Assembly: GCA_964497635.1 (NCBI GenBank)
Contig: CAZCDB010000001.1
Coordinates: 1 to 57,210, forward strand
Direction of reading: 5' to 3'
Source of the DNA: an uncultured Planctomycetia bacterium
Lineage (GTDB): Bacteria; Omnitrophota; Gorgyraeia; 2-02-FULL-51-18
Length of the DNA: 57,210 bases
The first letter of the stretch is position 1, and every line of letters begins with the position of its first letter. Below the pieces are notes generated by a model. That model searched no databases. It saw only the letters and a program-made list of their open reading frames with translations, and had not been told where the DNA came from. The position numbers and the translations under genes are program-made. Shown piece after piece: positions 1 to 57,210 of the stretch.

Positions 1-2
1 AA

Positions 3-3000
3 AAAAATTCACCACTGGATGGGTGGAGCTTACGGTTTCAGAACCAGCAGGGCAAACCCACTACGGTGCCTTTAAATAATCTCAATGGCTATGGGGATAC
101 ACCTCTTGAGGTTGATAGCGTTCTTGAGCTTGTAAGAACCAACGTCCCAGCCGGTTTTCTCCGTATTCAAAATAATACAAATCCTCGTGTGCCATTTGTC
201 GTGAGTGGTGATCCAGATGAGGTGATCCGTTGGGTGATTGGCTTGAGAATTTCAGCACCGGATACACTCATTTATGCTCCTCGTATCGGAATGAGTCCAA
301 TGTTCTTTGATGCGCCGTCAAGGCCGCTTGGAGAGATCCGCAGAACAGATACAGTTTTTGTTGATGAAAATGGCTTCCTCCATCTGATCGCTGATGCTCA
401 AAATGAAGAGTGGAAGCCAATTCTAATTGGTTATAAACGTGTCGATGTGTCAGACCTCCCAACCACCGCGATACCTGATGACCGTGGGGCTAGGCTATCT
501 TCTATTACCAAAGACATGGTCATTTCCTATGGAAAAGAAAGGCAGGAGCCAACGACCGTGAAAGTAACGGTGAAGATAGAGCTCCTAACAGCTGTGGCTG
601 CCCCGCCTAAATTTGAGCTTTTTTACAGAGTTTCAGGATTAGAAGATTTTCTATCGCTGGGCACGATAGAAAATCCTTCACCTGCAGACATGGGCGAGCT
701 TTTAAGCCAATTTGAAGGCACAAGATTTAACCCTTCTTCCTTACCTACACTTGAAGAAAAAATAGCCAAAATGATGAGGGATTTTAAAGTAGCGGTCAAT
801 TCCGGAGCGAGGTTGGCATTAACGTCGGATCTGGAAAATGCAGCCACCTTGGCTAGCGCGAATTTGTTTAGTGAATTCACTTTCAACGTCCCCGGTCAGG
901 GTTCTTTTACGATTTCTGAAAAAGGGGCCAATCTGATGGAGCTTTCGATGGACAAGACGGCGGATCTGCCGGCTCGGGCACTGATCAAGCGGCATGAGAC
1001 CGGGCATGTGGGGTCGTTTTTGATGGCGCCGTTTTCGGGGCGGCAGGTGCGGTATTTAAAGAAAACTGTGAGTGGCAGGGAAGTCACAATCGATCTTGGA
1101 AAACTGCCGGGAGCGGCTCCTTGGAAACCGGCTGGTCACGTTGGAGACGAGCCTTATGTACTGCATGGTTTTTTAAGAAATGCCCGCTGGACTTTGGAGC
1201 CGGGTTCTACGGATAGCTCCGCTACTTTTTCAGTGAAAAATAGCGACATTCCCGTTTCAATCACGGATATTGATGGCGCGGACATCCCCGAAATAAAAAC
1301 CTTGGCCGATATTTTCGGTGATCTTCAGTATCAAGTCACGTATCAGTGGGCGGATGGGAAGTTTGGGATTCTTCCGTCAGTGACCAATCTAGGCACGACG
1401 GAAGCCACCACGGAGCTTAATCACCACCTGACGTTGGATCTGGCGGACTCTGATGCGGGATTGAGCGAGTGGTCAGCGCAAATCGATGCGGTAAAATATC
1501 GTCGGATGAATGATAACAAGATGCCAAAACGCTCTCCCCTGGCGCGAGTGAGGAGCGGTGGAGAATATGATTTTAGAGAGCCTGTGGCTCTTGATCGCCC
1601 CATCGAGGTAGGTCTTGCTGCTTTGGAAGATACCGATGGCATTGTTGAGGGAAGATTTATTCATAAAGGTGGAGAAACCATCTCGCTTAGCTGGGACGCC
1701 GCTACTTTTCCGCAGACTCTTCTCTGGGCGCCCGTGGGACTCAGAGGATTTGAAGGCCGAGCCGGTTTCCAACCCAAAAGCTCTTCTCCCGGTGCCGCAG
1801 GTCTTGAAAAAGCCGGGATCAAAGACGCAAATTTACTTCATCTAAAACCCAACCAGACCATCACGGGAAAAATAGAGATTGGAAGAGCTTTGGTGACGGT
1901 TGCCGCTGCACGGCTATCCAGTGCTTCAGACTCAGAGCCTGAAATCCCTTCACTTGATGATCAGATTGAAGCGTGGAAGAAGAACCATGCTACAGCCCAT
2001 GCGGTATCTAGAATTTTGGTGAATGAAGATGAGAATATACCTCGGATGTTGTTAGAATTTGTAACGAAGAATGTTCTTGGACTAGAACCTAAGGAAGATT
2101 CTGATAAAGTTATTTTAGCCTTAAAATCAGAAGATGCTTGGGACGCTTTTCAAAGCGGATCATTCGACTTTATAGTCACGGACATTAATACAAAGTCGGA
2201 TATTAACGGTATCGATCTTATTCGTCATATCCGCGAGCAAGAGGCTCGTGATCAAGTTCAACAACCTGTCATGATTTTGGTGCAGAGCTCAACACTCAAG
2301 CCAGCGATGAAAGGGCTTGATCTCAAAGAGTTTGGGCCCGATACATTTTATGTTGAGAAGCCTGCGGGAGATGCGATCCAAAAACTATTTGCCGCCGATG
2401 TTGTTTCCGCTGTTACATTTGAAGCAAAGGATGTCTCCATCGGTCAAGTGAATGAAGTGATTGACCAAGCTATTGGCGCAGCCATTAAGTATGCCGATAA
2501 GAAGCAAATGACAGCGATCCGTGTCAATTTTAATGGAAATGAAATTGGGAGGCATACGAGACCATTTAATAAGCAGATACTGTCCAGCAGCGTTATCAAC
2601 CATATTTCCGATCATGTTCGGTCAACACGAGAAGTTTCAATCTATGACATTCATACGGAAAATGCCACGGTGGTGATTACTTCAAAACCTGAGAGCGAAA
2701 GGACTCCTAAGCCTAAAGAGGTGAGGCCAGATCTATGGACTCGAATCTCTAGGTTTGCCTCTAAACTTTGGAAGTCCGCCGGCGCGCGGTTGGTCGATAA
2801 AAAAACCCTGGTTCGATGGACATCTCTTTTGGACAACGAGCCGCTTTTTCATCGGTACTCTTCAGTTTGGAAAGCTCACGATGATTTGGAGGGCGCTCGT
2901 CAGAGACTATTTTCTTTGCTAAAGCCGGGCGAAGAATACGATCCGAATCTACGGGTAACATTAACACCTCTCACAAGCCCCAATGCTGCTATTTCCAATG

Positions 3001-6000
3001 CACATCGTTTGCGTTCACTCACTCCTATTGAACTAAATCGAGAGATCCGGCTTCACAGTTCCAAAGATTTAGCGCTTTCCATCCTTTTGGCTCCGGGTAA
3101 ATTTTTTCTCAACCTCATAGATCGACTGATGGATATGTTATCACCGGATCAGCTGAGCATATTGATGACTACCAAACAGCGTTATAGCGAAGGAGATGCG
3201 GTATTGGTTCAGGTCAGAGTGCTTGAGCAATCGATCATCCCTAAGGAGACTTATATTGCGTGGTTATCCGATTACGGCACCGGTTGGATTCAAGGTAGAG
3301 TCGGAGAGGTCAAAAGTAACGGCAGAGTCCGGATCTTTTTTGGACCTCTGGACAACGATAAAGCTCCCAATCTAGAACTTGATGGAAGCAGTCAAAGTCT
3401 TCAAAAAGCCCCTCGTAATGCGAGGGGTGCCCGGTTGGCGGCGCTTCCTGTGATTGGTGAATTTACGCTCGCGACTGTTCAGAGTCTTGCTGAGGAAAGT
3501 ATTAATGTCCGAACCTATCCTTCAAATGACAAGACCAGTCAAACTTACTTCATCACCACTCAGATGAATCCGGAAAGACTGGAGTATGTTGTGAAATACA
3601 CAAGAAGTGCAAATGGCGATTACTTGGTCCTCTTTCCGCCGAATGGTTTATTAAGAGATCAACAAGGAGAAAAAACAATCTATAAAAGAGATGTTGATGG
3701 CGAAGAATTTGATGGTGTCGTATCGGCTCTTGCGCAGGCGGCCAAGAGAGAGTTGCGTACAGATAATCCAGATGTGCCGGCCATATTATCTTTAAATGAT
3801 CTCATACCCATTGTTGGTGGAGACGGGGCGAGTTTTGAGAGATTTCGGGCGTCTTTTAATGGAGATGGTTTTAACGTTCGTACACATTCAAAGGACACCT
3901 ATAACCTTGTTGTCATTTTTTATGGTACCAGCGAACCTTATTTTGTTTTAAATTTTATCCAAAAAGGAACTCGTTTTGATAGCACACCTGTTGCAAGCCA
4001 GATCTTGCCCTATATCAATCAAGGACACGATAGACAAAATGCTTGGTTTATGCGTGGGCATATGGTTAATAAAATAGAGGGTAGGGAAGTTTACAGGATC
4101 AATGGCGCACGCTTGTCCGCTGATTTTGATGAGCAGATGGATGCCTTGGGAATCGCCCCGCGTCAGGTGACTCATATTTTTCTTAATGATGCTTCCGACA
4201 TTATTCGCCCGCTTTTGGAGAGTGCCATCCGAAGCAGTTTTCCTGAGATTCCAGAGGCGAATATCGTTGTCACCCAGACACCTGCTGACGCGCAGGAAGC
4301 AGTGACTAGACTTTTAAGTCAGCTAGAGACCCCAGGTCAGCTTCTAGTCATCACGGATGTAAATCCATATTCAGCTACAGGAAATGGCTATGATGTGATC
4401 AGGCATCTCAGAGCTTTGGAAAATGAACGTGGTCCTGTAGACCTAGACCAGAGAAATCTCGCTGTGATTACCAGCGTTAACTTCAATGAGACAGCGATTA
4501 TTGCGGAACAAAATAGTAGAAAAGATCTTTTCGCGCTTTATGTTGCAAAAGACAATACCCCCCAACTTTTAGACGCATTAAAGACTAGATTAAGCTCTCC
4601 TGCCGCTGCACGGTTGGCAGCAGCTATTACACTGGATGATAAGATAAAAGCTCTTCGCGAGATCTATTATGGGCTTGATCAAGCACAAATGAGTGACAGT
4701 AATGAAAAGCTTCGCGCACAAGAAGAGGCTATTCGCAAAGGACTTTCCGGGATCGTGAACCAGTCCATCATCAATGTTTTAGTCTCATACAAAAGAGGTA
4801 AAAAAAATACACAAGAAGCGGAAGATTCCTCTGCTAACCATCTCATACGATTGATCGCTCTCAGCTTGATGCAAGCAAAAAAAACTTATGATGTCTCAGA
4901 TCTATTGATGCAGGCTCAAGCGTTAAGAGATAAGAGTGAGCAATTAGATCGCCGGGGGGCTCTTTGGTCGATTAGAAATTTGAATCCCAGAGACCTTGAT
5001 GAAAAGGAGCGCGAAGATGTTGTCCGGGTTTTGCGCGATATCATTGCTGGTCCTGATCAGGATTCGCTGGTTACCGATGATGCTAAAAGCGCTCTTTCTA
5101 GGTCTGTTTCTACTGGTGCAGAAGTTTTAGCGCCAAAAATTATCGACGACACGATTGATTATTTTATAGAGCACCCGAGCAGTGATGGCTATCTAATGTT
5201 TATCCGGCTTGGTCTACGTGCACAGAAAGCTTATCTCCACGTTAAAGAAGCCTTTAGAAGGACTAGTAGGGAGCAATCAAGACACTTGTTGTTACAGGCT
5301 TTATTTGCTGTGACTCCAAATCCAGCCGCAGATTTGAAATCTTACCTAACCAATAGTCAATATGACGCTAGCGGATGGCACGATGATACAGATGGTCGAT
5401 ATTCTTTCGAAAGATCTTTTCTCAATCTTGCTACTTCACATAAGGATCAAGCCAGCGATATTTTATCGGATTACATCAAGGATCAGAAAAATCATTTGGA
5501 ATTGAGAGTTATGGCCGCGCAGGCTCTGGGGGCACTGAAGGAAGATATAGCTTCCTCTTTGCCTGTATTGATTGATTTGCTTGATGAGGTCATGCAGATA
5601 GACAGAACCAGCTATTCATATGCCTTAGAAACCAACTCTAAAATCGTGATTTTTGCGGTGAGTCGAGTCGGCAAAAATAATCCAACTGTTATCGAGAGAT
5701 TTTCTCGTCTTTTGGACGATAGCAATTCCCGTGTTTTGCGAGCAACTTTGGAAGCGCTATCGTACTTGGGCGAACAAGCCAAGCCGCTACTTCCAAAATT
5801 AGAAGTTTTGGCTGTTCGAACAGATCGTTCAGATTTTAAAGATGAAACTTTAGCAACGATTGAGGCTATTAAGTTTGGAAGGATTCGGGATGTATTAATT
5901 GCCGCACGCTTGGCGACGGTAAAGACACCACTCACAGGTTTGCAGCATCGAAGCATTTTTAAAGTGGGAAAAAATCGATTTAAAATAGAATCAGTCAGTG

Positions 6001-7577
6001 ATAACGGGATTACTTTTAAACTGAATGGTAAAGACGGTGTGGCAAAAATAAATACGGTGATTCAGTTGGGAGGAAAAGAAGCCGAAAATAAAGCGACCAT
6101 TCGTATTCTATCGATCAAAGATGGTCTGGTAGATATCGAAGTCGATGCTCCCGCTGAGAAAATCGTAGAGCCTCTTCTTGACAATGAAACTCACTTGATT
6201 GGTAACGGTGCAAAAGAAAATCAGGTAAAAATTTTTGTAAAAACATCTGGGGAGCAGCACGTGATAACGATACGCAATCAATCCAATGCCGCAGTTGCCA
6301 CGATCACAATCAATGCCGCGATCATGGATATTGCAAAACGTGACTTGGTTTTAGACATCGTTGAACAATTGGATAGGGCATTGGCTGGAGTTCCAATAAC
6401 CAGCATGACCTCTTCTCAATATAAGGAAAAAATTGAGCCTGTATTCGAAAAGCTCAAGAGAAAACCAGGCGCTCGTTTAGCGCAAGAGATTTCACCAAGG
6501 CCGTTCAATCTTTTTGGGGCATCTGCAGAACAAACAGAGCCTTTAGATTTGAATCTGGCCGGCGCTCGAATCGCTGCGGCGAATTCAAATAGTATTTCGG
6601 TGGCCGAAAGACTTAAGATTTTGATTTTAACATCGTTTGCAGCGCTGAGCTTTGCGACTTTTGCCTTTGCGGCAGACGGACCCATGACCACGGCCACTAT
6701 TTCGACTGAGGAGGGAGGGCTCTCTCAAGTTCTTACGTTGTCTCCGGGTGATTTGGAAGTTGTTCGAAACGGGGGACTTTTGGACACCCACCATCAAGCT
6801 TTACGCGCCGCCAGGGCTCAAGCCGATACGCTTTTGGAAAAAGCTCTCCCGGTTTGGAGCGATGCTTCTTTCTGGGATGGCTTTGAAACCGCTTTGGCTT
6901 CGACAACTGGAGATCTTAAGAATCTGGATCTTTTTATCCCGCTGTCCGTGGCCTCTTCCAGCGTTGATTTAAAAAAGACGGTGGGCAAAGTGGTAAGCAA
7001 ACTAGAAAAGTTGGGCGCAAAAAGAAATATCAAATTAACTATTTATCTGACCACCAACGGCCAAGACACACCTTTTTATCTGGCTCAACAGATTCAAAAA
7101 ATAAACAGCAGCTTGCCCAATCTTCGCCACGCCGAGGTCCGCTTTCTGGCTTCCCGTCGTGGGACTTTGGCTCAGGATGCGGTGAACACGATCCTTTCTC
7201 GAGCGGATGGGGAGGCTTCCCTTCTCGCCGGCCGGACTCGGGCGATGATCCTTGCGGAAGGTTCGACTGCGGAGCAACTCTCCTCCAGCTTAGGTCCCGT
7301 GACAGATCTTTATGGTAAAAACGTCTCCATCGCAGGCGTTCAGATGCCCGCAACGGAAGCGGAAGCTGAGCTCGCCTCTTACTCCATCGCCAATATGGTT
7401 CTTGTTTCCGCACAAAAAGCTCTGGGCTTGGATCTCTCGATTCTCCCCGCCAGCACTTTTGGGTTTTCGATCGAGCATTTAAGTAACCTCGGCGAAGTTG
7501 TTGTTTTCCGCCTCTTAAGGCTTGATGAAGAACTCAACGCCTTAAAGCTCGCCCGCCAAGCCGAAATCGCCGCTTAA
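3..7577 (+). CDS. Giant multidomain protein, probably 5'-partial (2524 codons visible). Contains two receiver-like domains, HEAT-like repeats and one C-proximal hydrophobic helix.
   Basis: The frame is uninterrupted from nt 3 to TAA at 7575-7577. The ORF track starts at GTG 66, but codons 3-65 in the same frame have no stop, and no purine-rich SD precedes 66. The gene therefore most likely continues upstream of the window. Domain calls come from motif reading of the translation (see sub-features). Confidence 0.85.
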   Translation, partial: KNSPLDGWSLRFQNQQGKPTTVPLNNLNGYGDTPLEVDSVLELVRTNVPAGFLRIQNNTNPRVPFVVSGDPDEVIRWVIGLRISAPDTLIYAPRIGMSPMFFDAPSRPLGEIRRTDTVFVDENGFLHLIADAQNEEWKPILIGYKRVDVSDLPTTAIPDDRGARLSSITKDMVISYGKERQEPTTVKVTVKIELLTAVAAPPKFELFYRVSGLEDFLSLGTIENPSPADMGELLSQFEGTRFNPSSLPTLEEKIAKMMRDFKVAVNSGARLALTSDLENAATLASANLFSEFTFNVPGQGSFTISEKGANLMELSMDKTADLPARALIKRHETGHVGSFLMAPFSGRQVRYLKKTVSGREVTIDLGKLPGAAPWKPAGHVGDEPYVLHGFLRNARWTLEPGSTDSSATFSVKNSDIPVSITDIDGADIPEIKTLADIFGDLQYQVTYQWADGKFGILPSVTNLGTTEATTELNHHLTLDLADSDAGLSEWSAQIDAVKYRRMNDNKMPKRSPLARVRSGGEYDFREPVALDRPIEVGLAALEDTDGIVEGRFIHKGGETISLSWDAATFPQTLLWAPVGLRGFEGRAGFQPKSSSPGAAGLEKAGIKDANLLHLKPNQTITGKIEIGRALVTVAAARLSSASDSEPEIPSLDDQIEAWKKNHATAHAVSRILVNEDENIPRMLLEFVTKNVLGLEPKEDSDKVILALKSEDAWDAFQSGSFDFIVTDINTKSDINGIDLIRHIREQEARDQVQQPVMILVQSSTLKPAMKGLDLKEFGPDTFYVEKPAGDAIQKLFAADVVSAVTFEAKDVSIGQVNEVIDQAIGAAIKYADKKQMTAIRVNFNGNEIGRHTRPFNKQILSSSVINHISDHVRSTREVSIYDIHTENATVVITSKPESERTPKPKEVRPDLWTRISRFASKLWKSAGARLVDKKTLVRWTSLLDNEPLFHRYSSVWKAHDDLEGARQRLFSLLKPGEEYDPNLRVTLTPLTSPNAAISNAHRLRSLTPIELNREIRLHSSKDLALSILLAPGKFFLNLIDRLMDMLSPDQLSILMTTKQRYSEGDAVLVQVRVLEQSIIPKETYIAWLSDYGTGWIQGRVGEVKSNGRVRIFFGPLDNDKAPNLELDGSSQSLQKAPRNARGARLAALPVIGEFTLATVQSLAEESINVRTYPSNDKTSQTYFITTQMNPERLEYVVKYTRSANGDYLVLFPPNGLLRDQQGEKTIYKRDVDGEEFDGVVSALAQAAKRELRTDNPDVPAILSLNDLIPIVGGDGASFERFRASFNGDGFNVRTHSKDTYNLVVIFYGTSEPYFVLNFIQKGTRFDSTPVASQILPYINQGHDRQNAWFMRGHMVNKIEGREVYRINGARLSADFDEQMDALGIAPRQVTHIFLNDASDIIRPLLESAIRSSFPEIPEANIVVTQTPADAQEAVTRLLSQLETPGQLLVITDVNPYSATGNGYDVIRHLRALENERGPVDLDQRNLAVITSVNFNETAIIAEQNSRKDLFALYVAKDNTPQLLDALKTRLSSPAAARLAAAITLDDKIKALREIYYGLDQAQMSDSNEKLRAQEEAIRKGLSGIVNQSIINVLVSYKRGKKNTQEAEDSSANHLIRLIALSLMQAKKTYDVSDLLMQAQALRDKSEQLDRRGALWSIRNLNPRDLDEKEREDVVRVLRDIIAGPDQDSLVTDDAKSALSRSVSTGAEVLAPKIIDDTIDYFIEHPSSDGYLMFIRLGLRAQKAYLHVKEAFRRTSREQSRHLLLQALFAVTPNPAADLKSYLTNSQYDASGWHDDTDGRYSFERSFLNLATSHKDQASDILSDYIKDQKNHLELRVMAAQALGALKEDIASSLPVLIDLLDEVMQIDRTSYSYALETNSKIVIFAVSRVGKNNPTVIERFSRLLDDSNSRVLRATLEALSYLGEQAKPLLPKLEVLAVRTDRSDFKDETLATIEAIKFGRIRDVLIAARLATVKTPLTGLQHRSIFKVGKNRFKIESVSDNGITFKLNGKDGVAKINTVIQLGGKEAENKATIRILSIKDGLVDIEVDAPAEKIVEPLLDNETHLIGNGAKENQVKIFVKTSGEQHVITIRNQSNAAVATITINAAIMDIAKRDLVLDIVEQLDRALAGVPITSMTSSQYKEKIEPVFEKLKRKPGARLAQEISPRPFNLFGASAEQTEPLDLNLAGARIAAANSNSISVAERLKILILTSFAALSFATFAFAADGPMTTATISTEEGGLSQVLTLSPGDLEVVRNGGLLDTHHQALRAARAQADTLLEKALPVWSDASFWDGFETALASTTGDLKNLDLFIPLSVASSSVDLKKTVGKVVSKLEKLGAKRNIKLTIYLTTNGQDTPFYLAQQIQKINSSLPNLRHAEVRFLASRRGTLAQDAVNTILSRADGEASLLAGRTRAMILAEGSTAEQLSSSLGPVTDLYGKNVSIAGVQMPATEAEAELASYSIANMVLVSAQKALGLDLSILPASTFGFSIEHLSNLGEVVVFRLLRLDEELNALKLARQAEIAA
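2010..2394 (+). other. CheY-like receiver (REC) domain 1 inside the giant ORF
   Basis: The REC landmark residues appear in order: RILVNEDE (beta1 acidic pair), FDFIVTDINTKSDINGIDLIRHIR (beta3 Asp plus alpha3), PVMILVQSS (beta4 Ser) and FYVEKP (beta5 Lys-Pro). Confidence 0.6.
4167..4592 (+). other. CheY-like receiver (REC) domain 2 inside the giant ORF
   Basis: HIFLNDASD (beta1), LLVITDVNPYSATGNGYDVIRHLR (beta3 Asp), LAVITSV (beta4 Thr/Ser) and YVAKDN (beta5 Lys). Order and spacing match REC domain 1. Confidence 0.55.
5490..5890 (+). other. HEAT/PBS-lyase-like helical repeats inside the giant ORF
   Basis: Repeated pattern of the type RVMAAQALGALKEDIASSLPVLIDLLDE ... SNSRVLRATLEALSYLGEQAKPLLPKLEVL, typical of HEAT_2-type repeats. 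Confidence 0.5.
6615..6674 (+). other. Single hydrophobic helix, a TM anchor or internal signal-peptide-like segment, in the giant ORF
   Basis: KILILTSFAALSFATFAFAADGP: a basic residue, about 18 hydrophobic residues and an AFA-AD motif like a signal peptidase I site. It is the only such segment in the visible 2524 aa. Confidence 0.6.
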
Positions 7578-7606
7578 TCAGCCTTGTAAGCAACTTTACA
7601 CCCCTC

Positions 7607-7666
7607 TTGACTCTACCTCATTTCGTAGTATACTTTAAGTATCGATAGATATTTCGTAATACGAAA
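7607..7666 (+). promoter_or_regulatory. sigma70-type promoter plus palindromic operator of vapBC
   Basis: TTGACT (7607-7612), 16-nt spacer, TATACT (7629-7634). Perfect palindrome TTTCGTA-A-TACGAAA at 7652-7666, and a direct repeat of ATTTCGTA at 7620 and 7651. AAGAGG SD lies before ATG 7677. Confidence 0.65.
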
Positions 7667-7676
7667 AGAGGTTCTT

Positions 7677-7889
7677 ATGTCCCAAGTGCTTGTGTCGACC
7701 AAATACCAGGTGGTCATCCCCAAAGATGTTCGCCAGCAAATGGAGATACGTCCGGGTCAGAAGATGAGCTGTATCGCGATCGGAAATGTGATCCATCTGG
7801 TGCCCGCTAGACCCCTGTCAAGCCTGAGAGGTTTTATTAAACCGGTGTCGCTTAAGGATCTCAGGGAAAAGAAAGATAGGGTCTTGTGA
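7677..7889 (+). CDS. vapB: AbrB/MazE/SpoVT-fold antitoxin (VapB-like)
   Basis: 70 aa. The N-terminal motif KYQVVIPKDVRQQMEIRPGQKM is the typical swapped-hairpin AbrB-type DNA-binding motif. It overlaps the downstream PIN gene by 4 nt (GTGA). Confidence 0.85.
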   Translation: MSQVLVSTKYQVVIPKDVRQQMEIRPGQKMSCIAIGNVIHLVPARPLSSLRGFIKPVSLKDLREKKDRVL

Positions 7890-8275
7890 TCGTCGTCGAT
7901 TCCTCCGGCTGGATGCACTACTTTATGAACGGTGACTTGGCGGAATCCTACGCCCAGCATCTTTCGAAGCCCGATCGAGTATTGACGCCGACAGTTATAT
8001 TATATGAAGTCTTCAAAAAGATTCAGCGTGAGTACGGACGAGAAGAGGCCTCTGTGGCCGCGGCCGAGATTGAAAAGACACAACTTGTCCCGTTTTCTTC
8101 GCAGATGGCATATCACGCGGCCGACATTTCGTCTCAGTATCACCTAAGTCTGGCAGATTCCATGATCTACGCGACCGCTCATTTTTATGGCGCTAAACTT
8201 GTGACTAGTGACGCGGACTTTAAAGATCTGCCCAATGTCGTTTTTTTAAATCCAACAGAACCTGGTTTAGATTAA
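7886..8275 (+). CDS. vapC: PIN-domain ribonuclease toxin (VapC-like)
   Basis: 129 aa. IVVDSSGW (first acidic residue), LTPTVILYEV, LSLADSMIYATA and LVTSDADF give the PIN acidic quartet pattern. It is coupled to the upstream antitoxin. Confidence 0.85.
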   Translation: MIVVDSSGWMHYFMNGDLAESYAQHLSKPDRVLTPTVILYEVFKKIQREYGREEASVAAAEIEKTQLVPFSSQMAYHAADISSQYHLSLADSMIYATAHFYGAKLVTSDADFKDLPNVVFLNPTEPGLD

Positions 8276-8282
8276 AAAAATC

Positions 8283-8960
8283 ATGGCTAAGAATTTTCTA
8301 ATAGCAGTTCCTTTTGCAGACAATACACCTGTTGTGGCCGTCCGTCGTGCCACAAAAGAGGGGATGGGGGTGGCGGAGCTTCGGGTGGATCTTTTTTCTT
8401 CTTATGAAATTGCTCACGTTCTGAATGAAGCGCGTAAATTTAAAAAAATATCTACCATCGCTACTATTCGTTCCAAAAAAGAAGGGGGGCAGTGGAAAGG
8501 CTCTGAAGCTCAGCGGTTGGAGCTTTTTAAAGTACTACTCCCTTTTGTGAATACGATCGATATCGAGCTGAGCTCTCAAAAAATTATTCAGCCGGTCATC
8601 GCCGAAGCGCGTCGTCTAAAAAAGAAAGTGATTGTCTCGTATCATCATTTTCAAAAGACGCCCAGCCGTCCGGCCCTTGAGACTATTTTTAAAAAAGCCA
8701 AAGCCGCCGGAGCCGACATCGTCAAAATCGCGGTGATGGCTCGCTCCAAAAAGGATGTCAAAAGCCTGGCGGAGTTTACGGTTGCACACGCAAAAGCCGG
8801 GGTGATTACCCTTTCCATGGGCAAAGAGGGCGAGATTTCGCGGATTTTATTTCCCCTGTTAGGGTCCCGACTGACTTTTGCTCATATGGGGCGCTCAAGT
8901 GCTCCCGGACAGATGGATCTTAAGACCACCACCCGCCTGCTTAAAAAATTATACGCCTAA
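8283..8960 (+). CDS. aroD: Type I 3-dehydroquinate dehydratase
   Basis: GVAELRVDLF, ATIRSKKEGG, IDIEL, VSYHHFQKTP, GADIVKIAVMA (Schiff-base Lys context) and ITLSMG are AroD class I motifs. Confidence 0.8.
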   Translation: MAKNFLIAVPFADNTPVVAVRRATKEGMGVAELRVDLFSSYEIAHVLNEARKFKKISTIATIRSKKEGGQWKGSEAQRLELFKVLLPFVNTIDIELSSQKIIQPVIAEARRLKKKVIVSYHHFQKTPSRPALETIFKKAKAAGADIVKIAVMARSKKDVKSLAEFTVAHAKAGVITLSMGKEGEISRILFPLLGSRLTFAHMGRSSAPGQMDLKTTTRLLKKLYA

Positions 8961-9015
8961 AAGCCTTTCTGATATAATCTAGGTCTTTTCTGAAACCAAC
9001 TGTTTTGGAGCTGCC

Positions 9016-10317
9016 TTGATCAATCGCTACACGCTCCCCGAAATGGGGAAGATCTGGACCGAGGAAAATCGGTTTAGAGTCATGCTCGAAGTCGAAGTCG
9101 CCGCCTGCGAGGCGATGGCCGCGCTGCACCTTATCCCCAAAAAATCCGCCCAAAACATCCGTAAAAAAGCCTCTTTTCAGTTGTCACAAGTCCATAAATA
9201 TGAACAAGTTACAAAGCATGATGTCACCGCATTTTTAAAGAGTATCGCTGATTTTGTCGGACCCGATGCTCGCTTTATTCACAAGGGGTTGACCTCTAGC
9301 GACGTGTTGGATACCGCACTTAGCTTGCAGATTCGGGAAGCGCTGGATCTCTTGGTTGACACGGTGGGTGAATTTACCCTTCTTTTGAAGAAAAAAGCCA
9401 TTCAGTACCAAAACACCCCGATGATGGGCCGCTCGCATGGGGTGCACGCCGAGCCGGTGACCTTGGGTCTTAAATTCCTTCTTTTTTATGATGAATTTCG
9501 CCGCAATCTGACGCGTCTTGAAAATGCCCGCAAAGTCATCTCTTACGGCAAGATTTCCGGGGCTGTGGGTACGTACGCCAACATTGATCCCCGCGTCGAA
9601 GACAAAACTTTGAAAATTTTGAAGCTTGAAACAGCGCCTGTCTCCACTCAAGTTTTACAGCGCGATCGTCATGCGGAAGTTTTGTCGTCTCTTGCGATTT
9701 TAGGCGGCTCCCTTGAAAAACTAGCCACGGAAATCCGTCATTTGCAAAAAACAGAGACATTGGAGCTTGAAGAGCCTTTTGCTGAGGGTCAGACGGGGTC
9801 CAGTGCCATGCCCCACAAGAGAAATCCCGTGAACTGCGAGCGCATCGCGGGCTTGGCACGCCTACTTCGAGCCAACTCCCACGCGGCGGTTGAAAATATC
9901 GCCCTCTGGCATGAGCGCGACATCACCCACTCGTCGGTGGAGCGCATCATTCTCCCAGATTCTTTTATCCTGGCACATTTTATGATGTCCGAGATGAAGG
10001 CGGTCATCAAGGATTTGCATGTCTATCCGCAAAACATGATGGACAATATTTGGAAAACCCGCGGACTTATTTTCTCTCAACGTGCGCTCTTGGCGCTCAT
10101 CGACAAGGGTCTTTCGCGAGAAGCCGCCTATAAAATCATCCAAAAGAACGCGATGCGTGTCTGGAAAGACAAAAACTTGAATCTCAAGGATCTTCTTTTG
10201 GAAGAAAAAGACGTGATGGCTCATTTTTCAAAAAAAGAGATCGAGGCACTTTTTCATCTGGATTATCACTTAAAACACGTGGGAACGATTTTTAAAAGAG
10301 TTCTCAAGCGGAGATAA
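9016..10317 (+). CDS. purB: Adenylosuccinate lyase
   Basis: TTG start. RYTLPEMGKIWTEENRF N-terminus, GLTSSDVLDTA, and the GSSAMPHKRNP signature loop of the fumarase/ASL superfamily. Confidence 0.95.
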   Translation: MINRYTLPEMGKIWTEENRFRVMLEVEVAACEAMAALHLIPKKSAQNIRKKASFQLSQVHKYEQVTKHDVTAFLKSIADFVGPDARFIHKGLTSSDVLDTALSLQIREALDLLVDTVGEFTLLLKKKAIQYQNTPMMGRSHGVHAEPVTLGLKFLLFYDEFRRNLTRLENARKVISYGKISGAVGTYANIDPRVEDKTLKILKLETAPVSTQVLQRDRHAEVLSSLAILGGSLEKLATEIRHLQKTETLELEEPFAEGQTGSSAMPHKRNPVNCERIAGLARLLRANSHAAVENIALWHERDITHSSVERIILPDSFILAHFMMSEMKAVIKDLHVYPQNMMDNIWKTRGLIFSQRALLALIDKGLSREAAYKIIQKNAMRVWKDKNLNLKDLLLEEKDVMAHFSKKEIEALFHLDYHLKHVGTIFKRVLKRR

Positions 10318-10319
10318 AA

Positions 10320-10559
10320 ATGAAAGCCAAAGTTTACGTCACGTTAAGAAAGTCAGTGTTTGATCCCCAAGGCAAAGCCGTGCAGGGAGCGCTGGCTTCC
10401 ATGGGTTTTAACGACGTCCAAAACGTCCGCATGGGCAAATACATTGAGCTTGAGCTCGGCACCACCGAAAAAGCAAAAGCCGAAGAAAAGATCAAAATAA
10501 TGTGCGAAAAACTTTTAGCTAATACGGTTATTGAGGATTATAGGTACGAACTAAACTAA
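10320..10559 (+). CDS. purS: FGAM synthase subunit PurS
   Basis: 79 aa with VYVTLRKSVFDPQGKAVQGAL, typical of PurS. It lies directly upstream of purQ. Confidence 0.9.
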   Translation: MKAKVYVTLRKSVFDPQGKAVQGALASMGFNDVQNVRMGKYIELELGTTEKAKAEEKIKIMCEKLLANTVIEDYRYELN

Positions 10560-11222
10560 ATGAAATTTGGCGTTGTTGTTTTCCCAGGATCTAATTGTGA
10601 TTATGACTGCTATCACGTTTTGAAAAACGTGTTGCAGAAGGAGACGGATTTTATCTGGCACAAGGACCGGGATATTTCTAAATATGACTGTATTGTCCTA
10701 CCCGGGGGATTTAGTTACGGGGATTATCTGAGAACAGGCTCGATCGCGCGGTTTTCTCCTGTCATGGAGAGCGTCTACAAGCACGCGGACCGGGGCAAGC
10801 TTGTGATCGGGATTTGTAATGGCTTTCAGATTTTGCTCGAGGCAGGTCTTCTGCCGGGAGCGATGCTACGCAACCGCTCCCTGAAGTTTATCTGCAAATT
10901 TGTCGAGCTTCAGGTTCAAACCACGAACACCCCTTTTACCAAAAAAGCCAAAAAAGGCGAGATTTTAAACATCCCTATTGCGCATGGAGAGGGGAACTAT
11001 TTTGCCGATGAGGCGACGCTCTTTGAGCTTAAACAAAACGACCAGATTGTTGTGAAGTACAAGGAAAACCCCAACGGGTCTTTGGAGGACATCGCCGGCA
11101 TTTGCAACTTTAAGCGCAATGTCTTTGGTCTCATGCCCCATCCCGAGCGTGCCTCTGAAAAAGAGCTGGGCTCAACGGATGGCCTCCGGATTTTTCAGTC
11201 GATCGTGGAGTCGCTCTCATGA
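10560..11222 (+). CDS. purQ: FGAM synthase glutaminase subunit PurQ
   Basis: FPGSNCDYD, the GICNGFQ nucleophile elbow and MPHPER (His-Glu of the triad). Confidence 0.95.
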
Positions 11223-13459
11223 GCACCCTAGTGATTGAAATCACTCCCGAAATCATTCAAAAACATGGCATTACACCTTCGGAGTACGAAGAAATCAAAA
11301 AGGTTTTGGGCCGTGCACCCAACCTCACGGAGCTGGGTATTTTTAGCGTCATGTGGAGCGAGCACTGCTCGTACAAAAATTCAAAAAATGTACTGAAGCT
11401 TTTGCCCAAAGATGGTGCGCGGATGCTGGTGAAAGCCGGTGAAGAAAACGCGGGCGTTGTCGATATCGGCGATGGATACGTCATTGCTTTTAAGGTGGAG
11501 TCTCACAATCATCCTTCGGCGATTGAGCCGTTTCAAGGGGCCGCGACGGGGGTGGGTGGGATTTTAAGAGATATTTTTACGATGGGCGCGAGGCCTATTG
11601 TCGCGATGAATTCGCTTCGTTTTGGAAAACTCGCGGATAAAAACGCCAGTGCCGAAGAGCTTACTACCAAGCGGCTTTTTTCAGGGGTGGTTTCGGGGAT
11701 CGCGCACTACGGCAATTGTTTCGGCGTGCCTACCATTGGCGGCGAAGTTTATTTTGACGAAAGTTATGAGGGAAATCCTCTCGTGAATGCGTTTGCTCTG
11801 GGGCTTGCCAAGCGCGAAGAGATTGTCAAAGCCAAAGCTGAGGGCGTGGGAAATCCTGTCTTTTATCTGGGTGCCTCCACCGGCCGCGATGGCATGGGCG
11901 GCGCTAGCTTTGCCTCCAAAGATCTCACTGAAGAGTCGGAGAAAGACCGCCCGGCAGTGCAAGTCGGCGACCCCTTTATGGAAAAACTTCTTCTGGAAGC
12001 GGTCTTAGAGCTTTTGAAGTCTGGTTCTGTTGTGGGAATTCAGGATATGGGCGCGGCGGGACTGACCTGCTCGACTTGTGAGACCGCTTCCCGTGGAAGT
12101 ACCGGCATTGAGATTGATGTCGCCAAAGTTCCTCAACGTGAAGCGGGTATGGTGCCGTATGAGATCATGCTCTCGGAGTCCCAAGAGCGGATGCTTGTGA
12201 TCATCCAAAAAGGCAAAGAACACATTGCTAAGCGGATTTTTGATAAGTGGGATCTTCACGCGGAAGAGATTGGTTTTGTCACTGGGGATGGCCTCATGCG
12301 CGTCAAAGAAAACGGCGTCACCGTGGCCGAGATTCCCGCCAAGCGCCTGGCGGATGACGCGCCGCTTTACACACGCGAGGAAAGAGAGCCCGCTTACTAT
12401 AAAAAATCTCAAAGTTTTGACCCCAAGAGCCTTGGAAGTGCCGGGGATCTTAACGCTGTTCTTTTAAAAATTTTAGATTCACCTACCGTCGCGAGTAAGC
12501 AGTGGGTGTACGAGCAGTACGACCACATGGTGCGTACCAACACGACGGTTCTTCCGGGTTCGGACGCCTCGGTAGTTCGCGTCAAGGGTACGGATAAGTC
12601 GATCGCTATCTCGCTGGATTGCAACTCAACTTACTGTTATCTAGATCCTTACGAGGGTGGAAAAATTGTCGTGGCAGAGTCCGCGCGCAATGTTGTGTGT
12701 TCCGGGGCCCGACCCCTTTCTATCACCAACTGTCTTAACTTTGGAAATCCCCACAACCCTGAGATTTTCTGGCAGCTTAAAAAATCCATCGAAGGGATGC
12801 GGGATGCCTGCCTTGCTTTTGACACACCGGTTTCCGGGGGTAACGTTTCTCTCTACAATCAGAACCCACGAGGGGCCGTCGATCCAACCCCGGTGGTTGG
12901 GATGGTTGGGCTTCTGGAAGGTCGTGAACCGATGACCTCTCATTTTAAAAATGAAGGCGACGTGATCATTCTTTTGGGCAAAACAAAAGAAGAGTTGGGC
13001 GGTTCTGAGTTTTTGAAAACCATTTTCAATGTGAAGTCTGGAAAAACCCCTTCTTTAGATCTTAAAGAAGCCAAAACTTTAATTGATCTCATGCTGGATC
13101 TCTCAGAGAAAAAACTTTTGCAGTCGGCTCATGACTGTGCCGAGGGGGGGCTTGCGGTGGCGCTGGCCGAGTCTTGTATCACTTCTCAAGGAAAAGAAAT
13201 CGGGGCGGTGGTGGAAGTCGCCGCGGATGGGATTTCCAAAGAAGCGCTTCTTTTTGGCGAGACGCAGTCGCGCATTGTCCTCTCGGTCAAACCGGAGCAG
13301 TTGGCACAGGCCGAGGCCTGCATCCAGAAATTTTCTTATCCGTACCAAGTGATCGGTAAAGTCAAAGGACGTGATTTAAAAATCAACGATTGTCTTCAAG
13401 TGGCTGTGCCGGTACTAAGTCACACTTGGAGAAATGCAATCTCAAGAAGGATGGCCTGA
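11219..13459 (+). CDS. purL: FGAM synthase subunit PurL (small type)
   Basis: 746 aa. [15 protein letters not shown], the duplicated AIR-synthase-like fold and a 4-nt overlap with purQ. Confidence 0.95.
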
Positions 13460-13462
13460 CCC

Positions 13463-13717
13463 ATGAAAGAAATCATTCAGTCGCTAGAAAAAATATCAAA
13501 GCTGGCGGCGGCGCAGGCAGCCGATGTCAAAGAGCTTGAAAAGGCCATCAGCGCGGCGCGTGATGCCATCAAAAAAAACGAAAAAGATTCAAGACTTGAA
13601 ACCCTCGATGGCGAGTTGTCCATATGGCAGTCCAAATTATCAGTGATCGTTAAAGAACCTATTGGCCGGCAGGGGATATCCAAACACTGCTTACACTGGG
13701 TCGGAAAACTAAAATAA
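13463..13717 (+). CDS. Hypothetical 84-aa helical protein wedged between purL and purF
   Basis: The ORF starts 3 nt after the purL stop, and its TAA overlaps the purF ATG by 1 nt (TAATG). It is Ala/Lys/Glu-rich and predicted helical. I recognise no family. Confidence 0.5.
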   Translation: MKEIIQSLEKISKLAAAQAADVKELEKAISAARDAIKKNEKDSRLETLDGELSIWQSKLSVIVKEPIGRQGISKHCLHWVGKLK

Positions 13718-15111
13718 TGGATGAATTAAAAGATAAGTGCGGAGTGTTTGGAGTTTTTGGACACACGGACGCGGCGTATTTGGCGTACCTAGGGCTTTAC
13801 GCGCTCCAGCACCGGGGGGAGGAATCTGCCGGGATTGTGACTTCCAACGGTCGTAAAATGGCCGCTCATCTGGGCATGGGTCATGTGCAGGATATTTTTG
13901 ATGGGAATCAACTAGAGAGGCTTCCGGGGGATCGTGCGATCGGGCATGTTCGCTACTCCACGACAGGCTCTAGCAATATTAAAAATGCCCAACCGATTTT
14001 AGTCGACTATTCCCGCGGGGAAGTGGCCATCGGGCACAACGGAAATCTGGTCAACGCCAATATTTTGCGTGCCGAGCTTGAAGCCCATGGGTCTATTTTT
14101 CAGACGACCACCGATAGCGAGATTATTATTCATCTGATGGCAAGGCCTCAGCATCGCAATGTTAAAGAAGGGGTCATGGATGCCCTTTCACGTGTCAAAG
14201 GGGCTTATTCGGTTGTGATTTTGACCAATGATATGTTGATCGCAGCCAGAGACCCTCAAGGGTTTCGCCCTTTATGGCTTGGGAAGCTGGGGAATGCTTG
14301 GGTGGTGTCCAGCGAGACTTGCGCGTTTGACATCATGGACGCGACAGCGGTGCGGGAAGTGGCTCCGGGGGAGGCTGTGTTTATTACGGCGCAAGGACTG
14401 ACTTCTGAAAAAATAGAGTCGGAAGGGGCCAAGCATGCACATTGTATTTTTGAGCACGTGTATTTTTCAAGACCGGATTCTAAAATTTTTGGTGAGAGTG
14501 TGCATCTAGTTCGGCAGAAGTTTGGCCGCCGCCTAGCCCAAGAATCCCACGTGGATGCCGATATTGTGGTGCCGGTGCCGGATTCGGGAAACTCCGCAGC
14601 TCTTGGATACTCACAAGAGTCTGGGATTCCATTGGAAACAGCGATTATCCGCAATCATTATGTGGGTCGCACCTTCATCCAACCAACTCAAGGGATGCGC
14701 GACTTTAAAGTCCGCGTCAAATTTAATCTAATTCGTGAAGTTTTAAAAGATAAGCGCATCGTGGTGGTCGATGACTCGATTGTGCGTGGGACCACTTCCA
14801 AGATGCGTGTTAAAAGCCTGCGGCTAGCGGGAGCCAAGGAAGTGCATTTGAGGATCAGCTGTCCGCCGCATCGTTTTCCTTGCGCGTACGGGATTGATTT
14901 TCCGACGAAGGAAGAGTTGATTTCTAATAAGTATTCCAAGGAAGAAATTTGCAAGTATTTGGAGTGTGATTCGGTGGAGTATTTATCCTTGGATGGGATG
15001 CTCTCGTGTGTGAGCTATCCCAAGGAGAGTTATTGCACGGCTTGCTGGAGCGGAAATTATCCCGTTCCTTTTGAAGCAGTGGACAAATTTCATGCGGAGA
15101 AATGTCGATGA
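13717..15111 (+). CDS. purF: Amidophosphoribosyltransferase, with a short propeptide and Cys-rich C-terminus
   Basis: MDELKDKCGVFGVFG (Ntn Cys after a 7-aa propeptide), VVVDDSIVRGTT PRPP loop, and C-terminal CTACWSGNYP as in Fe-S type PurF. Confidence 0.95.
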   Translation: MDELKDKCGVFGVFGHTDAAYLAYLGLYALQHRGEESAGIVTSNGRKMAAHLGMGHVQDIFDGNQLERLPGDRAIGHVRYSTTGSSNIKNAQPILVDYSRGEVAIGHNGNLVNANILRAELEAHGSIFQTTTDSEIIIHLMARPQHRNVKEGVMDALSRVKGAYSVVILTNDMLIAARDPQGFRPLWLGKLGNAWVVSSETCAFDIMDATAVREVAPGEAVFITAQGLTSEKIESEGAKHAHCIFEHVYFSRPDSKIFGESVHLVRQKFGRRLAQESHVDADIVVPVPDSGNSAALGYSQESGIPLETAIIRNHYVGRTFIQPTQGMRDFKVRVKFNLIREVLKDKRIVVVDDSIVRGTTSKMRVKSLRLAGAKEVHLRISCPPHRFPCAYGIDFPTKEELISNKYSKEEICKYLECDSVEYLSLDGMLSCVSYPKESYCTACWSGNYPVPFEAVDKFHAEKCR

Positions 15112-16115
15112 AAGTTTCTAAAAAGAAAAGTGTGAGTTACAAAAACTCAGGAGTGGATATTGACCGGGCCGATGATTTTATCGAAGCGATCAAGCCGCTG
15201 GCCAAGTCAACGCGTCGTCCGGAAGTCATGGGTGGTATCGGCGGGTTTGGCGCGCTTTGTCGTTTTCCCTCCAAATACAAAAAGCCGATCATGGTCAGCT
15301 CCACGGATGGAGTGGGTACCAAGCTTAAAGCTGCCCAACAGGTGGGAATTGTTGAGGGGTTGGGGATTGATCTGGTCGCCATGAACGTCAATGATATTTT
15401 GACGATGGGGGCTGAGCCTTTATTTTTTCTCGATTATTTTGCGGTGGGCAAAATTGATGTCCAAATGATGAAATCAATTGTGACAGGGATCGCCGAGGGT
15501 TGCCGTCAGGCGGGTTGTGCGCTCATCGGGGGTGAAACCGCTGAAATGCCAGGACTTTATAAGGTGGGAGATTTTGATCTAGCTGGGTTTACCGTCGGCG
15601 TGGTCGAAGAATCCAAAATCATTGATGGAAGCAAGGTCGAGAGCGGGCAGGTGATCATCGGGCTTGCCTCCAGCGGAGTGCATTCCAACGGGTTTTCTCT
15701 GGTCCGAAAAGTTCTGAAAGAAGATTTTATCAAGCAGCACGCGGCGGAGATTGTAAAGCCTACCAAGATTTATGTAAAACCCATCCTGTCTTTGATTGAG
15801 AAGGAGCCCGTTTTTGCGATGGCGCATATTACAGGGGGTGGGTTTTTTGACAATATCCCACGAGTGCTTCCCAAGGGTTGTGGCGCTAAGATCCATATGG
15901 GCAGCTGGCCTATCCCGCGGGTTTTCCGCTGGATACAGGAAGCGGGAAATGTCGAGGCGCGCGAGATGTACCGGACATTTAATATGGGCGTCGGGTTTAT
16001 TTTGGTCACACCCAAGGAAAACGCCGTGAAAGTGATTTCTCATTTAGCAACATTTAAACAGCATGCCTGGATTGTGGGAGAAATCATCAAAGGCGAAGGG
16101 GTGATGGTCCAATGA
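15102..16115 (+). CDS. purM: AIR synthetase
   Basis: SYKNSGVDID, STDGVGTK, DLVAMNVNDIL and GGETAEMPG motifs. Confidence 0.95.
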   Translation: MSMKVSKKKSVSYKNSGVDIDRADDFIEAIKPLAKSTRRPEVMGGIGGFGALCRFPSKYKKPIMVSSTDGVGTKLKAAQQVGIVEGLGIDLVAMNVNDILTMGAEPLFFLDYFAVGKIDVQMMKSIVTGIAEGCRQAGCALIGGETAEMPGLYKVGDFDLAGFTVGVVEESKIIDGSKVESGQVIIGLASSGVHSNGFSLVRKVLKEDFIKQHAAEIVKPTKIYVKPILSLIEKEPVFAMAHITGGGFFDNIPRVLPKGCGAKIHMGSWPIPRVFRWIQEAGNVEAREMYRTFNMGVGFILVTPKENAVKVISHLATFKQHAWIVGEIIKGEGVMVQ

Positions 16116-17389
16116 AAGTCCTAGTCATTGGTAATGGTGGAAGAGAGCATGCGATTTGTTGGAAGCTTTCTCAGAGTCCGAAGCTGACGAAGCTTTACGC
16201 CGCCCCTGGAAACGCGGGGATCGCTGAGGTCGCACAATTGGTGGATATTCCCGCCAAAGATCAAGAGGCGCTTCTGAAATTTGTCAAAAAAGAGGAAATT
16301 GGTCTGGTGGTGGTGGGCCCTGAGGCACCTTTGGTGGACGGGATTGTGGATCGTTTTGAAAAAGAGGGCGTGAAGATTTTTGGACCTAGTCAGTACTGCG
16401 CGCAGCTGGAGGGCTCTAAAGTTTTTTCCAAAGAAATGATGAAAAAGCTCGGGATTCCTACGGCGGATTTTGAAGTTTTTAGCTCGGCTGAGAAAGCCAT
16501 GGATCATGTGGCCAAGCAGGGCGTTCCCATCGTGATCAAGGTGGATGGATTGGCGGGGGGGAAAGGTGTGGTCGTTGCCACGTCCATGCCCAAGGCCATG
16601 GAAGCCATCCACTTGCATATGGTCAAAAAGGTTTTTGGTAAGGCCGGGGAAAAAGTCATCTTAGAAGAGTGTCTTTCGGGGGAGGAGGCTTCGATCATTG
16701 CGGTGACTGATGGCACGACGGTGCATCTTTTGGCTTCCAGCCAAGATCATAAAAGACTCTACGACGGCGATCATGGCCCCAATACCGGCGGGATGGGAGC
16801 TTACTCTCCAGCACCGGTGGTGACCGACGAAGTGGAGAAAGAAATTTTGAAAAAAGTTTTTATGCCGATCGTGAGTGAATTTAAGGCGTTGGGGCATCCT
16901 TACAAAGGTTTTCTTTACGCGGGGATTATGCTCACGCCCAAGGGTTTTCGGGTTTTAGAATTTAACACGCGTTTAGGTGACCCTGAGACACAGGCGATTT
17001 TACCCCGTCTTAAAAATGATTTACTTGAGATTATCCTGGCAACGGTTGAGGAGAGGCTTTACGCGACAAAGCTTGAGTGGAAAGATGAAGAGTGTGTTTG
17101 CGTGGTGCTGGCCTCTGAGGGGTATCCTGAGAACTATGAAGTGGGCAGAAAAATCGCGGGAATATCCATCGCCCGGGAAGACCGGGATGTGCATGTGTTT
17201 CACGCGGGGACGCGTCGTGAAAATGGCGACCTTTTGACTGCGGGAGGCCGTGTGCTAAACGTGGTGGGTTGTGGGAGAACTTTTTTTGAAGCTTTGTCCA
17301 AAACCTACAATGCAGTCGAGAAGATTTTTTTTGATAAGATGGTTTATCGTAAAGATATCGGGCATCGGGCTGCCCGAGTTTTGAAATAA
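16112..17389 (+). CDS. purD: Phosphoribosylamine-glycine ligase
   Basis: MKVLVIGNGGREHA, the ATP-grasp segment VIKVDGLAGGKGV, and EFNTRLGDPETQ. Confidence 0.95.
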   Translation: MKVLVIGNGGREHAICWKLSQSPKLTKLYAAPGNAGIAEVAQLVDIPAKDQEALLKFVKKEEIGLVVVGPEAPLVDGIVDRFEKEGVKIFGPSQYCAQLEGSKVFSKEMMKKLGIPTADFEVFSSAEKAMDHVAKQGVPIVIKVDGLAGGKGVVVATSMPKAMEAIHLHMVKKVFGKAGEKVILEECLSGEEASIIAVTDGTTVHLLASSQDHKRLYDGDHGPNTGGMGAYSPAPVVTDEVEKEILKKVFMPIVSEFKALGHPYKGFLYAGIMLTPKGFRVLEFNTRLGDPETQAILPRLKNDLLEIILATVEERLYATKLEWKDEECVCVVLASEGYPENYEVGRKIAGISIAREDRDVHVFHAGTRRENGDLLTAGGRVLNVVGCGRTFFEALSKTYNAVEKIFFDKMVYRKDIGHRAARVLK

Positions 17390-17402
17390 CAGGAGGATTT
17401 CA

Positions 17403-17888
17403 ATGAAGCCAAGAGTGGCAATTATGATGGGAAGTGATTCGGATGCGGAAACACTCAAACCTTGTGGGGAAGTCTTGCGGGAATTTGGAGTGCCTTTTGT
17501 GGCGCGAGTATTGTCGGCTCACCGGACACCCCGTCAGGCGGTGGAGTTTGCCGAAGCGGCTAAAGGAGAAGGGATTGAAGTAATTATCTGCGCGGCGGGT
17601 GGTGCGGCGCATTTGGCCGGTGTTGTCGCAGCGCACACAGAGCTACCGGTGATCGGTATTCCTGTGGTTACGGATTTTATGGGGGGCTTGGATTCGCTCT
17701 TGGCAACGGTTCAGATGCCGGCCGGGACGCCGGTGGCGACGGTGGGAGCTCATTCAGGTGGAGTTCGTAATGCCGCATTTCTTGCGATCCGCATGATGGC
17801 GATGAAAGACGCCTCGCTTGAGAAGGCGCTGGTGGAGTACAAACAAAAGAACGTCGAAAAGATTCTTAAAAAAACAGTCAATCTGTGA
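17403..17888 (+). CDS. purE: N5-CAIR mutase-type PurE
   Basis: VAIMMGSDSD, SAHRTP, AAGGAAHLAGVVAA and VIGIPV. Confidence 0.9.
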   Translation: MKPRVAIMMGSDSDAETLKPCGEVLREFGVPFVARVLSAHRTPRQAVEFAEAAKGEGIEVIICAAGGAAHLAGVVAAHTELPVIGIPVVTDFMGGLDSLLATVQMPAGTPVATVGAHSGGVRNAAFLAIRMMAMKDASLEKALVEYKQKNVEKILKKTVNL

Positions 17889-18346
17889 CACAAAACATTC
17901 TTTTTGTCTGCACGGGAAATAGCTGCCGCTCGGTGATGGCGGAGGGACTGTTTAAAAAAGCGATGCAGTCGCGGCAAAAAGATTTTGTGGTGGGTTCTGC
18001 TGGTGTGGCGGCTCCGGACGGCATGGCCTCGACCCAGGAGACAATCCGCGCGATGAAGCGGGCCGGGGTGGATATGTCAGGTCATCGGAGTCGACGTCTT
18101 ACCCAGAGCTTGGTGGAGACGGCCGATAAGATTTACGTGATGGAAAAGTTTCATGAGCTCTTGATTTTAAATAGCTGGCCGCAGGCCAAGAATAAAGTGC
18201 ACCTTTTAATGGAGTACTCTCCGGAGCGGATCCCCGGAATGGAGCCAGACGATGTGCCGGACCCTATCCAGACTTCCGATGAATATTATGGACAGATTTT
18301 GAAGGTTGTTGAAGGTTGCATCGAAAATATTGTTAAGACGTTATAA
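17885..18346 (+). CDS. Low-molecular-weight protein phosphatase (YwlE-like)
   Basis: GTG start overlapping the purE stop. P-loop LFVCTGNSCRSVMAEG (CX5R-S) and the downstream DVPDP general-acid Asp. Confidence 0.85.
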   Translation: MTQNILFVCTGNSCRSVMAEGLFKKAMQSRQKDFVVGSAGVAAPDGMASTQETIRAMKRAGVDMSGHRSRRLTQSLVETADKIYVMEKFHELLILNSWPQAKNKVHLLMEYSPERIPGMEPDDVPDPIQTSDEYYGQILKVVEGCIENIVKTL

Positions 18347-18364
18347 GAATAACCCGGAGGAATT

Positions 18365-18856
18365 ATGAGAATAGCTTTAGGCGCGGATCATGGAGGCTTT
18401 ACGCTCAAAAACGAGATCCATAGTTTTCTGAAGGGCCAGGGACATGAAACCGTGGATTATGGCACTTTTTCTCCCGAGTCTTGTGACTATCCGGAGTTTG
18501 CCAACAAGGTGGCCAAATCCGTTTCTGATAAAAAGTCGGATGCGGGTATTTTGATCTGCAAGAGCGGCAACGGGATGGCAATCGTAGCCAATAAGTTCCC
18601 TGGGGTTCGTGCCGCCATCTGTTTTGATAAAAACGTGGCTCTTTTGTCCCGTCAGCATAATGACGCCAATATTTTGGTGCTTGGTTCCGAGCATCTTTTT
18701 GATGACCCTGAGCAGATCATTAAAGCGTGGCTTTCTTCAGGATTTGAAGGGGGCCGCCATAAAAGACGTGTGGACCAAATCATCAAGCTTGAAAATAAGC
18801 TTTGTCCTAAGCCTGCGCCTAAAAAAACCATCAAGAAGAAGGGAAAAAAGAAATGA
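18365..18856 (+). CDS. rpiB: Ribose-5-phosphate isomerase B with a Lys-rich C-terminal tail
   Basis: [36 protein letters not shown] and GGRHKRRV. It carries an extra tail, [19 protein letters not shown]. Confidence 0.9.
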
Positions 18857-20118
18857 GCGGGATGAGTTCTTTGCGTCAAACAGACCCGGAAGTTTTTAAA
18901 GCGGTTGCCAACGAAACACGTCGTCAAAATGACAACATTGAGCTGATTGCCAGCGAAAATTTTACCAGCATTGCCGTCATGGAAGCAGTGGGTTCAGCTC
19001 TCACCAACAAGTACGCGGAAGGCTATCCTGAAAAACGCTGGTATGGGGGGTGTGAATACGTTGACGTTGTGGAAACGTTGGCGATTGAGCGGGCTAAAAA
19101 GCTTTTTGGCGCGGAGCATGTCAATGTTCAGCCACATTCAGGTTCCCAGGCCAACGCGGCGGTTTATTATGCTGCTTTGACTCCCGGCGACACGGTCCTA
19201 GCGATGAATCTTGCGCATGGGGGACACTTGACGCACGGCCATCCGATGAATTTCTCGGGGAAAAATTTTAAGATCGTGCCTTATGGCGTGAGCCAAAAGG
19301 ATGAACGCCTGGATTATGATGAGATCGAATCTTTGGCGGTTGAGCATAAACCCAAAATGATTTTGGCCGGCGCTTCGGCTTATCCGCGTATCATTGATTT
19401 TGCGCGCTTCCGCAAAATCTGCGACAAGGTGGGGGCTCTTTTTATGGTAGATATGGCACATATTGCGGGTCTGGTGGCCGCAGGTTTGCACCCGAGTCCA
19501 GTACCTTATGCCGAATTTGTCACGACGACGACGCACAAGACTTTGCGTGGCCCTCGCGCCGGGATGATTCTGTGCCGCGAAGCCTTTGCCAAAAAAATCG
19601 ACGCGGAAGTTTTCCCAGGTCTTCAAGGTGGCCCTTTGATGCACGTGATTGCTGGGAAAGCCGTGGCACTCAAAGAAGCCCTCGAGCCTTCTTTTAAAGA
19701 GTATCAGACTCAAATCGTCAAGAACGCCAAAGTTTTGGCCGATGAGCTGACTAAGAGGGGTTATCGTCTGGTTTCCGGTGGTACCGACAACCACCTGATG
19801 CTCGTCGACGTCAACCAAAAAGGCCTCACCGGCAAAGACTGCGCCCACGCCTTGGATCTAGCTGCAATCACAGTGAATAAGAACGGAATTCCTTTCGACA
19901 CTCAAAGCCCCTTCAAAGCCGGCGGCGTTCGTCTGGGAACTCCCGCAGTGACCACACGCGGCATGAAAGAACCTGAAATGAAACTCATCGCCCAGTATAT
20001 CGATGAGGTACTCTCTAATATCCAATCCGAACCCAAAATCCAAGCGGTTCGCACCGAAGTCAAAAAGTTGACGCAAAAGTTTCCACTTTATCCGGAGTTG
20101 CTAGAGCGGCTAAAGTAG
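18853..20118 (+). CDS. glyA: Serine hydroxymethyltransferase
   Basis: [16 protein letters not shown] and [12 protein letters not shown] (PLP Lys). Confidence 0.95.
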
Positions 20119-20127
20119 GAGTGCTAA

Positions 20128-20598
20128 GTGTCAAGGACTGACCCCAGAAAGGTTTTTTTGACATTGCTTCTGGGGGCTGTTTTTATTACAGCGCACCCTC
20201 TTGGTTTGCCTAAGTCATTGAATTTGTTCTTGTGGAGCTGCTTGAATAAAGTGGGGCTGGATATTTCAATGACTCCACTGACTTTTGATATGATGATGAT
20301 GTATGACTCGGGTAAGAAGTTGAACATCTATAAATACAAAATAGATGTGATTTATAGATCTGAAAGTGGCGATAAGATCATTCCAGGGAGAGCCCTTTCT
20401 TTTTACGGTTTTAAAGTTCCTGCCATTTTATTTTCTGAGATGTGCCGAGCGGGCATTGATACAAGCTGCTTCATTTATGCTATGAGCTATTACCTGAAGA
20501 AGCAGTATGGCCCTGGTACTGAATTTATGATCCATGTGAATACCGATGAGGAGGGTGTGAAATCATACGGTTTAAATATTTTTTACCCATGTTTTTAA
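20128..20598 (+). CDS. Hypothetical protein with a hydrophobic N-terminus; partner of the HTTM::DCC gene
   Basis: GTG start, 156 aa. N-terminal VFLTLLLGAVFITAHPLG is signal or anchor-like. It overlaps the next gene by 10 nt. I recognise no family. Confidence 0.45.
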   Translation: MSRTDPRKVFLTLLLGAVFITAHPLGLPKSLNLFLWSCLNKVGLDISMTPLTFDMMMMYDSGKKLNIYKYKIDVIYRSESGDKIIPGRALSFYGFKVPAILFSEMCRAGIDTSCFIYAMSYYLKKQYGPGTEFMIHVNTDEEGVKSYGLNIFYPCF

Positions 20599-21821
20599 AA
20601 AAATATTTAATTAAAAATAAGTCGGAAATAAAAGAGGCTACACCCTACGAAATCATTCTTTTTAGGGTCTGCTTTGGTCTTTATCTTGCTTATTATAATT
20701 TAAGTCTTGTTCCAGATCTGTTAAGTTATTTCGGGCCATCGAGCATGTTTCGTCCAGAGCTGTGTCATTTCTTGCAACCCTCTCTTTTATTTGTTTTTTG
20801 GAGCCCTGTTGGAATTTGGTCTTTTTTTATTTTAATGATGGGTTTAATTTTTTTATTTATCACAGGATTTTGTACCCGATATTTTGTATGGATCCTTTGG
20901 GCCCTCCAAGTTTCATTTTACAACGCGAATCCCATAATTATTCATGAGCCGCAGCAATTAGCCAACCTTTTGCTCCTTTTCTTTTTTTTCCTTCCCCTAG
21001 GAAACCAATGTAAAGAAAATGAGATAGAGGGAGCTCAAGATCTAGTTCGTCTATTAGTATTTTTTCTTAGCATTTATTATTTGATGGCGGGTTTAAAAAA
21101 GTTGCCAGACCCACTTTGGCAGCAAGGGACCGGTATCTCTTATATCCTTTCATGGGAGGCTCTTGGAAAGGATAACATCCTTACTCGTTTTATCATTGGT
21201 TGTGTTCCTATCGGCCGATTGCTAAATTACGGTACACTGGTCTTTGAAATTAGCTTTATTTTTCTTATTTTCACTCGATTCAAGCCTTTATTGGTGCTAA
21301 CGGCTTTTTTGTTCCAATTCATGATTTTTCTTACATTGGATGTCGGTAGCTTTCCATGGATTATGATAGCGTGGCAAGTTTTATTGTTAGATATTGAAAC
21401 AAGAAAAAAATATGGTATTTTTTTTCAAAAACTGAGGCAGCGCTTTAAAGGATTGTGCCCAATTTCAAGGATTGACACCCTTGTGCTCATTGATGGGGAT
21501 TGTGATCTGTGCAGTAATATTCCGGCATTTACGTCGAGATGCGATCCAGACAATCGTATTAAATTTATTGCTTTACAATCTCCCGCAGGGCAACAACTCC
21601 TCTTCCAACATCGCTTACCAACCGCGGATTTTAATTCTTTTGTTTTGATTGAAAATGGGGAAGTGTTCACAAAATCTACCGCGGCATTAAAGTATTTTAA
21701 GAGATTAAATTTTCCCTGGTCACTTTTATATATTTTTATTATTCTTCCAAATCCAATTCGTGATTTTTTTTATGATTTCGTGGCAAAGAACAGGTATCGA
21801 TGGTTTAGAATTAGAAACTAA
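20589..21821 (+). CDS. Fusion of an HTTM-like polytopic membrane domain with a DCC/DUF393 thiol-disulfide oxidoreductase domain
   Basis: The N-terminal 290 aa are multi-TM and start with the HTTM-like motif YEIILFRVCFGLYLAYY. The C-terminal LIDGDCDLCSNIPAF ... FVAKNRYRWF matches the DCC (DxxCxxC) family. Confidence 0.7.
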   Translation: MFLKKYLIKNKSEIKEATPYEIILFRVCFGLYLAYYNLSLVPDLLSYFGPSSMFRPELCHFLQPSLLFVFWSPVGIWSFFILMMGLIFLFITGFCTRYFVWILWALQVSFYNANPIIIHEPQQLANLLLLFFFFLPLGNQCKENEIEGAQDLVRLLVFFLSIYYLMAGLKKLPDPLWQQGTGISYILSWEALGKDNILTRFIIGCVPIGRLLNYGTLVFEISFIFLIFTRFKPLLVLTAFLFQFMIFLTLDVGSFPWIMIAWQVLLLDIETRKKYGIFFQKLRQRFKGLCPISRIDTLVLIDGDCDLCSNIPAFTSRCDPDNRIKFIALQSPAGQQLLFQHRLPTADFNSFVLIENGEVFTKSTAALKYFKRLNFPWSLLYIFIILPNPIRDFFYDFVAKNRYRWFRIRN

Positions 21822-23214
21822 GAACCGCTTGGCTGCCGAAAAATTGGCGGTCTTCGGCATGGTCGTTGAGAGGGGATTGGCGGATCAGGACGTAATCGTC
21901 AAAACCGTATTCTAGCTTCAGAAGTGTGTTGGGGTTGGGTCGATAGCCAAGGCCGATGGAAAAACGGGTTAGCTGGCTGACATCATCCCCAAAAGAGGCT
22001 ACGCCATCAGAGTAAGGGCCTCCCTCAAAATGATAACCTTCGCTTTCGCTGAAGGTGCCGATACCGCTGTAGCGAGCTACAAGATAGAGCTGGTCATTGA
22101 TGCGATAAAGGGGCTCGATAGCAAAGTAAGTCAGATCGCGATTGAAGGTCCCATCCTGATCCTCAATAAAAACCTGGCCTCCAAAGACGCCCAGCTGAGC
22201 CTTGTCTTGATGAAAAAATGTAGCGGCTAGTTCATAGGCCAGCGGATCGATGATACCTGAGGTGCTGGTTCCAAGTGTTGAAAAACGCCCACCAGTGCCT
22301 ACAGGCTCCAATATGTTTCCGCCAAAAACTTGGCTGGAAGCGGTTGTATCTCCCGTACGACTTGCACTGGCAGCCAAATATAAAAATTCTGTAGGCTTGC
22401 CTTGGATACGACCCACAATCATCTTGTCAGAGTCATCGTCAAGACCGCGTGTGTTGGAACCATCCATCACCGCTAGCTGCCAACCCACTCCTCGCCACTG
22501 ACCATAAAGCTCAATCCCTTCATCAACCCCTGAGGGCCAAGGCACGTCATTAGTGATCAGGGGATTATCGACTGCGTCTTCCCACAGCTTTCCTTCGCCA
22601 TAAGGGATATCCAGGCGGCCTATTTTGATCCCCATTCCGCCGTCATTTTCATCTGCAAAAATATTTTTGAAACGCGCATAAATCTCACGAGTTCCAAGAT
22701 CTTGCCTTGTCTCGGAGCCAAGCCGCACCACTTCAACTTCGGTAAAAAAGTTTACGTTTTCCCAGACTCTCGCGTCAATAAATAGGGTGGCCTGATAACT
22801 GAGGAAGCCTCCATTTTCACGTTCGGCGTCTTGACCTGTGATTGCATACCCGGCAGCTCCAAAACCACTTAAATCAATACGACGGAACCATTCCTGACTC
22901 GAGGATAAGGAGGATAAATTTCCATAAGAGTTGGTCAGCACGCTCGGTGGCGCTTCGCGTTCTGATAAATCAACGCTTTTAGGGGGTGCTTGCGTATAGG
23001 CGGGTGTTTTGGAGGTCTCGTATTTTTGAGTCGTGCCCTCAAACTTTTGCACCCGCTCATAGAGTTCACGGATCAACTGATCCTGACGATCAATCCGGGC
23101 TTTCTGCTCCTCAACAATTTTTTTAAGATCAGAAACATCATCAGCCAATACTGGGCCAGAAAAAAGAAGAAATGAGGAGAGGAGGGCGAGCGTTGTTTTT
23201 TTCAAGAAGGTCAA
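21811..23214 (-). CDS. Porin-like outer-membrane beta-barrel protein with an N-terminal coiled coil
   Basis: Signal peptide MTFLKKTTLALLSSFLLFSGPVLA-DD and a coiled segment KKIVEEQKARIDRQDQLIRELYERV. Alternating amphipathic strands follow, with a terminal aromatic residue (QAVLSF). Confidence 0.65.
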   Translation of the reverse strand: MTFLKKTTLALLSSFLLFSGPVLADDVSDLKKIVEEQKARIDRQDQLIRELYERVQKFEGTTQKYETSKTPAYTQAPPKSVDLSEREAPPSVLTNSYGNLSSLSSSQEWFRRIDLSGFGAAGYAITGQDAERENGGFLSYQATLFIDARVWENVNFFTEVEVVRLGSETRQDLGTREIYARFKNIFADENDGGMGIKIGRLDIPYGEGKLWEDAVDNPLITNDVPWPSGVDEGIELYGQWRGVGWQLAVMDGSNTRGLDDDSDKMIVGRIQGKPTEFLYLAASASRTGDTTASSQVFGGNILEPVGTGGRFSTLGTSTSGIIDPLAYELAATFFHQDKAQLGVFGGQVFIEDQDGTFNRDLTYFAIEPLYRINDQLYLVARYSGIGTFSESEGYHFEGGPYSDGVASFGDDVSQLTRFSIGLGYRPNPNTLLKLEYGFDDYVLIRQSPLNDHAEDRQFFGSQAVLSF

Positions 23215-25373
23215 AATGCCGCGACGATTCGGTCGCGGCCGCCTTGTTTGGCGGTGTAGAGCGAGCTGTCGGCAGTTTGCAAAACTTCTTTGCCGGTGGC
23301 TCCGTTGATTGGATAGAGACCTACGCCTACAGAAAAAGAAACGGGGCGAAGAATTTTATCACCATATTTTATCTGTAAAGCTTTTACACCCACCCTTAGC
23401 TCTTCAGCTTTTTGACGAGTGTTTTCGTTGGTGGCTTGTGGCAGAATCACAACAAATTCTTCTCCCCCATAACGGCAGATGATATCCCCATGGCGGCATT
23501 TCATCTGGAGGTACCTTGCAACTTCAACCAGTACAACGTCACCGGCTTCATGTCCTTCTGAGTCATTAAATTTTTTAAAGAGGTCAATGTCAATCATGAT
23601 AACGCCTACCATGATGTTCTGGCGTTTGGCACGAGAGATCTCAATTTCCATGGATTCTTCCATGTAGCGGCGGTTAAAAAGGCCGGTGAGTGGATCTCGA
23701 ACTGATTCGATTTCAAGGCGTCCCCTTAGTTTTACGTTAGAAAGCGCCAGACTTGTGTGTTTGGCAATCGTACCGATGAGGTGCTGATTTTCAATATGAA
23801 TATCTTCTTTTTTTGGAGGAAAGAGACTTAAAATCCCCATATTGCCACTGAGAGCCGTCAATGAAACGCAAATGTACCCTGGGGGGAGAACTTCTCCACG
23901 AAGATGCTGACAATTAATCACAGCCTTGGAAGCATCATCTACCACGTGAATGCCCGCGCGCCTAAGAGCCACACAGTCATCCGGAGAAAAAACATCTTTT
24001 TCAGAAGGAGGGTTTCCCCAAGTGGCAGCAACTTCCACTGTGTTTCCTGTGGGTCCTATTGCTGCGATAAAACCAGACCATTCTGGGAAAAGGCGTTGCG
24101 TGATGCTGATCACGGCCCGGTGAATCTCCTCTTTAGAGGTACATGTTTGAAGGACGTCATCCAGCTCGCTCAAGAGAGAGGCTTCGAGATTTCTTCGCTC
24201 CAGTTGAGCTACCCAATCCTGAAGCTTATGGTTGGTATTATCCAATTCTTCGGTGCGTTGGCGGACTTCACTCTCAAGTCCTTTGGAGTAGCCGGCTAAA
24301 ACTGTGTTGGCATTTCGCAGGTCTTTAATCATACGATTAAAAGACTCCGTGAGTTCTCCAATCTCATCATTGGAACGCACCTCAAGGTTTTGATCAAGGT
24401 TTCCACGCGCTACTTCATTGGCGCAGATGGCCAGCTGTCGAATGGGGCTTGAGATGCTGCGCGCAGTCAGAAAGCTAACCACAAACGATATGAGGGCTGC
24501 AATAAAACCAATCAAAATCAAAGTCAGCTGAAGACTTCGATAATAAATTGCTAGTGAACGATTGAGTGAAATCATTAATATATACATGATCCCGTTATCG
24601 TTAAAGTCTCCTTTAAAAGGGGAAACAATAGCCAATTGTTTTTCGCCCGCCAGACTGAATTCTTGTGGTGCAGCCATCGAAGAAAGAGAGTCTTGTTGAT
24701 TCAGAAGTTCTTGGAAGCCTTCAGCTTCAGAACGAGAACCGGAGCTGGCTAGAAGAGTTTTGTTGAAGGAAAAGGCAATATGACTTTCAGCCATATTATG
24801 AAATTTCTTGGCAAAGGCATCATCCATGCGATACCCAGCCCAAAGGACGCCATAAACCGCGCCATCAGAGGTGATGGGCATTGAAATCACCTGGTAAAGC
24901 TTACCTCCAACGATTTCCAGGGCGGCATATTCTTTGCCTTCAAGGGCCAACCGGACTCCTTTTTCACCGGATAAGTCATCTCCGTAGTAGCCTGGGTCAT
25001 GGGCGCGAGTCGTGACAATACCCTTTGAATCAATAACAGCAAATACATCGTAGTTGACCACTTCCTGCATTTCTTTCAAGGTAAAGAGGACGGTTTCTCG
25101 GTCAATCCCGGGGGTCACGATGACGCTTTTTAAGCGGGGGGACTCAGCAATCAGACGCAGATTTAGCTTGATCGTTTGGAAGCGCTCACTCATAAAGTTA
25201 TCGAAGGTCAGTCGTGTTTCTGATAACTCACTACGGATTTTATCGGACATCGTATTTCGAGCGCTAAAGTAAAGAGCTAGAAGTGTTAGGACAAGTACCG
25301 CACAAAGCGCTGAGCAGATGCTGACAAAAATCTTAGTATTGAGATTGGCTTTAGAAGAGGTTTTTTCTTTCAT
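23211..25373 (-). CDS. Membrane sensor diguanylate cyclase: periplasmic Cache-like domain, HAMP, GAF-like region and GGDEF
   Basis: Two TM segments flank a ~250-aa periplasmic region. HAMP motif (PIRQLAICANEVARGNLD...IGELTESFNRM), and GGDEF domain with RYGGEEF and an RHGD I-site 5 residues upstream. 4-nt overlaps with both neighbours. Confidence 0.85.
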   Translation of the reverse strand: MKEKTSSKANLNTKIFVSICSALCAVLVLTLLALYFSARNTMSDKIRSELSETRLTFDNFMSERFQTIKLNLRLIAESPRLKSVIVTPGIDRETVLFTLKEMQEVVNYDVFAVIDSKGIVTTRAHDPGYYGDDLSGEKGVRLALEGKEYAALEIVGGKLYQVISMPITSDGAVYGVLWAGYRMDDAFAKKFHNMAESHIAFSFNKTLLASSGSRSEAEGFQELLNQQDSLSSMAAPQEFSLAGEKQLAIVSPFKGDFNDNGIMYILMISLNRSLAIYYRSLQLTLILIGFIAALISFVVSFLTARSISSPIRQLAICANEVARGNLDQNLEVRSNDEIGELTESFNRMIKDLRNANTVLAGYSKGLESEVRQRTEELDNTNHKLQDWVAQLERRNLEASLLSELDDVLQTCTSKEEIHRAVISITQRLFPEWSGFIAAIGPTGNTVEVAATWGNPPSEKDVFSPDDCVALRRAGIHVVDDASKAVINCQHLRGEVLPPGYICVSLTALSGNMGILSLFPPKKEDIHIENQHLIGTIAKHTSLALSNVKLRGRLEIESVRDPLTGLFNRRYMEESMEIEISRAKRQNIMVGVIMIDIDLFKKFNDSEGHEAGDVVLVEVARYLQMKCRHGDIICRYGGEEFVVILPQATNENTRQKAEELRVGVKALQIKYGDKILRPVSFSVGVGLYPINGATGKEVLQTADSSLYTAKQGGRDRIVAAF

Positions 25374-26053
25374 GGATAGGATCTCGAATAATCTTTGCCG
25401 AGTTTATTTTTATGGGTTTGGGTTGTCTTATCTTCTCCGAGCACAAACTTGGCGGTATTCACTCCTTCTCCGATGACGATGTCACGTGATACTTCAGGAC
25501 CAAATCGTTGCCATACACGCACACGGTAGGTTCCAGGTGAAATCCCTTCAATGCGAAACGACCCATCTTCGGCCGTTACGGCAAAATAAGGGTTTGAAAG
25601 CACAAGGACGTATCCGGCCATATTGGGGTGAATGTTGCAGTAAATTTTTGACAATCCAGTTTTATCATAGAGAACTTGTTTGGAGAGCCTCTGCTTGTAT
25701 AGTCCAAGGTCAAAGGGCTTGATTTCAGAGAGCGAGAAAACATTATGGAAAATGTCATCATCATTTAAAAAATCAACTGTTGTTCCAACAACTACTGGCA
25801 GGACCTCCGGGACAAATTTTTTCCCCTTCTGAAGAATCACCGGATTTTGAGGGGGAAGCGAGAAGACTTGATTGCCGATGGCATCAATAAAAACAACGGC
25901 GTTTGAGCCATCTTCTTTAATGGAGCCGTCTTTTCGAAGAATTTGTGTGGTCCCTTCTAGAACAGCAGCGGAGCAGTCTGAAGTGATGGCCAGAAGACAA
26001 AAAAAGGCGGCAACAGAGGAAACAATTTTGATAAAAGATAGAGTTGGTTTCAT
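25370..26053 (-). CDS. Secreted cupredoxin-like protein with a CarboxypepD_reg-like beta-sandwich
   Basis: Signal peptide. Candidate type-1 copper ligand set FHNVFS ... YCNIHPNM (His, Cys, His, Met). The C-terminal DGSFRIEGISPGTYRVRVW is typical of the carboxypeptidase regulatory-like fold. Confidence 0.6.
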   Translation of the reverse strand: MKPTLSFIKIVSSVAAFFCLLAITSDCSAAVLEGTTQILRKDGSIKEDGSNAVVFIDAIGNQVFSLPPQNPVILQKGKKFVPEVLPVVVGTTVDFLNDDDIFHNVFSLSEIKPFDLGLYKQRLSKQVLYDKTGLSKIYCNIHPNMAGYVLVLSNPYFAVTAEDGSFRIEGISPGTYRVRVWQRFGPEVSRDIVIGEGVNTAKFVLGEDKTTQTHKNKLGKDYSRSYP

Positions 26054-26129
26054 GTTATTTTTTTATATTATTGGTAATTCCTTGATTAAGAATATACTTT
26101 TTTGATAAAAAAGTCAATGAAGGTATAAA

Positions 26130-27038
26130 TTAAATTCGAGAAGATTTAGCGAGTGCCGTTTCTTGTTTTGCGGCTAAAATCATCGAGTTTGAAGTTTGTC
26201 GGAGGTCCTGGGCCCAGCCAATTTTCCCCAGAGTCCAGATAATCCACTTGGTGGGATCCCAGTCGTACCAATGAATCCCGTTACGGTAGTCGTTGGGGAA
26301 GCGATGATGATAGTTGTGATAGCCTTCTCCGTTGGTTAGGACGGCACCAAACCAATTATCTTTGGCACTAGAGTGGGGGTCGTAGTTAGCCGTACCAAAA
26401 GTGTGTGCAAAGGAGTTGATGAAAAAAGTAGAGTTGAGAACAAGCACGAGGCGAAGCGCAACCGCTAGAAGTAATCCCCCCATCCAATGACCCATGAACC
26501 CTCCGATGAGGATTGGAGTGATTAGCCCTGCCGTGACCGCCCAGAGAGGGTAGTAGCGATGTTGATGCATGATAAGACGACTTTTTCCTAGATCTTTGAC
26601 ATTGTCCTCATTGGCTGGTTGTTTCCAAAAAAGAATCCATCCCATATGGGCGTAAAAAAACCCATAACGAATATTGTGGGGGTCTAATTCTGTGTCGACG
26701 TATTGGTGATGGGTGCGATGTTGGGAGGACCACTTGAAGGCGGACTGCTGGAAAGCACCCGCCCCAAAAAAAAGAACTAAAAAACGTACCAAGGCATTGG
26801 CTTTAAACGTGCTGTGTGCAAAAAGGCGGTGATAGCCGGCGGTAATCGAGAAAGAAGTCGCAAACACATAAAAGAAAAAAAGAGCCCATTCGGCTTTAGA
26901 AACACCCACATGGAAAATATAGATTGGGACGCAGGTAAGCGTCACCAGGGTTGTCAAAAAAATCAGAAAAAAACTCGGCCAGCGTAGCTTTTGCTTTAAG
27001 TGACCCGTTGCGATGGCCTGATCAATGGGTCTCATCAA
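26130..27038 (-). CDS. Acyl-CoA (delta-9 type) fatty acid desaturase
   Basis: Three His boxes: HRLFAH, HRTHHQYVDTELDPH and HNYHHRFPNDY. Four TM segments. Confidence 0.9.
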   Translation of the reverse strand: MMRPIDQAIATGHLKQKLRWPSFFLIFLTTLVTLTCVPIYIFHVGVSKAEWALFFFYVFATSFSITAGYHRLFAHSTFKANALVRFLVLFFGAGAFQQSAFKWSSQHRTHHQYVDTELDPHNIRYGFFYAHMGWILFWKQPANEDNVKDLGKSRLIMHQHRYYPLWAVTAGLITPILIGGFMGHWMGGLLLAVALRLVLVLNSTFFINSFAHTFGTANYDPHSSAKDNWFGAVLTNGEGYHNYHHRFPNDYRNGIHWYDWDPTKWIIWTLGKIGWAQDLRQTSNSMILAAKQETALAKSSRI

Positions 27039-27050
27039 ATTTTTTAAGAA

Positions 27051-27218
27051 CTAAGGAGTTGTCTCAGGGGTGGGATCGGACAAAGTTTGCTCCGGAGGAA
27101 GAGAATCTGAAGACGCCACGCCGGCCTTAAGGCTTAAGCGTCGGGCGATTTTCTCATCCCGCTTTTTTTTCTTGGCTTCTTCACGCTTTCTTTTATTAAG
27201 ATTAAAATTTTCTCTCAT
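27051..27218 (-). CDS. Possible 55-aa highly basic small protein
   Basis: Hand-translated ORF below the track cutoff: MRENFNLNKRKREEAKKKKRDEKIARRLSLKAGVASSDSLPPEQTLSDPTPETTP. It fills the otherwise empty mgtE-desaturase gap. The SD is weak. Confidence 0.25.
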   Translation of the reverse strand: MRENFNLNKRKREEAKKKKRDEKIARRLSLKAGVASSDSLPPEQTLSDPTPETTP

Positions 27219-27266
27219 CAGGCCATCTTAACAGCTTTGGAGAGGCTTCTCAATCTATTTAACAGA

Positions 27267-28643
27267 TTAGCTGTGAATCAAGAGCAGTGTTGCGAGGGTG
27301 AAATAGGTCAGATTGCTGATAATGTCGGTAATCGTGGTAATCAAGGGACCGGTGGCGGTGGCCGGATCCACCCCGGCACGATCCAAAACGATAGGACCCA
27401 CAGCGCCAATGGTGGATGCGACGGTCATCGAGGTAAGAATGCCAGCGCCCACCACCAAGGAAAATTGAAAATGGTATTGGCTTCCATAAAGAAGATAGGC
27501 TGCGCCGCCCAGAAGGAGACTATAAATAAACCCCAGAAGGAAGCCGACTCCTACTTCGCGCAGGATGATGCTGGTTTTGTGGTGGCCATTAACCTGTCCC
27601 AAAGCGAGGCTGCGCACAACAATCGTGGCGGATTGGGAGCCGACATTTCCTCCCATTCCGGCAATTAGAGGGGAGAACGAAGCTAAAGCGATAATCTTGG
27701 CGATGATGGGTTCATGGTGTTTAATGATGAGGGAAATCACCATCCCGCCCAGAAGAGTGACTAGAAGCCATGGCATGCGAATGCGAACAACCTTTAGGAT
27801 AGATCTTTCATCAAAATCCTGAGCTTGCGTTCCTGCCATCTTGGCAATGTCTTCGGTGGCTTCTTGTTTCATGATGGACAAGATGTCATCAGAGGTAATG
27901 ACGCCAATCAATTTCCCCTCTTGATCGACAACCGGTGCTGAGGCCAGATGATACTTTTCAAAAATTTTAGCGACGTCTTCCTGATCTGTTTCCGGCCGAA
28001 TTTTTATCCCCTCAATCGAGGACATGAAGGTTTGAAGTTTTTCATCCGTCGGGGCGCTTAAAATATCTTGGACGTCCAGGGTTCCGACAGCTTTTCCTGT
28101 ATCGTCTGTGACAAAAAGGGAAGCCAAGTGTTTTTTTTGGTTGGGCCGAAGGATGGACTGGAGAAGTGAGATGGCTTGCTTGGCCGTCATTTTGGGGGAG
28201 AGACGGATAAACTCAGGGTGCATGAGACTGCCCGCCTGATTTTCCTCAAACTTCATTAAGGTATCGATGGAAGTCAGTGAAGCTTGATGTTTGATGAGGC
28301 TTGTCATGCGCTTGACCATGCGCGGGGGCATGACATGAAATATTTTAGCCAGATCCGGAGAGTCTATGCCTTCCAGGATAGGTGTCACCATATCTTCTTG
28401 GAGCTTATCCAGGAGGTATTTTTGATCTTCCAGTTCAAGGATTTCAAAAAGTTTGAGAGCGGTTCTGGAAGGAAGGAGTCTAAAAATTTGTAATTTTTCT
28501 TGCTCGTCAAAGTGTTTCCAACACCCCGCGAAATCAATCGGGGAGTATTCACGGGCCAGCTGTTTTAGAAGGACGTAGTCTCTTTGCTTCAAAAGCTCCC
28601 GAATTTCTGGGATCAGAAGCGTCATGACATGAGTTTGTTCCAT
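27267..28643 (-). CDS. mgtE: Magnesium transporter MgtE
   Basis: MgtE N-domain, a tandem CBS pair and five C-terminal TM segments (GNVGSQSATIVVR, TTITDI). Confidence 0.9.
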   Translation of the reverse strand: MEQTHVMTLLIPEIRELLKQRDYVLLKQLAREYSPIDFAGCWKHFDEQEKLQIFRLLPSRTALKLFEILELEDQKYLLDKLQEDMVTPILEGIDSPDLAKIFHVMPPRMVKRMTSLIKHQASLTSIDTLMKFEENQAGSLMHPEFIRLSPKMTAKQAISLLQSILRPNQKKHLASLFVTDDTGKAVGTLDVQDILSAPTDEKLQTFMSSIEGIKIRPETDQEDVAKIFEKYHLASAPVVDQEGKLIGVITSDDILSIMKQEATEDIAKMAGTQAQDFDERSILKVVRIRMPWLLVTLLGGMVISLIIKHHEPIIAKIIALASFSPLIAGMGGNVGSQSATIVVRSLALGQVNGHHKTSIILREVGVGFLLGFIYSLLLGGAAYLLYGSQYHFQFSLVVGAGILTSMTVASTIGAVGPIVLDRAGVDPATATGPLITTITDIISNLTYFTLATLLLIHS

Positions 28644-28749
28644 AGAGCCTTAGAATAGGCGCCGAAGATAACCTTGTCAATCACGAAGCCTCTAAGGGTC
28701 TCCCAAAATAGAGCTTTAGCCCCTAGCTTCGATGGGTTATACTGACTCA

Positions 28750-29103
28750 ATGAAACAATTCTCTAGAGGTTTTACCTTGCTTGAAATCATGATTGTTTGC
28801 GCGGTGATTGTTATGTTGGGGTCTATTGCGGTTCCTTCGTTTAGGGTCGCAAGAGAAACCGCGAGAACAAATTCCTGCTTAAATAATCTAAGAATTATTT
28901 CCCAGGCTAAAAATCAACTGGCTCTAGCAGACGGTTTGGGGGATGAGGACGTACCAACATCGGCGCAAATTTCTCCTTACCTTAAATTTGCCGATTCTTC
29001 CACCGGTCTCCCCGCAGAGCCTTTGGGCGGTACTTATTCCATCAATGAGATTAATATCAAGCCGACCTGCAGCGTTGGCTCCCCCCACGTCCTTCAAGAT
29101 TAA
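28750..29103 (+). CDS. Prepilin-type N-terminal cleavage/methylation domain protein (type IV pilin or pseudopilin-like)
   Basis: MKQFSRG-FTLLEIMIVCAVIVMLGSIAV is a class III signal peptide with Glu+5. The start is moved to the second in-frame ATG (28750) to give a canonical short leader. The track ORF starts at 28732. Confidence 0.8.
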   Translation: MKQFSRGFTLLEIMIVCAVIVMLGSIAVPSFRVARETARTNSCLNNLRIISQAKNQLALADGLGDEDVPTSAQISPYLKFADSSTGLPAEPLGGTYSINEINIKPTCSVGSPHVLQD

Positions 29104-29133
29104 ACCAACTGTTTTGTTTTTGGAGGTCCGGGC

Positions 29134-29997
29134 ATGAAAAAAGTATTAATCGTTGCCAAAAAAAGCGCTTACCAGACTTATTTTAATGAGTACCAACACC
29201 AGTCGCTTAAAAAACTAATCCGCAAAGGCGACGCGGCGCTCCTAAGAATCCGTCGTTCCCATGACACCCACTACAAAACACTTGAGGATATCCGACAATT
29301 TTTAAAAAAAAGAAATGTTTCTGTGCATGTTTTATTTCGAGGGGAAAAGTTTGATTCTAAAAAATATGATCTGGTGATTTCAGTGGGTGGGGATGGCTCA
29401 TTTTTGGAGGCGTCTCATCAGCTTGAAAAAGGACTCATTCTTGGGGTCAACTCGGACACCAGTCACAGTGTTGGAAAACTTTGCCCGGCCAATCGTAGCA
29501 ATTTTGAGTATTATTTTAATCAAATCCAAAAAGGTCATTTCAAAATCCAGTCGCTTCACCGCATGGAAGTCCGTCTAAATCGTAAAAAATTGGCCTTTTA
29601 TGTGCTCAACGATATTCTTGTCACTCATCTGTGCCCGGCGGCCATGAGCCACTACACGATCCAAATCGGTTCTGTGGCTGAAAAACAAAGAAGCTCGGGT
29701 GTTTGGATCTCAACCGCTGCGGGTTCGACGGCGGCGATGCATTCAGCGGGCGGTCGACCGATGCTACAGACTTCCAAGGCTCTTCAGTATTTGCCGCGAG
29801 AGCTTTTTCAGGGGCACGGTCAAGACTATAGACTCCAGGGTGGGATTCTTCCTCCAGGTAAAAAACTGACCCTTGTTTCCCAAATGCAAGAGGGGATGCT
29901 TTATCTGGACGGCGCCCACCATACAATGCCGTTTGGGTACGGGGATCGTCTGGAAGTGTCAGATGGGGTGCCGCTTCATAGTGTTTTTATTGCTTGA
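29134..29997 (+). CDS. nadK: NAD kinase
   Basis: DLVISVGGDGSFL, VNSD, NDILV and STAAGSTAAMHSAGG motifs. Confidence 0.8.
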   Translation: MKKVLIVAKKSAYQTYFNEYQHQSLKKLIRKGDAALLRIRRSHDTHYKTLEDIRQFLKKRNVSVHVLFRGEKFDSKKYDLVISVGGDGSFLEASHQLEKGLILGVNSDTSHSVGKLCPANRSNFEYYFNQIQKGHFKIQSLHRMEVRLNRKKLAFYVLNDILVTHLCPAAMSHYTIQIGSVAEKQRSSGVWISTAAGSTAAMHSAGGRPMLQTSKALQYLPRELFQGHGQDYRLQGGILPPGKKLTLVSQMQEGMLYLDGAHHTMPFGYGDRLEVSDGVPLHSVFIA

Positions 29998-30042
29998 CGC
30001 CCATAATTTTATTATTTATGATATTTCTGTAATTTCAGAAAT
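29994..30042 (+). promoter_or_regulatory. sigma70-type promoter plus inverted-repeat operator upstream of the GbsR/MarR-type regulator
   Basis: TTGACG (29994-29999), 17-nt spacer, TATGAT (30017-30022). This is followed immediately by ATTTCTG-N6-CAGAAAT (30023-30042), 8 nt before ATG 30050. Confidence 0.55.
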
Positions 30043-30049
30043 ATAGATA

Positions 30050-30601
30050 ATGAAACTATCCGAAGTTCAAAAACGCTTTATTCTTCATTGGGGGGAGATT
30101 GGCGCCTGGTCCGGAATCAACCGGACGGTGGCCCAGATCTTTGCCCTGCTCTATCTTTCCGATAAAGCTCTAAACGCCGAACAAATCGCAGAAACTCTTT
30201 CCATCTCCAGGTCCAATGTCAGCACGGGGATCCGTGAACTTCAGACCTGGCGTCTGATTCGGGTGATTCATGTCATAGGGGACCGGCGGGATCATTTTGA
30301 AACACTCAAAGATGTTTGGGAGATGTTCTCGCTCATGATGGATGAGAGGCGACGCCGGGAGTTTGACCCGACTCGCCAGGTTTTAAAATCCTGCTTGGAG
30401 GATTTGGAAAAAGCAAGTCCGGAAGATTTATCCACCAAAAAAGCGATTGGGCAGATGCTTGATTTTTTTGACACGATGACGATATTTCATGATGAGCTTC
30501 GACAAATTCCCTCCAAGCAGATGAAGCAATTTGTCGCCTCGACTCGGAAAATCCAACAACTACTAAAATTATTGCCATCGTATGGAAAAGAGAAGACATA
30601 A
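30050..30601 (+). CDS. GbsR/MarR-family winged-helix transcriptional regulator
   Basis: FILHWGEIGAWSGINRTVAQIFALLYLSDKALNAEQIAETLSISRSNVSTGIRELQTWRLI matches the GbsR/COG1510 pattern. Confidence 0.75.
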   Translation: MKLSEVQKRFILHWGEIGAWSGINRTVAQIFALLYLSDKALNAEQIAETLSISRSNVSTGIRELQTWRLIRVIHVIGDRRDHFETLKDVWEMFSLMMDERRRREFDPTRQVLKSCLEDLEKASPEDLSTKKAIGQMLDFFDTMTIFHDELRQIPSKQMKQFVASTRKIQQLLKLLPSYGKEKT

Positions 30602-30603
30602 CC

Positions 30604-31335
30604 ATGGCGATCCTTCTGTTTATTCTCCTCCACTGGTATCTAGCGGCTTTTTGTCAGACGGTGTATTTGCATCGATACGCGTCGCATCAGATGTTTACAA
30701 TGACACGTTTTTGGGAGCGCGTGTTTTACGTCCTCACCTTCATCACTCAAGGGTCTTCTTATCTCAATCCTCGCGCTTATGCTCTAATGCATCGGATGCA
30801 TCATGCTTATAGCGATACAACAAGCGATCCTCACTCTCCTGTTTTTTTTAAAAGTCCTGTCCGGATGATGCTTAACACATTGAAGGTCTATCTAGATTTA
30901 TATTCCAATAAAATTCAGCCCGAGCCAAAATTTGAGGGCGGGTACCCCGAGTGGCCGGTGTTTGATCGGTGGGCCAATCTTTTGGGAGTGCGATTTCTCT
31001 GGATTGTCGCGTATATCGCTTTTTATGTCTATTTCGCGACGGCGTGGTGGCAGTTTTTGTTGATCCCTATCCACATTTTTATGGGACCAATCCATGGGGC
31101 GATCGTCAACTGGTGCGGTCACCGCTACGGCTATGCCAATCACGACAATCGTGATCAATCCAAAAACACCCTCTCGGTCGATCTATTGACCATGGGGGAG
31201 CTGATGCAAAATAATCATCACCGGGATACCCAGAGAGTTAACTTTGCCCATCGTTGGTTTGAGTGGGATCCGACGTACTTCTTGCTTCGGATCCTTCACC
31301 GGGCTAAAGTGCTCCGTTTTAGCAGGTCTCAGTAA
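30604..31335 (+). CDS. Short membrane fatty-acid desaturase family protein
   Basis: His boxes HRYASH, HRMHHAYSDTTSDPH and NNHH. It starts 3 nt after the regulator stop. Confidence 0.8.
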   Translation: MAILLFILLHWYLAAFCQTVYLHRYASHQMFTMTRFWERVFYVLTFITQGSSYLNPRAYALMHRMHHAYSDTTSDPHSPVFFKSPVRMMLNTLKVYLDLYSNKIQPEPKFEGGYPEWPVFDRWANLLGVRFLWIVAYIAFYVYFATAWWQFLLIPIHIFMGPIHGAIVNWCGHRYGYANHDNRDQSKNTLSVDLLTMGELMQNNHHRDTQRVNFAHRWFEWDPTYFLLRILHRAKVLRFSRSQ

Positions 31336-32126
31336 TGTCCACTTTTCACTTGGCTTGCCTTTTGGGAGTGATGTTTGTTTTTATTTTCATGATTTTTTTG
31401 TGGGTTTTACAGCTGAAAACAAAAAATGCGGGCGTTGTCGATCTAGGGTGGACTCTCTCGTTGGTGGTTTTGGTGGTCTCTTATGCGGTGGCGGCGCCCG
31501 GAGCATTTCAGCGTAAGTTTTTGATTGTCGGCATGGTGCTGTGCTGGGGACTGCGATTGGCTTCTCATATTTACCGACGGATACAAAAAGAAGTCCATGA
31601 AGATCACCGCTATCAGAGCATGAGGCAAGCTCTGGGGAATAAGGCTCCTTTCTTTTTTCTCCTCTTTTTTCTTTTTCAAGCGGTGGTGGCGGTGGCGATT
31701 TCGCTGCCGTTTTACCTAGCGTCTAAAAATCCAGATCCAAAGCTTTATCCCGTGGAAGTGATCGCTTTAATTTTATGGGGGATTGCTTTCACGGGTGAGA
31801 CCATCGCAGATGCTCAGCTGCGTGGTTTTAAACACGATCCCGCCAATCGTGGCAAAGTCTGTGAGGTGGGTCTTTGGAACTATTCGCGGCATCCCAACTA
31901 TTTTTTTGAATGCCTTATCTGGATCAGTTATTTTCTGGTGGCGTCGGCGTCTCCCGGGGGAATTTACGCATTGGTCAGTCCGGTACTCATGATTTTTTTT
32001 ATTGTGAAGGTGAGCGGCGTACCTCCGGCGGAAGCACAGTCTCTGGCTTCGCGTGGAGAAGCTTACCGACGCTATCAAGCCTCCACCTCTGTCCTAATTC
32101 CCTGGTTTAAGAAAAATAAGGTATGA
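31335..32126 (+). CDS. DUF1295 / steroid-5-alpha-reductase-like membrane protein
   Basis: Multi-TM, with C-terminal GLWNYSRHPNYFFECLIW typical of DUF1295/ICMT-like proteins. TAATG overlap with the upstream gene. Confidence 0.75.
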   Translation: MSTFHLACLLGVMFVFIFMIFLWVLQLKTKNAGVVDLGWTLSLVVLVVSYAVAAPGAFQRKFLIVGMVLCWGLRLASHIYRRIQKEVHEDHRYQSMRQALGNKAPFFFLLFFLFQAVVAVAISLPFYLASKNPDPKLYPVEVIALILWGIAFTGETIADAQLRGFKHDPANRGKVCEVGLWNYSRHPNYFFECLIWISYFLVASASPGGIYALVSPVLMIFFIVKVSGVPPAEAQSLASRGEAYRRYQASTSVLIPWFKKNKV

Positions 32127-33160
32127 GTTTTCAATTTACCCTGCTTGAAAAAGGACTTCTTCCAGATGTTCTTATCCGTTGGGGGATCCGCGATCTTTTG
32201 AAGAAAAAACTCGAGCTTGAATCCCGCGGGGGAGTCCAGGCCCAATCCGAGCGTTTCCGTCAATTTCTTGAGGCAACGCGCAAAAGCCCTATTTCCATCA
32301 ATACCGATGAGGCCAATGCCCAGCATTACGAGGTGCCGGCAGAGTTTTTTGAAAAAATCATGGGCTCTCGGATGAAATACAGCTCGGGGTACTGGAAGGA
32401 TGGAGTTTCTTGGCTCAACCAATCCGAAGAAGACATGCTGGCACTGACCGCTCAAAGGGCCGAGCTTCGGGACGGACAAACTATTTTAGAGCTGGGTTGC
32501 GGCTGGGGATCGCTGACACTTTGGATGGCCGAGCATTTTCCCAAAAGCCGTATCGTGGCTGTCTCCAATTCCAAAAGCCAAAAGCAATTTATCGAGGCTA
32601 AAGCCGCTCGCCTTGGCATCCGCAACGTCACCGTCATTACTTGTGAAATGAGCCAGTTTCATACGGAAGAGACCTTTGACCGGATTGTCACCGTGGAAAT
32701 GTTTGAGCACATGCGAAACTACGAAAAACTTTTTGAAAAAGTCTCCGGATTTTTAAAGCCCTTAGGCAAACTATTCATTCATGTATTTTCTCACAAGCAG
32801 TGGGCCTACTTTTATGAGGACAATGGACCCCAGGATTGGATCACGCGCTTTTTTTTCTCAGGCGGGACGATGCCCAGTCATCACTTGTTTCTTTATTTTC
32901 AAAATTTTTTGACGATTGAAAATCACTGGCAAGTGGACGGGACCCATTATCAGAAAACTTGCCGGGCCTGGTTGGAGAATATGGACCGTCATGAAAAAGA
33001 AATCCGGCCTATTTTAAAAAAGGTTTACGGCGCTGAGAGCGGGAAGTGGTGGGTGTATTGGCGTGTGTTTTTTATGGCGTGTGAGGAGCTTTTTGGCTAT
33101 CGGGGAGGTCAAGAGTGGATGGTAAGCCACTATCTTTTTCGGAAGGCTTCGGGTGAATAA
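32123..33160 (+). CDS. Cyclopropane-fatty-acyl-phospholipid-synthase-like SAM methyltransferase (copy 1)
   Basis: AQHYEVPAEFFEKIMGSRMKYSSGYW, the SAM motif ILELGCGWGSL, and VEMFEHM. Confidence 0.85.
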   Translation: MSFQFTLLEKGLLPDVLIRWGIRDLLKKKLELESRGGVQAQSERFRQFLEATRKSPISINTDEANAQHYEVPAEFFEKIMGSRMKYSSGYWKDGVSWLNQSEEDMLALTAQRAELRDGQTILELGCGWGSLTLWMAEHFPKSRIVAVSNSKSQKQFIEAKAARLGIRNVTVITCEMSQFHTEETFDRIVTVEMFEHMRNYEKLFEKVSGFLKPLGKLFIHVFSHKQWAYFYEDNGPQDWITRFFFSGGTMPSHHLFLYFQNFLTIENHWQVDGTHYQKTCRAWLENMDRHEKEIRPILKKVYGAESGKWWVYWRVFFMACEELFGYRGGQEWMVSHYLFRKASGE

Positions 33161-34397
33161 ACCAAAGGTAGCGGTCATCGGCACCGGCATCGCAGGGATG
33201 GCGGCGGCTTACACACTTCGGGATCGATGCGAAATTTCATTTTACGAAAAAGAAGCGGTTCCAGGAGGACATACTCACACTGTCACCATCGATGAAGAAG
33301 GTCAGCCGATTTTCATCGACACGGGGTTTATGGTCTACAACGAAGTGACTTATCCGGAGCTGGTCCGATTTTTCAAAGCGCTGGAGATTCCCGTTAAAAA
33401 TACCTCGATGTCTTTTAGCGTCCAGCACAAACCTTCCGATCTTGAGTACTGCGGCACCGGCATCGCGGGACTTTTTTCCCAGAAAAAAAATATTTTTCGG
33501 CCCTCTTATTGGAAACTACTTGGGGCGATTGATCGATTTAATCGCGAGTGTTTAGAGATTTTGTCGGAAGGGGCGAACCCCAATCAAACAATTGCCGAAT
33601 ATGTTCTAAAAAAAAATCTAGGGGAAGATATTCTTGAAAAGTATCTTCTCCCAATGAGTGCGGCGATCTGGTCAACTCCTCCGGACAAAATGCTGCAGTT
33701 TCCGGCACGGACCTTGGTGCGTTTTTTTAAAAACCATGGGCTTTTGGGACTGACCGGGCATTTTCAGTGGAAAACCATTGAAGGGGGAAGTCGTGTCTAC
33801 CGCGACAAAGTGCTCTCGTTTTTCCCAGGGGCTCTGAAACTAGACCGGGCCGCGGTGGAGGTTTCACAAGATCAGGGGGCTGTTTTGGTTCGGGACAGCC
33901 GAGGGGAAGAGGCGCGTTTTGAAGCGGTGGTTTTGGCCTCTCACGCGGATCAGACTCTCAAGATGTTAAAAGACCCTTCTGTTTTAGAGCGAGAGCTTTT
34001 ATCAAAATTTCGCTACCAGAAAAACTTCTCAGTGCTTCACACCGACGAATCTTTGATGCCAAAAACTCGCACGGCTTGGTCGTCCTGGAATTACCGGATT
34101 GAGCCAGACCGCGCGTCCAGCGTGATTTACTGGATGAACAGTCTTCAAGGGGTCTCTAAAAAGAAAAATTATTTTGTTTCCATCAATGATCCGGGTCAAA
34201 TAGATCCTGCAAAAATTTTATGGAAAAAAGAAGTCGAGCATCCGATTTATAACGCGGAAGCCGTTGAGGCTCAAAAGGAGCTTCCCCGGCTCAATGAAAA
34301 GGGACCGATTTATTTTTGCGGAAGCTACTTTAACTATGGCTTTCATGAGGATGCGTTTGTTTCGGGGGTCCGAGCGGCTGAGGCGATTTTAAAATGA
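33153..34397 (+). CDS. FAD/NAD-binding amine-oxidase-like oxidoreductase (COG2907 type)
   Basis: GTG start. Dinucleotide fold KVAVIGTGIAGMAAAY ... YEKEAVPGGHTHT. It sits directly upstream of DUF1365, as in conserved lipid clusters. Confidence 0.8.
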   Translation: MNKPKVAVIGTGIAGMAAAYTLRDRCEISFYEKEAVPGGHTHTVTIDEEGQPIFIDTGFMVYNEVTYPELVRFFKALEIPVKNTSMSFSVQHKPSDLEYCGTGIAGLFSQKKNIFRPSYWKLLGAIDRFNRECLEILSEGANPNQTIAEYVLKKNLGEDILEKYLLPMSAAIWSTPPDKMLQFPARTLVRFFKNHGLLGLTGHFQWKTIEGGSRVYRDKVLSFFPGALKLDRAAVEVSQDQGAVLVRDSRGEEARFEAVVLASHADQTLKMLKDPSVLERELLSKFRYQKNFSVLHTDESLMPKTRTAWSSWNYRIEPDRASSVIYWMNSLQGVSKKKNYFVSINDPGQIDPAKILWKKEVEHPIYNAEAVEAQKELPRLNEKGPIYFCGSYFNYGFHEDAFVSGVRAAEAILK

Positions 34398-35173
34398 GTT
34401 CTTGTCTCTACGAGTGCGATATCCTGCACGCTCGCTTCTCTCCAAAAAAGTACAAGCTCTCCCAAAAGATCTTTATGTTTTATCTGGATTTGGATGAGCT
34501 GGAGGATCTTGGGAAAAAATTTTTATTTTTTGGCCGAAACCAGTGGAAGCTCTTTAATTTTTGTGACAAAGACCACTATGTCGGCCCTCACCCAACCGCC
34601 AAAGAAAATATTCTCGCTTTTCTTTCTTCTAAAGGAATGTCACCGCTGCCTCAGAAAATCAAGCTTCTGACCCATTTGCGGGTTTTGGGCTATGTGTTTA
34701 ATCCGGTGTCTTTTTATTTTTGCTTTGACGGCCAGGACAGGCCGGTGGCGGTGGTGGCGGAGGTGGGGAATACGTTTGGGGAGCAAAAGGCATTTTATCT
34801 TGGAAAAGACAAATGGGTGGGAGATGCTTTTAAAGACCGTCAGACCAAATATTATTATATTTCTCCTTTTGTGGATTTGGATGCACAACTGGATTTTCAT
34901 CTAGAGGTTCCGGGTGAGACGATGAATATTCGGGTGGATGATTGGAAGGAAGGTCAGAAGTTTTTTATTTCGACGATGACGGGAAAAAGAAAGCCTCTTT
35001 CCGATGCCTCCCTTCTTTGGTATGCTCTGCGTTATCCGCTGGTAACGCTTCAGGTGATCTTATCGATTCACTGGCATGCGTGGCGGCTGTGGCTTTTAAA
35101 AGTGCCTCATCATCCCAAACAAGAAAGACCCGATTTGCAAAGAGACGTGACGCGTGAGTACCAAAAAAAGTAA
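34394..35173 (+). CDS. DUF1365 family protein
   Basis: SCLYECDILHARFSPKKYKLSQKIFMFYLDLDEL is the characteristic N-terminal pattern of DUF1365. ATGA overlap with the upstream gene. Confidence 0.75.
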   Translation: MSSCLYECDILHARFSPKKYKLSQKIFMFYLDLDELEDLGKKFLFFGRNQWKLFNFCDKDHYVGPHPTAKENILAFLSSKGMSPLPQKIKLLTHLRVLGYVFNPVSFYFCFDGQDRPVAVVAEVGNTFGEQKAFYLGKDKWVGDAFKDRQTKYYYISPFVDLDAQLDFHLEVPGETMNIRVDDWKEGQKFFISTMTGKRKPLSDASLLWYALRYPLVTLQVILSIHWHAWRLWLLKVPHHPKQERPDLQRDVTREYQKK

Positions 35174-36398
35174 TTTTTATCGGGAGCTGGTTTTAAAGCT
35201 CTTATCTGAGATGACTCTTGGAAGCCTGACTTTGCGGCTTCCGGAAGGGGATGAGCTTGTTTTTGGCCGGGGAGAGGGATCCATCCAGGCTCGTGCTCAA
35301 ATAACATCGGATCATTTTTTTAAAAAATGTGTTTTATATGGCGACGTGGGTTTTGGCGAGGCCTATGTCGATGGGGATTGGCAAACCGACGACATCGAAG
35401 CGGTGATTGCTTGGATGATTTTAAATGTTGAAAATCACCCGACACTGATGGACACGCGCCAAAAAAGCGCTCCGGTTAATTTTCTTGGATTCTTGAATCA
35501 GCTGCGCCATCAGTTTAAAGCCAATACGGTTGAAAAAAGCCGCAAAAATATCTCCGCTCATTATGATCTGGGCAATGAATTTTTTCGTCTTTTTTTGGAC
35601 CCGGGGATGACTTATTCTTCCGCTTATTTTGGCTCAGGTTTGGATGCGAAGCATGAGACATTGCAAGAGGCTCAAGAAAGAAAATATTCCCAGCTTTGTC
35701 ATAAGCTTCAGCTGAAGGCCTCCGACCATGTGCTTGAAATCGGAAGCGGTTGGGGAGGTTTTGCCATCCACGCGGCCAAGCATTTTTACTCCCATGTGAC
35801 GACGATTACCATTTCCCGGGAGCAGTACGCTTACGCGCGTGAGCGATTTAAAAAAGAAGGACTGGCAGATAAAATCGATATCCAGCTGGTGGACTATCGT
35901 CACCTGAAAGGCCAATATGACAAAATCGCCTCGATTGAGATGATTGAAGCGGTGGGGCATGAACATCTGCCGGCTTATTTTTCCCAGTGCCATCGGCTTT
36001 TGAAAAAGGATGGGCTTTTAGGGCTTCAGATGATTTTGGCACCGGATCACCGGTATGAGAGTTTTCGTCAGCGGCCGGATTGGATTCAAAAGCATATATT
36101 TCCTGGCGGGCTTTTGCCCTCTTTTGAGGCGATATTAAAGGCCTTACGAAAAACGGGGGATTTGGGGCTTCTGGGATATGAGGACATGACTCCGTTTTAT
36201 GCCAAAACTTTGGCACTCTGGAGAGAGAATTTTGGACGAGCCCAGGCTCAAGTGCGCTCCTTGGGGTTTGATGAGGCTTTTATCCGGAAGTGGAATTATT
36301 ACTTTTCTTACTGCGAAGCGGCGTTTCGGATGCGCAATATCAGCGTGGTTCAAGCGGTGTTTACTCGGCCCAACAATCACCGATTGGTATCTTCATGA
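35154..36398 (+). CDS. Cyclopropane-fatty-acyl-phospholipid-synthase-like SAM methyltransferase (copy 2)
   Basis: GFGEAYVDGDW, ISAHYDLGNEFF, VLEIGSGWGGFA and IEMIEAVGHE. Confidence 0.9.
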   Translation: MSTKKSNFYRELVLKLLSEMTLGSLTLRLPEGDELVFGRGEGSIQARAQITSDHFFKKCVLYGDVGFGEAYVDGDWQTDDIEAVIAWMILNVENHPTLMDTRQKSAPVNFLGFLNQLRHQFKANTVEKSRKNISAHYDLGNEFFRLFLDPGMTYSSAYFGSGLDAKHETLQEAQERKYSQLCHKLQLKASDHVLEIGSGWGGFAIHAAKHFYSHVTTITISREQYAYARERFKKEGLADKIDIQLVDYRHLKGQYDKIASIEMIEAVGHEHLPAYFSQCHRLLKKDGLLGLQMILAPDHRYESFRQRPDWIQKHIFPGGLLPSFEAILKALRKTGDLGLLGYEDMTPFYAKTLALWRENFGRAQAQVRSLGFDEAFIRKWNYYFSYCEAAFRMRNISVVQAVFTRPNNHRLVSS

Positions 36399-36964
36399 AG
36401 CGATTTTTGGGAATCCATGGATTTTTTATTCTTCTAAGTTCTTTCTTCATAAGTCCAGTATGGGCTGGAGTTTTAGACGCCTCACTACGCTCCTCTGGTC
36501 GTGATAATCAGATCGCCGCTTTAAAACAAGAAACACTGGTTCTTCGGGGCAAAGGAATTTTTCGCTACATGGGAGTGAGGCTTTATGAGGCGTTTCTTTA
36601 TGTGGGTGCCGGAGTGGAGCCTCTTTCGGAAACGCCTAGAAAATTGGTGATTCGCTACGACCGCGTTATCCCCAAAGATGCGATTATTCAGGCCGCTGAG
36701 AAAAATCTTAAAAATAACCCGGAAGTGCATTTTCTAGAGATTAAAGATAGGGTCGATCGCTTGCATCGTGCTTATGTGAGCGTTAAAAAAGGGGATGAGT
36801 ATTCCCTGGTCTATCGTTCCGGGAAAACCGTCCTCTTTTATAATCAGAAACCTTTGGTGGAGGTTCAAGGTGCCGATTTTGCCAAGGCTTATTTTAGTAT
36901 TTGGCTCTCGAAGTACTCCATCAATCAAAAACTCAGAAAAGAGCTCATTGGAGAGCCTCGATGA
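36395..36964 (+). CDS. Secreted chalcone-isomerase-like (fatty-acid-binding type) protein
   Basis: The start is set at ATG 36395 (ATGA overlap with the cfa-like stop). This gives the signal peptide MKRFLGIHGFFILLSSFFISPVWA. LVLRGKGIFRYMGVRLYEAFLYV and FAKAYFSIWLS match the Chalcone_3-type pattern. The track ORF start at 36290 lies inside the upstream gene. Confidence 0.7.
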   Translation: MKRFLGIHGFFILLSSFFISPVWAGVLDASLRSSGRDNQIAALKQETLVLRGKGIFRYMGVRLYEAFLYVGAGVEPLSETPRKLVIRYDRVIPKDAIIQAAEKNLKNNPEVHFLEIKDRVDRLHRAYVSVKKGDEYSLVYRSGKTVLFYNQKPLVEVQGADFAKAYFSIWLSKYSINQKLRKELIGEPR

Positions 36965-37455
36965 GTCTTTGGCTTCGACTTTTGTGGATTTATTTTCGAA
37001 ATTTTTCAAAGAAAAAATTAAATCCTCTGGGTGTGTCGGTTGTCGGACTCATGGCTCTGCCCAATGACTTGGATATTTATGGGCACATCAATAATGGACG
37101 CTACTTAACGCTCATGGACCTAGGGCGTATTGATCTTATTTGGCGCACCGGGATGGGGGGCATGGCCAAGAAGTACCAGTGGTCGCCCCTGGTGGGGGCT
37201 GTTCGCATTCGGTATCGGAAGTCTTTGAGGGTGTTTCAGTCTTTTGAGATTCATACCCGGATTTTGGGATGGGACCAAAAATGGTTTTATATGGAGCAGA
37301 CCTTTCGTCGGGGTCGTCGGGAGATGGTTCGCGCGACGGTCCAGGGGCTCTTTCGCGGTCCTGAGGGGAATATCCCCCCGGCTCGGGTGCTCCATTCCCT
37401 TGGATTTGCTGAGAACTCACCCCTACCCCCCTCCCATTTCTTAGATTTTGCTTAA
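36961..37455 (+). CDS. Hotdog-fold acyl-CoA thioesterase (4HBT/YbgC-like)
   Basis: The start is set at ATG 36961 (ATGA overlap). LPNDLDIYGHINNGRYLTLMDLGR is typical of thioesterase-superfamily proteins. Confidence 0.7.
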   Translation: MSLWLRLLWIYFRNFSKKKLNPLGVSVVGLMALPNDLDIYGHINNGRYLTLMDLGRIDLIWRTGMGGMAKKYQWSPLVGAVRIRYRKSLRVFQSFEIHTRILGWDQKWFYMEQTFRRGRREMVRATVQGLFRGPEGNIPPARVLHSLGFAENSPLPPSHFLDFA

Positions 37456-37510
37456 AAAAATCGTTTAAAAATAGTTTTCATTAAAATTTAGCATTCCAGA
37501 ATAAATTTTC

Positions 37511-37539
37511 TTGCACAAAAGATAATGGAGGGGTAGAAT
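37511..37539 (+). promoter_or_regulatory. sigma70-type promoter upstream of the small lipoprotein and PKD genes
   Basis: TTGCAC (37511-37516), 17-nt spacer, TAGAAT (37534-37539). Inverted repeat ATGGAGG/CCTCCAT (about 37525-37550) overlaps the -10 box. Confidence 0.55.
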
Positions 37540-37597
37540 CCACCTCCATAAAACTTCCCTGACCTATCACCTTGTTTGCTAAAAATTTGGAGTCTCT

Positions 37598-37747
37598 ATG
37601 AGAAAGCTTTTATATTTTACGTTGGCATTGATGGTGACTTTGACAGCCGTTGGCTGTGCTAAAAAAAGTGCTTCTGAGCAGTTACGTGAGGATATGAACA
37701 AAGCCGCAAAGCAAATCGACAAAGACGTTAAAAATCTTATCAACTAA
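37598..37747 (+). CDS. Small lipoprotein (49 aa)
   Basis: Hand-translated: MRKLLYFTLALMVTLTAVGCAKKSASEQLREDMNKAAKQIDKDVKNLIN. It has a lipobox (LTAVG-C) and a GGAG SD 6 nt upstream. Confidence 0.6.
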   Translation: MRKLLYFTLALMVTLTAVGCAKKSASEQLREDMNKAAKQIDKDVKNLIN

Positions 37748-37780
37748 GTGTAAGTCAACACAACAAGGAGAGTCGTTCAA

Positions 37781-39013
37781 ATGAAGAGCTCAAAAAAGGC
37801 AGTAGCCGCTCTGTTGGTTCTGGCGGGAGTTGTTTTCTTCCAGTATCGCGGATGGGCTGGAGAGTATACCGATAAGTCGTATCATGGAGATGAAACTCAT
37901 TATTACAAACACCCTCGTCATGGCTCCTTTACCGGACCTTTTGACTACGGTTCAAAAAACAAACAAGCAGTAGCTCCGGCACCACGTGTTCAGACGGGAA
38001 AATGCAATACCTTTACCTTTGACGCGACTCGGTCTACGGATCCTGACAAACAACAGTTAACCTATCTTTGGAATTTCGGTGATGGCCAGACCAGCGATCA
38101 AGCCGTGGTGACTCACACCTACGAAAAAGCGGGTGACTATGATGTCTCGCTGACCGTTCGTGATAATTCGGGGATGATTTGTGACACTGGTGCTTCAAAC
38201 ACCAAGGTTAGCGCTAATTTTCCTCCAACCGCTTCTATCAAAGACGTCCGCGCTTGCGTAGGCGAAGCAGTCACTTTGGATGGATCGGCTTCCGAGGGTT
38301 CCGGACCTTTGAGCTATCGCTGGGATTTTGGCGATGGAACAACCGGTGAAGGTGCTCAGGTCACTCACACCTATGAAAAAGCAGGAAATTATCGTGTTAG
38401 CTTGGTGGTGGATGATGGAAAGAATACCGCTTGTTCAACCGCGGCGGCTTCAAACGTTGTATTGATTGGAGATAGACCCTCTGCCAATCTGACCGGACCC
38501 ACCTCTCTTTGTGTGGGACGTGTGGCGGGTTTTGACGCGCAAGCTCAAGGGGTTTCCAAGCTTCACTGGGATTTCGGTGATGGCAGCACATGGGATGGCG
38601 GATCAAAAGCTAGCCACTCCTTTACAAAACCAGGCACTTATACCGTGACGGTTACCGGAGACAATGGACAGGGGCTTTCTTGCTCTTCCGTGGTTTCTAG
38701 CACCAAAGTGACGGTGTACGGGTCTCCGATTGCCAATGCAGGCCAGAACTTGGTTTGCTGTGTGGGGAAAGAAGCTAGCTTTGACGGATCAGGATCTTCT
38801 TCCGCCGACGGCAGCCCTCTTTCCTATCACTGGGACTTCGGTGATGGTGCAACAGCCGATACCGCTCAAGCAACCCATGTTTATGAGAAGATTGGGACTT
38901 ACCGTGTGGTTCTTACGGTGAAAGATAATTCCGGCAGCGATTGCGGCATGGCTTCCAGCTCTTTTGTGGCCAACGTGAACGCTCAGCCTGAAGCGGTTAT
39001 CGTCGTTAAGTAA
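37781..39013 (+). CDS. Secreted protein with four PKD domains
   Basis: Signal peptide. Four repeats of FDxSxS..PLSYxWDFGDGxT...THxYEKxGxYxVxLxVxDxxG, with WDFGDG codons at about 38069, 38321, 38567 and 38831. Confidence 0.85.
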   Translation: MKSSKKAVAALLVLAGVVFFQYRGWAGEYTDKSYHGDETHYYKHPRHGSFTGPFDYGSKNKQAVAPAPRVQTGKCNTFTFDATRSTDPDKQQLTYLWNFGDGQTSDQAVVTHTYEKAGDYDVSLTVRDNSGMICDTGASNTKVSANFPPTASIKDVRACVGEAVTLDGSASEGSGPLSYRWDFGDGTTGEGAQVTHTYEKAGNYRVSLVVDDGKNTACSTAAASNVVLIGDRPSANLTGPTSLCVGRVAGFDAQAQGVSKLHWDFGDGSTWDGGSKASHSFTKPGTYTVTVTGDNGQGLSCSSVVSSTKVTVYGSPIANAGQNLVCCVGKEASFDGSGSSSADGSPLSYHWDFGDGATADTAQATHVYEKIGTYRVVLTVKDNSGSDCGMASSSFVANVNAQPEAVIVVK

Positions 39014-39029
39014 GTCTGATTGTTCTTTG

Positions 39030-39068
39030 AAAGCCAGGCCCTTACCCAGGGCCTGGCTTTCATTCTTT
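39030..39068 (+). terminator. Rho-independent terminator after the PKD gene
   Basis: Perfect 12-bp stem AAAGCCAGGCCC / GGGCCTGGCTTT with a 7-nt loop (39030-39060), followed by CATTCTTT. Confidence 0.6.
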
Positions 39069-39079
39069 GTGGAGCTTAA

Positions 39080-40825
39080 ATGAAAAAGGTAATTTTAATT
39101 TTTTCGGCCCTTTTCTCCATTATCTTTGTTGCCACCCTTATTTTTATAGCCACTTTTGATGTCAACCGTTACAAGGGGCAAGTAGAACAAGCCGTTGAAA
39201 AAGCGGTGGGAGAGCCTGTCACGATTGGTCGGATAGGGCTGCAGTGGCAGGGTGGGATTGTTTTGCAATTATCCAAAGTGGCAGTATCTCACCCACAGGA
39301 TCCGGCAAAAGCTCCAGGTATTTTCTTGGAAAATTTATTGCTCAGACTTGAGTTTTTGCCCTTATTGAAAAAGTCGCTTCAGGTTTCTTCGATTGTGCTC
39401 GATCGACCCTCGATTGAGATTTCTCGGGAAGTGGATGGGTCGATTCGGGTGGGAGGTCTTGATTTTTCTAAACAGGCTCAAAACCAACCCAAAGGTTTTC
39501 CTGAGACCGTTAACAATGCGCATGGAAGCTCTTCTGTTTCCTGGTCCATAGACTCAATTAAGATTCATGAAGGACGCCTAATTTTGCGGGATTCCTCACG
39601 TGTTAGCCCGTTGACGCTAGAGGTACAGAAGATCAATATTCACATCCCTCATTTTTCACTGACACAACCCTTCTCATTTGAAGTCGCCGCCTCGGTGCTA
39701 AGCCAACAACAAAATATCCGGGCCTCCGGCAGTGCTCTGCTAAAAAGTTCGGGGACACTGGTGCTGCGCTCATTGGAAGTGGCCACTGATTTAAAGGATC
39801 TGGATTTTGAAAAAACTCTTCAACTGCTTCCGAGTCTCAAGGGATTGCGTCAACGCCCCGAAGGGGTGATCGCGATCAAGCTAGATGAGTTTGAGCTTCC
39901 CCTAGAGGCAACCTCTCCTCGCAAAGGACAACTGGAAATAAAAGATGGCAAAGCCATTTTCAAGTCATTTCCGATTGAAAATATGAATTTGACCGCTCAA
40001 GTGGAGGGTGCAAAAATAAACATCAACTCCTTGACCGGGATCGTTGCCGGGGCTCCGACAGAGTTATCAGGAACTCTTTCCGGGTGGGGTCCTCAGGCCT
40101 CATTGACTCTTAGAGGAGAGATCCAAAATCTTTCTCTGGAATATCTCATGAGAGAGGTCCATCCGAATGCACCCAGGCTCCAAGGACACTTGACGTTGGC
40201 GCTCGAGGGTCAGGCTCGTGGCACTTCTTGGGAAGATATTTCAAGATCGTTGGATGGTCGTGCGCGGCTTCTGATGAGTGATGGGGTGCTTTTAAACTAT
40301 AATATTTTAAGAGAAATCGTTCAAAAAATCTCGATTATACCCGGAGCGGAAGCGGCCCTGCAGGCCAATTTTCCTCAAGCTTATCGTTTGAGACTTCAGG
40401 ATCGAAGCACTGTTTTGAGGCCTGTGGACTTATCTGCCAACATTGTCGATGGTGTGCTATATGTGGATCCCTTGAGAGTGGATACGGATTTTATTTTGAT
40501 TTACGGGGCCGGAGGGCTTGGGCTGGATCGAAATTTAAATATCAACGCGAACCTGATTTTAAATCAAGAAATATCACGCGCGATTGTCGGAGCATTTAAC
40601 CCGCTTCAAGTCTTGGGTAATAACCGGGGGGAGATCGTGATTCCAGTGGCGGTTTCAGGGGAGCTTCCGCAAGTCAAGATCACCCCAGACTCTAAATATA
40701 TTGCCTCTAAGTTGCTTGCCGGGAAAACCCAAGAAGTCATTCAGGATCTTATTGCTGACCCCAAAGGGGGATTGGATAAAATAGAAGATATTTTTAAGAA
40801 AAACCTCAAAAACCTTAACATCTAA
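39080..40825 (+). CDS. AsmA-family outer-membrane biogenesis protein
   Basis: N-terminal TM, then FDVNRYKGQVEQAVEKAVGEPVTIGRIGLQW, typical of the AsmA N-terminus. Long beta-rich body. Confidence 0.75.
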   Translation: MKKVILIFSALFSIIFVATLIFIATFDVNRYKGQVEQAVEKAVGEPVTIGRIGLQWQGGIVLQLSKVAVSHPQDPAKAPGIFLENLLLRLEFLPLLKKSLQVSSIVLDRPSIEISREVDGSIRVGGLDFSKQAQNQPKGFPETVNNAHGSSSVSWSIDSIKIHEGRLILRDSSRVSPLTLEVQKINIHIPHFSLTQPFSFEVAASVLSQQQNIRASGSALLKSSGTLVLRSLEVATDLKDLDFEKTLQLLPSLKGLRQRPEGVIAIKLDEFELPLEATSPRKGQLEIKDGKAIFKSFPIENMNLTAQVEGAKININSLTGIVAGAPTELSGTLSGWGPQASLTLRGEIQNLSLEYLMREVHPNAPRLQGHLTLALEGQARGTSWEDISRSLDGRARLLMSDGVLLNYNILREIVQKISIIPGAEAALQANFPQAYRLRLQDRSTVLRPVDLSANIVDGVLYVDPLRVDTDFILIYGAGGLGLDRNLNINANLILNQEISRAIVGAFNPLQVLGNNRGEIVIPVAVSGELPQVKITPDSKYIASKLLAGKTQEVIQDLIADPKGGLDKIEDIFKKNLKNLNI

Positions 40826-40844
40826 TAAAAAAGGAGGGTACATT

Positions 40845-41141
40845 ATGAAGGGGTTTATGGAATTTATTCGGGCGCAGGGTGTGGTGGGTTTGGCGGTTGG
40901 TTTTATTTTGGGCGGCGCTGTGTCGAAGGTGGTGGCTTCTCTTGTTGGAGATTTGATTACCCCTATCTTAGGGATTGCTTTGGGAGCCGCACAAGGTTTA
41001 AGAGAGGCACATCTAATGCTTGGTCCCGCCAAGATTACCTATGGCAATTTTATAAATACGATGATTGATTTTTTAGTCATCGCCATGGTGGTTTATTTTG
41101 GGGTGAAAGGTCTAGGTCTTGATAAGCTGGATAAAAAATAA
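40845..41141 (+). CDS. mscL: Large-conductance mechanosensitive channel
   Basis: FMEFIRAQGVVGLAVGFILGGAVSKVVASLVGDLITPILG and FINTMIDFLVIAMVVYF. It is a short (98 aa) version. Confidence 0.85.
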   Translation: MKGFMEFIRAQGVVGLAVGFILGGAVSKVVASLVGDLITPILGIALGAAQGLREAHLMLGPAKITYGNFINTMIDFLVIAMVVYFGVKGLGLDKLDKK

Positions 41142-41679
41142 CGGCAAAGTGATTGCTGCAGGGATTTATTTTTTCCTGCTAACGAGCGCATTGTCTTTTG
41201 CCGGTGAAAACAAGGAAAATCTAAACGGGCAGCAGAGGCTGCCCGTTTTTTCATCCAAACCGTCTTACCACGGTCTTTTTGATGAAGAGTTAATCGGGAT
41301 GAAGGATCTCTTCCGGCTTCTTTTTCAGGAAAAGAAAAAATTTTTGTTACTGGATGCGCGTGGAAAACAAAGTTATGACACGCTTCATCTCAAAGGAGCC
41401 AAGCTCCCGCTGGGTCATGATTTTTATTGGCAGGAAGATTTGTTTCGTAGGGGGATTGTCAAGACCGTCCTGGATCGAGACAAAGAGCTTGAGAAGGCCA
41501 TGAAGCGGTATCCCAAAGACACGGCGATTGTGACCTACTGCAACGATGATTGTCATGCCAGCGCGGTCCTTGTGCTGCAGTTGAAGCGTTTGGGTTTCAC
41601 CAATGTAAAAGCAATGATCGAGGGGATACAGACCTGGCAAAAAGAAGGTTATCCGGTCGCCTCAAGCGTTTCTGGGTAG
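41119..41679 (+). CDS. Periplasmic rhodanese-domain protein
   Basis: TTG start (alternative GTG at 41149). Signal peptide ...IAAGIYFFLLTSALSFA-GE. Rhodanese fold LLDARGKQSYDTLHLKGA ... YCNDDCHASA ... GIQTWQKEGYPV. Confidence 0.7.
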   Translation: MISWIKNNGKVIAAGIYFFLLTSALSFAGENKENLNGQQRLPVFSSKPSYHGLFDEELIGMKDLFRLLFQEKKKFLLLDARGKQSYDTLHLKGAKLPLGHDFYWQEDLFRRGIVKTVLDRDKELEKAMKRYPKDTAIVTYCNDDCHASAVLVLQLKRLGFTNVKAMIEGIQTWQKEGYPVASSVSG

Positions 41680-41714
41680 TGATGCCATAGGCTATGGTAC
41701 AATTCCTTTTTAGC

Positions 41715-41801
41715 GTGCCCGTAGCTTCCGCCTGATCGGAGATCAGGACGGATCCGTCCTCGCCCATAGGCGAGGCGGACAATTGATAAGGATTAGGGCA
41801 C
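41715..41801. repeat. Structured element E1: tRNA-Arg-like acceptor stem enclosing four-way-junction module M1
   Basis: GTGCCCGTAGCT (41715-41726) is identical to the first 12 nt of tRNA-Arg, and GGGCAC (41796-41801) can pair with it. Inside is closing stem TCCGC/GCGGA with hairpins CTGATC-GGA-GATCAG, GACGG-AT-CCGTC and CTCGCC-CATA-GGCGAG. Confidence 0.7.
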
Positions 41802-41821
41802 GACAATATTCAAATAGTCTT

Positions 41822-41895
41822 GTGCCCGTAGCTCAATTGGATAGAGCGCTTCCCTCCGAAGGAAGAGGTTGATGGTTCGACCCCATTCGGGCACA
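41822..41895 (+). tRNA. tRNA-Arg (anticodon CCG)
   Basis: Hand-folded cloverleaf: acceptor GTGCCCG/CGGGCAC, D arm GCTC-AATTGGATA-GAGC, anticodon arm CTTCC-CTCCGAA-GGAAG and T arm GATGG-TTCGACC-CCATT. No encoded CCA. Confidence 0.9.
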
Positions 41896-41905
41896 CGGTT
41901 TTAGC

Positions 41906-41934
41906 TTGGACCATCCTAGGTCTTTGGCTATAAT
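41906..41934 (+). promoter_or_regulatory. Near-consensus sigma70 promoter inside the tRNA island
   Basis: TTGGAC (41906-41911), 17-nt spacer, TATAAT (41929-41934). It would drive element E2 plus tRNA-Lys and downstream genes. Confidence 0.55.
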
Positions 41935-41957
41935 AACACCCTTTAGCATGCAAGGGC

Positions 41958-42101
41958 TTTTGCGCCGATAGCTCAGTTGGTAGAGGTCGCTAAGCCTCTG
42001 CTTAGCGACACTTCGCGCCGGCATTGATAGCCGGCTTGTCGCAGCTTCCGCCTGCTGCTTTTGCAGCAGGACGGACCCGTCCTCGTCTATGACGAGGCGG
42101 G
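41958..42101. repeat. Structured element E2: 28-nt copy of the tRNA-Lys 5' part, two perfect hairpins, and the second copy of module M1
   Basis: 41958-41985 is identical to 42143-42170 (leader TTTT, acceptor 5' strand and D arm). Hairpins GTCGCTAAG-CCTCTG-CTTAGCGAC (41986-42009) and GCCGGC-ATTGATA-GCCGGC (42017-42035). M1 copy at 42047-42101. Confidence 0.7.
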
Positions 42102-42146
42102 GACTCTAGACGTAGAACTAGGTTTTAGATTTAGGTAAAAGATTTT

Positions 42147-42219
<73 letters not shown>

Positions 42220-42220
42220 C

Positions 42221-42346
42221 AAATTTCGATTTTGAAGGCCCATCTGCTTCGTTGCGATGGCAAGTTGTTTGTGCGACGCTATTTCCATAGCGTCTCCGCA
42301 CAACTTGCCATCGCGCCTCGCATCTGAACCTTCAAAATCAAAATTT
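42221..42346. repeat. Structured element E3: ~126-nt long hairpin (family M2) directly 3' of tRNA-Lys
   Basis: Outer 18-bp stem AAATTTCGATTTTGAAGG / CCTTCAAAATCAAAATTT (1 mismatch). Perfect 15-bp inner stem GCGATGGCAAGTTGT / ACAACTTGCCATCGC. Apex GACGCT-ATTTCCAT-AGCGTC. The 31-nt core 42269-42299 is identical to 42853-42883. Confidence 0.75.
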
Positions 42347-42365
42347 GGAAATGACTAAGAAATAG

Positions 42366-42447
42366 GGGCGGATGGCGAAACTGGCAGACGCGTCAGCCTT
42401 AGGAGCTGATGGGGCAACCCTTGGAGGTTCGAGTCCTCTTCCGCCCA
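42366..42447 (+). tRNA. tRNA-Leu (anticodon UAG)
   Basis: Acceptor GGGCGGA/TCCGCCC, anticodon arm TCAGC-CTTAGGA-GCTGA, a long variable arm and T arm GGAGG-TTCGAGT-CCTCT. No encoded CCA. Confidence 0.9.
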
Positions 42448-42645
42448 TGATTTTAGTTGCCGAAGAGGACTCGAAGAGAGTTTCGTCGCCGTTGGTAAAA
42501 GTCGACTGTCCAGTGGACAGTCGACAATTCCTTCGACGAAACGAATGGCCGACCGGAGTCGAGCCGTCTAAGAGCGGAGCGACGTAGTCGCGTAGCGGGA
42601 AGTTTGGCGAGACGTAGGCGCCAAGTCCTCTTCCGCCCATGATTT
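42448..42645. repeat. Structured element E4: ~176-nt hairpin-rich insert ending in a 22-nt direct copy of the tRNA-Leu 3' end
   Basis: AGTCCTCTTCCGCCCATGATTT occurs at 42432-42453 (T arm, acceptor and 6 nt of trailer) and again at 42624-42645. Between them: an 11-bp perfect hairpin GTCGACTGTCC-AGT-GGACAGTCGAC (42501-42525), nested in TTTCGTCG/CGACGAAA, plus further hairpins at 42547-42565 and 42579-42591. Confidence 0.75.
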
Positions 42646-42727
42646 GCCCATTTCGTTGCAGGCGAGGCGCAGATCAGGTATATTACAGGCTAAGATTTTT
42701 TAGGATGAGTTGATTTAAAAGTTTCAA

Positions 42728-42803
42728 GCGGGAGTAACTCAGCGGCTAGAGTGCCACCTTGCCAAGGTGGACGTCGAGGGTTCGAATCCCTTCTCCCGCT
42801 CCA
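42728..42803 (+). tRNA. tRNA-Gly (anticodon GCC), with encoded CCA
   Basis: Acceptor GCGGGAG/CTCCCGC, D arm ACTC-AGCGGCTA-GAGT, anticodon arm CCACC-TTGCCAA-GGTGG, T arm GAGGG-TTCGAAT-CCCTT, then T-CCA. Confidence 0.9.
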
Positions 42804-42807
42804 TTTA

Positions 42808-42927
42808 TTTTTGTCGGAGCAGGCCCATCTACTTTGTTGCGGGCTCGTTCGCTTGTGCGACGCTATTTCCATAGCGTCTCCGCGCTCAGTCGCCCGCGTC
42901 GCGTATCTGGGCCTGCTGCGACAAAAA
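42808..42927. repeat. Structured element E5: ~120-nt long hairpin (family M2) directly 3' of tRNA-Gly
   Basis: Outer 20-bp stem TTTTTGTCGGAGCAGGCCCA / TGGGCCTGCTGCGACAAAAA (1 mismatch) and inner GCGGGC/GCCCGC. It has the same 31-nt apex core TTGTGCGACGCTATTTCCATAGCGTCTCCGC as E3. Confidence 0.75.
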
Positions 42928-42958
42928 TTAAAAAGAATTCTAAAAGGAAAGCTACTTA

Positions 42959-43423
42959 ATGAAAATCGTTGAGTTTTTGAACGAAAAAGCAATCACGGCC
43001 AATATTAAATCAACTAAAAAAGAAGAAGTCCTTCGAGAGCTTGTGGATATTTTGGCGAAAGCCGAAGGATTCAGAAATAAAGAAGAGCTGATCAAAGTTT
43101 TGATCAACCGCGAGAACCTGGGCAGCACAGGCATCGGCCAGGGAGTGGGGATTCCTCACGCAAAAACAAATGTCGTGAAGAAATTGGTGGCGGCTTTTGG
43201 GCTGTGTCCTCAAGGGGTTCATTTTGACGCGTTGGATGGCGAACCGGTTTATATCTTTTTTCTTTTAGTGGCTCCGGAAGATTCTGCAGGCCCGCATTTG
43301 AAGGGGCTTGCTCGCATCTCACGCCTTCTCAAGGACAAGTATTTCAGGGAGTCACTCAAGTCTCTCTCAGACGAAAAAGCCATTCTTAAATTGATTCGTG
43401 AGGAAGATGCTAAGAAACCCTAA
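42959..43423 (+). CDS. ptsN: PTS EIIA(Ntr)-type regulatory protein
   Basis: 154 aa. RENLGSTGIGQGVGIPHAK (phosphorylatable His context of the fructose/mannitol EIIA family) and FFLLVAP. Confidence 0.8.
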   Translation: MKIVEFLNEKAITANIKSTKKEEVLRELVDILAKAEGFRNKEELIKVLINRENLGSTGIGQGVGIPHAKTNVVKKLVAAFGLCPQGVHFDALDGEPVYIFFLLVAPEDSAGPHLKGLARISRLLKDKYFRESLKSLSDEKAILKLIREEDAKKP

Positions 43424-43507
43424 GGGTTTTTAGTGCTTCAAACGTTTATCGGTTTGCCAATTTTAGCCGTTTGATTTACCAAAAATTATTTTCTTAGAGG
43501 AATTTCT

Positions 43508-44776
43508 ATGGGTCTTTTTAAGTGGCTGTATCCGGGGATGAGGATTAAGCGTTGGGTGACGCTCTGTTGTTTTGGGGTCATTCTCTGCTCAATCGGTTTT
43601 GTGCTTGCTCTGACGGATATTCAGCGTTCTTACGGAAGTTTGATTGTGCTTCTTGGTTTTGGGGTGGTGGCAGTCAGTATCCGAAAAATCATCAAGTCGG
43701 TGGTGACGGTGCTTCTGCCCGAACGTGAGAATGAATTTGTCAATATCATGTACCAGAAGCGGTATTTGGAGCGGGGTCCTCGGATTGCGGTGATCGGGGG
43801 CGGGTCTGGTCTTGCCGTTCTTTTGCATGGTTTAAAAGAGTTTACCTCCAATATCACGGCGGTGGTGACGGTCGCCGACGATGGAGGCTCTTCGGGGCGT
43901 CTGAGAGATCAATTTGATATCCCGCCTCCGGGAGACATTCGAAACTGTCTGGTGGCTTTGGCGGATGCCGAGCCCTTGATGAGTGATCTTTTTCAGTTTC
44001 GTTTTAAAGAGTCAGGGGCTTTTGAAGGGCATAATTTTGGGAATCTTTTTATTTTGGCGATGCTCAAAGTCACAGGTGATTTTGAGAAGGCGATTCGCGA
44101 GTCTTCCAAGATTTTGGCGATTCGCGGGCGGGTGGTGCCCTCCACTTTAAAAAGAGTGACATTAGTGGCGCAGTTCGCCGATGGAAGTCAGGTGGCCGGA
44201 GAGAGTCATATTTCAAAAACTCCCGGGAAGATTCAAAGGCTTTATTTGCAGCCAGCCAATTCTTCAGCCGCTGAAGACGCTCTTTTTGCGATAGAAAATG
44301 CGGACGCGATTGTGATCGGACCGGGAAGCCTTTATACGAGTCTTTTGCCGAATCTTTTGATTGAGGATTTGTCGGCGGCGATTGCGCGCTCACGGGCTCC
44401 TAAGATTTATATTTGCAATGTGATGACGCAGACGCACGAAACAGACAATTTTACAGCGTTTGATCATGTCAACGCGATCGCGGAGCATTCTCACGCGGAT
44501 GTATTGAGTCATGTGATCGTCAATAACGGCAAGATTCCTTCGGTGATTTTGGAACGATACGCCCAAGGGGGTTCGATTCCGGTCAAGGCGGATACGGAAA
44601 AAATTTGTGCGCTGGGGTATCAGGTGATTGAAGACAATATCATTAACACTGCGGATATTGTGCGTCACAATCCGCGGCGTGTTTCCAAATTGATTTTAGA
44701 AATCATCCACGCGGATAAAAAGAAGAACCCGAGTGAGAAAAAACAACGTAAAACGAAGTTGCTTGAAACAGTCTAA
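43508..44776 (+). CDS. yvcK: YvcK/CofD-family (UPF0052) protein with an N-terminal two-helix membrane extension and a Lys-rich tail
   Basis: RIAVIGGGSGLAVLLHGLK, VVTVADDGGSSGRLR and GPGSLYTSLLPNL are YvcK hallmarks. They are preceded by ~90 aa containing WVTLCCFGVILCSIGFVLAL and LIVLLGFGVVAVSI. Confidence 0.8.
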   Translation: MGLFKWLYPGMRIKRWVTLCCFGVILCSIGFVLALTDIQRSYGSLIVLLGFGVVAVSIRKIIKSVVTVLLPERENEFVNIMYQKRYLERGPRIAVIGGGSGLAVLLHGLKEFTSNITAVVTVADDGGSSGRLRDQFDIPPPGDIRNCLVALADAEPLMSDLFQFRFKESGAFEGHNFGNLFILAMLKVTGDFEKAIRESSKILAIRGRVVPSTLKRVTLVAQFADGSQVAGESHISKTPGKIQRLYLQPANSSAAEDALFAIENADAIVIGPGSLYTSLLPNLLIEDLSAAIARSRAPKIYICNVMTQTHETDNFTAFDHVNAIAEHSHADVLSHVIVNNGKIPSVILERYAQGGSIPVKADTEKICALGYQVIEDNIINTADIVRHNPRRVSKLILEIIHADKKKNPSEKKQRKTKLLETV

Positions 44777-44790
44777 ACGATGCAGGGTTT

Positions 44791-45069
44791 ATGTTAATTA
44801 AAAAGAAAATTAAAATTACCAATCCTCAAGGCCTTCACGCAAGGCCAGCGTCCAATTTTGTCAAAATTGCCAATCGCTATGAATCGGAGATCCTGGTCAA
44901 AAAAGGAAGCGAGTCGGTCAGCGGGAAGTCAATCATGAGCCTGATGACTCTAGCCGCTAACCACGGATCCATTTTAGAAATTGAAGTCAGCGGTCCTGAC
45001 GCTGAGGCGGCGATGAAAGAGATCGAGTCGTTTTTGACCAACGATAAAGAGGGGGAGGAGCGCTCATGA
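44791..45069 (+). CDS. ptsH: Phosphocarrier protein HPr
   Basis: ITNPQGLHARPAS (His15 context) and GKSIMSLMTL (Ser46 context). Confidence 0.9.
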   Translation: MLIKKKIKITNPQGLHARPASNFVKIANRYESEILVKKGSESVSGKSIMSLMTLAANHGSILEIEVSGPDAEAAMKEIESFLTNDKEGEERS

Positions 45070-46814
45070 AGCTTTTGACCGGGATTGCGGCTTCTCCGGG
45101 AATTGTCATTGGAAAGGCTTTTGTCCTCGACAGCGAGGATATCTCCATCCCCCAAAGACACATCAAAGAGTCTGCCATCCCCAAAGAAATCACGCGTCTT
45201 CAGGATGCCTTGACCATGACCCGTGCGGAGATTATCGGGATCCGGGACAAGATTTCACATGAAATCGGTCAGGAGCATGGAGATATTTTTAATGCGCATT
45301 TGATGGTGCTCGAAGACCGGGTCATTATTGAAGAGGTGATGGAGCGCATCAAAAAGGAAAAATTTTCAGCGGAATACATTTTTTCCCAAGTTCTTAAAAA
45401 ATACATTCAGTCTTTTTTGAAAATAGACGATGAGTATCTTCGCGAGCGGGTGAGTGACATCAGCGACGTGGGGCGTCGCGTGATACGGCACTTGGCGGGG
45501 GAGCAGAAGAGTTCTTTATCGGATCTAAAAGAAAAAGTTATCGTGGTGGCTTATGATCTGTCCCCCAGTGATACCGCGGTGATGAATCGTAAAAATGTAA
45601 TTGGATTTATCACCGATATCGGAGGTCGGACTTCACACACCGCCATCATGGCGAAGTCTCTTGAGATTCCTGCCGTGGTGGGTCTTGAAAAAGCCACGCA
45701 CATCATCAAAACCGGAGATGCGCTGGTGCTTGATGGAATTACCGGTACTATTTTAATCAATCCCAGCCCCAACGATCTTCAAAAATATCGCCAGGAACAA
45801 GTTCGTTATCAGGAGTTTAATAAAGGACTTAAGCGGTTTAAAGATTTACCCAGCGTCACTAAGGACGGTCGTAAGATAGAACTAGCCGCCAACATTGAAT
45901 TGCCCTCCGAGACCGATTCGGTTCTTTCTCATGGTGCCGATGGGATCGGTCTTTATCGCAGTGAATTTTTGTACATGAATCGAGCGGGTTTGCCCACAGA
46001 AGAAGACCAGTATCAAGCTTACAAAACCGTGGTGATGGCCATGGCGCCCAAGCCTGTGATTGTGCGCACTTTCGATCTAGGGGGAGACAAATTTTTATCT
46101 CATTTGGAAATGCCTCATGAAATGAATCCGTTTTTAGGATGGCGGGCGATCCGTTTTTGTTTGGCCTCTCCTGAGATTTTTAAGGTGCAGTTGCGGGCTA
46201 TCTTGAGGGCTTCCGCTCATGGCAAGCTTCGCCTGATGTATCCGATGATCTCCGGGGTTGGGGAACTCCGTCAGGCCAATAAGCTTTTGGAAGAGGCGCG
46301 CAATGAGCTTCGCGCTAAGAAGATCCCATTTGACTCGGAGATGGAAGTGGGAGCCATGATCGAGATTCCTTCGGCGGCGCTAACCTGCGATATTTTGGCC
46401 GCGGAGGTTGACTTCTTTAGCATTGGAACCAATGACTTAATTCAATACGCGTTGGCGGTGGATCGAATCAATGAAAAAATTGCTTATCTGTATGAGCCGG
46501 CACATCCGGCGGTTTTAAGGCTTTTGAAAAATATTATCGAGACGGGGCATTCGAAGAAGGTGTGGGTTGGAATTTGCGGTGAAATGTCAGGAGACCCACT
46601 TTTGACGCCGGTGCTGGTGGGACTTGGTATTGATGAAATCTCAACCTCTCCTGTGATGATCCCTGAGATCAAAAAGATCGTACGCTCCTTGACTTATACG
46701 GAAGCCGAAGACATTGCCAAACAGGTATTAACGTTTAATACCGGCGAAGAAGTGATGCATTATCTGAAGAATCGATACCAGCAGATGATGCGTCTATCCA
46801 CGAGCAAAAAATGA
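45066..46814 (+). CDS. ptsI: PEP-protein phosphotransferase (Enzyme I)
   Basis: GGRTSHTAIMAKSLEIPAVVG (active His), GIGLYRSEFLYM, and FFSIGTNDLIQY. Confidence 0.95.
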   Translation: MKLLTGIAASPGIVIGKAFVLDSEDISIPQRHIKESAIPKEITRLQDALTMTRAEIIGIRDKISHEIGQEHGDIFNAHLMVLEDRVIIEEVMERIKKEKFSAEYIFSQVLKKYIQSFLKIDDEYLRERVSDISDVGRRVIRHLAGEQKSSLSDLKEKVIVVAYDLSPSDTAVMNRKNVIGFITDIGGRTSHTAIMAKSLEIPAVVGLEKATHIIKTGDALVLDGITGTILINPSPNDLQKYRQEQVRYQEFNKGLKRFKDLPSVTKDGRKIELAANIELPSETDSVLSHGADGIGLYRSEFLYMNRAGLPTEEDQYQAYKTVVMAMAPKPVIVRTFDLGGDKFLSHLEMPHEMNPFLGWRAIRFCLASPEIFKVQLRAILRASAHGKLRLMYPMISGVGELRQANKLLEEARNELRAKKIPFDSEMEVGAMIEIPSAALTCDILAAEVDFFSIGTNDLIQYALAVDRINEKIAYLYEPAHPAVLRLLKNIIETGHSKKVWVGICGEMSGDPLLTPVLVGLGIDEISTSPVMIPEIKKIVRSLTYTEAEDIAKQVLTFNTGEEVMHYLKNRYQQMMRLSTSKK

Positions 46815-47557
46815 TCGCTGTGATTCTTGCGGCCGGCTACGCCACAAGGCTTTATCCCCTGACGGAAAATAAGCCCAAATGCTTGTTGGAGGTGGGTGGG
46901 AGCACGATTTTAGACCGCATCCTAAAACAGTTGGATGAAATCTCGGGTTTAGAGCGCCTGGTGGTGGTGACCAATCACCGGTTTTACTCTCAGCTTGTTT
47001 CTTGGAAGAGCACAGCTTACCTAAAAGTCCCCATCGAGATCTTAGATGATGGCACTACTTCCAATGATAATCGCTTGGGGGCTGTGGGGGATTTGGGACT
47101 GGCGATTGATCGGGCTCAGATTTCATCCGATATTTTGCTTTTGGCCAGTGATAATTTATTTGAGCAAAGCTTGGCGCAGTTTGCTCACAAGGCAGCTCTT
47201 CAAAAAGAAGCGGTTTCGATCGGGGTTTACGATCTGGGATCTAGCGATCTAGCGGCTAAAAAATATGGAGTGATCGAGGCAGCGGCCTCAGGAGAGGTTT
47301 TAAGTTTTGAAGAAAAGCCGGAAAAACCAAAATCTAGCCTGATTGGGATGGGAGTTTATTATCTGCCGGTGGCAACGTTGGGGTGGGTTCGTGAGTATTT
47401 GAAGCAAAAAGACGCTCAAGATGCCCCCGGATTTTATATCCGATGGCTTTTGGGAAAGGTTAAGATTTTCAGTTTGAAGTTTTCTGGCCTATGGTATGAT
47501 ATCGGCGATTTTAAATCTTTGGATGAAGCGGATCAGTATTTTAGGCTTAAAAAATAA
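46811..47557 (+). CDS. Sugar-phosphate nucleotidyltransferase family protein
   Basis: MIAVILAAGYATRLYPLTENKPKCLLEVGG is the G-rich NTP-transferase signature. Specificity cannot be determined from sequence reading. Confidence 0.75.
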   Translation: MIAVILAAGYATRLYPLTENKPKCLLEVGGSTILDRILKQLDEISGLERLVVVTNHRFYSQLVSWKSTAYLKVPIEILDDGTTSNDNRLGAVGDLGLAIDRAQISSDILLLASDNLFEQSLAQFAHKAALQKEAVSIGVYDLGSSDLAAKKYGVIEAAASGEVLSFEEKPEKPKSSLIGMGVYYLPVATLGWVREYLKQKDAQDAPGFYIRWLLGKVKIFSLKFSGLWYDIGDFKSLDEADQYFRLKK

Positions 47558-47575
47558 CCAGAACCAGAGGATTTT

Positions 47576-48718
47576 ATGCGCCAAGAATCTCTTTTTTTCT
47601 CTTCTGAAAGCATCACTGAAGGACACCCAGACAAGGTAGCGGATCAGATTTCTGACGCAATTTTGGATGCGATCTTAACGCAGGATGCAATGGGTCGTGT
47701 GGCTTGCGAGACTTTGGTGACGACCGGACTTGCTTTTGTGGCGGGTGAGATTACCACCAATTGTTATGTGGATATCCCCAAAATTGTTCGTTCAACCATC
47801 CAAGGGATTGGGTACGATAACCCCATGTTTGGTTTTGATTACAATACTTGCGCGGTGGTGACCTCGATTCAGGGCCAGTCGCCGGATATTGCCATGGGCG
47901 TGGACAAGGGGGGCGCGGGAGATCAGGGGATGATGTTTGGATTTGCTTCCAACGAGACCCCGGAATACATGCCGCTGCCTATTTCTTTGGCTCATAAAAT
48001 TACCCGTCGTGTGGCAGAAATTCGAAAGAAAAAAATAGTGCCCTACCTGCGTCCGGATGGAAAATCTCAAGTCACCATCGAATATGAAAATGGCAAGCCT
48101 AAGCGTTGCGATGCGATTGTGATCAGCGTCCATCATTTGCCCAAGGTCAGCTTAAAACAGATTGCTGATGACATGAAGAAGCTTGTCATTGACCGTGTGA
48201 TCCCCGGCCAATATGTCGATAAAAAAACGAAAATTTATATCAACCCCACCGGTCGATTTGAAGTGGGTGGGCCTCAGGCGGACACCGGTCTTACAGGACG
48301 CAAAATCATTGCCGATACTTACGGCGGGTTTGGGTCTCATGGGGGCGGTGCTTTTTCAGGCAAGGATCCTACAAAGGTTGATCGTTCCGCTTCTTACATG
48401 GCGCGATACATTGCCAAAAATATCGTGGCGGCCAAGCTTGCCGACCGTTGTGAGATCCAGCTGGCTTACGCCATTGGGGTTGCCGAGCCTGTTTCAGTGA
48501 TGGTGGATACAGGGGGCACGGGAAAGACATCGGATGGGCATATCGGACAGCTGGTGCGCCGTCACTTTGATCTGACCCCTCTTGGGATTATTAAACAGTT
48601 GAAGTTGCGCCGCCCTATTTATAGAAATACAGCAGCGTACGGTCATTTTGGTCGAAACGAAGAAGGCTTTACTTGGGAAGAGTTGACCAAGGTTGCCGAC
48701 TTGAAGAAAGGGTTATAA
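47576..48718 (+). CDS. metK: S-adenosylmethionine synthetase
   Basis: [39 protein letters not shown]. Confidence 0.95.
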
Positions 48719-49987
<1,269 letters not shown>

Positions 49988-49991
49988 GTTT

Positions 49992-51080
49992 TTAGGAAGT
50001 ATTTTTGATCAGGTAAATCCCTACCATCGCGAAGAGAAGATTTCCAAACCACGCGGCAAACGCGGGGGGAAGATAGCTTCCTTTTCCCAGAGCTAAGCTC
50101 ATCGAAACAATCCCGTAGTAGAGAAGCACCAGTGCAAAACTTGTCCCGATTCCCATAGCAATTCCTCCACGGCCTGTTTTCATGGCCAGCGGCGCCCCGA
50201 TCAAGATGACGATAAAACTGACAAAGGGGAATGAAATCTTGTAATGAAGGTCCACGGATAACTTTTGGATCAATTTTCGACTGGCACTTCCTAGATGCCC
50301 GATATGCTCTTTGAGTTCCTTGGAATTCATAAACTCGATTTGAGAACCTTCGTGAATAAAATCCCGCGGTTTCTGGTTTAAAGGAAAATCCATTTTTTCA
50401 GAAAAGGCGGGATTGCCGATAATCTCTCCGCGACGATTGATGCGGTATTGAATGACATCATAGAAAGTCCATTTATCTTTTTCATAAACAGCCTTTTTGG
50501 CTTTGATGCTAGCCTGATAGGCTTCTCTCATATTATTTTCAAAAATCACAACGTCATGAAGGGTTTGGGTCGATAACTGAAACTCTCGGGCGTAAATCAT
50601 GCGGTCATCTTTCCCGTAAAGGGTGACTTTGTTTAATGCGCGATCCTCAAAGTCATTTTTCCCTTTCTTAATGAGTCCTTCCATGATCGAGGCAGAAGTC
50701 AGGGAAGAGCGGGGGACCACCATTTCGTTGATTAGAAGGACGGTAAAGCTGATCAAGATACCCACAAAAAAATAAGGAAGGAGGATATGAAAAGCACTGA
50801 TGCCACTAGCTTTCAACGCGATGATTTCATTGTGTTTGCTTAAAGACCCAATTACAAATAGAACTGAGACTAGGCAGGCAATGGGCACCACTTGAACCAG
50901 AATGGTTGGTATAAAATAACTATAATACGAGAAAATAACTGAAGGCGAGACCCCTTGCTTTAAAAATTCATCCAGGTTGGCAAACAGATCAATGATGATA
51001 AATAAAATTAAAAAAACAGCCAGACAATACAATAAGGTATATACAAAATTGCGGATGAGATAGCGGTCTAGGATGCGCAT
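49992..51080 (-). CDS. lptG: LptF/LptG-family LPS export permease (second gene of the pair)
   Basis: MRILDRYLIRNF N-terminus, six TM segments with a large periplasmic loop, and pairing with an upstream paralogue. Confidence 0.8.
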   Translation of the reverse strand: MRILDRYLIRNFVYTLLYCLAVFLILFIIIDLFANLDEFLKQGVSPSVIFSYYSYFIPTILVQVVPIACLVSVLFVIGSLSKHNEIIALKASGISAFHILLPYFFVGILISFTVLLINEMVVPRSSLTSASIMEGLIKKGKNDFEDRALNKVTLYGKDDRMIYAREFQLSTQTLHDVVIFENNMREAYQASIKAKKAVYEKDKWTFYDVIQYRINRRGEIIGNPAFSEKMDFPLNQKPRDFIHEGSQIEFMNSKELKEHIGHLGSASRKLIQKLSVDLHYKISFPFVSFIVILIGAPLAMKTGRGGIAMGIGTSFALVLLYYGIVSMSLALGKGSYLPPAFAAWFGNLLFAMVGIYLIKNTS

Positions 51081-51084
51081 TTTT

Positions 51085-52185
51085 TTAAGTCTTCACCGTT
51101 TTATTCAATAGGAAAAGCCCGATACCACCAATCACTAGATTGGAAAATTGAAGTCCCAAGAATGGGTGCACGAGTCCTTTTTGGGCCAGGGCTTTACCAC
51201 CGATCAGAAGCATCCAGTAAGCGGTCATGAGTAAAAGACTGATCACAAAGCTGACAGACCGATGACTTCGTCGCGTGGTAATCCCCAAAGGAATTCCAAT
51301 CAAAAGAAAGGAGATACTAGATAGAGCCAAAGCCACTTTATTATGTATTTCGGCGGACAGGGGGTAGGTGGCTTTGATCCCTTCTTCTCCCAGGCTTTCG
51401 ATTTCATTTCTTAGTTCACGGATGGACATATCTTTGGGTTTTTTTCCCAATTTTTCAGTCTCTTTGATGTCCGATAGATTGAGCGGGAAGTCATAGGTTT
51501 TAAAATTGATGGTATAAAACTTGGCCGGGTCTTTGGCGTCCGGTTCATCGCTGGTGCCTTGGATCAGGCGAAGCTTGATAATGCCTTCTTCAGGTAGGGA
51601 GATCAGCTCACCTTTTTGAGCGGTGATGGTGCGAGTCGGTCTGCCTTCTTGGGGCTGGTAGATGCGGATCCCCTTAAGCTTGTTTTTATCGATTTCATAG
51701 ATAAAAATGACAAAATTTTTAAATTTCTTGATAAAAGTGCCTTCTTCCAGAGCCGCTGCGGGGTTTTCAATCCCGATCCGCTTAAGGAGAACCCGGTAGC
51801 GATAATGGGTGGAAGAGGCCAGTTGGTCGGAGAGAATCAATGTCAGGAGTGATAAAACAACAACGGTAAAAAAAAGAGGTTTTGCGATCTTCAAGAGGCT
51901 GATGCCGCTGGCACGCATGGCCATGATCTCATTGTCGTAGGAGAGTTTTCCAAAAAGCGACAAGGTTCCGATAAGCACAGACATAGGGATGATGAAAGTT
52001 AGCACAAAGGGCAGGGAGTACCAGAGAAGTTTTAACACGAGAAAAATATTTACTGATTTATTAAAAATAAAATCAGCCATCTGGACCAGGCCGCGTCCCA
52101 AAAGAAACAAGAGAATAAAAGCGCCAATCGAGAATAGGAATGGGGAGAAGAACTCCAGGATGATGTGGTTACGCAGGACTCTCAT
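51085..52185 (-). CDS. lptF: LptF/LptG-family LPS export permease (first gene of the pair)
   Basis: YjgP/YjgQ architecture (three TM, a periplasmic beta-jellyroll-like loop, three TM), immediately upstream of its paralogue. Confidence 0.8.
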   Translation of the reverse strand: MRVLRNHIILEFFSPFLFSIGAFILLFLLGRGLVQMADFIFNKSVNIFLVLKLLWYSLPFVLTFIIPMSVLIGTLSLFGKLSYDNEIMAMRASGISLLKIAKPLFFTVVVLSLLTLILSDQLASSTHYRYRVLLKRIGIENPAAALEEGTFIKKFKNFVIFIYEIDKNKLKGIRIYQPQEGRPTRTITAQKGELISLPEEGIIKLRLIQGTSDEPDAKDPAKFYTINFKTYDFPLNLSDIKETEKLGKKPKDMSIRELRNEIESLGEEGIKATYPLSAEIHNKVALALSSISFLLIGIPLGITTRRSHRSVSFVISLLLMTAYWMLLIGGKALAQKGLVHPFLGLQFSNLVIGGIGLFLLNKTVKT

Positions 52186-52188
52186 TTT

Positions 52189-52905
52189 TTATAATCCCCG
52201 TGCGACGGTTAACACGGTCACGGTGCTCGCACCCGCGGTGTGGAGGGTTTTGGCGCACTCGGAGGCGGTGAAGCCGGTGGTCAGGATATCATCCACCAGC
52301 AGGATGTGCTTACCCAGAAAAGGGTGATTGGCTTGAACCCGAAAAGAGCCTTCGATGTTGGCCAGGCGCTCACGTTTGTTGAGGAGGGACTGATGTTGTT
52401 TGGAGAGTTTTTTGGTCAAAAAGTGACTAAAATCCGGTTTTTGAATCTGCTTGGCCACCGCCTTGGAAAGAAGTGTTGACTGATTAAAACCCCGCTCTCT
52501 TTGCTGGAGAGCCTCCATGGGGACGCCGACCAGGCAGTCTATTCCTGAAGTGTCTAGGTGTTGATCGATAAAATCAAGGAGGGTCTGTGAGAAGAAATGA
52601 CCCAGGGATCGTTGGTTTTTATACTTAAACTGCTGTAAGAGCTCTCGTGTTTTACCCTCATACAGAAGGGCAGAATAGGCTCTCTGATAAGAAGGTTGCT
52701 GATCTTGGCATTGTCCGCAGCGCTGTCCTTCGGCGGCAGAGCCTCTACCGCAGACGATGCAGAAGGGGGGCCATATCTTAAGCAGGGCGGAGTGGCATTT
52801 TTTGCAAACTCCCAAGCGATCAGTCCAAGGCAATAGCTCGTCACAAGTCTGACAAATTTTTGGGAATAAAAGAGAGGAGGTGACCTCCAAGGCAGTTTGT
52901 ATCAT
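52189..52905 (-). CDS. ComF-family phosphoribosyltransferase-like protein
   Basis: N-terminal Cys clusters (CQTCDE...CKKCH, CIVCG...CGQC) and a C-terminal PRPP loop ILLVDDILTTGFT. The start is moved to ATG 52905 (MIQTALEV) because the track start at 52953 would overlap the nth start codon head-on. Confidence 0.75.
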   Translation of the reverse strand: MIQTALEVTSSLLFPKICQTCDELLPWTDRLGVCKKCHSALLKIWPPFCIVCGRGSAAEGQRCGQCQDQQPSYQRAYSALLYEGKTRELLQQFKYKNQRSLGHFFSQTLLDFIDQHLDTSGIDCLVGVPMEALQQRERGFNQSTLLSKAVAKQIQKPDFSHFLTKKLSKQHQSLLNKRERLANIEGSFRVQANHPFLGKHILLVDDILTTGFTASECAKTLHTAGASTVTVLTVARGL

Positions 52906-52945
52906 GGGGTTAATATAACATAGGCTCGATGTTATAATAAAGGCT

Positions 52946-53626
52946 ATGTCCAAAAGTCTATTGGCCGCTCAAGCTCTCCAAAACCTCCCCGGTTTTTTAA
53001 AACACTTGCGTCAAGAGGTCCTCCAATGGAAGGCACCTATTGTGGGGACTTTTGCTCAAGGGCCGCAGGCGCCTTTTAAAGTCCTTATTTCTACGCTGCT
53101 TAGCCTACGCACCAAAGATAAGACCACGGAAGAGGCTAGTCATCGGCTTTTTAAAAAGGCCCAGACCCCACAAGCTCTGGTCCAGTTAACGGCTACTGAG
53201 ATTGAGAAGCTGATTTATCCGGTAGGATTCTATCGTACGAAGGCTAAGAACCTTTTGGCGGTTTGCCGGGTGCTGATTGACCAATTTGGAGGGGAGGTCC
53301 CTTCGGATCTTGAAACGCTTTTGACTCTCAAGGGTGTGGGTCGAAAAACGGCCAACTTGGTGGTAACCGTGGGTTTTGGGAAGCCTGGAATTTGTGTGGA
53401 TACGCATGTGCATCGCATTTCCAACCGCTGGGGACTGGTCAAAACGCGCACACCCGATGAAACGGAGATGGCTTTAAGAAAAGTTTTACCCAGAAAATTT
53501 TGGATCGAGTACAACGACCTTCTTGTTTGCTTTGGTCAAAACCTTTGTCAGCCCGTTTCTCCTCTTTGCAGTCAGTGCAAACTCCAAAACCTTTGCCCAA
53601 GACTCGGGGTCAAATTCAGTCGATAA
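52946..53626 (+). CDS. nth: Endonuclease III
   Basis: HhH-GPD motif LKGVGRKTANLVV, catalytic DTHV, and an Fe-S cluster loop CQPVSPLCSQCKLQNLC. Confidence 0.9.
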   Translation: MSKSLLAAQALQNLPGFLKHLRQEVLQWKAPIVGTFAQGPQAPFKVLISTLLSLRTKDKTTEEASHRLFKKAQTPQALVQLTATEIEKLIYPVGFYRTKAKNLLAVCRVLIDQFGGEVPSDLETLLTLKGVGRKTANLVVTVGFGKPGICVDTHVHRISNRWGLVKTRTPDETEMALRKVLPRKFWIEYNDLLVCFGQNLCQPVSPLCSQCKLQNLCPRLGVKFSR

Positions 53627-53695
53627 ATCAAACCAAAAGTGCTACACTAATTTTTTAAATTTTATCTAAAACCATACAAAAAATAGGTTGATTCA

Positions 53696-54685
53696 ATGAA
53701 AAGAGCTCTGATTACAGGAGTGACCGGACAAGACGGATCTTATCTGGCGGATTTTCTTTTGGAAAAAGGTTACAAAGTTTATGGCATCATCCGTCGTGCG
53801 AGCCAAATCAATACTTCTCGGCTGGATCATCTCTACGAAGAGCCTCAGATTGTCAACAAGCGTTTGGAGCTTGTCTACGGAGACATGAACGATGCTAGCT
53901 CCATCAACCGTATTTTACGCACGGTCCGTCCGGATGAGATCTATAACTTGGCGGCCCAAAGTCATGTCAAAGTCAGCTTTGAAATCCCTGAGTACACAGC
54001 AGAGGTCACCGGACTTGGGTGTCTACGAATTCTGGAAGCGATCGTAGAGTCGGGGATCAAGACCAAGTTTTATCAAGCTTCTTCTAGTGAGCTTTTTGGA
54101 CGCACGACCGTGGTTCCCCAAAATGAAAATACACCTTTTGCACCCTGCAGCCCTTATGCGGTCGCCAAATTATTTGCTTACTGGACGACCAAAAACTACC
54201 GGGAGGGTGCGGGGATTTTTGCCTGCAACGGGATCTTGTTTAATCACGAGTCTCCTCGGCGTGGAGAGACTTTTGTGACGAGAAAAATTACAATCGCTGT
54301 GGCTAAAATTAAGAAAGGCTTACGAGACAAGCTCTATTTAGGAAATATGGATGCGAAGCGGGATTGGGGCTATGCCAAGGATTATGTCGAGGCGATGTGG
54401 CTGATGCTGCAACAAAAAAAGGCGGATGATTTTGTCATCGCGACCGGTGAAACACACACGGTCAGAGAATTTGTGGAAGAAGCTTTTAGTTATGCTGGAT
54501 TGGATTGGAAAAAGCATGTTCGGATCGACAAGCGTTATTTTCGTCCTTTGGAAATTGACGTGTTGCATGGGGACTGTTCCAAGGCCAAGAAAAAACTAGG
54601 ATGGAAGCCTAAGACAAGTTTTAAAGAGCTTGTGCGAATTATGGTGGATGCGGACATGAAGGCGGTTGAATCGGGTCAGTTGTGA
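53696..54685 (+). CDS. gmd: GDP-mannose 4,6-dehydratase
   Basis: [27 protein letters not shown], and [19 protein letters not shown]. Confidence 0.9.
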
Positions 54686-55971
54686 CAAAAACAGCCATCG
54701 TAGGATTGGGGTATGTAGGGCTTCCACTGGCGCTTCAATTTGTCCGCTCCGGAGTTTCTGTTTTGGGTTTGGATATTGATCCGGACAAAGTTATCTCCCT
54801 AAACAAGGGAAAAAGTTATATCCAGCATATTCCGGATCTTGAGATTGCGGAAGCCCTGGCCGCTGGGCGCTTTCAGGCTTCCTGTGATTTTTCAAAAGTT
54901 TCTGAAGTGGGAGCCGTCATTATTTGTGTCCCCACTCCCCTCAATAAAAATCGTGAGCCGGATATCTCTTATATTTTAAAAACAGGGGAGGCGATTGCGC
55001 CTCATCTGCGCCGTGGCATGATTGTGGTGCTTGAATCTACCACGTATCCGGGAACCACGGATGAGGATTTAAGAAAAGTACTCGAAAAGGGGTCGGCGCT
55101 TAAAGCGGGTGTTGATTTTAACCTGGCTTTTTCGCCGGAGCGAGAGGATCCCGGAAATCCTTTGAGCCGTGTCGGAGATATTCCGAAGGTGGTGGGTGGA
55201 CTGACTCCTCAATGTCTTGAAAAAACCAAAGCGCTTTATGAACAGGCGATTAAAAAGGTAATCCCTGTTTCTTCTTGCCGGGCGGCGGAAGCCACCAAGC
55301 TTCTTGAGAATATTTTCCGCAGTGTTAACATTGCTTTGGTCAATGAGCTCAAAGTGATTTATGCGGCGATGGGTATCGATATCTGGGAAGTGATTGAAGC
55401 GGCCAAAACCAAACCTTTTGGCTTTATGCCCTTTTATCCGGGGCCGGGTCTTGGGGGGCATTGCATTCCCATCGATCCTTTTTATCTAGCCTGGAAGGCA
55501 CGTGAGTATGGGAAGCCGACACGATTTATTGAGTTGGCGGGAGAGATCAATACTGCGATGCCTGAGTATGTGGTCAATCGTCTGGCGGAAGCACTCAACA
55601 GTCGTAAAAAAGCAATCAATGGAAGCCGGATTCTTTTGATGGGACTGGCTTACAAGCCCGATGTGGATGATATGAGAGAGTCGCCGACTTTTGTGTTGAT
55701 GGATCTACTGAAAGCCAGAGGAGCCCAGGTTGATTATTTCGATCCTCATATTCCAGTGATCAAACCCACGCGTGAGCATGCGCAGTGGGCGGGTTTAAAG
55801 TCTGTGGTCTGGAGCCAAGCCAATATTTCAAGTTATGATGCTGTTTTGATTTCCACGGCGCATCGACAGGTCTCGTACGAGCAGCTTTTTTTGTGGGCAG
55901 AGTGTATTGTGGATACCCGTAACGTGATGAAAGGTTCTTTGGCAGTCCCGGGAAAGGTTTTTAAAGCCTAA
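54682..55971 (+). CDS. Nucleotide-sugar dehydrogenase (UDP-GlcNAc/ManNAc 6-dehydrogenase-like)
   Basis: GTG start overlapping the gmd stop. [12 protein letters not shown] Rossmann motif, [11 protein letters not shown] catalytic Cys, and a C-terminal UDP-binding domain. Confidence 0.85.
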
Positions 55972-56312
55972 TGGAAAAAGACGAGCGCCCTTGGGGAAAA
56001 TATGAAGTGTTATGTGAAGCTCCGGGGACCAAGACGAAGCGGATTGAAGTCTATCCCGGAAAAAGATTTAGCTTACAGAAACATTTGAAGCGAGCTGAAA
56101 AATGGATTGTGATGACCGGCCAGGGGATCGCCACTGTCGGTGAACAACAAGTGAAGGTAGGTCCCGGATCTTTTGTGGATGTTCCTTGCGGGCAAACTCA
56201 TCGTATGCATAATATTGGGGAAACCCCTCTAGTGATTATTGAAGTTCAGTTTGGTAGCTACCTAGGAGAAGATGATATTGTACGATTCGAGGACGATTTT
56301 GGCCGAGCATAG
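55971..56312 (+). CDS. Stand-alone cupin domain of type II phosphomannose isomerase
   Basis: 113 aa. ERPWGKYEVL, SLQKHLKRAEKWIV and GQTHRMHNIGETPLVIIEVQ match the C-terminal cupin of GMP/PMI bifunctional enzymes. Confidence 0.75.
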   Translation: MEKDERPWGKYEVLCEAPGTKTKRIEVYPGKRFSLQKHLKRAEKWIVMTGQGIATVGEQQVKVGPGSFVDVPCGQTHRMHNIGETPLVIIEVQFGSYLGEDDIVRFEDDFGRA

Positions 56313-57096
56313 TAATCTGCTGAAAAAAACCAATCTCTTTTTTATTTTTTTAATTATCTCAGTAGCTTTTTTATCGGGCTGCGCGAAGCCTGCGATGAGG
56401 ACTTCGAGTACTTATTTTGCTCCCCCGACTCAAGTGATCCCACCCTCCCAAGGTTTTTACCACACCATCCAGAAGGGGCAGACTCTTTATTCCATCTCAA
56501 AGATTTACCGGGTGGATTTGGAAACGATTAAACGAGCCAATCGTATTTATGATCCTAGTTCTTTGGAAGTCGGACAGAAACTTTTTATTCCGCAAGCGGT
56601 GGCTTATACCTCCGGGCGGTCGTGGACTGGAGGGGCCGGTCCCGTTAGCTTTGACCAGGCTTTGCGGATTATTGGGCCCAGGAAAAATACTTATTTTTGG
56701 AAAACAATCACGGTGCATCATAGCGGGACGCGCCAAGGCAGTGCTCGCAGCTTTGAGCGGGATCATAAGCGTCGTAAGATGGGTGGGCTTTTTTATCATT
56801 TTGTCATTGGCAATGGCACTTCGACCGGGGATGGAGAAATTGAGACAGGGTTTCGGTGGCGGCGTCAAATCAAGGCCAATCGGCCTTATGACATCCAGAT
56901 TTGCTTGGTAGGAAATTTTGACAATCAGGAGGTTTCCTCGGCTCAGATGAACTCTCTGGTCAATTTGATCCGTGCAATTCAACAGGAATATCGAATCTCC
57001 ACCGGCAATGTGCGCCAGCACTGCGATATTCCGGGGAAACACACGGATTGCCCAGGAAAAAGATTTCCTTTTAGCCGCCTTCTATCGGCTTTATAA
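56272..57096 (+). CDS. LysM-domain N-acetylmuramoyl-L-alanine amidase (Amidase_2/PGRP type) lipoprotein
   Basis: Lipobox FLSGC. LysM domain YHTIQKGQTLYSISKIYRVDLETIKRANRIYDPSSLEVGQKLFIP. Amidase_2 motifs ITVHHSG and CPGKRFP. The start is uncertain, because ATG 56272 overlaps the upstream gene by 41 nt. Confidence 0.75.
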   Translation: MILYDSRTILAEHSNLLKKTNLFFIFLIISVAFLSGCAKPAMRTSSTYFAPPTQVIPPSQGFYHTIQKGQTLYSISKIYRVDLETIKRANRIYDPSSLEVGQKLFIPQAVAYTSGRSWTGGAGPVSFDQALRIIGPRKNTYFWKTITVHHSGTRQGSARSFERDHKRRKMGGLFYHFVIGNGTSTGDGEIETGFRWRRQIKANRPYDIQICLVGNFDNQEVSSAQMNSLVNLIRAIQQEYRISTGNVRQHCDIPGKHTDCPGKRFPFSRLLSAL

Positions 57097-57112
57097 TTCA
57101 AGTACTGCTTTG

Positions 57113-57210
57113 GGTGTTGCGATGGGTCCGGGCCGACTGTCCGTACAGTCGGCACTTCGCTTCGGCCTTGACGGCCTTTGCGTCGCCGCTGCGGTTTCCC
57201 GTCGCATCCT
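57113..57210. repeat. Structured element E6: a member of the hairpin-element family seen in the tRNA island, cut by the window end
   Basis: CTGCTT..GTTGCGATGG matches the 5' arm of E3. Closing stem GCGATGGG / CCCGTCGC (57119-57126 / 57198-57205). Hairpin GCCGACTGT-CCGT-ACAGTCGGC (57132-57153) resembles the E4 hairpin GTCGACTGTCC-AGT-GGACAGTCGAC. A further hairpin is GGCC-TTGAC-GGCC. Confidence 0.6.

Follow-up and report, generated by a model that had tools for sequence, protein, structure and literature searches.

Hairpin elements behind tRNA genes of Omnitrophota: a probable family of non-autonomous palindromic insertions with outer stems that appear to copy the insertion flank

Introduction

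Two long hairpins with an identical core, hereafter E3 and E5, stand behind the genes for tRNA-Lys and tRNA-Gly in the window (the whole 57,210-nt stretch of Omnitrophota DNA analysed here), which raises the question of whether they are RNA structures retained for a function in the transcript or copies of a mobile element. A sequence-only reading of this locus had proposed both: a structured RNA whose long helix is maintained by covariation, or a small mobile palindromic element that inserts into the loops of pre-existing hairpins. With moderate confidence, we favour a modified form of the second. E3 and E5 would be two copies of a non-coding, non-autonomous and strand-specific palindromic insertion element specific to Omnitrophota, the outer stem of which would consist of the native flank and a template-switched copy of it.

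Results and Discussion

Two hairpins directly abutting tRNA genes

Two, and only two, copies of the 31-nt core TTGTGCGACGCTATTTCCATAGCGTCTCCGC are present in the window (Table 1), where chance would produce none even with 3 mismatches allowed, and the 5' arms (GGCCCATCTGCTTCGTTGCG in E3 and GGCCCATCTACTTTGTTGCG in E5) are likewise the only two matches of their kind in the window. E3 folds with a minimum free energy of -61.4 kcal/mol (z = -11.3) and E5 with -65.6 kcal/mol (z = -7.1); no shuffled sequence equalled either of them. Sequence search and folding thus confirm the earlier description of two self-complementary hairpins with a common core at tRNA 3' ends, including the perfect inner stem of E3 and the single mismatch in each outer stem. 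The helices nevertheless reach further out than had been described, to the pairs 42220/42347 in E3 and 42804/42931 in E5, so that each hairpin spans ~128 nt. Since these outermost pairs start immediately after the discriminator base A42219 and after the CCA at 42801-42803, respectively, both hairpins abut their tRNA with zero gap. At the ends of the E5 unit, G and G are opposed as a mismatch.

Table 1. tRNA genes and parts of the two elements, in window coordinates.
Feature	Position	Strand	Basis or remark
tRNA-Lys(ctt), CCA not encoded; E3 abuts its 3' end	42147..42220	+	ARAGORN; Rfam tRNA 74 bits
E3 5' outer arm CAAATTTCGATTTT, probable native flank downstream of tRNA-Lys, outside the transposed unit	42220..42233	+	homology to L079 empty site
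E3 conserved unit, ~100 nt: arms GGCCCATCTGCTTCGTTGCG ... CGCGCCTCGCATCTGAACC, middle helix, apex	42234..42333	+	alignment A1; covariance model 121.6 bits; fold
E3 middle helix, perfect 15-bp stem	42254-42268 / 42300-42314	+	inverted-repeat search
E3 copy of 31-nt core	42269..42299	+	exact match; loop variants known across copies
E3 apex hairpin GACGCTAT-TTCC-ATAGCGTC	42275-42294	+	minus-strand loop GGAA, a GNRA tetraloop
E3 3' outer arm AAAATCAAAATTTG, probable inverted copy of native flank 42220-42233	42334..42347	+	one C·A mismatch (42227/42340)
tRNA-Gly(gcc), CCA encoded at 42801-42803; E5 abuts its 3' end	42728..42803	+	ARAGORN; Rfam
E5 5' outer arm TTTATTTTTGTCG	42804..42816	+	T-run as in empty sites; GTCG common to L070 copy
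E5 conserved unit GAGCAGGCCCATCTAC ... GTATCTGGGCCTGCTG	42817..42918	+	alignment A1; covariance model 129.6 bits; fold
E5 copy of 31-nt core	42853..42883	+	exact match
E5 3' outer arm CGACAAAAATTAA, complementary to 42804-42816	42919..42931	+	one T·T mismatch; inverted-repeat search; fold

The 1400 nt around the elements are 100% identical in L002 and 99.9% identical in L003, which belong to other assemblies of the same population, and an assembly artefact is therefore excluded. Logan contigs of the source organism break within the E5 core, four of them (L004-L007) ending at 42858-42859 and another (L008) beginning at ~42872.

A search against Rfam 15 (cmscan, E <= 1, positions 40500-44000, both strands) returned nothing on E3 or E5, in agreement with the earlier failure to name a family for them; within the tRNA cluster it retrieved four tRNAs, a Plastid-ycf2 match antisense on tRNA-Lys and a weak mir-3150 match across the 3' end of tRNA-Leu. 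Readings of the antisense hairpin as group II intron domain V, SRP RNA or a 6S-like RNA find no support in Rfam and disagree with it in the arrangement of motifs. Coding potential was also rejected: a visual reading of the frames of the conserved core showed loop variation unlike that of synonymous sites, and the 71-aa gene predicted here overlaps tRNA-Leu.

A low-copy family in Omnitrophota

Far from being confined to these two places, the element belongs to a family of at least 33 members, which occupy unrelated loci in several Omnitrophota species and come without exception from Omnitrophota MAGs or metagenomes. Seventeen of 52 pattern matches are true copies, in MAGs labelled Omnitrophota or 'uncultured Planctomycetia'; the other 35 are chance matches in coding DNA of other phyla, with different loops. 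Metagenomes yielded 10 further copies, and 5 were added later: one apex-deleted copy in locus L080 and four found with a covariance model, among them a sister subfamily that has the same arms and a different apex. Copy number seems low (2-4 exact-core copies per MAG), a point against the preferred reading. The relaxed apex pattern had no match in viral contigs, leaving a phage origin without evidence. A full-text literature search on repeats or hairpins of Omnitrophota/Omnitrophica brought up nothing relevant, and a general one on MITEs at tRNA genes or stop codons was uninformative.

The transposed unit measures ~100 nt. Its conserved arms read CCYCATCTRC-NNN-GTTGC on one side and CGCGCCTNGYATMTGRG on the other, its middle helix alternates 2-bp Watson-Crick steps with 2x2 mismatches, and its apex is an 8-bp hairpin. 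In alignment A1 variability peaks in the ~12 outermost columns of either side, and the centre is invariant. One subfamily, S1, carries the same outer arms at no fewer than 9 unrelated loci; these arms have moved together with the unit, and none of the loci shows a fresh copy of the flank. S1 copies have CTTTTTG after an inner stem.

Orthologous sites with and without the element

In five relatives whose PtsN is 85-92% identical to that of the window (L071, L072, L073, L077 and L079), the spacer between tRNA-Gly and ptsN is 24-56 nt long and free of hairpins. Of 8 orthologous loci, 3 (the window, L031 and L074) carry the element behind tRNA-Gly(gcc) and 5 do not. Behind tRNA-Lys(ctt), no copy of it is present in L072, L073, L077 and L079, and L031 holds a different element, of family C. 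Two protein-coding junctions vary likewise: between icd and lipA, L051 carries the element where L075 and L076 have a spacer of just 6 nt, and between ppx and tmk it is present in L010, L017/L009 and L080 but not in L081. Because the orthologous sites are empty and compact, the element is an insertion and not a tRNA-processing signal. A conserved tRNA 3' trailer processing element can be discarded on the same grounds, the tRNA-Gly(gcc) site being empty in 5/8 loci and the tRNA-Lys(ctt) site lacking the element in 5 of those examined.

These comparisons uphold one half of the mobile-element proposal, namely a small mobile palindrome with filled and empty alleles at orthologous sites, but not the other half, insertion into the loops of pre-existing hairpins. 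The empty sites (5 after tRNA-Gly, 4 after tRNA-Lys, 2 at icd-lipA and 1 at ppx-tmk) are short hairpin-free spacers, and the outer stems do not pre-exist in them as simple hairpins. Across all loci searched, S1-type arms without the unit were seen only as two partial 3'-arm duplicates beside full copies. Direct target-site duplications are absent from each filled/empty comparison made (L051 against L075/L076, the window against L079/L077, and L010 against L081); what the same pairs display is an inverted copy of the upstream flank. The sequence-only reading had pointed to conserved termini with target-site duplications as typical of an ordinary MITE, and the copies have neither. A classical MITE derived from a DDE-transposase IS was accordingly rejected.

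The ppx-tmk copies bear on how such insertions age. Those of L010 and L080, two loci with a derived C-terminus in common, differ at ~2 of 85 unit positions although the synonymous sites of their flanks look saturated. So few differences argue for purifying selection or homogenisation over the neutral decay of a dead insertion, which counts against the preferred reading.

The outer stem as a flank and its inverted copy

At three loci the outer stem is, judging by the aligned sequences, the native upstream flank together with a new inverted copy of it. The 5' arm of E3 is homologous to the flank of the L079 empty site (CAAGTTTGGTTTTGAGACGG, 14/19 identical), with CAAATTT common to L031 as well, and the 3' outer arm of E3 is missing from the empty sites in L072, L077 and L079. 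For E5, the empty sites in L071, L077 and L079 continue from the cca with TTTTT, matching the T-run of its 5' arm, and the L070 copy has ATTTTTCGTCG between cca and GAGCAGG. The arm GCGCTCAAAT in L051 encodes a native conserved C-terminus (...KALK*; 14 of 120 orthologues end exactly in DAIIKALK), and across the unit from it stands its perfect complement, ATTTGAGCGC. In L010, the GATAAT/ATTATC pair includes native codons.

Flank copying also changes the meaning of the helix covariation on which the structured-RNA proposal rested. Double changes are indeed massive, affecting 27 of 45 helix pairs, yet one-sided G·U intermediates are almost absent; a ratio of 175 double-change cells to ~7 one-sided ones fits templated copying better than stepwise covariation of an RNA, and in the outer stem the apparent covariation is explained by the copied flank. 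In E3 and L034b, entire middle sections have been replaced by perfect stems; a search of the window revealed no source for the unusual inner stem of E3. Mismatch types in the outer arms, counted by hand as a test of strand, comprise ~6 A·C against 1 G·U on the + strand, too few for significance.

Template switching during replication is reported to create reverse-complement repeats, to fix stems and to expand inverted repeats (PMC8794818, PMC13100816). The quasipalindromes expanded in this way are recognized by adjacent reverse-complement copies, by longer and perfected stems and by multi-base 'compensatory' changes arising in a single event (PMC8794818, PMC13100816), and the flank-derived outer arms and the 175:7 ratio are the counterparts seen here. 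We therefore suppose that the 5' arm of the outer stem would be native flank and the 3' arm an inverted copy made at or after insertion, most simply by replication template switching nucleated by the inserted palindrome. Template switching is, however, a general mutational process, which leaves the conserved unit, its spread, its orientation and the stop at the tRNA boundary unexplained. Two further observations count against the preferred reading: plain template switching alone does not account for an inverted copy that reaches exactly to the tRNA boundary in 13/13 cases, and the S1 arms travel with the unit and involve no new flank copy.

Targets, orientation and a possible role in the transcript

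Thirteen of the 33 copies directly follow a tRNA gene, all of them co-oriented with it (13/13), and the inverted flank copy ends 0-2 nt from the tRNA 3' end in every one. Under our assumption that 3% of sites follow tRNAs, the probability of such an adjacency is ~5e-12. In some 10 further copies the start coincides with the stop codon of a housekeeping gene within an operon, the genes being unrelated. Copies lie between housekeeping genes or behind tRNAs, mostly one and at most two per 8-kb locus, and of the 24 copies for which orientation could be determined 23 run in the direction of the upstream gene. The unit would insert in one orientation, a few to ~15 nt past a gene end, and strongly favour tRNA genes. 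A purely selfish model leaves this strict coupling to the orientation of the upstream gene unexplained, which weighs against the preferred reading.

The same co-orientation and direct abutment suit a functional cis-acting RNA in the sense transcript, for instance an RNase III site or a 3' exonuclease barrier that would shape the 3' ends of upstream RNAs as an intercistronic processing, stability or termination hairpin. The unit is, moreover, strongly conserved between species, the apparently old ppx-tmk insertion included, and diverged copies carry compensatory changes in the apex stem (GACGCATC/GATGCGCC in L074 and GGCGCTAT/ATAGCGCC in the second copy of L035). S1 copies, with their A5-stem-T5 shape, resemble a bidirectional terminator. 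Against such a role, close relatives (L071, L072, L073, L077 and L079) lack the element at the same tRNA sites, so that it is not needed for tRNA maturation; the element also follows protein-coding genes, and the upstream genes are functionally unrelated. E3 and E5 are followed directly by GGAAATG and TTAAAAAG, respectively, neither has a U-tract, and no terminator-like site was called at either, on which grounds an intrinsic (rho-independent) terminator was rejected. The scarcity of G·U intermediates also speaks against selection on an RNA, as does the strand preference of the fold: the sense strand, which is the one co-transcribed, folds worse in 24 of 25 copies. We consider a cis-acting RNA function unlikely. 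Under the preferred reading, the co-transcribed element would be a passenger hairpin.

The strand that folds and the agent of mobility

The better-built fold belongs to the antisense strand, relative to the upstream gene; it combines a GNRA loop at the apex with three tandem G·A steps. On the sense strand the middle helix is left with U·C/C·U mismatches, and the loop is UNNC rather than a stable motif. The preferred reading accommodates this asymmetry if an enzyme acting in trans mobilises the unit by recognising the hairpin of one strand. No gene for a transposase, reverse transcriptase or recombinase was detected in the window, where a Pfam scan of the ORFs outside the annotated 20 kb returned housekeeping functions only. 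In loci of up to 20 kb around the copies, we found neither a mobilising enzyme or adjoining transposase nor an autonomous parent, and no Y1/HUH protein among the neighbours examined; the lack of an enzyme or parent weighs against the preferred reading.

A more radical possibility is that the inverted copy is the signature of insertion itself rather than a later replication error. The element would move in single-stranded form, folded into a hairpin, as ssDNA or as a cDNA copied from the sense transcript (and hence the antisense strand); its 5' end would be joined to the target, and its paired 3'-OH would be extended along the single-stranded upstream flank in a rolling-hairpin or copy-back manner until halted by the folded tRNA. 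This would account for an inverted copy that begins exactly at the unit boundary, is perfect or nearly so over 9-14 nt and ends 0-2 nt from the tRNA, as well as for orientation tied strictly to the direction of the upstream gene. The GNRA/tandem G·A fold also lies on the complement of the transcript, the strand of a reverse transcript, and three further element families of the same cluster (B, C and D) also repeat the adjacent tRNA end in direct and inverted copies. Conversely, S1 copies at 9 or more loci lack a fresh flank copy, the arms are anywhere from 8 to 15 nt long, none of the copies has a linked reverse transcriptase or HUH gene, and template switching yields the same pattern with no new enzyme. 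Self-primed insertion appears improbable.

Integron attC sites invite comparison on account of the same strand asymmetry: these imperfect palindromes, 57-141 nt long, adjoin the end of the upstream ORF in the same orientation and conserve extrahelical or mismatched bases, and it is the antisense strand of that ORF that adopts the recombinogenic fold. Members of the present family are imperfect palindromes of ~100-125 nt that start at or over the upstream stop codon, and a positive GC skew on the + strand across the whole window places the folding strand on the leading-strand template. The S1 termini (...YTAAC AG ... CT GTTGG) resemble R''/R'. Beyond this the likeness fades. attC sites conserve the outer boxes, vary in the centre, form cassette arrays and need IntI, whereas here the centre is conserved and the copies are solitary, mostly one per 8-kb locus in housekeeping operons and many of them after tRNAs, with no arrays and no integrase nearby. 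The boxes (R'' RYYYAAC and R' GTTRRRY) are absent from E3 (CAAATTT.../...AAATTTG) and E5 (TTTATTTTTG.../...CAAAAATTAA), AAC/GTT is missing from other tRNA-adjacent copies too, and among the S1 copies, the only ones with TAAC...GTTGG-like ends, several read GCT for GTT. An antisense gene for a structured small RNA of ~100 nt would also agree with the GNRA loop and the tandem G·A steps; a minus-strand promoter-like site exists at 42965-42937, but it is weak, matching 9/12 positions where ~1.2 such matches are expected by chance in the region, and the 11-30 nt before the next gene leave no room for a conserved antisense promoter. We regard a single-stranded recombination site of attC type, used by a tyrosine or HUH recombinase on the antisense strand, or such an antisense RNA gene, as very unlikely.

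Relation to other palindromic repeats

Among known elements, REPIN/REP sequences and their RAYT enzymes offer a parallel to the preferred reading. They are short, non-coding, non-autonomous and lineage-specific intergenic palindromes that form hairpins of ~70-110 nt, often in operons, and an enzyme supplied in trans is presumed to recognise them in single-stranded, hairpin form. REPs, however, have a conserved GTAG head, conserved ends, a variable loop and tens to hundreds of copies. In the present family the centre and arms are conserved, the A1 consensus lacks a GTAG head, the ends are apparently locus-specific flank copies, and the few copies per MAG show a strong preference for tRNA 3' ends and a fixed orientation.

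ERIC (IRU) and the Correia elements of Neisseria (CREE) are likewise imperfect palindromes, of ~100-155 nt, in transcribed intergenic regions, where they can provide a stop codon or a terminator and, once transcribed along with their neighbours, fold into RNA hairpins. Correia elements differ from E3 and E5 in their conserved 26-bp terminal inverted repeats and TA direct target duplication, and ERIC in being enterobacterial and inserting in both orientations. We know of no report of an inverted upstream-flank copy or a preference for tRNA 3' ends in either.

Implications

The family is a new repeat family in an uncultured phylum, and it breaks short-read assemblies, as the Logan contigs ending within the core illustrate. 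It also serves as a caution for RNA-motif discovery, in that 27 'covarying' pairs can be produced by templated DNA copying and not by selection on an RNA. In the search for an enzyme or binding protein, the conserved antisense hairpin, distinguished by a GNRA loop and tandem G·A steps, could serve as a concrete bait.

Omnitrophota may harbour a new class of small 'flank-copying' single-stranded hairpin elements, in which a self-primed inverted copy of the flank would stop at the tRNA; we hold this broader proposal to be doubtful. The class would include the family of E3 and E5 (family A) and perhaps B, C and D, and may insert at the boundaries of tRNA and other genes. Were this true, insertion would produce an inverted instead of a direct target duplication, with no described bacterial counterpart, and an inverted flank copy that proved to be part of insertion itself would amount to a new mechanism of transposition.

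With this family, the ends of tRNA genes also stand out as hot spots for small elements of several kinds. Three others, B, C and D, all bearing tRNA fragments, lie in the same tRNA cluster as E3 and E5; the folding z-scores of family C are weak (-0.8 to -2.3), which speaks against a stable hairpin there.

Two tRNA-abutting hairpins belong to a lineage-restricted repeat family

The sequence-only reading had described two long hairpins with a common 31-nt core and homologous arms, one following tRNA-Lys and the other tRNA-Gly, and this description is confirmed. The core occurs at exactly two places in the window, where chance would yield none, and the homologous 5' arms of the two elements (E3 and E5) have no third place there. 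Each element forms a single long hairpin, its stability well above that of shuffled sequences (E3, -61.4 kcal/mol, z = -11.3; E5, -65.6 kcal/mol, z = -7.1), the outermost pair starting at the first base past the discriminator (E3) or the CCA (E5). Both sequences are unchanged in two more assemblies of the same population. Neither matches Rfam on either strand, and full-text literature searches retrieved no description of such an element.

Features of the tRNA cluster in the window
Feature	Position	Strand	Description
Family B	41714-41800, also 42040-42100		tRNA-like pseudo-unit upstream of tRNA-Arg; homologous module upstream of tRNA-Lys (second range)
tRNA-Arg(ccg)	41822-41896	+	
Family D	41958-42039		cloverleaf-like pseudo-tRNA without anticodon loop
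tRNA-Lys(ctt)	42147-42220	+	
E3 (family A)	42220-42347		outermost pair 42220/42347; core 42269-42299
tRNA-Leu(tag)	42366-42447	+	
Family C	42448-42645		after tRNA-Leu
tRNA-Gly(gcc)	42728-42803	+	
E5 (family A)	42804-42931		outermost pair 42804/42931; core 42853-42883

The window corresponds to the ENA metagenome contig ERZ3430527 NODE_240. The nearest named relatives of its PtsN-like and Icd proteins come from Candidatus Omnitrophica/Omnitrophota. A pattern with a constant apex stem and any loop, run against a single genome from each species, returned 52 matches, 17 of which are genuine copies (ATTNNCAT loops and homologous flanks), all hosted by Omnitrophota MAGs or by MAGs labelled 'uncultured Planctomycetia'; in one MAG of the second kind, PtsN is 92% identical to that of the window. 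The remaining 35 fall in protein-coding sequence of other phyla and arose by chance. Metagenomes supplied another 10 copies, and the viral contigs scanned contained none. A covariance model (R1), built from an alignment of 25 full-length copies (A1), was used to find diverged copies: one after tRNA-Gly(ccc) in L035 (apex GGCGCTAT/ATAGCGCC), one after tRNA-Gly(gcc) in L074, which is GC-rich (apex GACGCATC/GATGCGCC), and a sister subfamily with the arms of family A and other apex hairpins (L012:4357-4471, L051:1039-1153). A third copy from the window's own sample, at a ppx-tmk junction on a contig with the same coverage (L080:1606-1700; ERZ3430527 NODE_413), has a deletion of about 22 nt in the 3' half of the apex. 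The sequence-only reading had proposed a genome-wide search with the core; these scans carry the family far beyond two sites, to about 33 distinct elements. Family A is a lineage-restricted repeat of a unit of about 100 nt, running roughly from GAR(M)AGG to CCTKYTG/CTTTTTG, with a terminal G and G often opposed as a mismatch.

Five Logan contigs of the same organism begin within E5 (L004-L007 at 42858-42859, L008 at about 42872), four of them within the identical 31-nt core; the Logan k is 31. The ends of two CAZBIH contigs (L009, L017) also fall within one family-A element, and the repeat seems to be an assembly breakpoint.

Copies favour tRNA and gene ends in a fixed orientation

How many copies follow tRNA genes had been posed as a check on the hairpins; the count is 13 of about 33, each directly 3' of the tRNA. 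The genes concerned are Lys-ctt (twice), Lys-ttt, Gly-gcc (three times), Gly-tcc, Gly-ccc, Leu-cag (twice), Leu-caa, Arg-acg and Met. Assuming, as we do, that about 3% of intergenic sites follow tRNAs, this enrichment has P ~5e-12. All 13 lie on the strand of their tRNA (P = 1.2e-4), with 0-2 nt between the tRNA 3' end and the hairpin base (up to about 6 nt in L026). About 10 other copies start at the stop codon of a co-oriented ORF, or 11 nt inside it, and stop 11-70 nt short of the next gene. At these sites the preceding genes are operon members with unrelated housekeeping roles (prfA-prmC, lysA-dapF, icd-lipA, purH, a dGTPase gene, a dksA-like gene upstream of lspA, and ppx-tmk). One copy, in L064, clearly runs the opposite way.

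Orthologous sites exist in filled and empty forms

Orthologous tRNA clusters were retrieved via PtsN homologues. The spacer between tRNA-Gly and ptsN is filled in the window, in L031 (PtsN identity 85%) and in L074 (82%), and measures 24-56 nt in L071 and L079 (92% each), L077 (90%), L072 (88%) and L073 (85%). After tRNA-Lys(ctt), L072, L073, L077 and L079 have a spacer of 27-58 nt, L031 carries a different element (family C), and L070 carries a family-A copy with an outer arm nearly identical to that of E5. Between icd and lipA, L075 and L076 have a spacer of 6 nt and L051 has an element; similarly, in L081 the stop codon of ppx and the start of tmk overlap, and the junction is filled in L010, L017/L009 and L080. 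The comparison of empty and filled sites suggested beforehand therefore yields both alleles at all four places. The ancestral cluster was consequently compact, several insertions having been gained by that of the window, and family A is inserted DNA rather than a conserved trailer of the tRNAs. The earlier suggestion of a mobile palindromic element is borne out by this polymorphism in all but its target, a pre-existing hairpin, since the empty tRNA-Gly-ptsN spacers contain none.

No transposase, reverse transcriptase or recombinase gene lies beside any copy or anywhere in the window. In another strain, an IS1595-family transposase gene (L077/L078:160-1056) is located about 600 nt upstream of the corresponding tRNA cluster, with no counterpart there in the window.

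Outer stems are built from the flanking sequence

The outer arms derive from the flanks. To the left of the L051 unit, ...AAG GCG CTC AAA T specifies the ...KALK* C-terminus of the native protein (the exact DAIIKALK terminus is present in 14 of the best 120 Icd orthologues), and to its right ATTTGAGCGC is a perfect 10-nt reverse complement of the left flank, without counterpart in empty sites. The E3 5' arm CAAATTTCGATTTTGA aligns to CAAGTTTGGTTTTGAG, the native flank in L079, where the site is empty, with CAAATTT common to L031, so the 3' arm (42334-42347) is the new inverted copy. At the ppx junction, native codons for the conserved ...SGKI motif lie within the paired arms GATAAT(TCGT)/(ACGA)ATTATC, and the sequence past the element still resembles a displaced native ppx 3' end. 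Flank copying accounts for the observation that outer stems are unrelated between copies yet self-complementary, because each was made from its own flank. Arms, once formed, can nevertheless travel with the unit: at least nine copies of a subfamily (S1) at unrelated loci have the common arms (TAA)CAGTYTGMT/AKCARACTG(TT), and TTTTTSGTCG is common to E5 and L070 though different tRNAs precede them. Directly after the full element, L065:1095-1125 and L066:5870-5895 contain a solo second S1 3' arm, TTTTT(T)GAGCAGACTGCTAAG or TTTTTCAGCAGACTGTTAG, a tandem partial duplication of the arm.

Helix variation fits arm-to-arm copying

The helices vary almost entirely by double changes. RNAalifold predicted 45 pairs, both sides having changed in 27; paired cells reach 93.6%, versus 31-49% for slid partners, and double-change cells number 175 versus about 7 one-sided, transversion swaps included. 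In E3 and L034b the entire middle helix has been exchanged for unrelated perfect stems, and the orthologous copies of L010 and L080 differ by a synonymous ppx change, AAG to AAA, with a matching C to T in the 3' arm. This pattern is the footprint to be expected if one arm served as template for the other. Template switching during replication is documented to make reverse-complement repeats, mend stems in one event and expand inverted repeats (PMC8794818, PMC13100816). Covariation is therefore no proof of a functional RNA here: of the earlier proposal that covariation maintains an RNA helix, the paired changes stand, and their near-total excess over one-sided ones fits copying.

Family A is probably a non-autonomous hairpin element, the unit of which would be mobilised in trans and the stem of which would be lengthened and repaired by template switching. 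This reading leaves without explanation that the stem ends precisely at the tRNA boundary in 13/13 copies, a feature which a rather unlikely alternative would address, namely that the flank copy is written at insertion, the 3' end of the hairpin priming itself and being extended until the folded tRNA. Two features of the ppx-tmk copies are likewise left unexplained by the template-switching reading: the unit is nearly identical (about 2 of 85 positions differ) though synonymous sites in the flanks look saturated, and the filled/empty pattern is patchy.

The antisense strand folds better

The strand antisense to the upstream gene has the better fold in 24/25 copies (mean -61.0 vs -55.0 kcal/mol; the comparisons are not independent, as the unit is shared). 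The bias stems from the middle helix, where covarying 2-bp Watson-Crick steps alternate with 2x2 loops that differ by strand: tandem G·A in 5'-YGAR-3' context on the antisense strand, U·C/C·U on the sense strand. GA/GA occupies the three loops in 13/25, 12/25 (plus 10 AA/GA) and 20/25 copies; Watson-Crick pairs replace the outermost in five copies, and the other two only in a few copies with a remodelled middle helix. The antisense apex loop (GGAA, GGGA, GCGA, GAAA or GGTA, always opening with G and closing with A) follows the GNRA pattern, and the sense one reads UNNC. The middle sections of the two arms are near-direct repeats (GCTCAGTCGTTCGC vs GCTCACTTCTTCGC), which could alternatively be described as two putative protein-binding sites on the same strand.

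Since the strand co-transcribed with the tRNA is the worse-folding one, a sense-RNA element for processing, stability or termination appears improbable despite its covarying helix, and a terminator would further call for the U-tract that E3 and E5 lack. The bias would instead suggest that a hairpin of single-stranded DNA (or cDNA) is what is recognised, as with REP/RAYT, IS200/IS605 ends and attC bottom strands. GC skew of the + strand is positive throughout the window and most genes lie on it, so that the antisense strand is the leading-strand template. An attC-like single-stranded recombination site, which family A matches in geometry, or an antisense small RNA is very unlikely; E3 and E5 have no AAC/GTT boxes and family A forms no arrays. 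Where the ptsN-like gene begins, a weak promoter-like site on the minus strand (42965-42937, TTTTCA-17-TAGAAT, 9/12) would drive antisense transcription of E5; about 1.2 such sites are expected by chance in the region.

Family A works like REPIN, ERIC and Correia-type palindromic repeats. It differs from MITE and Correia elements in having neither conserved termini nor direct target duplication, and from REP in having no GTAG head. It departs from each of these kinds in defining features, and we file it as new among the small palindromic insertion elements of bacteria.

Other element families adjoin the same tRNAs

Every tRNA of the window cluster has a structured neighbour containing pieces of that tRNA. 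Upstream of tRNA-Arg, family B comprises its first 12 nt (GTGCCCGTAGCT), two TCCG...CGGA-framed hairpins and GGGCACG closing an acceptor-like stem (first unit: MFE -49.3, z = -5.3). A homologous module precedes tRNA-Lys (CGYAGCTTCCGCCTG...CAGGACGGAYCCGTCCTCG...CGAGGCGG); L031 has a Lys-acceptor version before its tRNA-Lys, and L073 a related one before its tRNA-Arg. Family D joins an exact 28-nt copy of the tRNA-Lys 5' end (TTTTGCGCCGATAGCTCAGTTGGTAGAG) to a 10-bp hairpin (4-nt loop) and a ACTTCGCGCCGGC-ATTGATA-GCCGGC hairpin. The same layout, made from the tRNA-Gly 5' end, lies upstream of tRNA-Gly in L031, and a near-identical unit upstream of tRNA-Lys in L077.

Family C consists of the complement of the tRNA T-arm and 3' acceptor (GCCGAAGAGGACTCGAA), a core of about 150 nt, and an exact 22-nt direct copy of the tRNA-Leu 3' end and trailer (AGTCCTCTTCCGCCCATGATTT; 42432-42453 = 42624-42645). 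Its folding z-scores are weak, and it has no match in Rfam. L031 carries a near-identical core after both tRNA-Lys and tRNA-Leu, the flanks swapped to suit each tRNA; Gly versions occur in L074 and L035 and a truncated remnant in L073, with TCGAAG(A/T)GAGCCG as the common left motif. In L074 (2184-2400), a family-C insertion behind the diverged family-A copy has a 49-nt direct repeat on both sides, made up of 16 nt from the very end of tRNA-Gly and 33 nt from the start of the family-A hairpin; C has therefore arrived later than A, duplicating both. Families A to D together show that several kinds of small element have colonised the ends of tRNA genes in these Omnitrophota, with stems that take in copies of the neighbouring gene end.

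A 71-aa gene in the source annotation (42372-42587), without Pfam hit, overlaps both tRNA-Leu and family C; it is probably not a real gene. Elsewhere in the window, a 2503-aa ORF (66-7577) without a confident Pfam domain gives only a sub-threshold response-regulator match. The best sigma-70-like promoter of the region (41907-41934, TGGACC-16-TATAAT, 10/12) lies between tRNA-Arg and the D and B units, and conservation of the TAGCTATAATAAC box extends to the region preceding tRNA-Lys in L077 and L079; given this predicted promoter and the box, the D and B units would fall in the 5' leader of the Lys-Leu-Gly transcript.

Follow-up and report, generated by a model that had tools for sequence, protein, structure and literature searches.

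A small structured element behind a tRNA-Leu gene of an Omnitrophota bacterium is an intact copy of a widespread, undescribed non-coding family built like the RtT repeats of Escherichia coli

The RtT RNA of E. coli (Rfam RF00391; gene rttR), which corresponds to the 178-bp repeats of the tyrT-tyrV operon, lies directly downstream of a tRNA gene on the same strand, and these repeats have lacked an explanation for decades. RtT is described in the literature as processed from the tyrT transcript, and its mode of action is described as unknown. In the E. coli tyrT-tyrV locus, which was read directly in this study, each tRNA-Tyr end is followed by a linker of about 58 nt, the antisense segment GGGGAAGGAT (antisense of ATCCTTCCCC, in the tRNA 3' part), a structured body of roughly 100 nt and a sense copy of the tRNA 3' end, ATCCTTCCCCCACCACCA, and the units are repeated in tandem. 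The consensus structure given by Rfam closes the molecule with exactly this antisense:sense helix, and the number of RtT places varies from 1 to 10 per E. coli genome. Other systems share single traits with the locus described below. Transfer RNA genes are the classical landing sites of mobile DNA, and the att sites of tRNA-integrating genomic islands and prophages leave a direct repeat of the tRNA 3' part, for which the stretch from the T-loop to the 3' end is the classical sublocation of tyrosine-integrase sites. Folded single-strand recombination sites, such as integron attC and the CTX phage attP used by XerCD, are imperfect hairpins of 60-200 nt. MITEs, REPINs and IS200/IS605-derived palindromic elements are short, non-coding, hairpin-forming and present in many copies with the enzyme (if any) encoded elsewhere, and in IS200/IS605 elements an internal guide pairs with the flanking target.

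In this study, a stretch of 57,210 nucleotides from an Omnitrophota metagenome contig was analyzed (the window; ENA ERZ3430527 NODE_240; GCA_964497635.1, CAZCDB010000001.1). The source samples are ERZ3430525, ERZ3430527, ERZ3430528 and SRR7369907-13. A 1.28-kb non-coding island lies between a rhodanese gene and ptsN, and it holds tRNA-Arg(CCG), tRNA-Lys(CUU), tRNA-Leu(UAG) and tRNA-Gly(GCC). A first-pass annotation had reported that a 22-nt stretch of the tRNA-Leu 3' end is repeated behind a hairpin-packed insert of about 170 nt, and this observation was confirmed. The 22-mer occurs exactly twice in the window, no third site was found even with 3 mismatches allowed, and 100 shuffles of the sequence gave 0 matches. 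The hairpins are real, and the complementarity between the start of the insert and the downstream repeat was recovered as well (Table 1). However, the first-pass annotation missed that the same arm also pairs with the 3' part of the real tRNA, and it missed the close analogy to E. coli RtT. When 42459-42640 was folded as DNA, the energy was -42.2 kcal/mol with z = -4.2, and folding as RNA gave -80.6 kcal/mol. The 1.4-kb island is 100% and 99.93% identical in two other independent assemblies, none of its modules recurs elsewhere in the window, and a search with the Rfam models recognized only the four tRNAs. Two further points of the first-pass annotation were weaker: the 10-mer AGGCGAGGCG, said to be shared with another module of the island, is within chance expectation (by our estimate, about 1 such pair per 1.4 kb), and the resemblance of GCCCATTTCGTTGC to the 5' arm of the hairpin elements called E is plausible but gapped.

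Table 1. Positions in the window of the tRNA-Leu gene and of the parts of the element behind it (X, family named here; P1-P3, helices; R1, covariance model of the family)
Position	Strand	Feature	Basis
42366..42447	+	tRNA-Leu(UAG), the host gene; its T-loop, T-stem 3' strand and acceptor 3' strand are what the element copies	ARAGORN; Rfam tRNA, 54.2 bits
42428-42444 / 42459-42475		Pairing of the tRNA 3' part with the antisense arm, 17 nt, 94%	Inverted-repeat search
42432..42453	+	Direct repeat copy 1, AGTCCTCTTCCGCCCATGATTT: A58 of the T-loop to the discriminator (the last 16 nt of the tRNA) plus 6 nt of trailer, TGATTT; part of the functional tRNA	Exact 22-mer, 2 sites, 0 expected
42448..42458	+	Linker t1 between the tRNA end and the antisense arm; not conserved in the family, where the element usually begins 3-30 nt after the tRNA end	Window sequence; family positions
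42459..42475	+	Antisense arm b', GCCGAAGAGGACTCGAA: reverse complement of the tRNA-Leu T-loop, T-stem 3' strand and part of the acceptor 3' strand; 5' strand of helix P1	Inverted repeats; family-wide match to the element's own tRNA
42459-42471 / 42624-42636		Pairing of the antisense arm with repeat copy 2, 13 nt with one mismatch; within it GAAGAGGACT (42462-42471) is complementary to 42624-42633	Inverted-repeat search
42461..42639	+	Full-length match to R1 (element X)	84.5 bits, E about 6e-18, model positions 1-136 of 136
42471..42480	+	Conserved junction TCGAAGAGAG (family consensus TYGAAGRGAG)	Family alignments
42480..42542	+	Helix P2 (9-bp stem 42480-42488 / 42534-42542) enclosing the perfect hairpin 42501-42525; this subtype (AAAAG-hairpin-AATTCC) is shared with loci L047 (tRNA-Arg) and L037 (tRNA-Lys)	Inverted repeats, fold, covariation
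42501-42512 / 42514-42525		Perfect 12-nt palindrome	Inverted repeats, fold
42543..42622	+	GAAT, then helix P3: GGCCGACC (42547-42554, with C and A bulged) pairs with GGCGCC (42617-42622) and encloses a variable hairpin region	Fold, covariation; P3 is 99.6% paired in 118 distinct copies
about 42579-42591		5-bp hairpin	Inverted repeats, fold
42624..42645	+	Direct repeat copy 2: sense copy of the tRNA-Leu 3' part and 3' strand of P1; no tRNA body precedes it	Exact 22-mer; inverted repeats; in the family this copy runs from C56 to the 3' end of the gene
42646..42680	+	35 nt after the repeat that are absent from relatives; GCCCATTTCGTTGC resembles the 5' arm of the E hairpin elements; probably a remnant of another element, not part of X	Inverted repeats; comparison with relatives; locus L019 has an E 5' arm after its X copy

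The comparison of the tRNA-Leu locus among related genomes had been proposed beforehand as the test that would separate an insertion from a vertically conserved spacer, and its outcome favors an insertion. The protein PtsN is 82-95% identical in many Omnitrophota, and the tRNA island in front of its gene is conserved. In the closest assembled relatives (loci are numbered here with the prefix L), the spacer between tRNA-Leu and tRNA-Gly is 45 nt in L011, 30 nt in L014-L017 and 51 nt in L018, compared with 280 nt in the window. Thus, empty sites exist in L011, which keeps the trailer TGATTT, and in L014-L017, whereas L018 keeps the linker and the first 7 nt of the antisense arm (TTTTAGATGCGGAAG) but lacks the rest, so it is a deletion remnant. 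The second part of the same test was the existence of a larger cognate element with a recombinase, and none was found. Three scans of a viral collection, with the 22-mer and with two body patterns, gave nothing or two chance hits inside coding regions, and no integrase, transposase, reverse transcriptase or HUH protein is encoded among the genes of the 57-kb contig. In addition, 440 ORFs within 3 kb of copies of the element were clustered, and only syntenic housekeeping genes recurred; one family of HTH ORFs turned out to belong to group I introns in tRNA genes.

The insert belongs to a family, which was designated X. The same arrangement was found behind tRNA-Gly in L019, a 1.59-Mb Omnitrophota contig, where the antisense segment matches the tRNA-Gly T-arm, the motifs GGACTCGAAGAGAG and CGAATGSCCGAC are shared, and a direct copy of the tRNA-Gly 3' end is present. 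A scan of 80 ptsN loci from GTDB species revealed about 25 further copies behind tRNA-Leu, Lys, Arg(UCG) and Gly, and a covariance model (R1) found 28 copies in these loci, all on the tRNA strand. The window copy was itself in the seed alignment of R1; however, 100 or more independent metagenome copies score 47-95 bits. A pattern scan of JGI metagenomes returned at least 120 stretches, and R1 confirmed 114 copies in 100 of these loci, while about 10 pattern hits inside coding regions were chance matches that R1 does not support. Altogether, more than 120 copies were found in Omnitrophota genomes and in metagenomes. The taxonomic range of the metagenome copies was not settled, as only one neighboring protein carried a name (Omnitrophica WOR_2). 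Of 125 curated copies of 108-233 nt, 106 have a same-strand tRNA or tmRNA ending upstream, mostly 3-30 nt away, and at least 32 different anticodons are represented; one copy follows a tmRNA, and some follow tRNA genes that contain group I introns, although no group I intron was found in X itself. Literature searches for a description of such elements in Omnitrophota or elsewhere found none, and in one paper the passage on RtT had been removed from the latest version. A 2026 preprint reports 176 complete Omnitrophota genomes.

The copies share the order antisense arm b', TYGAAGRGAG, P2 (with a variable tip that often carries the 11-nt loop GACGRNNAGGA), GRRT, P3 (GGC[C]G[A]CC paired with GGCGCC and enclosing a variable hairpin), RA and sense copy b. 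The antisense arm is the Watson-Crick antisense of the T-loop, the T-stem 3' strand and part of the acceptor 3' strand of the host tRNA, and it matches its own tRNA over a median of 10 nt (up to 21), compared with 5 nt for other tRNA types, which is the universal T-loop core. The sense copy starts at C56 of the T-loop in nearly all copies and ends 0-2 nt after the end of the gene, so that the repeat in the window (A58 to +6) is a slightly shifted version of this rule. Moreover, the sense copy includes CCA in 39 of 45 cases in which the gene encodes it and in 1 of 49 cases in which it does not, which indicates that the copy comes from the gene and not from mature tRNA. The window copy fulfills these features, since its antisense arm starts 11 nt after tRNA-Leu on the same strand, and the window coordinates of P1, P2 and P3, which come from the model alignment, agree with the minimum-energy fold.

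The helices of the family are supported by strong covariation. In 118 distinct copies, 95.1% of cells pair, compared with 36-42% when the partners are slid; 14 of 19 pairs show double changes, and there are 348 double-change cells against 90 in shuffles, with 0 of 500 shuffles reaching the observed value. The alignment was fitted to the model, and these numbers therefore lean towards the structure, but the slid controls and an RNAalifold analysis of a MAFFT-based alignment agree with them, and covariation was also scored on a smaller set. In P2 and P3, G·T pairs make up 13 of 1386 cells (0.9%), and in P1 they make up 1.6%, with A·C mismatches as frequent, whereas in the acceptor and T stems of tRNAs from the same loci G·U is 84 of 1632 cells (5.1%) and A·C is 0.5%. 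These data suggest that the helices behave like strand-symmetric DNA inverted repeats, or like repeats kept perfect by a copying process, rather than like typical RNA helices, although this is evidence and not proof.

Copy number and sequence vary among loci. Tandem arrays of identical units occur in L105 and L199, and further arrays occur in L113, L128, L144 and L211. Remnants, found in L021, at the end of the L199 array and in L018, retain the 5' part, that is, the linker, the antisense arm and the first about 10 nt of the body (for L018, as described above). Bodies can be nearly identical behind different tRNAs while the arms differ, as in L028 Lys/Leu (96%), L199 Leu(CAA) and L125 Trp (95%) and L124 Thr and L146 Met (89%), and in L201 only the 3' half is shared, a signature of gene conversion. 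The border between the shared body and the tRNA-specific arm lies inside T-loop positions 56-58 on both sides. In L037, the antisense arm pairs perfectly with the functional tRNA (19 of 19), while the downstream copy has diverged.

Despite the common design, X and RtT show no detectable homology. The RF00391 model gave no hit at E up to 5 in positions 41300-43300 of the window and none at E up to 10 in 11 X-bearing loci, in which only tRNAs and no ribozyme were recognized by Rfam, while in the same search it scored 133-138 bits on the E. coli units (gathering score, 45 bits), and R1 gave only 4-5 bits on the RtT units. The internal architecture is a nested multiloop in RtT and the three-way junction P1/P2/P3 in X, and RtT follows tRNA-Tyr in the E. 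coli locus examined here. A second unrelated body, family Y in L085, L092 and L098, uses the same arms, so the design is more general than any one sequence family. Like the att sites of tRNA-integrating islands, X keeps an intact tRNA on one side and a partial copy on the other and also targets a tmRNA, but the bracketed DNA of 0.1-0.2 kb holds no integrase or any ORF, its interior is a conserved structured module, an antisense copy of the att core lies next to it, and the same body occurs with dozens of different tRNA cores. With attC and CTX attP, X shares the size, stems that covary as Watson-Crick pairs, conserved bulged bases (C and A in P3) and tandem arrays, and the order b - linker - b' - body - b is, by our inference, what a single-strand exchange of a folded hairpin with a duplex target would leave. 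However, there are no R''/R' core sites (RYYYAAC / GTTRRRY), as the hairpin base is the tRNA-derived sequence (GGACTCGAA / AGTCC), no intI or xer-type gene and no cassette ORFs are nearby, where the genes are housekeeping genes, and the stem sequence copies the target rather than being a fixed protein site; none of this was assayed biochemically. Compared with MITEs, REPINs and IS200/IS605-derived elements, the inverted arms of X are derived from the target and differ from copy to copy, the location is strictly behind tRNA genes in one orientation, no partner transposase was identified, and the repeat equals the tRNA segment from C56 to the gene end (typically 15-26 nt) rather than a target-site duplication of fixed length.

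The interpretation offered by the first-pass annotation was supported only in part. The geometry, the insertion relative to close relatives and the lack of a nearby recombinase hold, and of the options it offered (a decayed integrative element, a miniature element mobilized in trans or a recombination hotspot) the miniature element is closest to the evidence. The decayed integrative element is not supported, because the insert is a complete, conserved member of a family with covarying helices, and the att scar is not supported, because the repeat is a built-in end of the family members.

What the analysis itself demonstrates is that 42459-42645 is one complete copy of a conserved, structured and dispensable module that is tied to tRNA 3' ends with arms matched to the host, is present or absent among close relatives, forms arrays and 5'-retaining remnants, exchanges body segments, has almost pure Watson-Crick helices and has colonised most tRNA species; how the element moves and what it does are inferences. 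The inference favored here, which is held to be about as likely as not, is that X is a selfish, non-autonomous DNA module. In this view, it would be joined to the gene within the T-loop (C56-A58) as a unit of b, linker, b' and body, after which the tRNA would use the element-proximal 3' end and the old 3' end would be displaced downstream, where it can decay. In the free or single-stranded form, b and b' would make a hairpin that copies the duplex sequence of the target next to the conserved three-way junction, and an unidentified trans-acting enzyme would recognize this. Copy number would change by unequal recombination between the two b copies, and bodies would be homogenized by gene conversion. 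Furthermore, the element would be read through with tRNA-Leu and tRNA-Gly, because no + strand terminator lies in the island, and it is probably trimmed out by tRNA-processing enzymes, as is reported for E. coli RtT, because P1 plus the discriminator mimics an acceptor/T-stem minihelix, which would make it harmless to the host tRNA; transcript data were not available for this locus. The family membership, the strict position and strand, the matched arms, the covarying structure, the DNA-type pairing, the repeat boundaries, the empty sites, the arrays, the bodies shared between different tRNAs, the intact antisense arm of L037, the lack of a + strand terminator in the island and the same design in E. 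coli RtT are in favor of this view. On the other hand, no enzyme was found in the window or recurring beside copies. An empty allele would read GGTTCGAGTCCTCTTCCGCCCATGATTTGCCC, and a circle junction would join GGCGCCA to AGTCC...TGATTTTAGTTGCC. No free or circular form and no autonomous version were seen. Near-identical bodies behind different tRNAs can be explained by gene conversion of the body alone, so recent re-targeting is not proven, and how both arms are re-specified for a new tRNA is unexplained. Moreover, at least two other families with unrelated bodies (Y and RtT) share the antisense-plus-sense design, which fits a general host process or an RNA-level function better than several separate enzyme-less mobile elements; the conserved unpaired motifs (GAAGRGAG, GACGRNNAGGA and GRRT) would equally suit a functional RNA, and the X copy of the window is old enough to be shared, as a remnant, with L018.

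The main rival, which is possible but less likely, is that X is mainly a functional RNA module of tRNA operons, as has been proposed for RtT. In that case, it would be co-transcribed with the tRNA, RNase P and 3'-end enzymes would release it by virtue of the closing helix that mimics the minihelix, the conserved junction and loops would bind a protein or act in tRNA maturation or a stress response, and the direct repeat would exist because the RNA needs a tRNA-like 3' end. The design shared with RtT, the repeat that ends at the tRNA gene end and includes CCA when it is encoded, the conserved unpaired motifs and loop, the strict strand and position, the lack of a terminator between the tRNA and X and the use of the same closing helix by unrelated bodies are consistent with this possibility. 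However, the helices lack the G·U tolerance of RNA, the element is absent from close relatives and occupies different tRNAs in different species, the tandem arrays and truncated remnants look like selfish DNA, processing would not require a match to the neighboring tRNA, and in L037 the 3' copy has decayed while the antisense arm is intact.

A bolder possibility, which is considered unlikely but should not be excluded, is that X, and perhaps RtT, would be a new kind of mobile DNA, namely a single-strand-foldable module of 0.1-0.2 kb with no gene of its own that integrates into the T-loop of essentially any tRNA or tmRNA gene. The target choice would be set by the hairpin of antisense arm and tRNA 3'-end copy, which reproduces the target duplex next to a conserved three-way junction recognized by a host or unlinked enzyme, and in effect this would be nucleic-acid-programmed, tRNA-restoring integration.

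A local origin without any mobile element, by partial duplication of the tRNA 3' end and template switching at the palindromic T-loop core (TTCGAA) in a recombination-prone tRNA cluster, with gene conversion accounting for similar bodies elsewhere, is more doubtful still. The junctions do lie inside the T-loop palindrome on both sides, perfect Watson-Crick arms are what quasi-palindrome template switching produces, gene-conversion mosaics occur, and the island holds several other partial tRNA duplications. Nevertheless, local events cannot create the same body of about 90 nt, with the same conserved motifs, behind tRNAs with at least 32 anticodons on many contigs, and fold-back or template-switch insertion, like a long target-site duplication, was rejected as the general mechanism because the repeat stops at the tRNA end in most copies instead of running through the linker. 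Several other readings were also tested. A retro-origin from mature tRNA (a stop at m1A58 or a tRF-3-like copy) was rejected by the distribution of CCA. The antisense arm as a relic of the acceptor and T-stem 5' strands of a degenerate second tRNA is disfavored, because the arm is the Watson-Crick complement of the 3' strand at 6 of 7 tRNA G·U sites and includes the complement of T-loop positions 54-60. A small peptide from the conserved RTG GCC GAC was rejected because the reading frames stop after 4-19 codons at different places, and the junction sequences do not fit a hammerhead-like core.

That the two 22-mers are the attL and attR of a once larger prophage or island whose interior, including the integrase, was deleted, leaving 170 nt of random leftovers, is very unlikely and already contradicted; although the repeat has the classical att sublocation and relatives carry larger insertions in this island (Fic in L015, IS1595 in L017), the interior is a full-length match to a conserved, covarying family, the size is constant at 108-233 nt, no copy holds an ORF, and the viral collection has no match for the att core or the body. 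A chance repeat or an assembly artefact, for which only the general risk of mis-assembly at repeats and the breaks of Logan unitigs inside this island could be cited, is refuted by the shuffles, the agreement of three independent assemblies and the more than 120 homologous copies elsewhere.

In conclusion, this locus shows that the RtT design, an antisense plus a sense copy of the tRNA 3' part closing a structured body, is not an enterobacterial oddity but is used by an abundant, sequence-unrelated family behind tRNAs with more than 30 anticodons and a tmRNA in Omnitrophota and in many metagenomes. The elements also break short-read assemblies, and many contigs end inside this island. Annotators should be aware that partial tRNA 3' ends behind tRNA genes need not mark lost prophages. 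The copies with strong covariation now provide a large comparative data set for asking what such elements do and how they spread, and if the arms really programme the target, this would be a new principle of site selection.

Further structured modules were found in the same island and in the loci compared with it, which carry L numbers; their positions are listed in the table. In the window, the exact 28-nt copy of TTTT plus the first 24 nt of tRNA-Lys was followed by two hairpins, the first with a 10-bp stem and a CTCT loop and the second with a 6-bp stem and an ATTGATA loop. This segment was 94% conserved in the relatives L014-L017, with two compensatory pair changes. Moreover, the same design was observed with a tRNA-Gly 5' part in L028 and with a tRNA-Leu 5' part in L037, and it looks like a second family, one that duplicates tRNA 5' parts upstream of the gene. 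In addition, the island contained two copies of a cloverleaf-like module, with a closing stem CCGCC/GGCGG and three hairpins. The first of these copies was preceded by a 12-nt copy of the tRNA-Arg 5' end (GTGCCCGTAGCT), and L021 was found to have a related piece upstream of its tRNA-Arg.

The two long-hairpin elements of roughly 128 nt share an exact 31-nt core (TTGTGCGACGCTATTTCCATAGCGTCTCCGC), whereas their outer stems differ while staying paired. These elements were absent from L011 and L014, and related copies occurred in L019, L028 and L034. They seem to be inserted into a T-run/A-run. Furthermore, another family with a different body was found to have the same logic as family X, the small structured elements behind tRNA genes, in that it is opened by an antisense copy of the whole T-arm (GAGACTCGAACTCC) and closed by a sense copy of the T-arm plus acceptor 3' strand. 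In E. coli K-12 (L225), the spacer between tyrT and tyrV is itself one RtT unit, with an antisense arm and a tRNA-Tyr 3' copy, and the two tRNA-Tyr genes are therefore separated by the same kind of element that follows tyrV.

Positions of additional features in the window and in the compared loci
Locus	Position	Feature
window	41958-42046	copy of the tRNA-Lys 5' part followed by two hairpins
L028	about 2600	same design with a tRNA-Gly 5' part
L037	about 2306	same design with a tRNA-Leu 5' part
window	41716-41779	cloverleaf-like module, first copy
window	42036-42100	cloverleaf-like module, second copy
window	42220-42347	long-hairpin element directly after tRNA-Lys
window	42804-42931	long-hairpin element directly after tRNA-Gly
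L019	5555-5680	copy related to the long-hairpin elements
L028		copy related to the long-hairpin elements
L034		copy related to the long-hairpin elements
L085	2327-2470	family with a different body (tRNA-Arg)
L092	2410-2572	family with a different body (tRNA-Arg)
L098	1263-1410	family with a different body (tRNA-Arg)
L077		family with a different body (tRNA-Gly)
L026	2339-2960	extra tRNA-Gly copies interrupted inside the T-loop
L151	about 2504-2617 (- strand)	tRNA-Arg(UCG) gene with an insert in the D-arm
L161	12575-12814	group I intron in a tRNA gene
L107	7452-7644	group I intron in a tRNA gene
L216	6100-6359	group I intron in a tRNA gene
L041	2680-2890	gene or remnant of the 23S rRNA intervening-sequence protein family
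L047	about 1000-1450	gene or remnant of the same family
L028	about 2450-2600	gene or remnant of the same family
L015	370-3300	larger insertion in the same island
L015	1620-1657	second partial tRNA-Arg 5' half
L017	269-1165	larger insertion in the same island
window	7700-8280 (from L226 6459-7057)	MazE-like antitoxin / PIN-domain toxin pair
L225 (E. coli K-12)	1287066-1287622	tyrT-tyrV locus, its spacer one RtT unit

Interrupted tRNA genes were also observed. The extra tRNA-Gly copies of L026 have the arrangement GGGTTCG, two hairpins, GAGTCCC, and one of them is followed by a GIY-YIG nuclease ORF (Pfam E = 5.9e-11). The insert in the tRNA-Arg(UCG) gene of L151 is 32 nt long and lies right after TAGCT; this gene was missed by ARAGORN and scored only 34.9 bits with Rfam. 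Moreover, the group I introns (RF00028, 60-83 bits) were detected in tRNA genes of the metagenome contigs L161, L107 and L216, with HTH ORFs of roughly 230 aa nearby that carry a LAGLIDADG-like motif not recognised by Pfam. X elements follow these intron-bearing tRNAs too.

Larger features were found as well. In the window, the toxin-antitoxin pair follows the 2503-aa ORF at the start of the contig. In some relatives, the genes or remnants of the 23S rRNA intervening-sequence protein family (PF05635, E = 1.4e-16) sit in the tRNA-Leu/tRNA-Gly spacer. In addition, the same island holds larger insertions in relatives, comprising a Fic-domain gene, small ORFs and the second partial tRNA-Arg 5' half in L015, and an IS1595 transposase in L017. 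The tRNA island is a general insertion hotspot.
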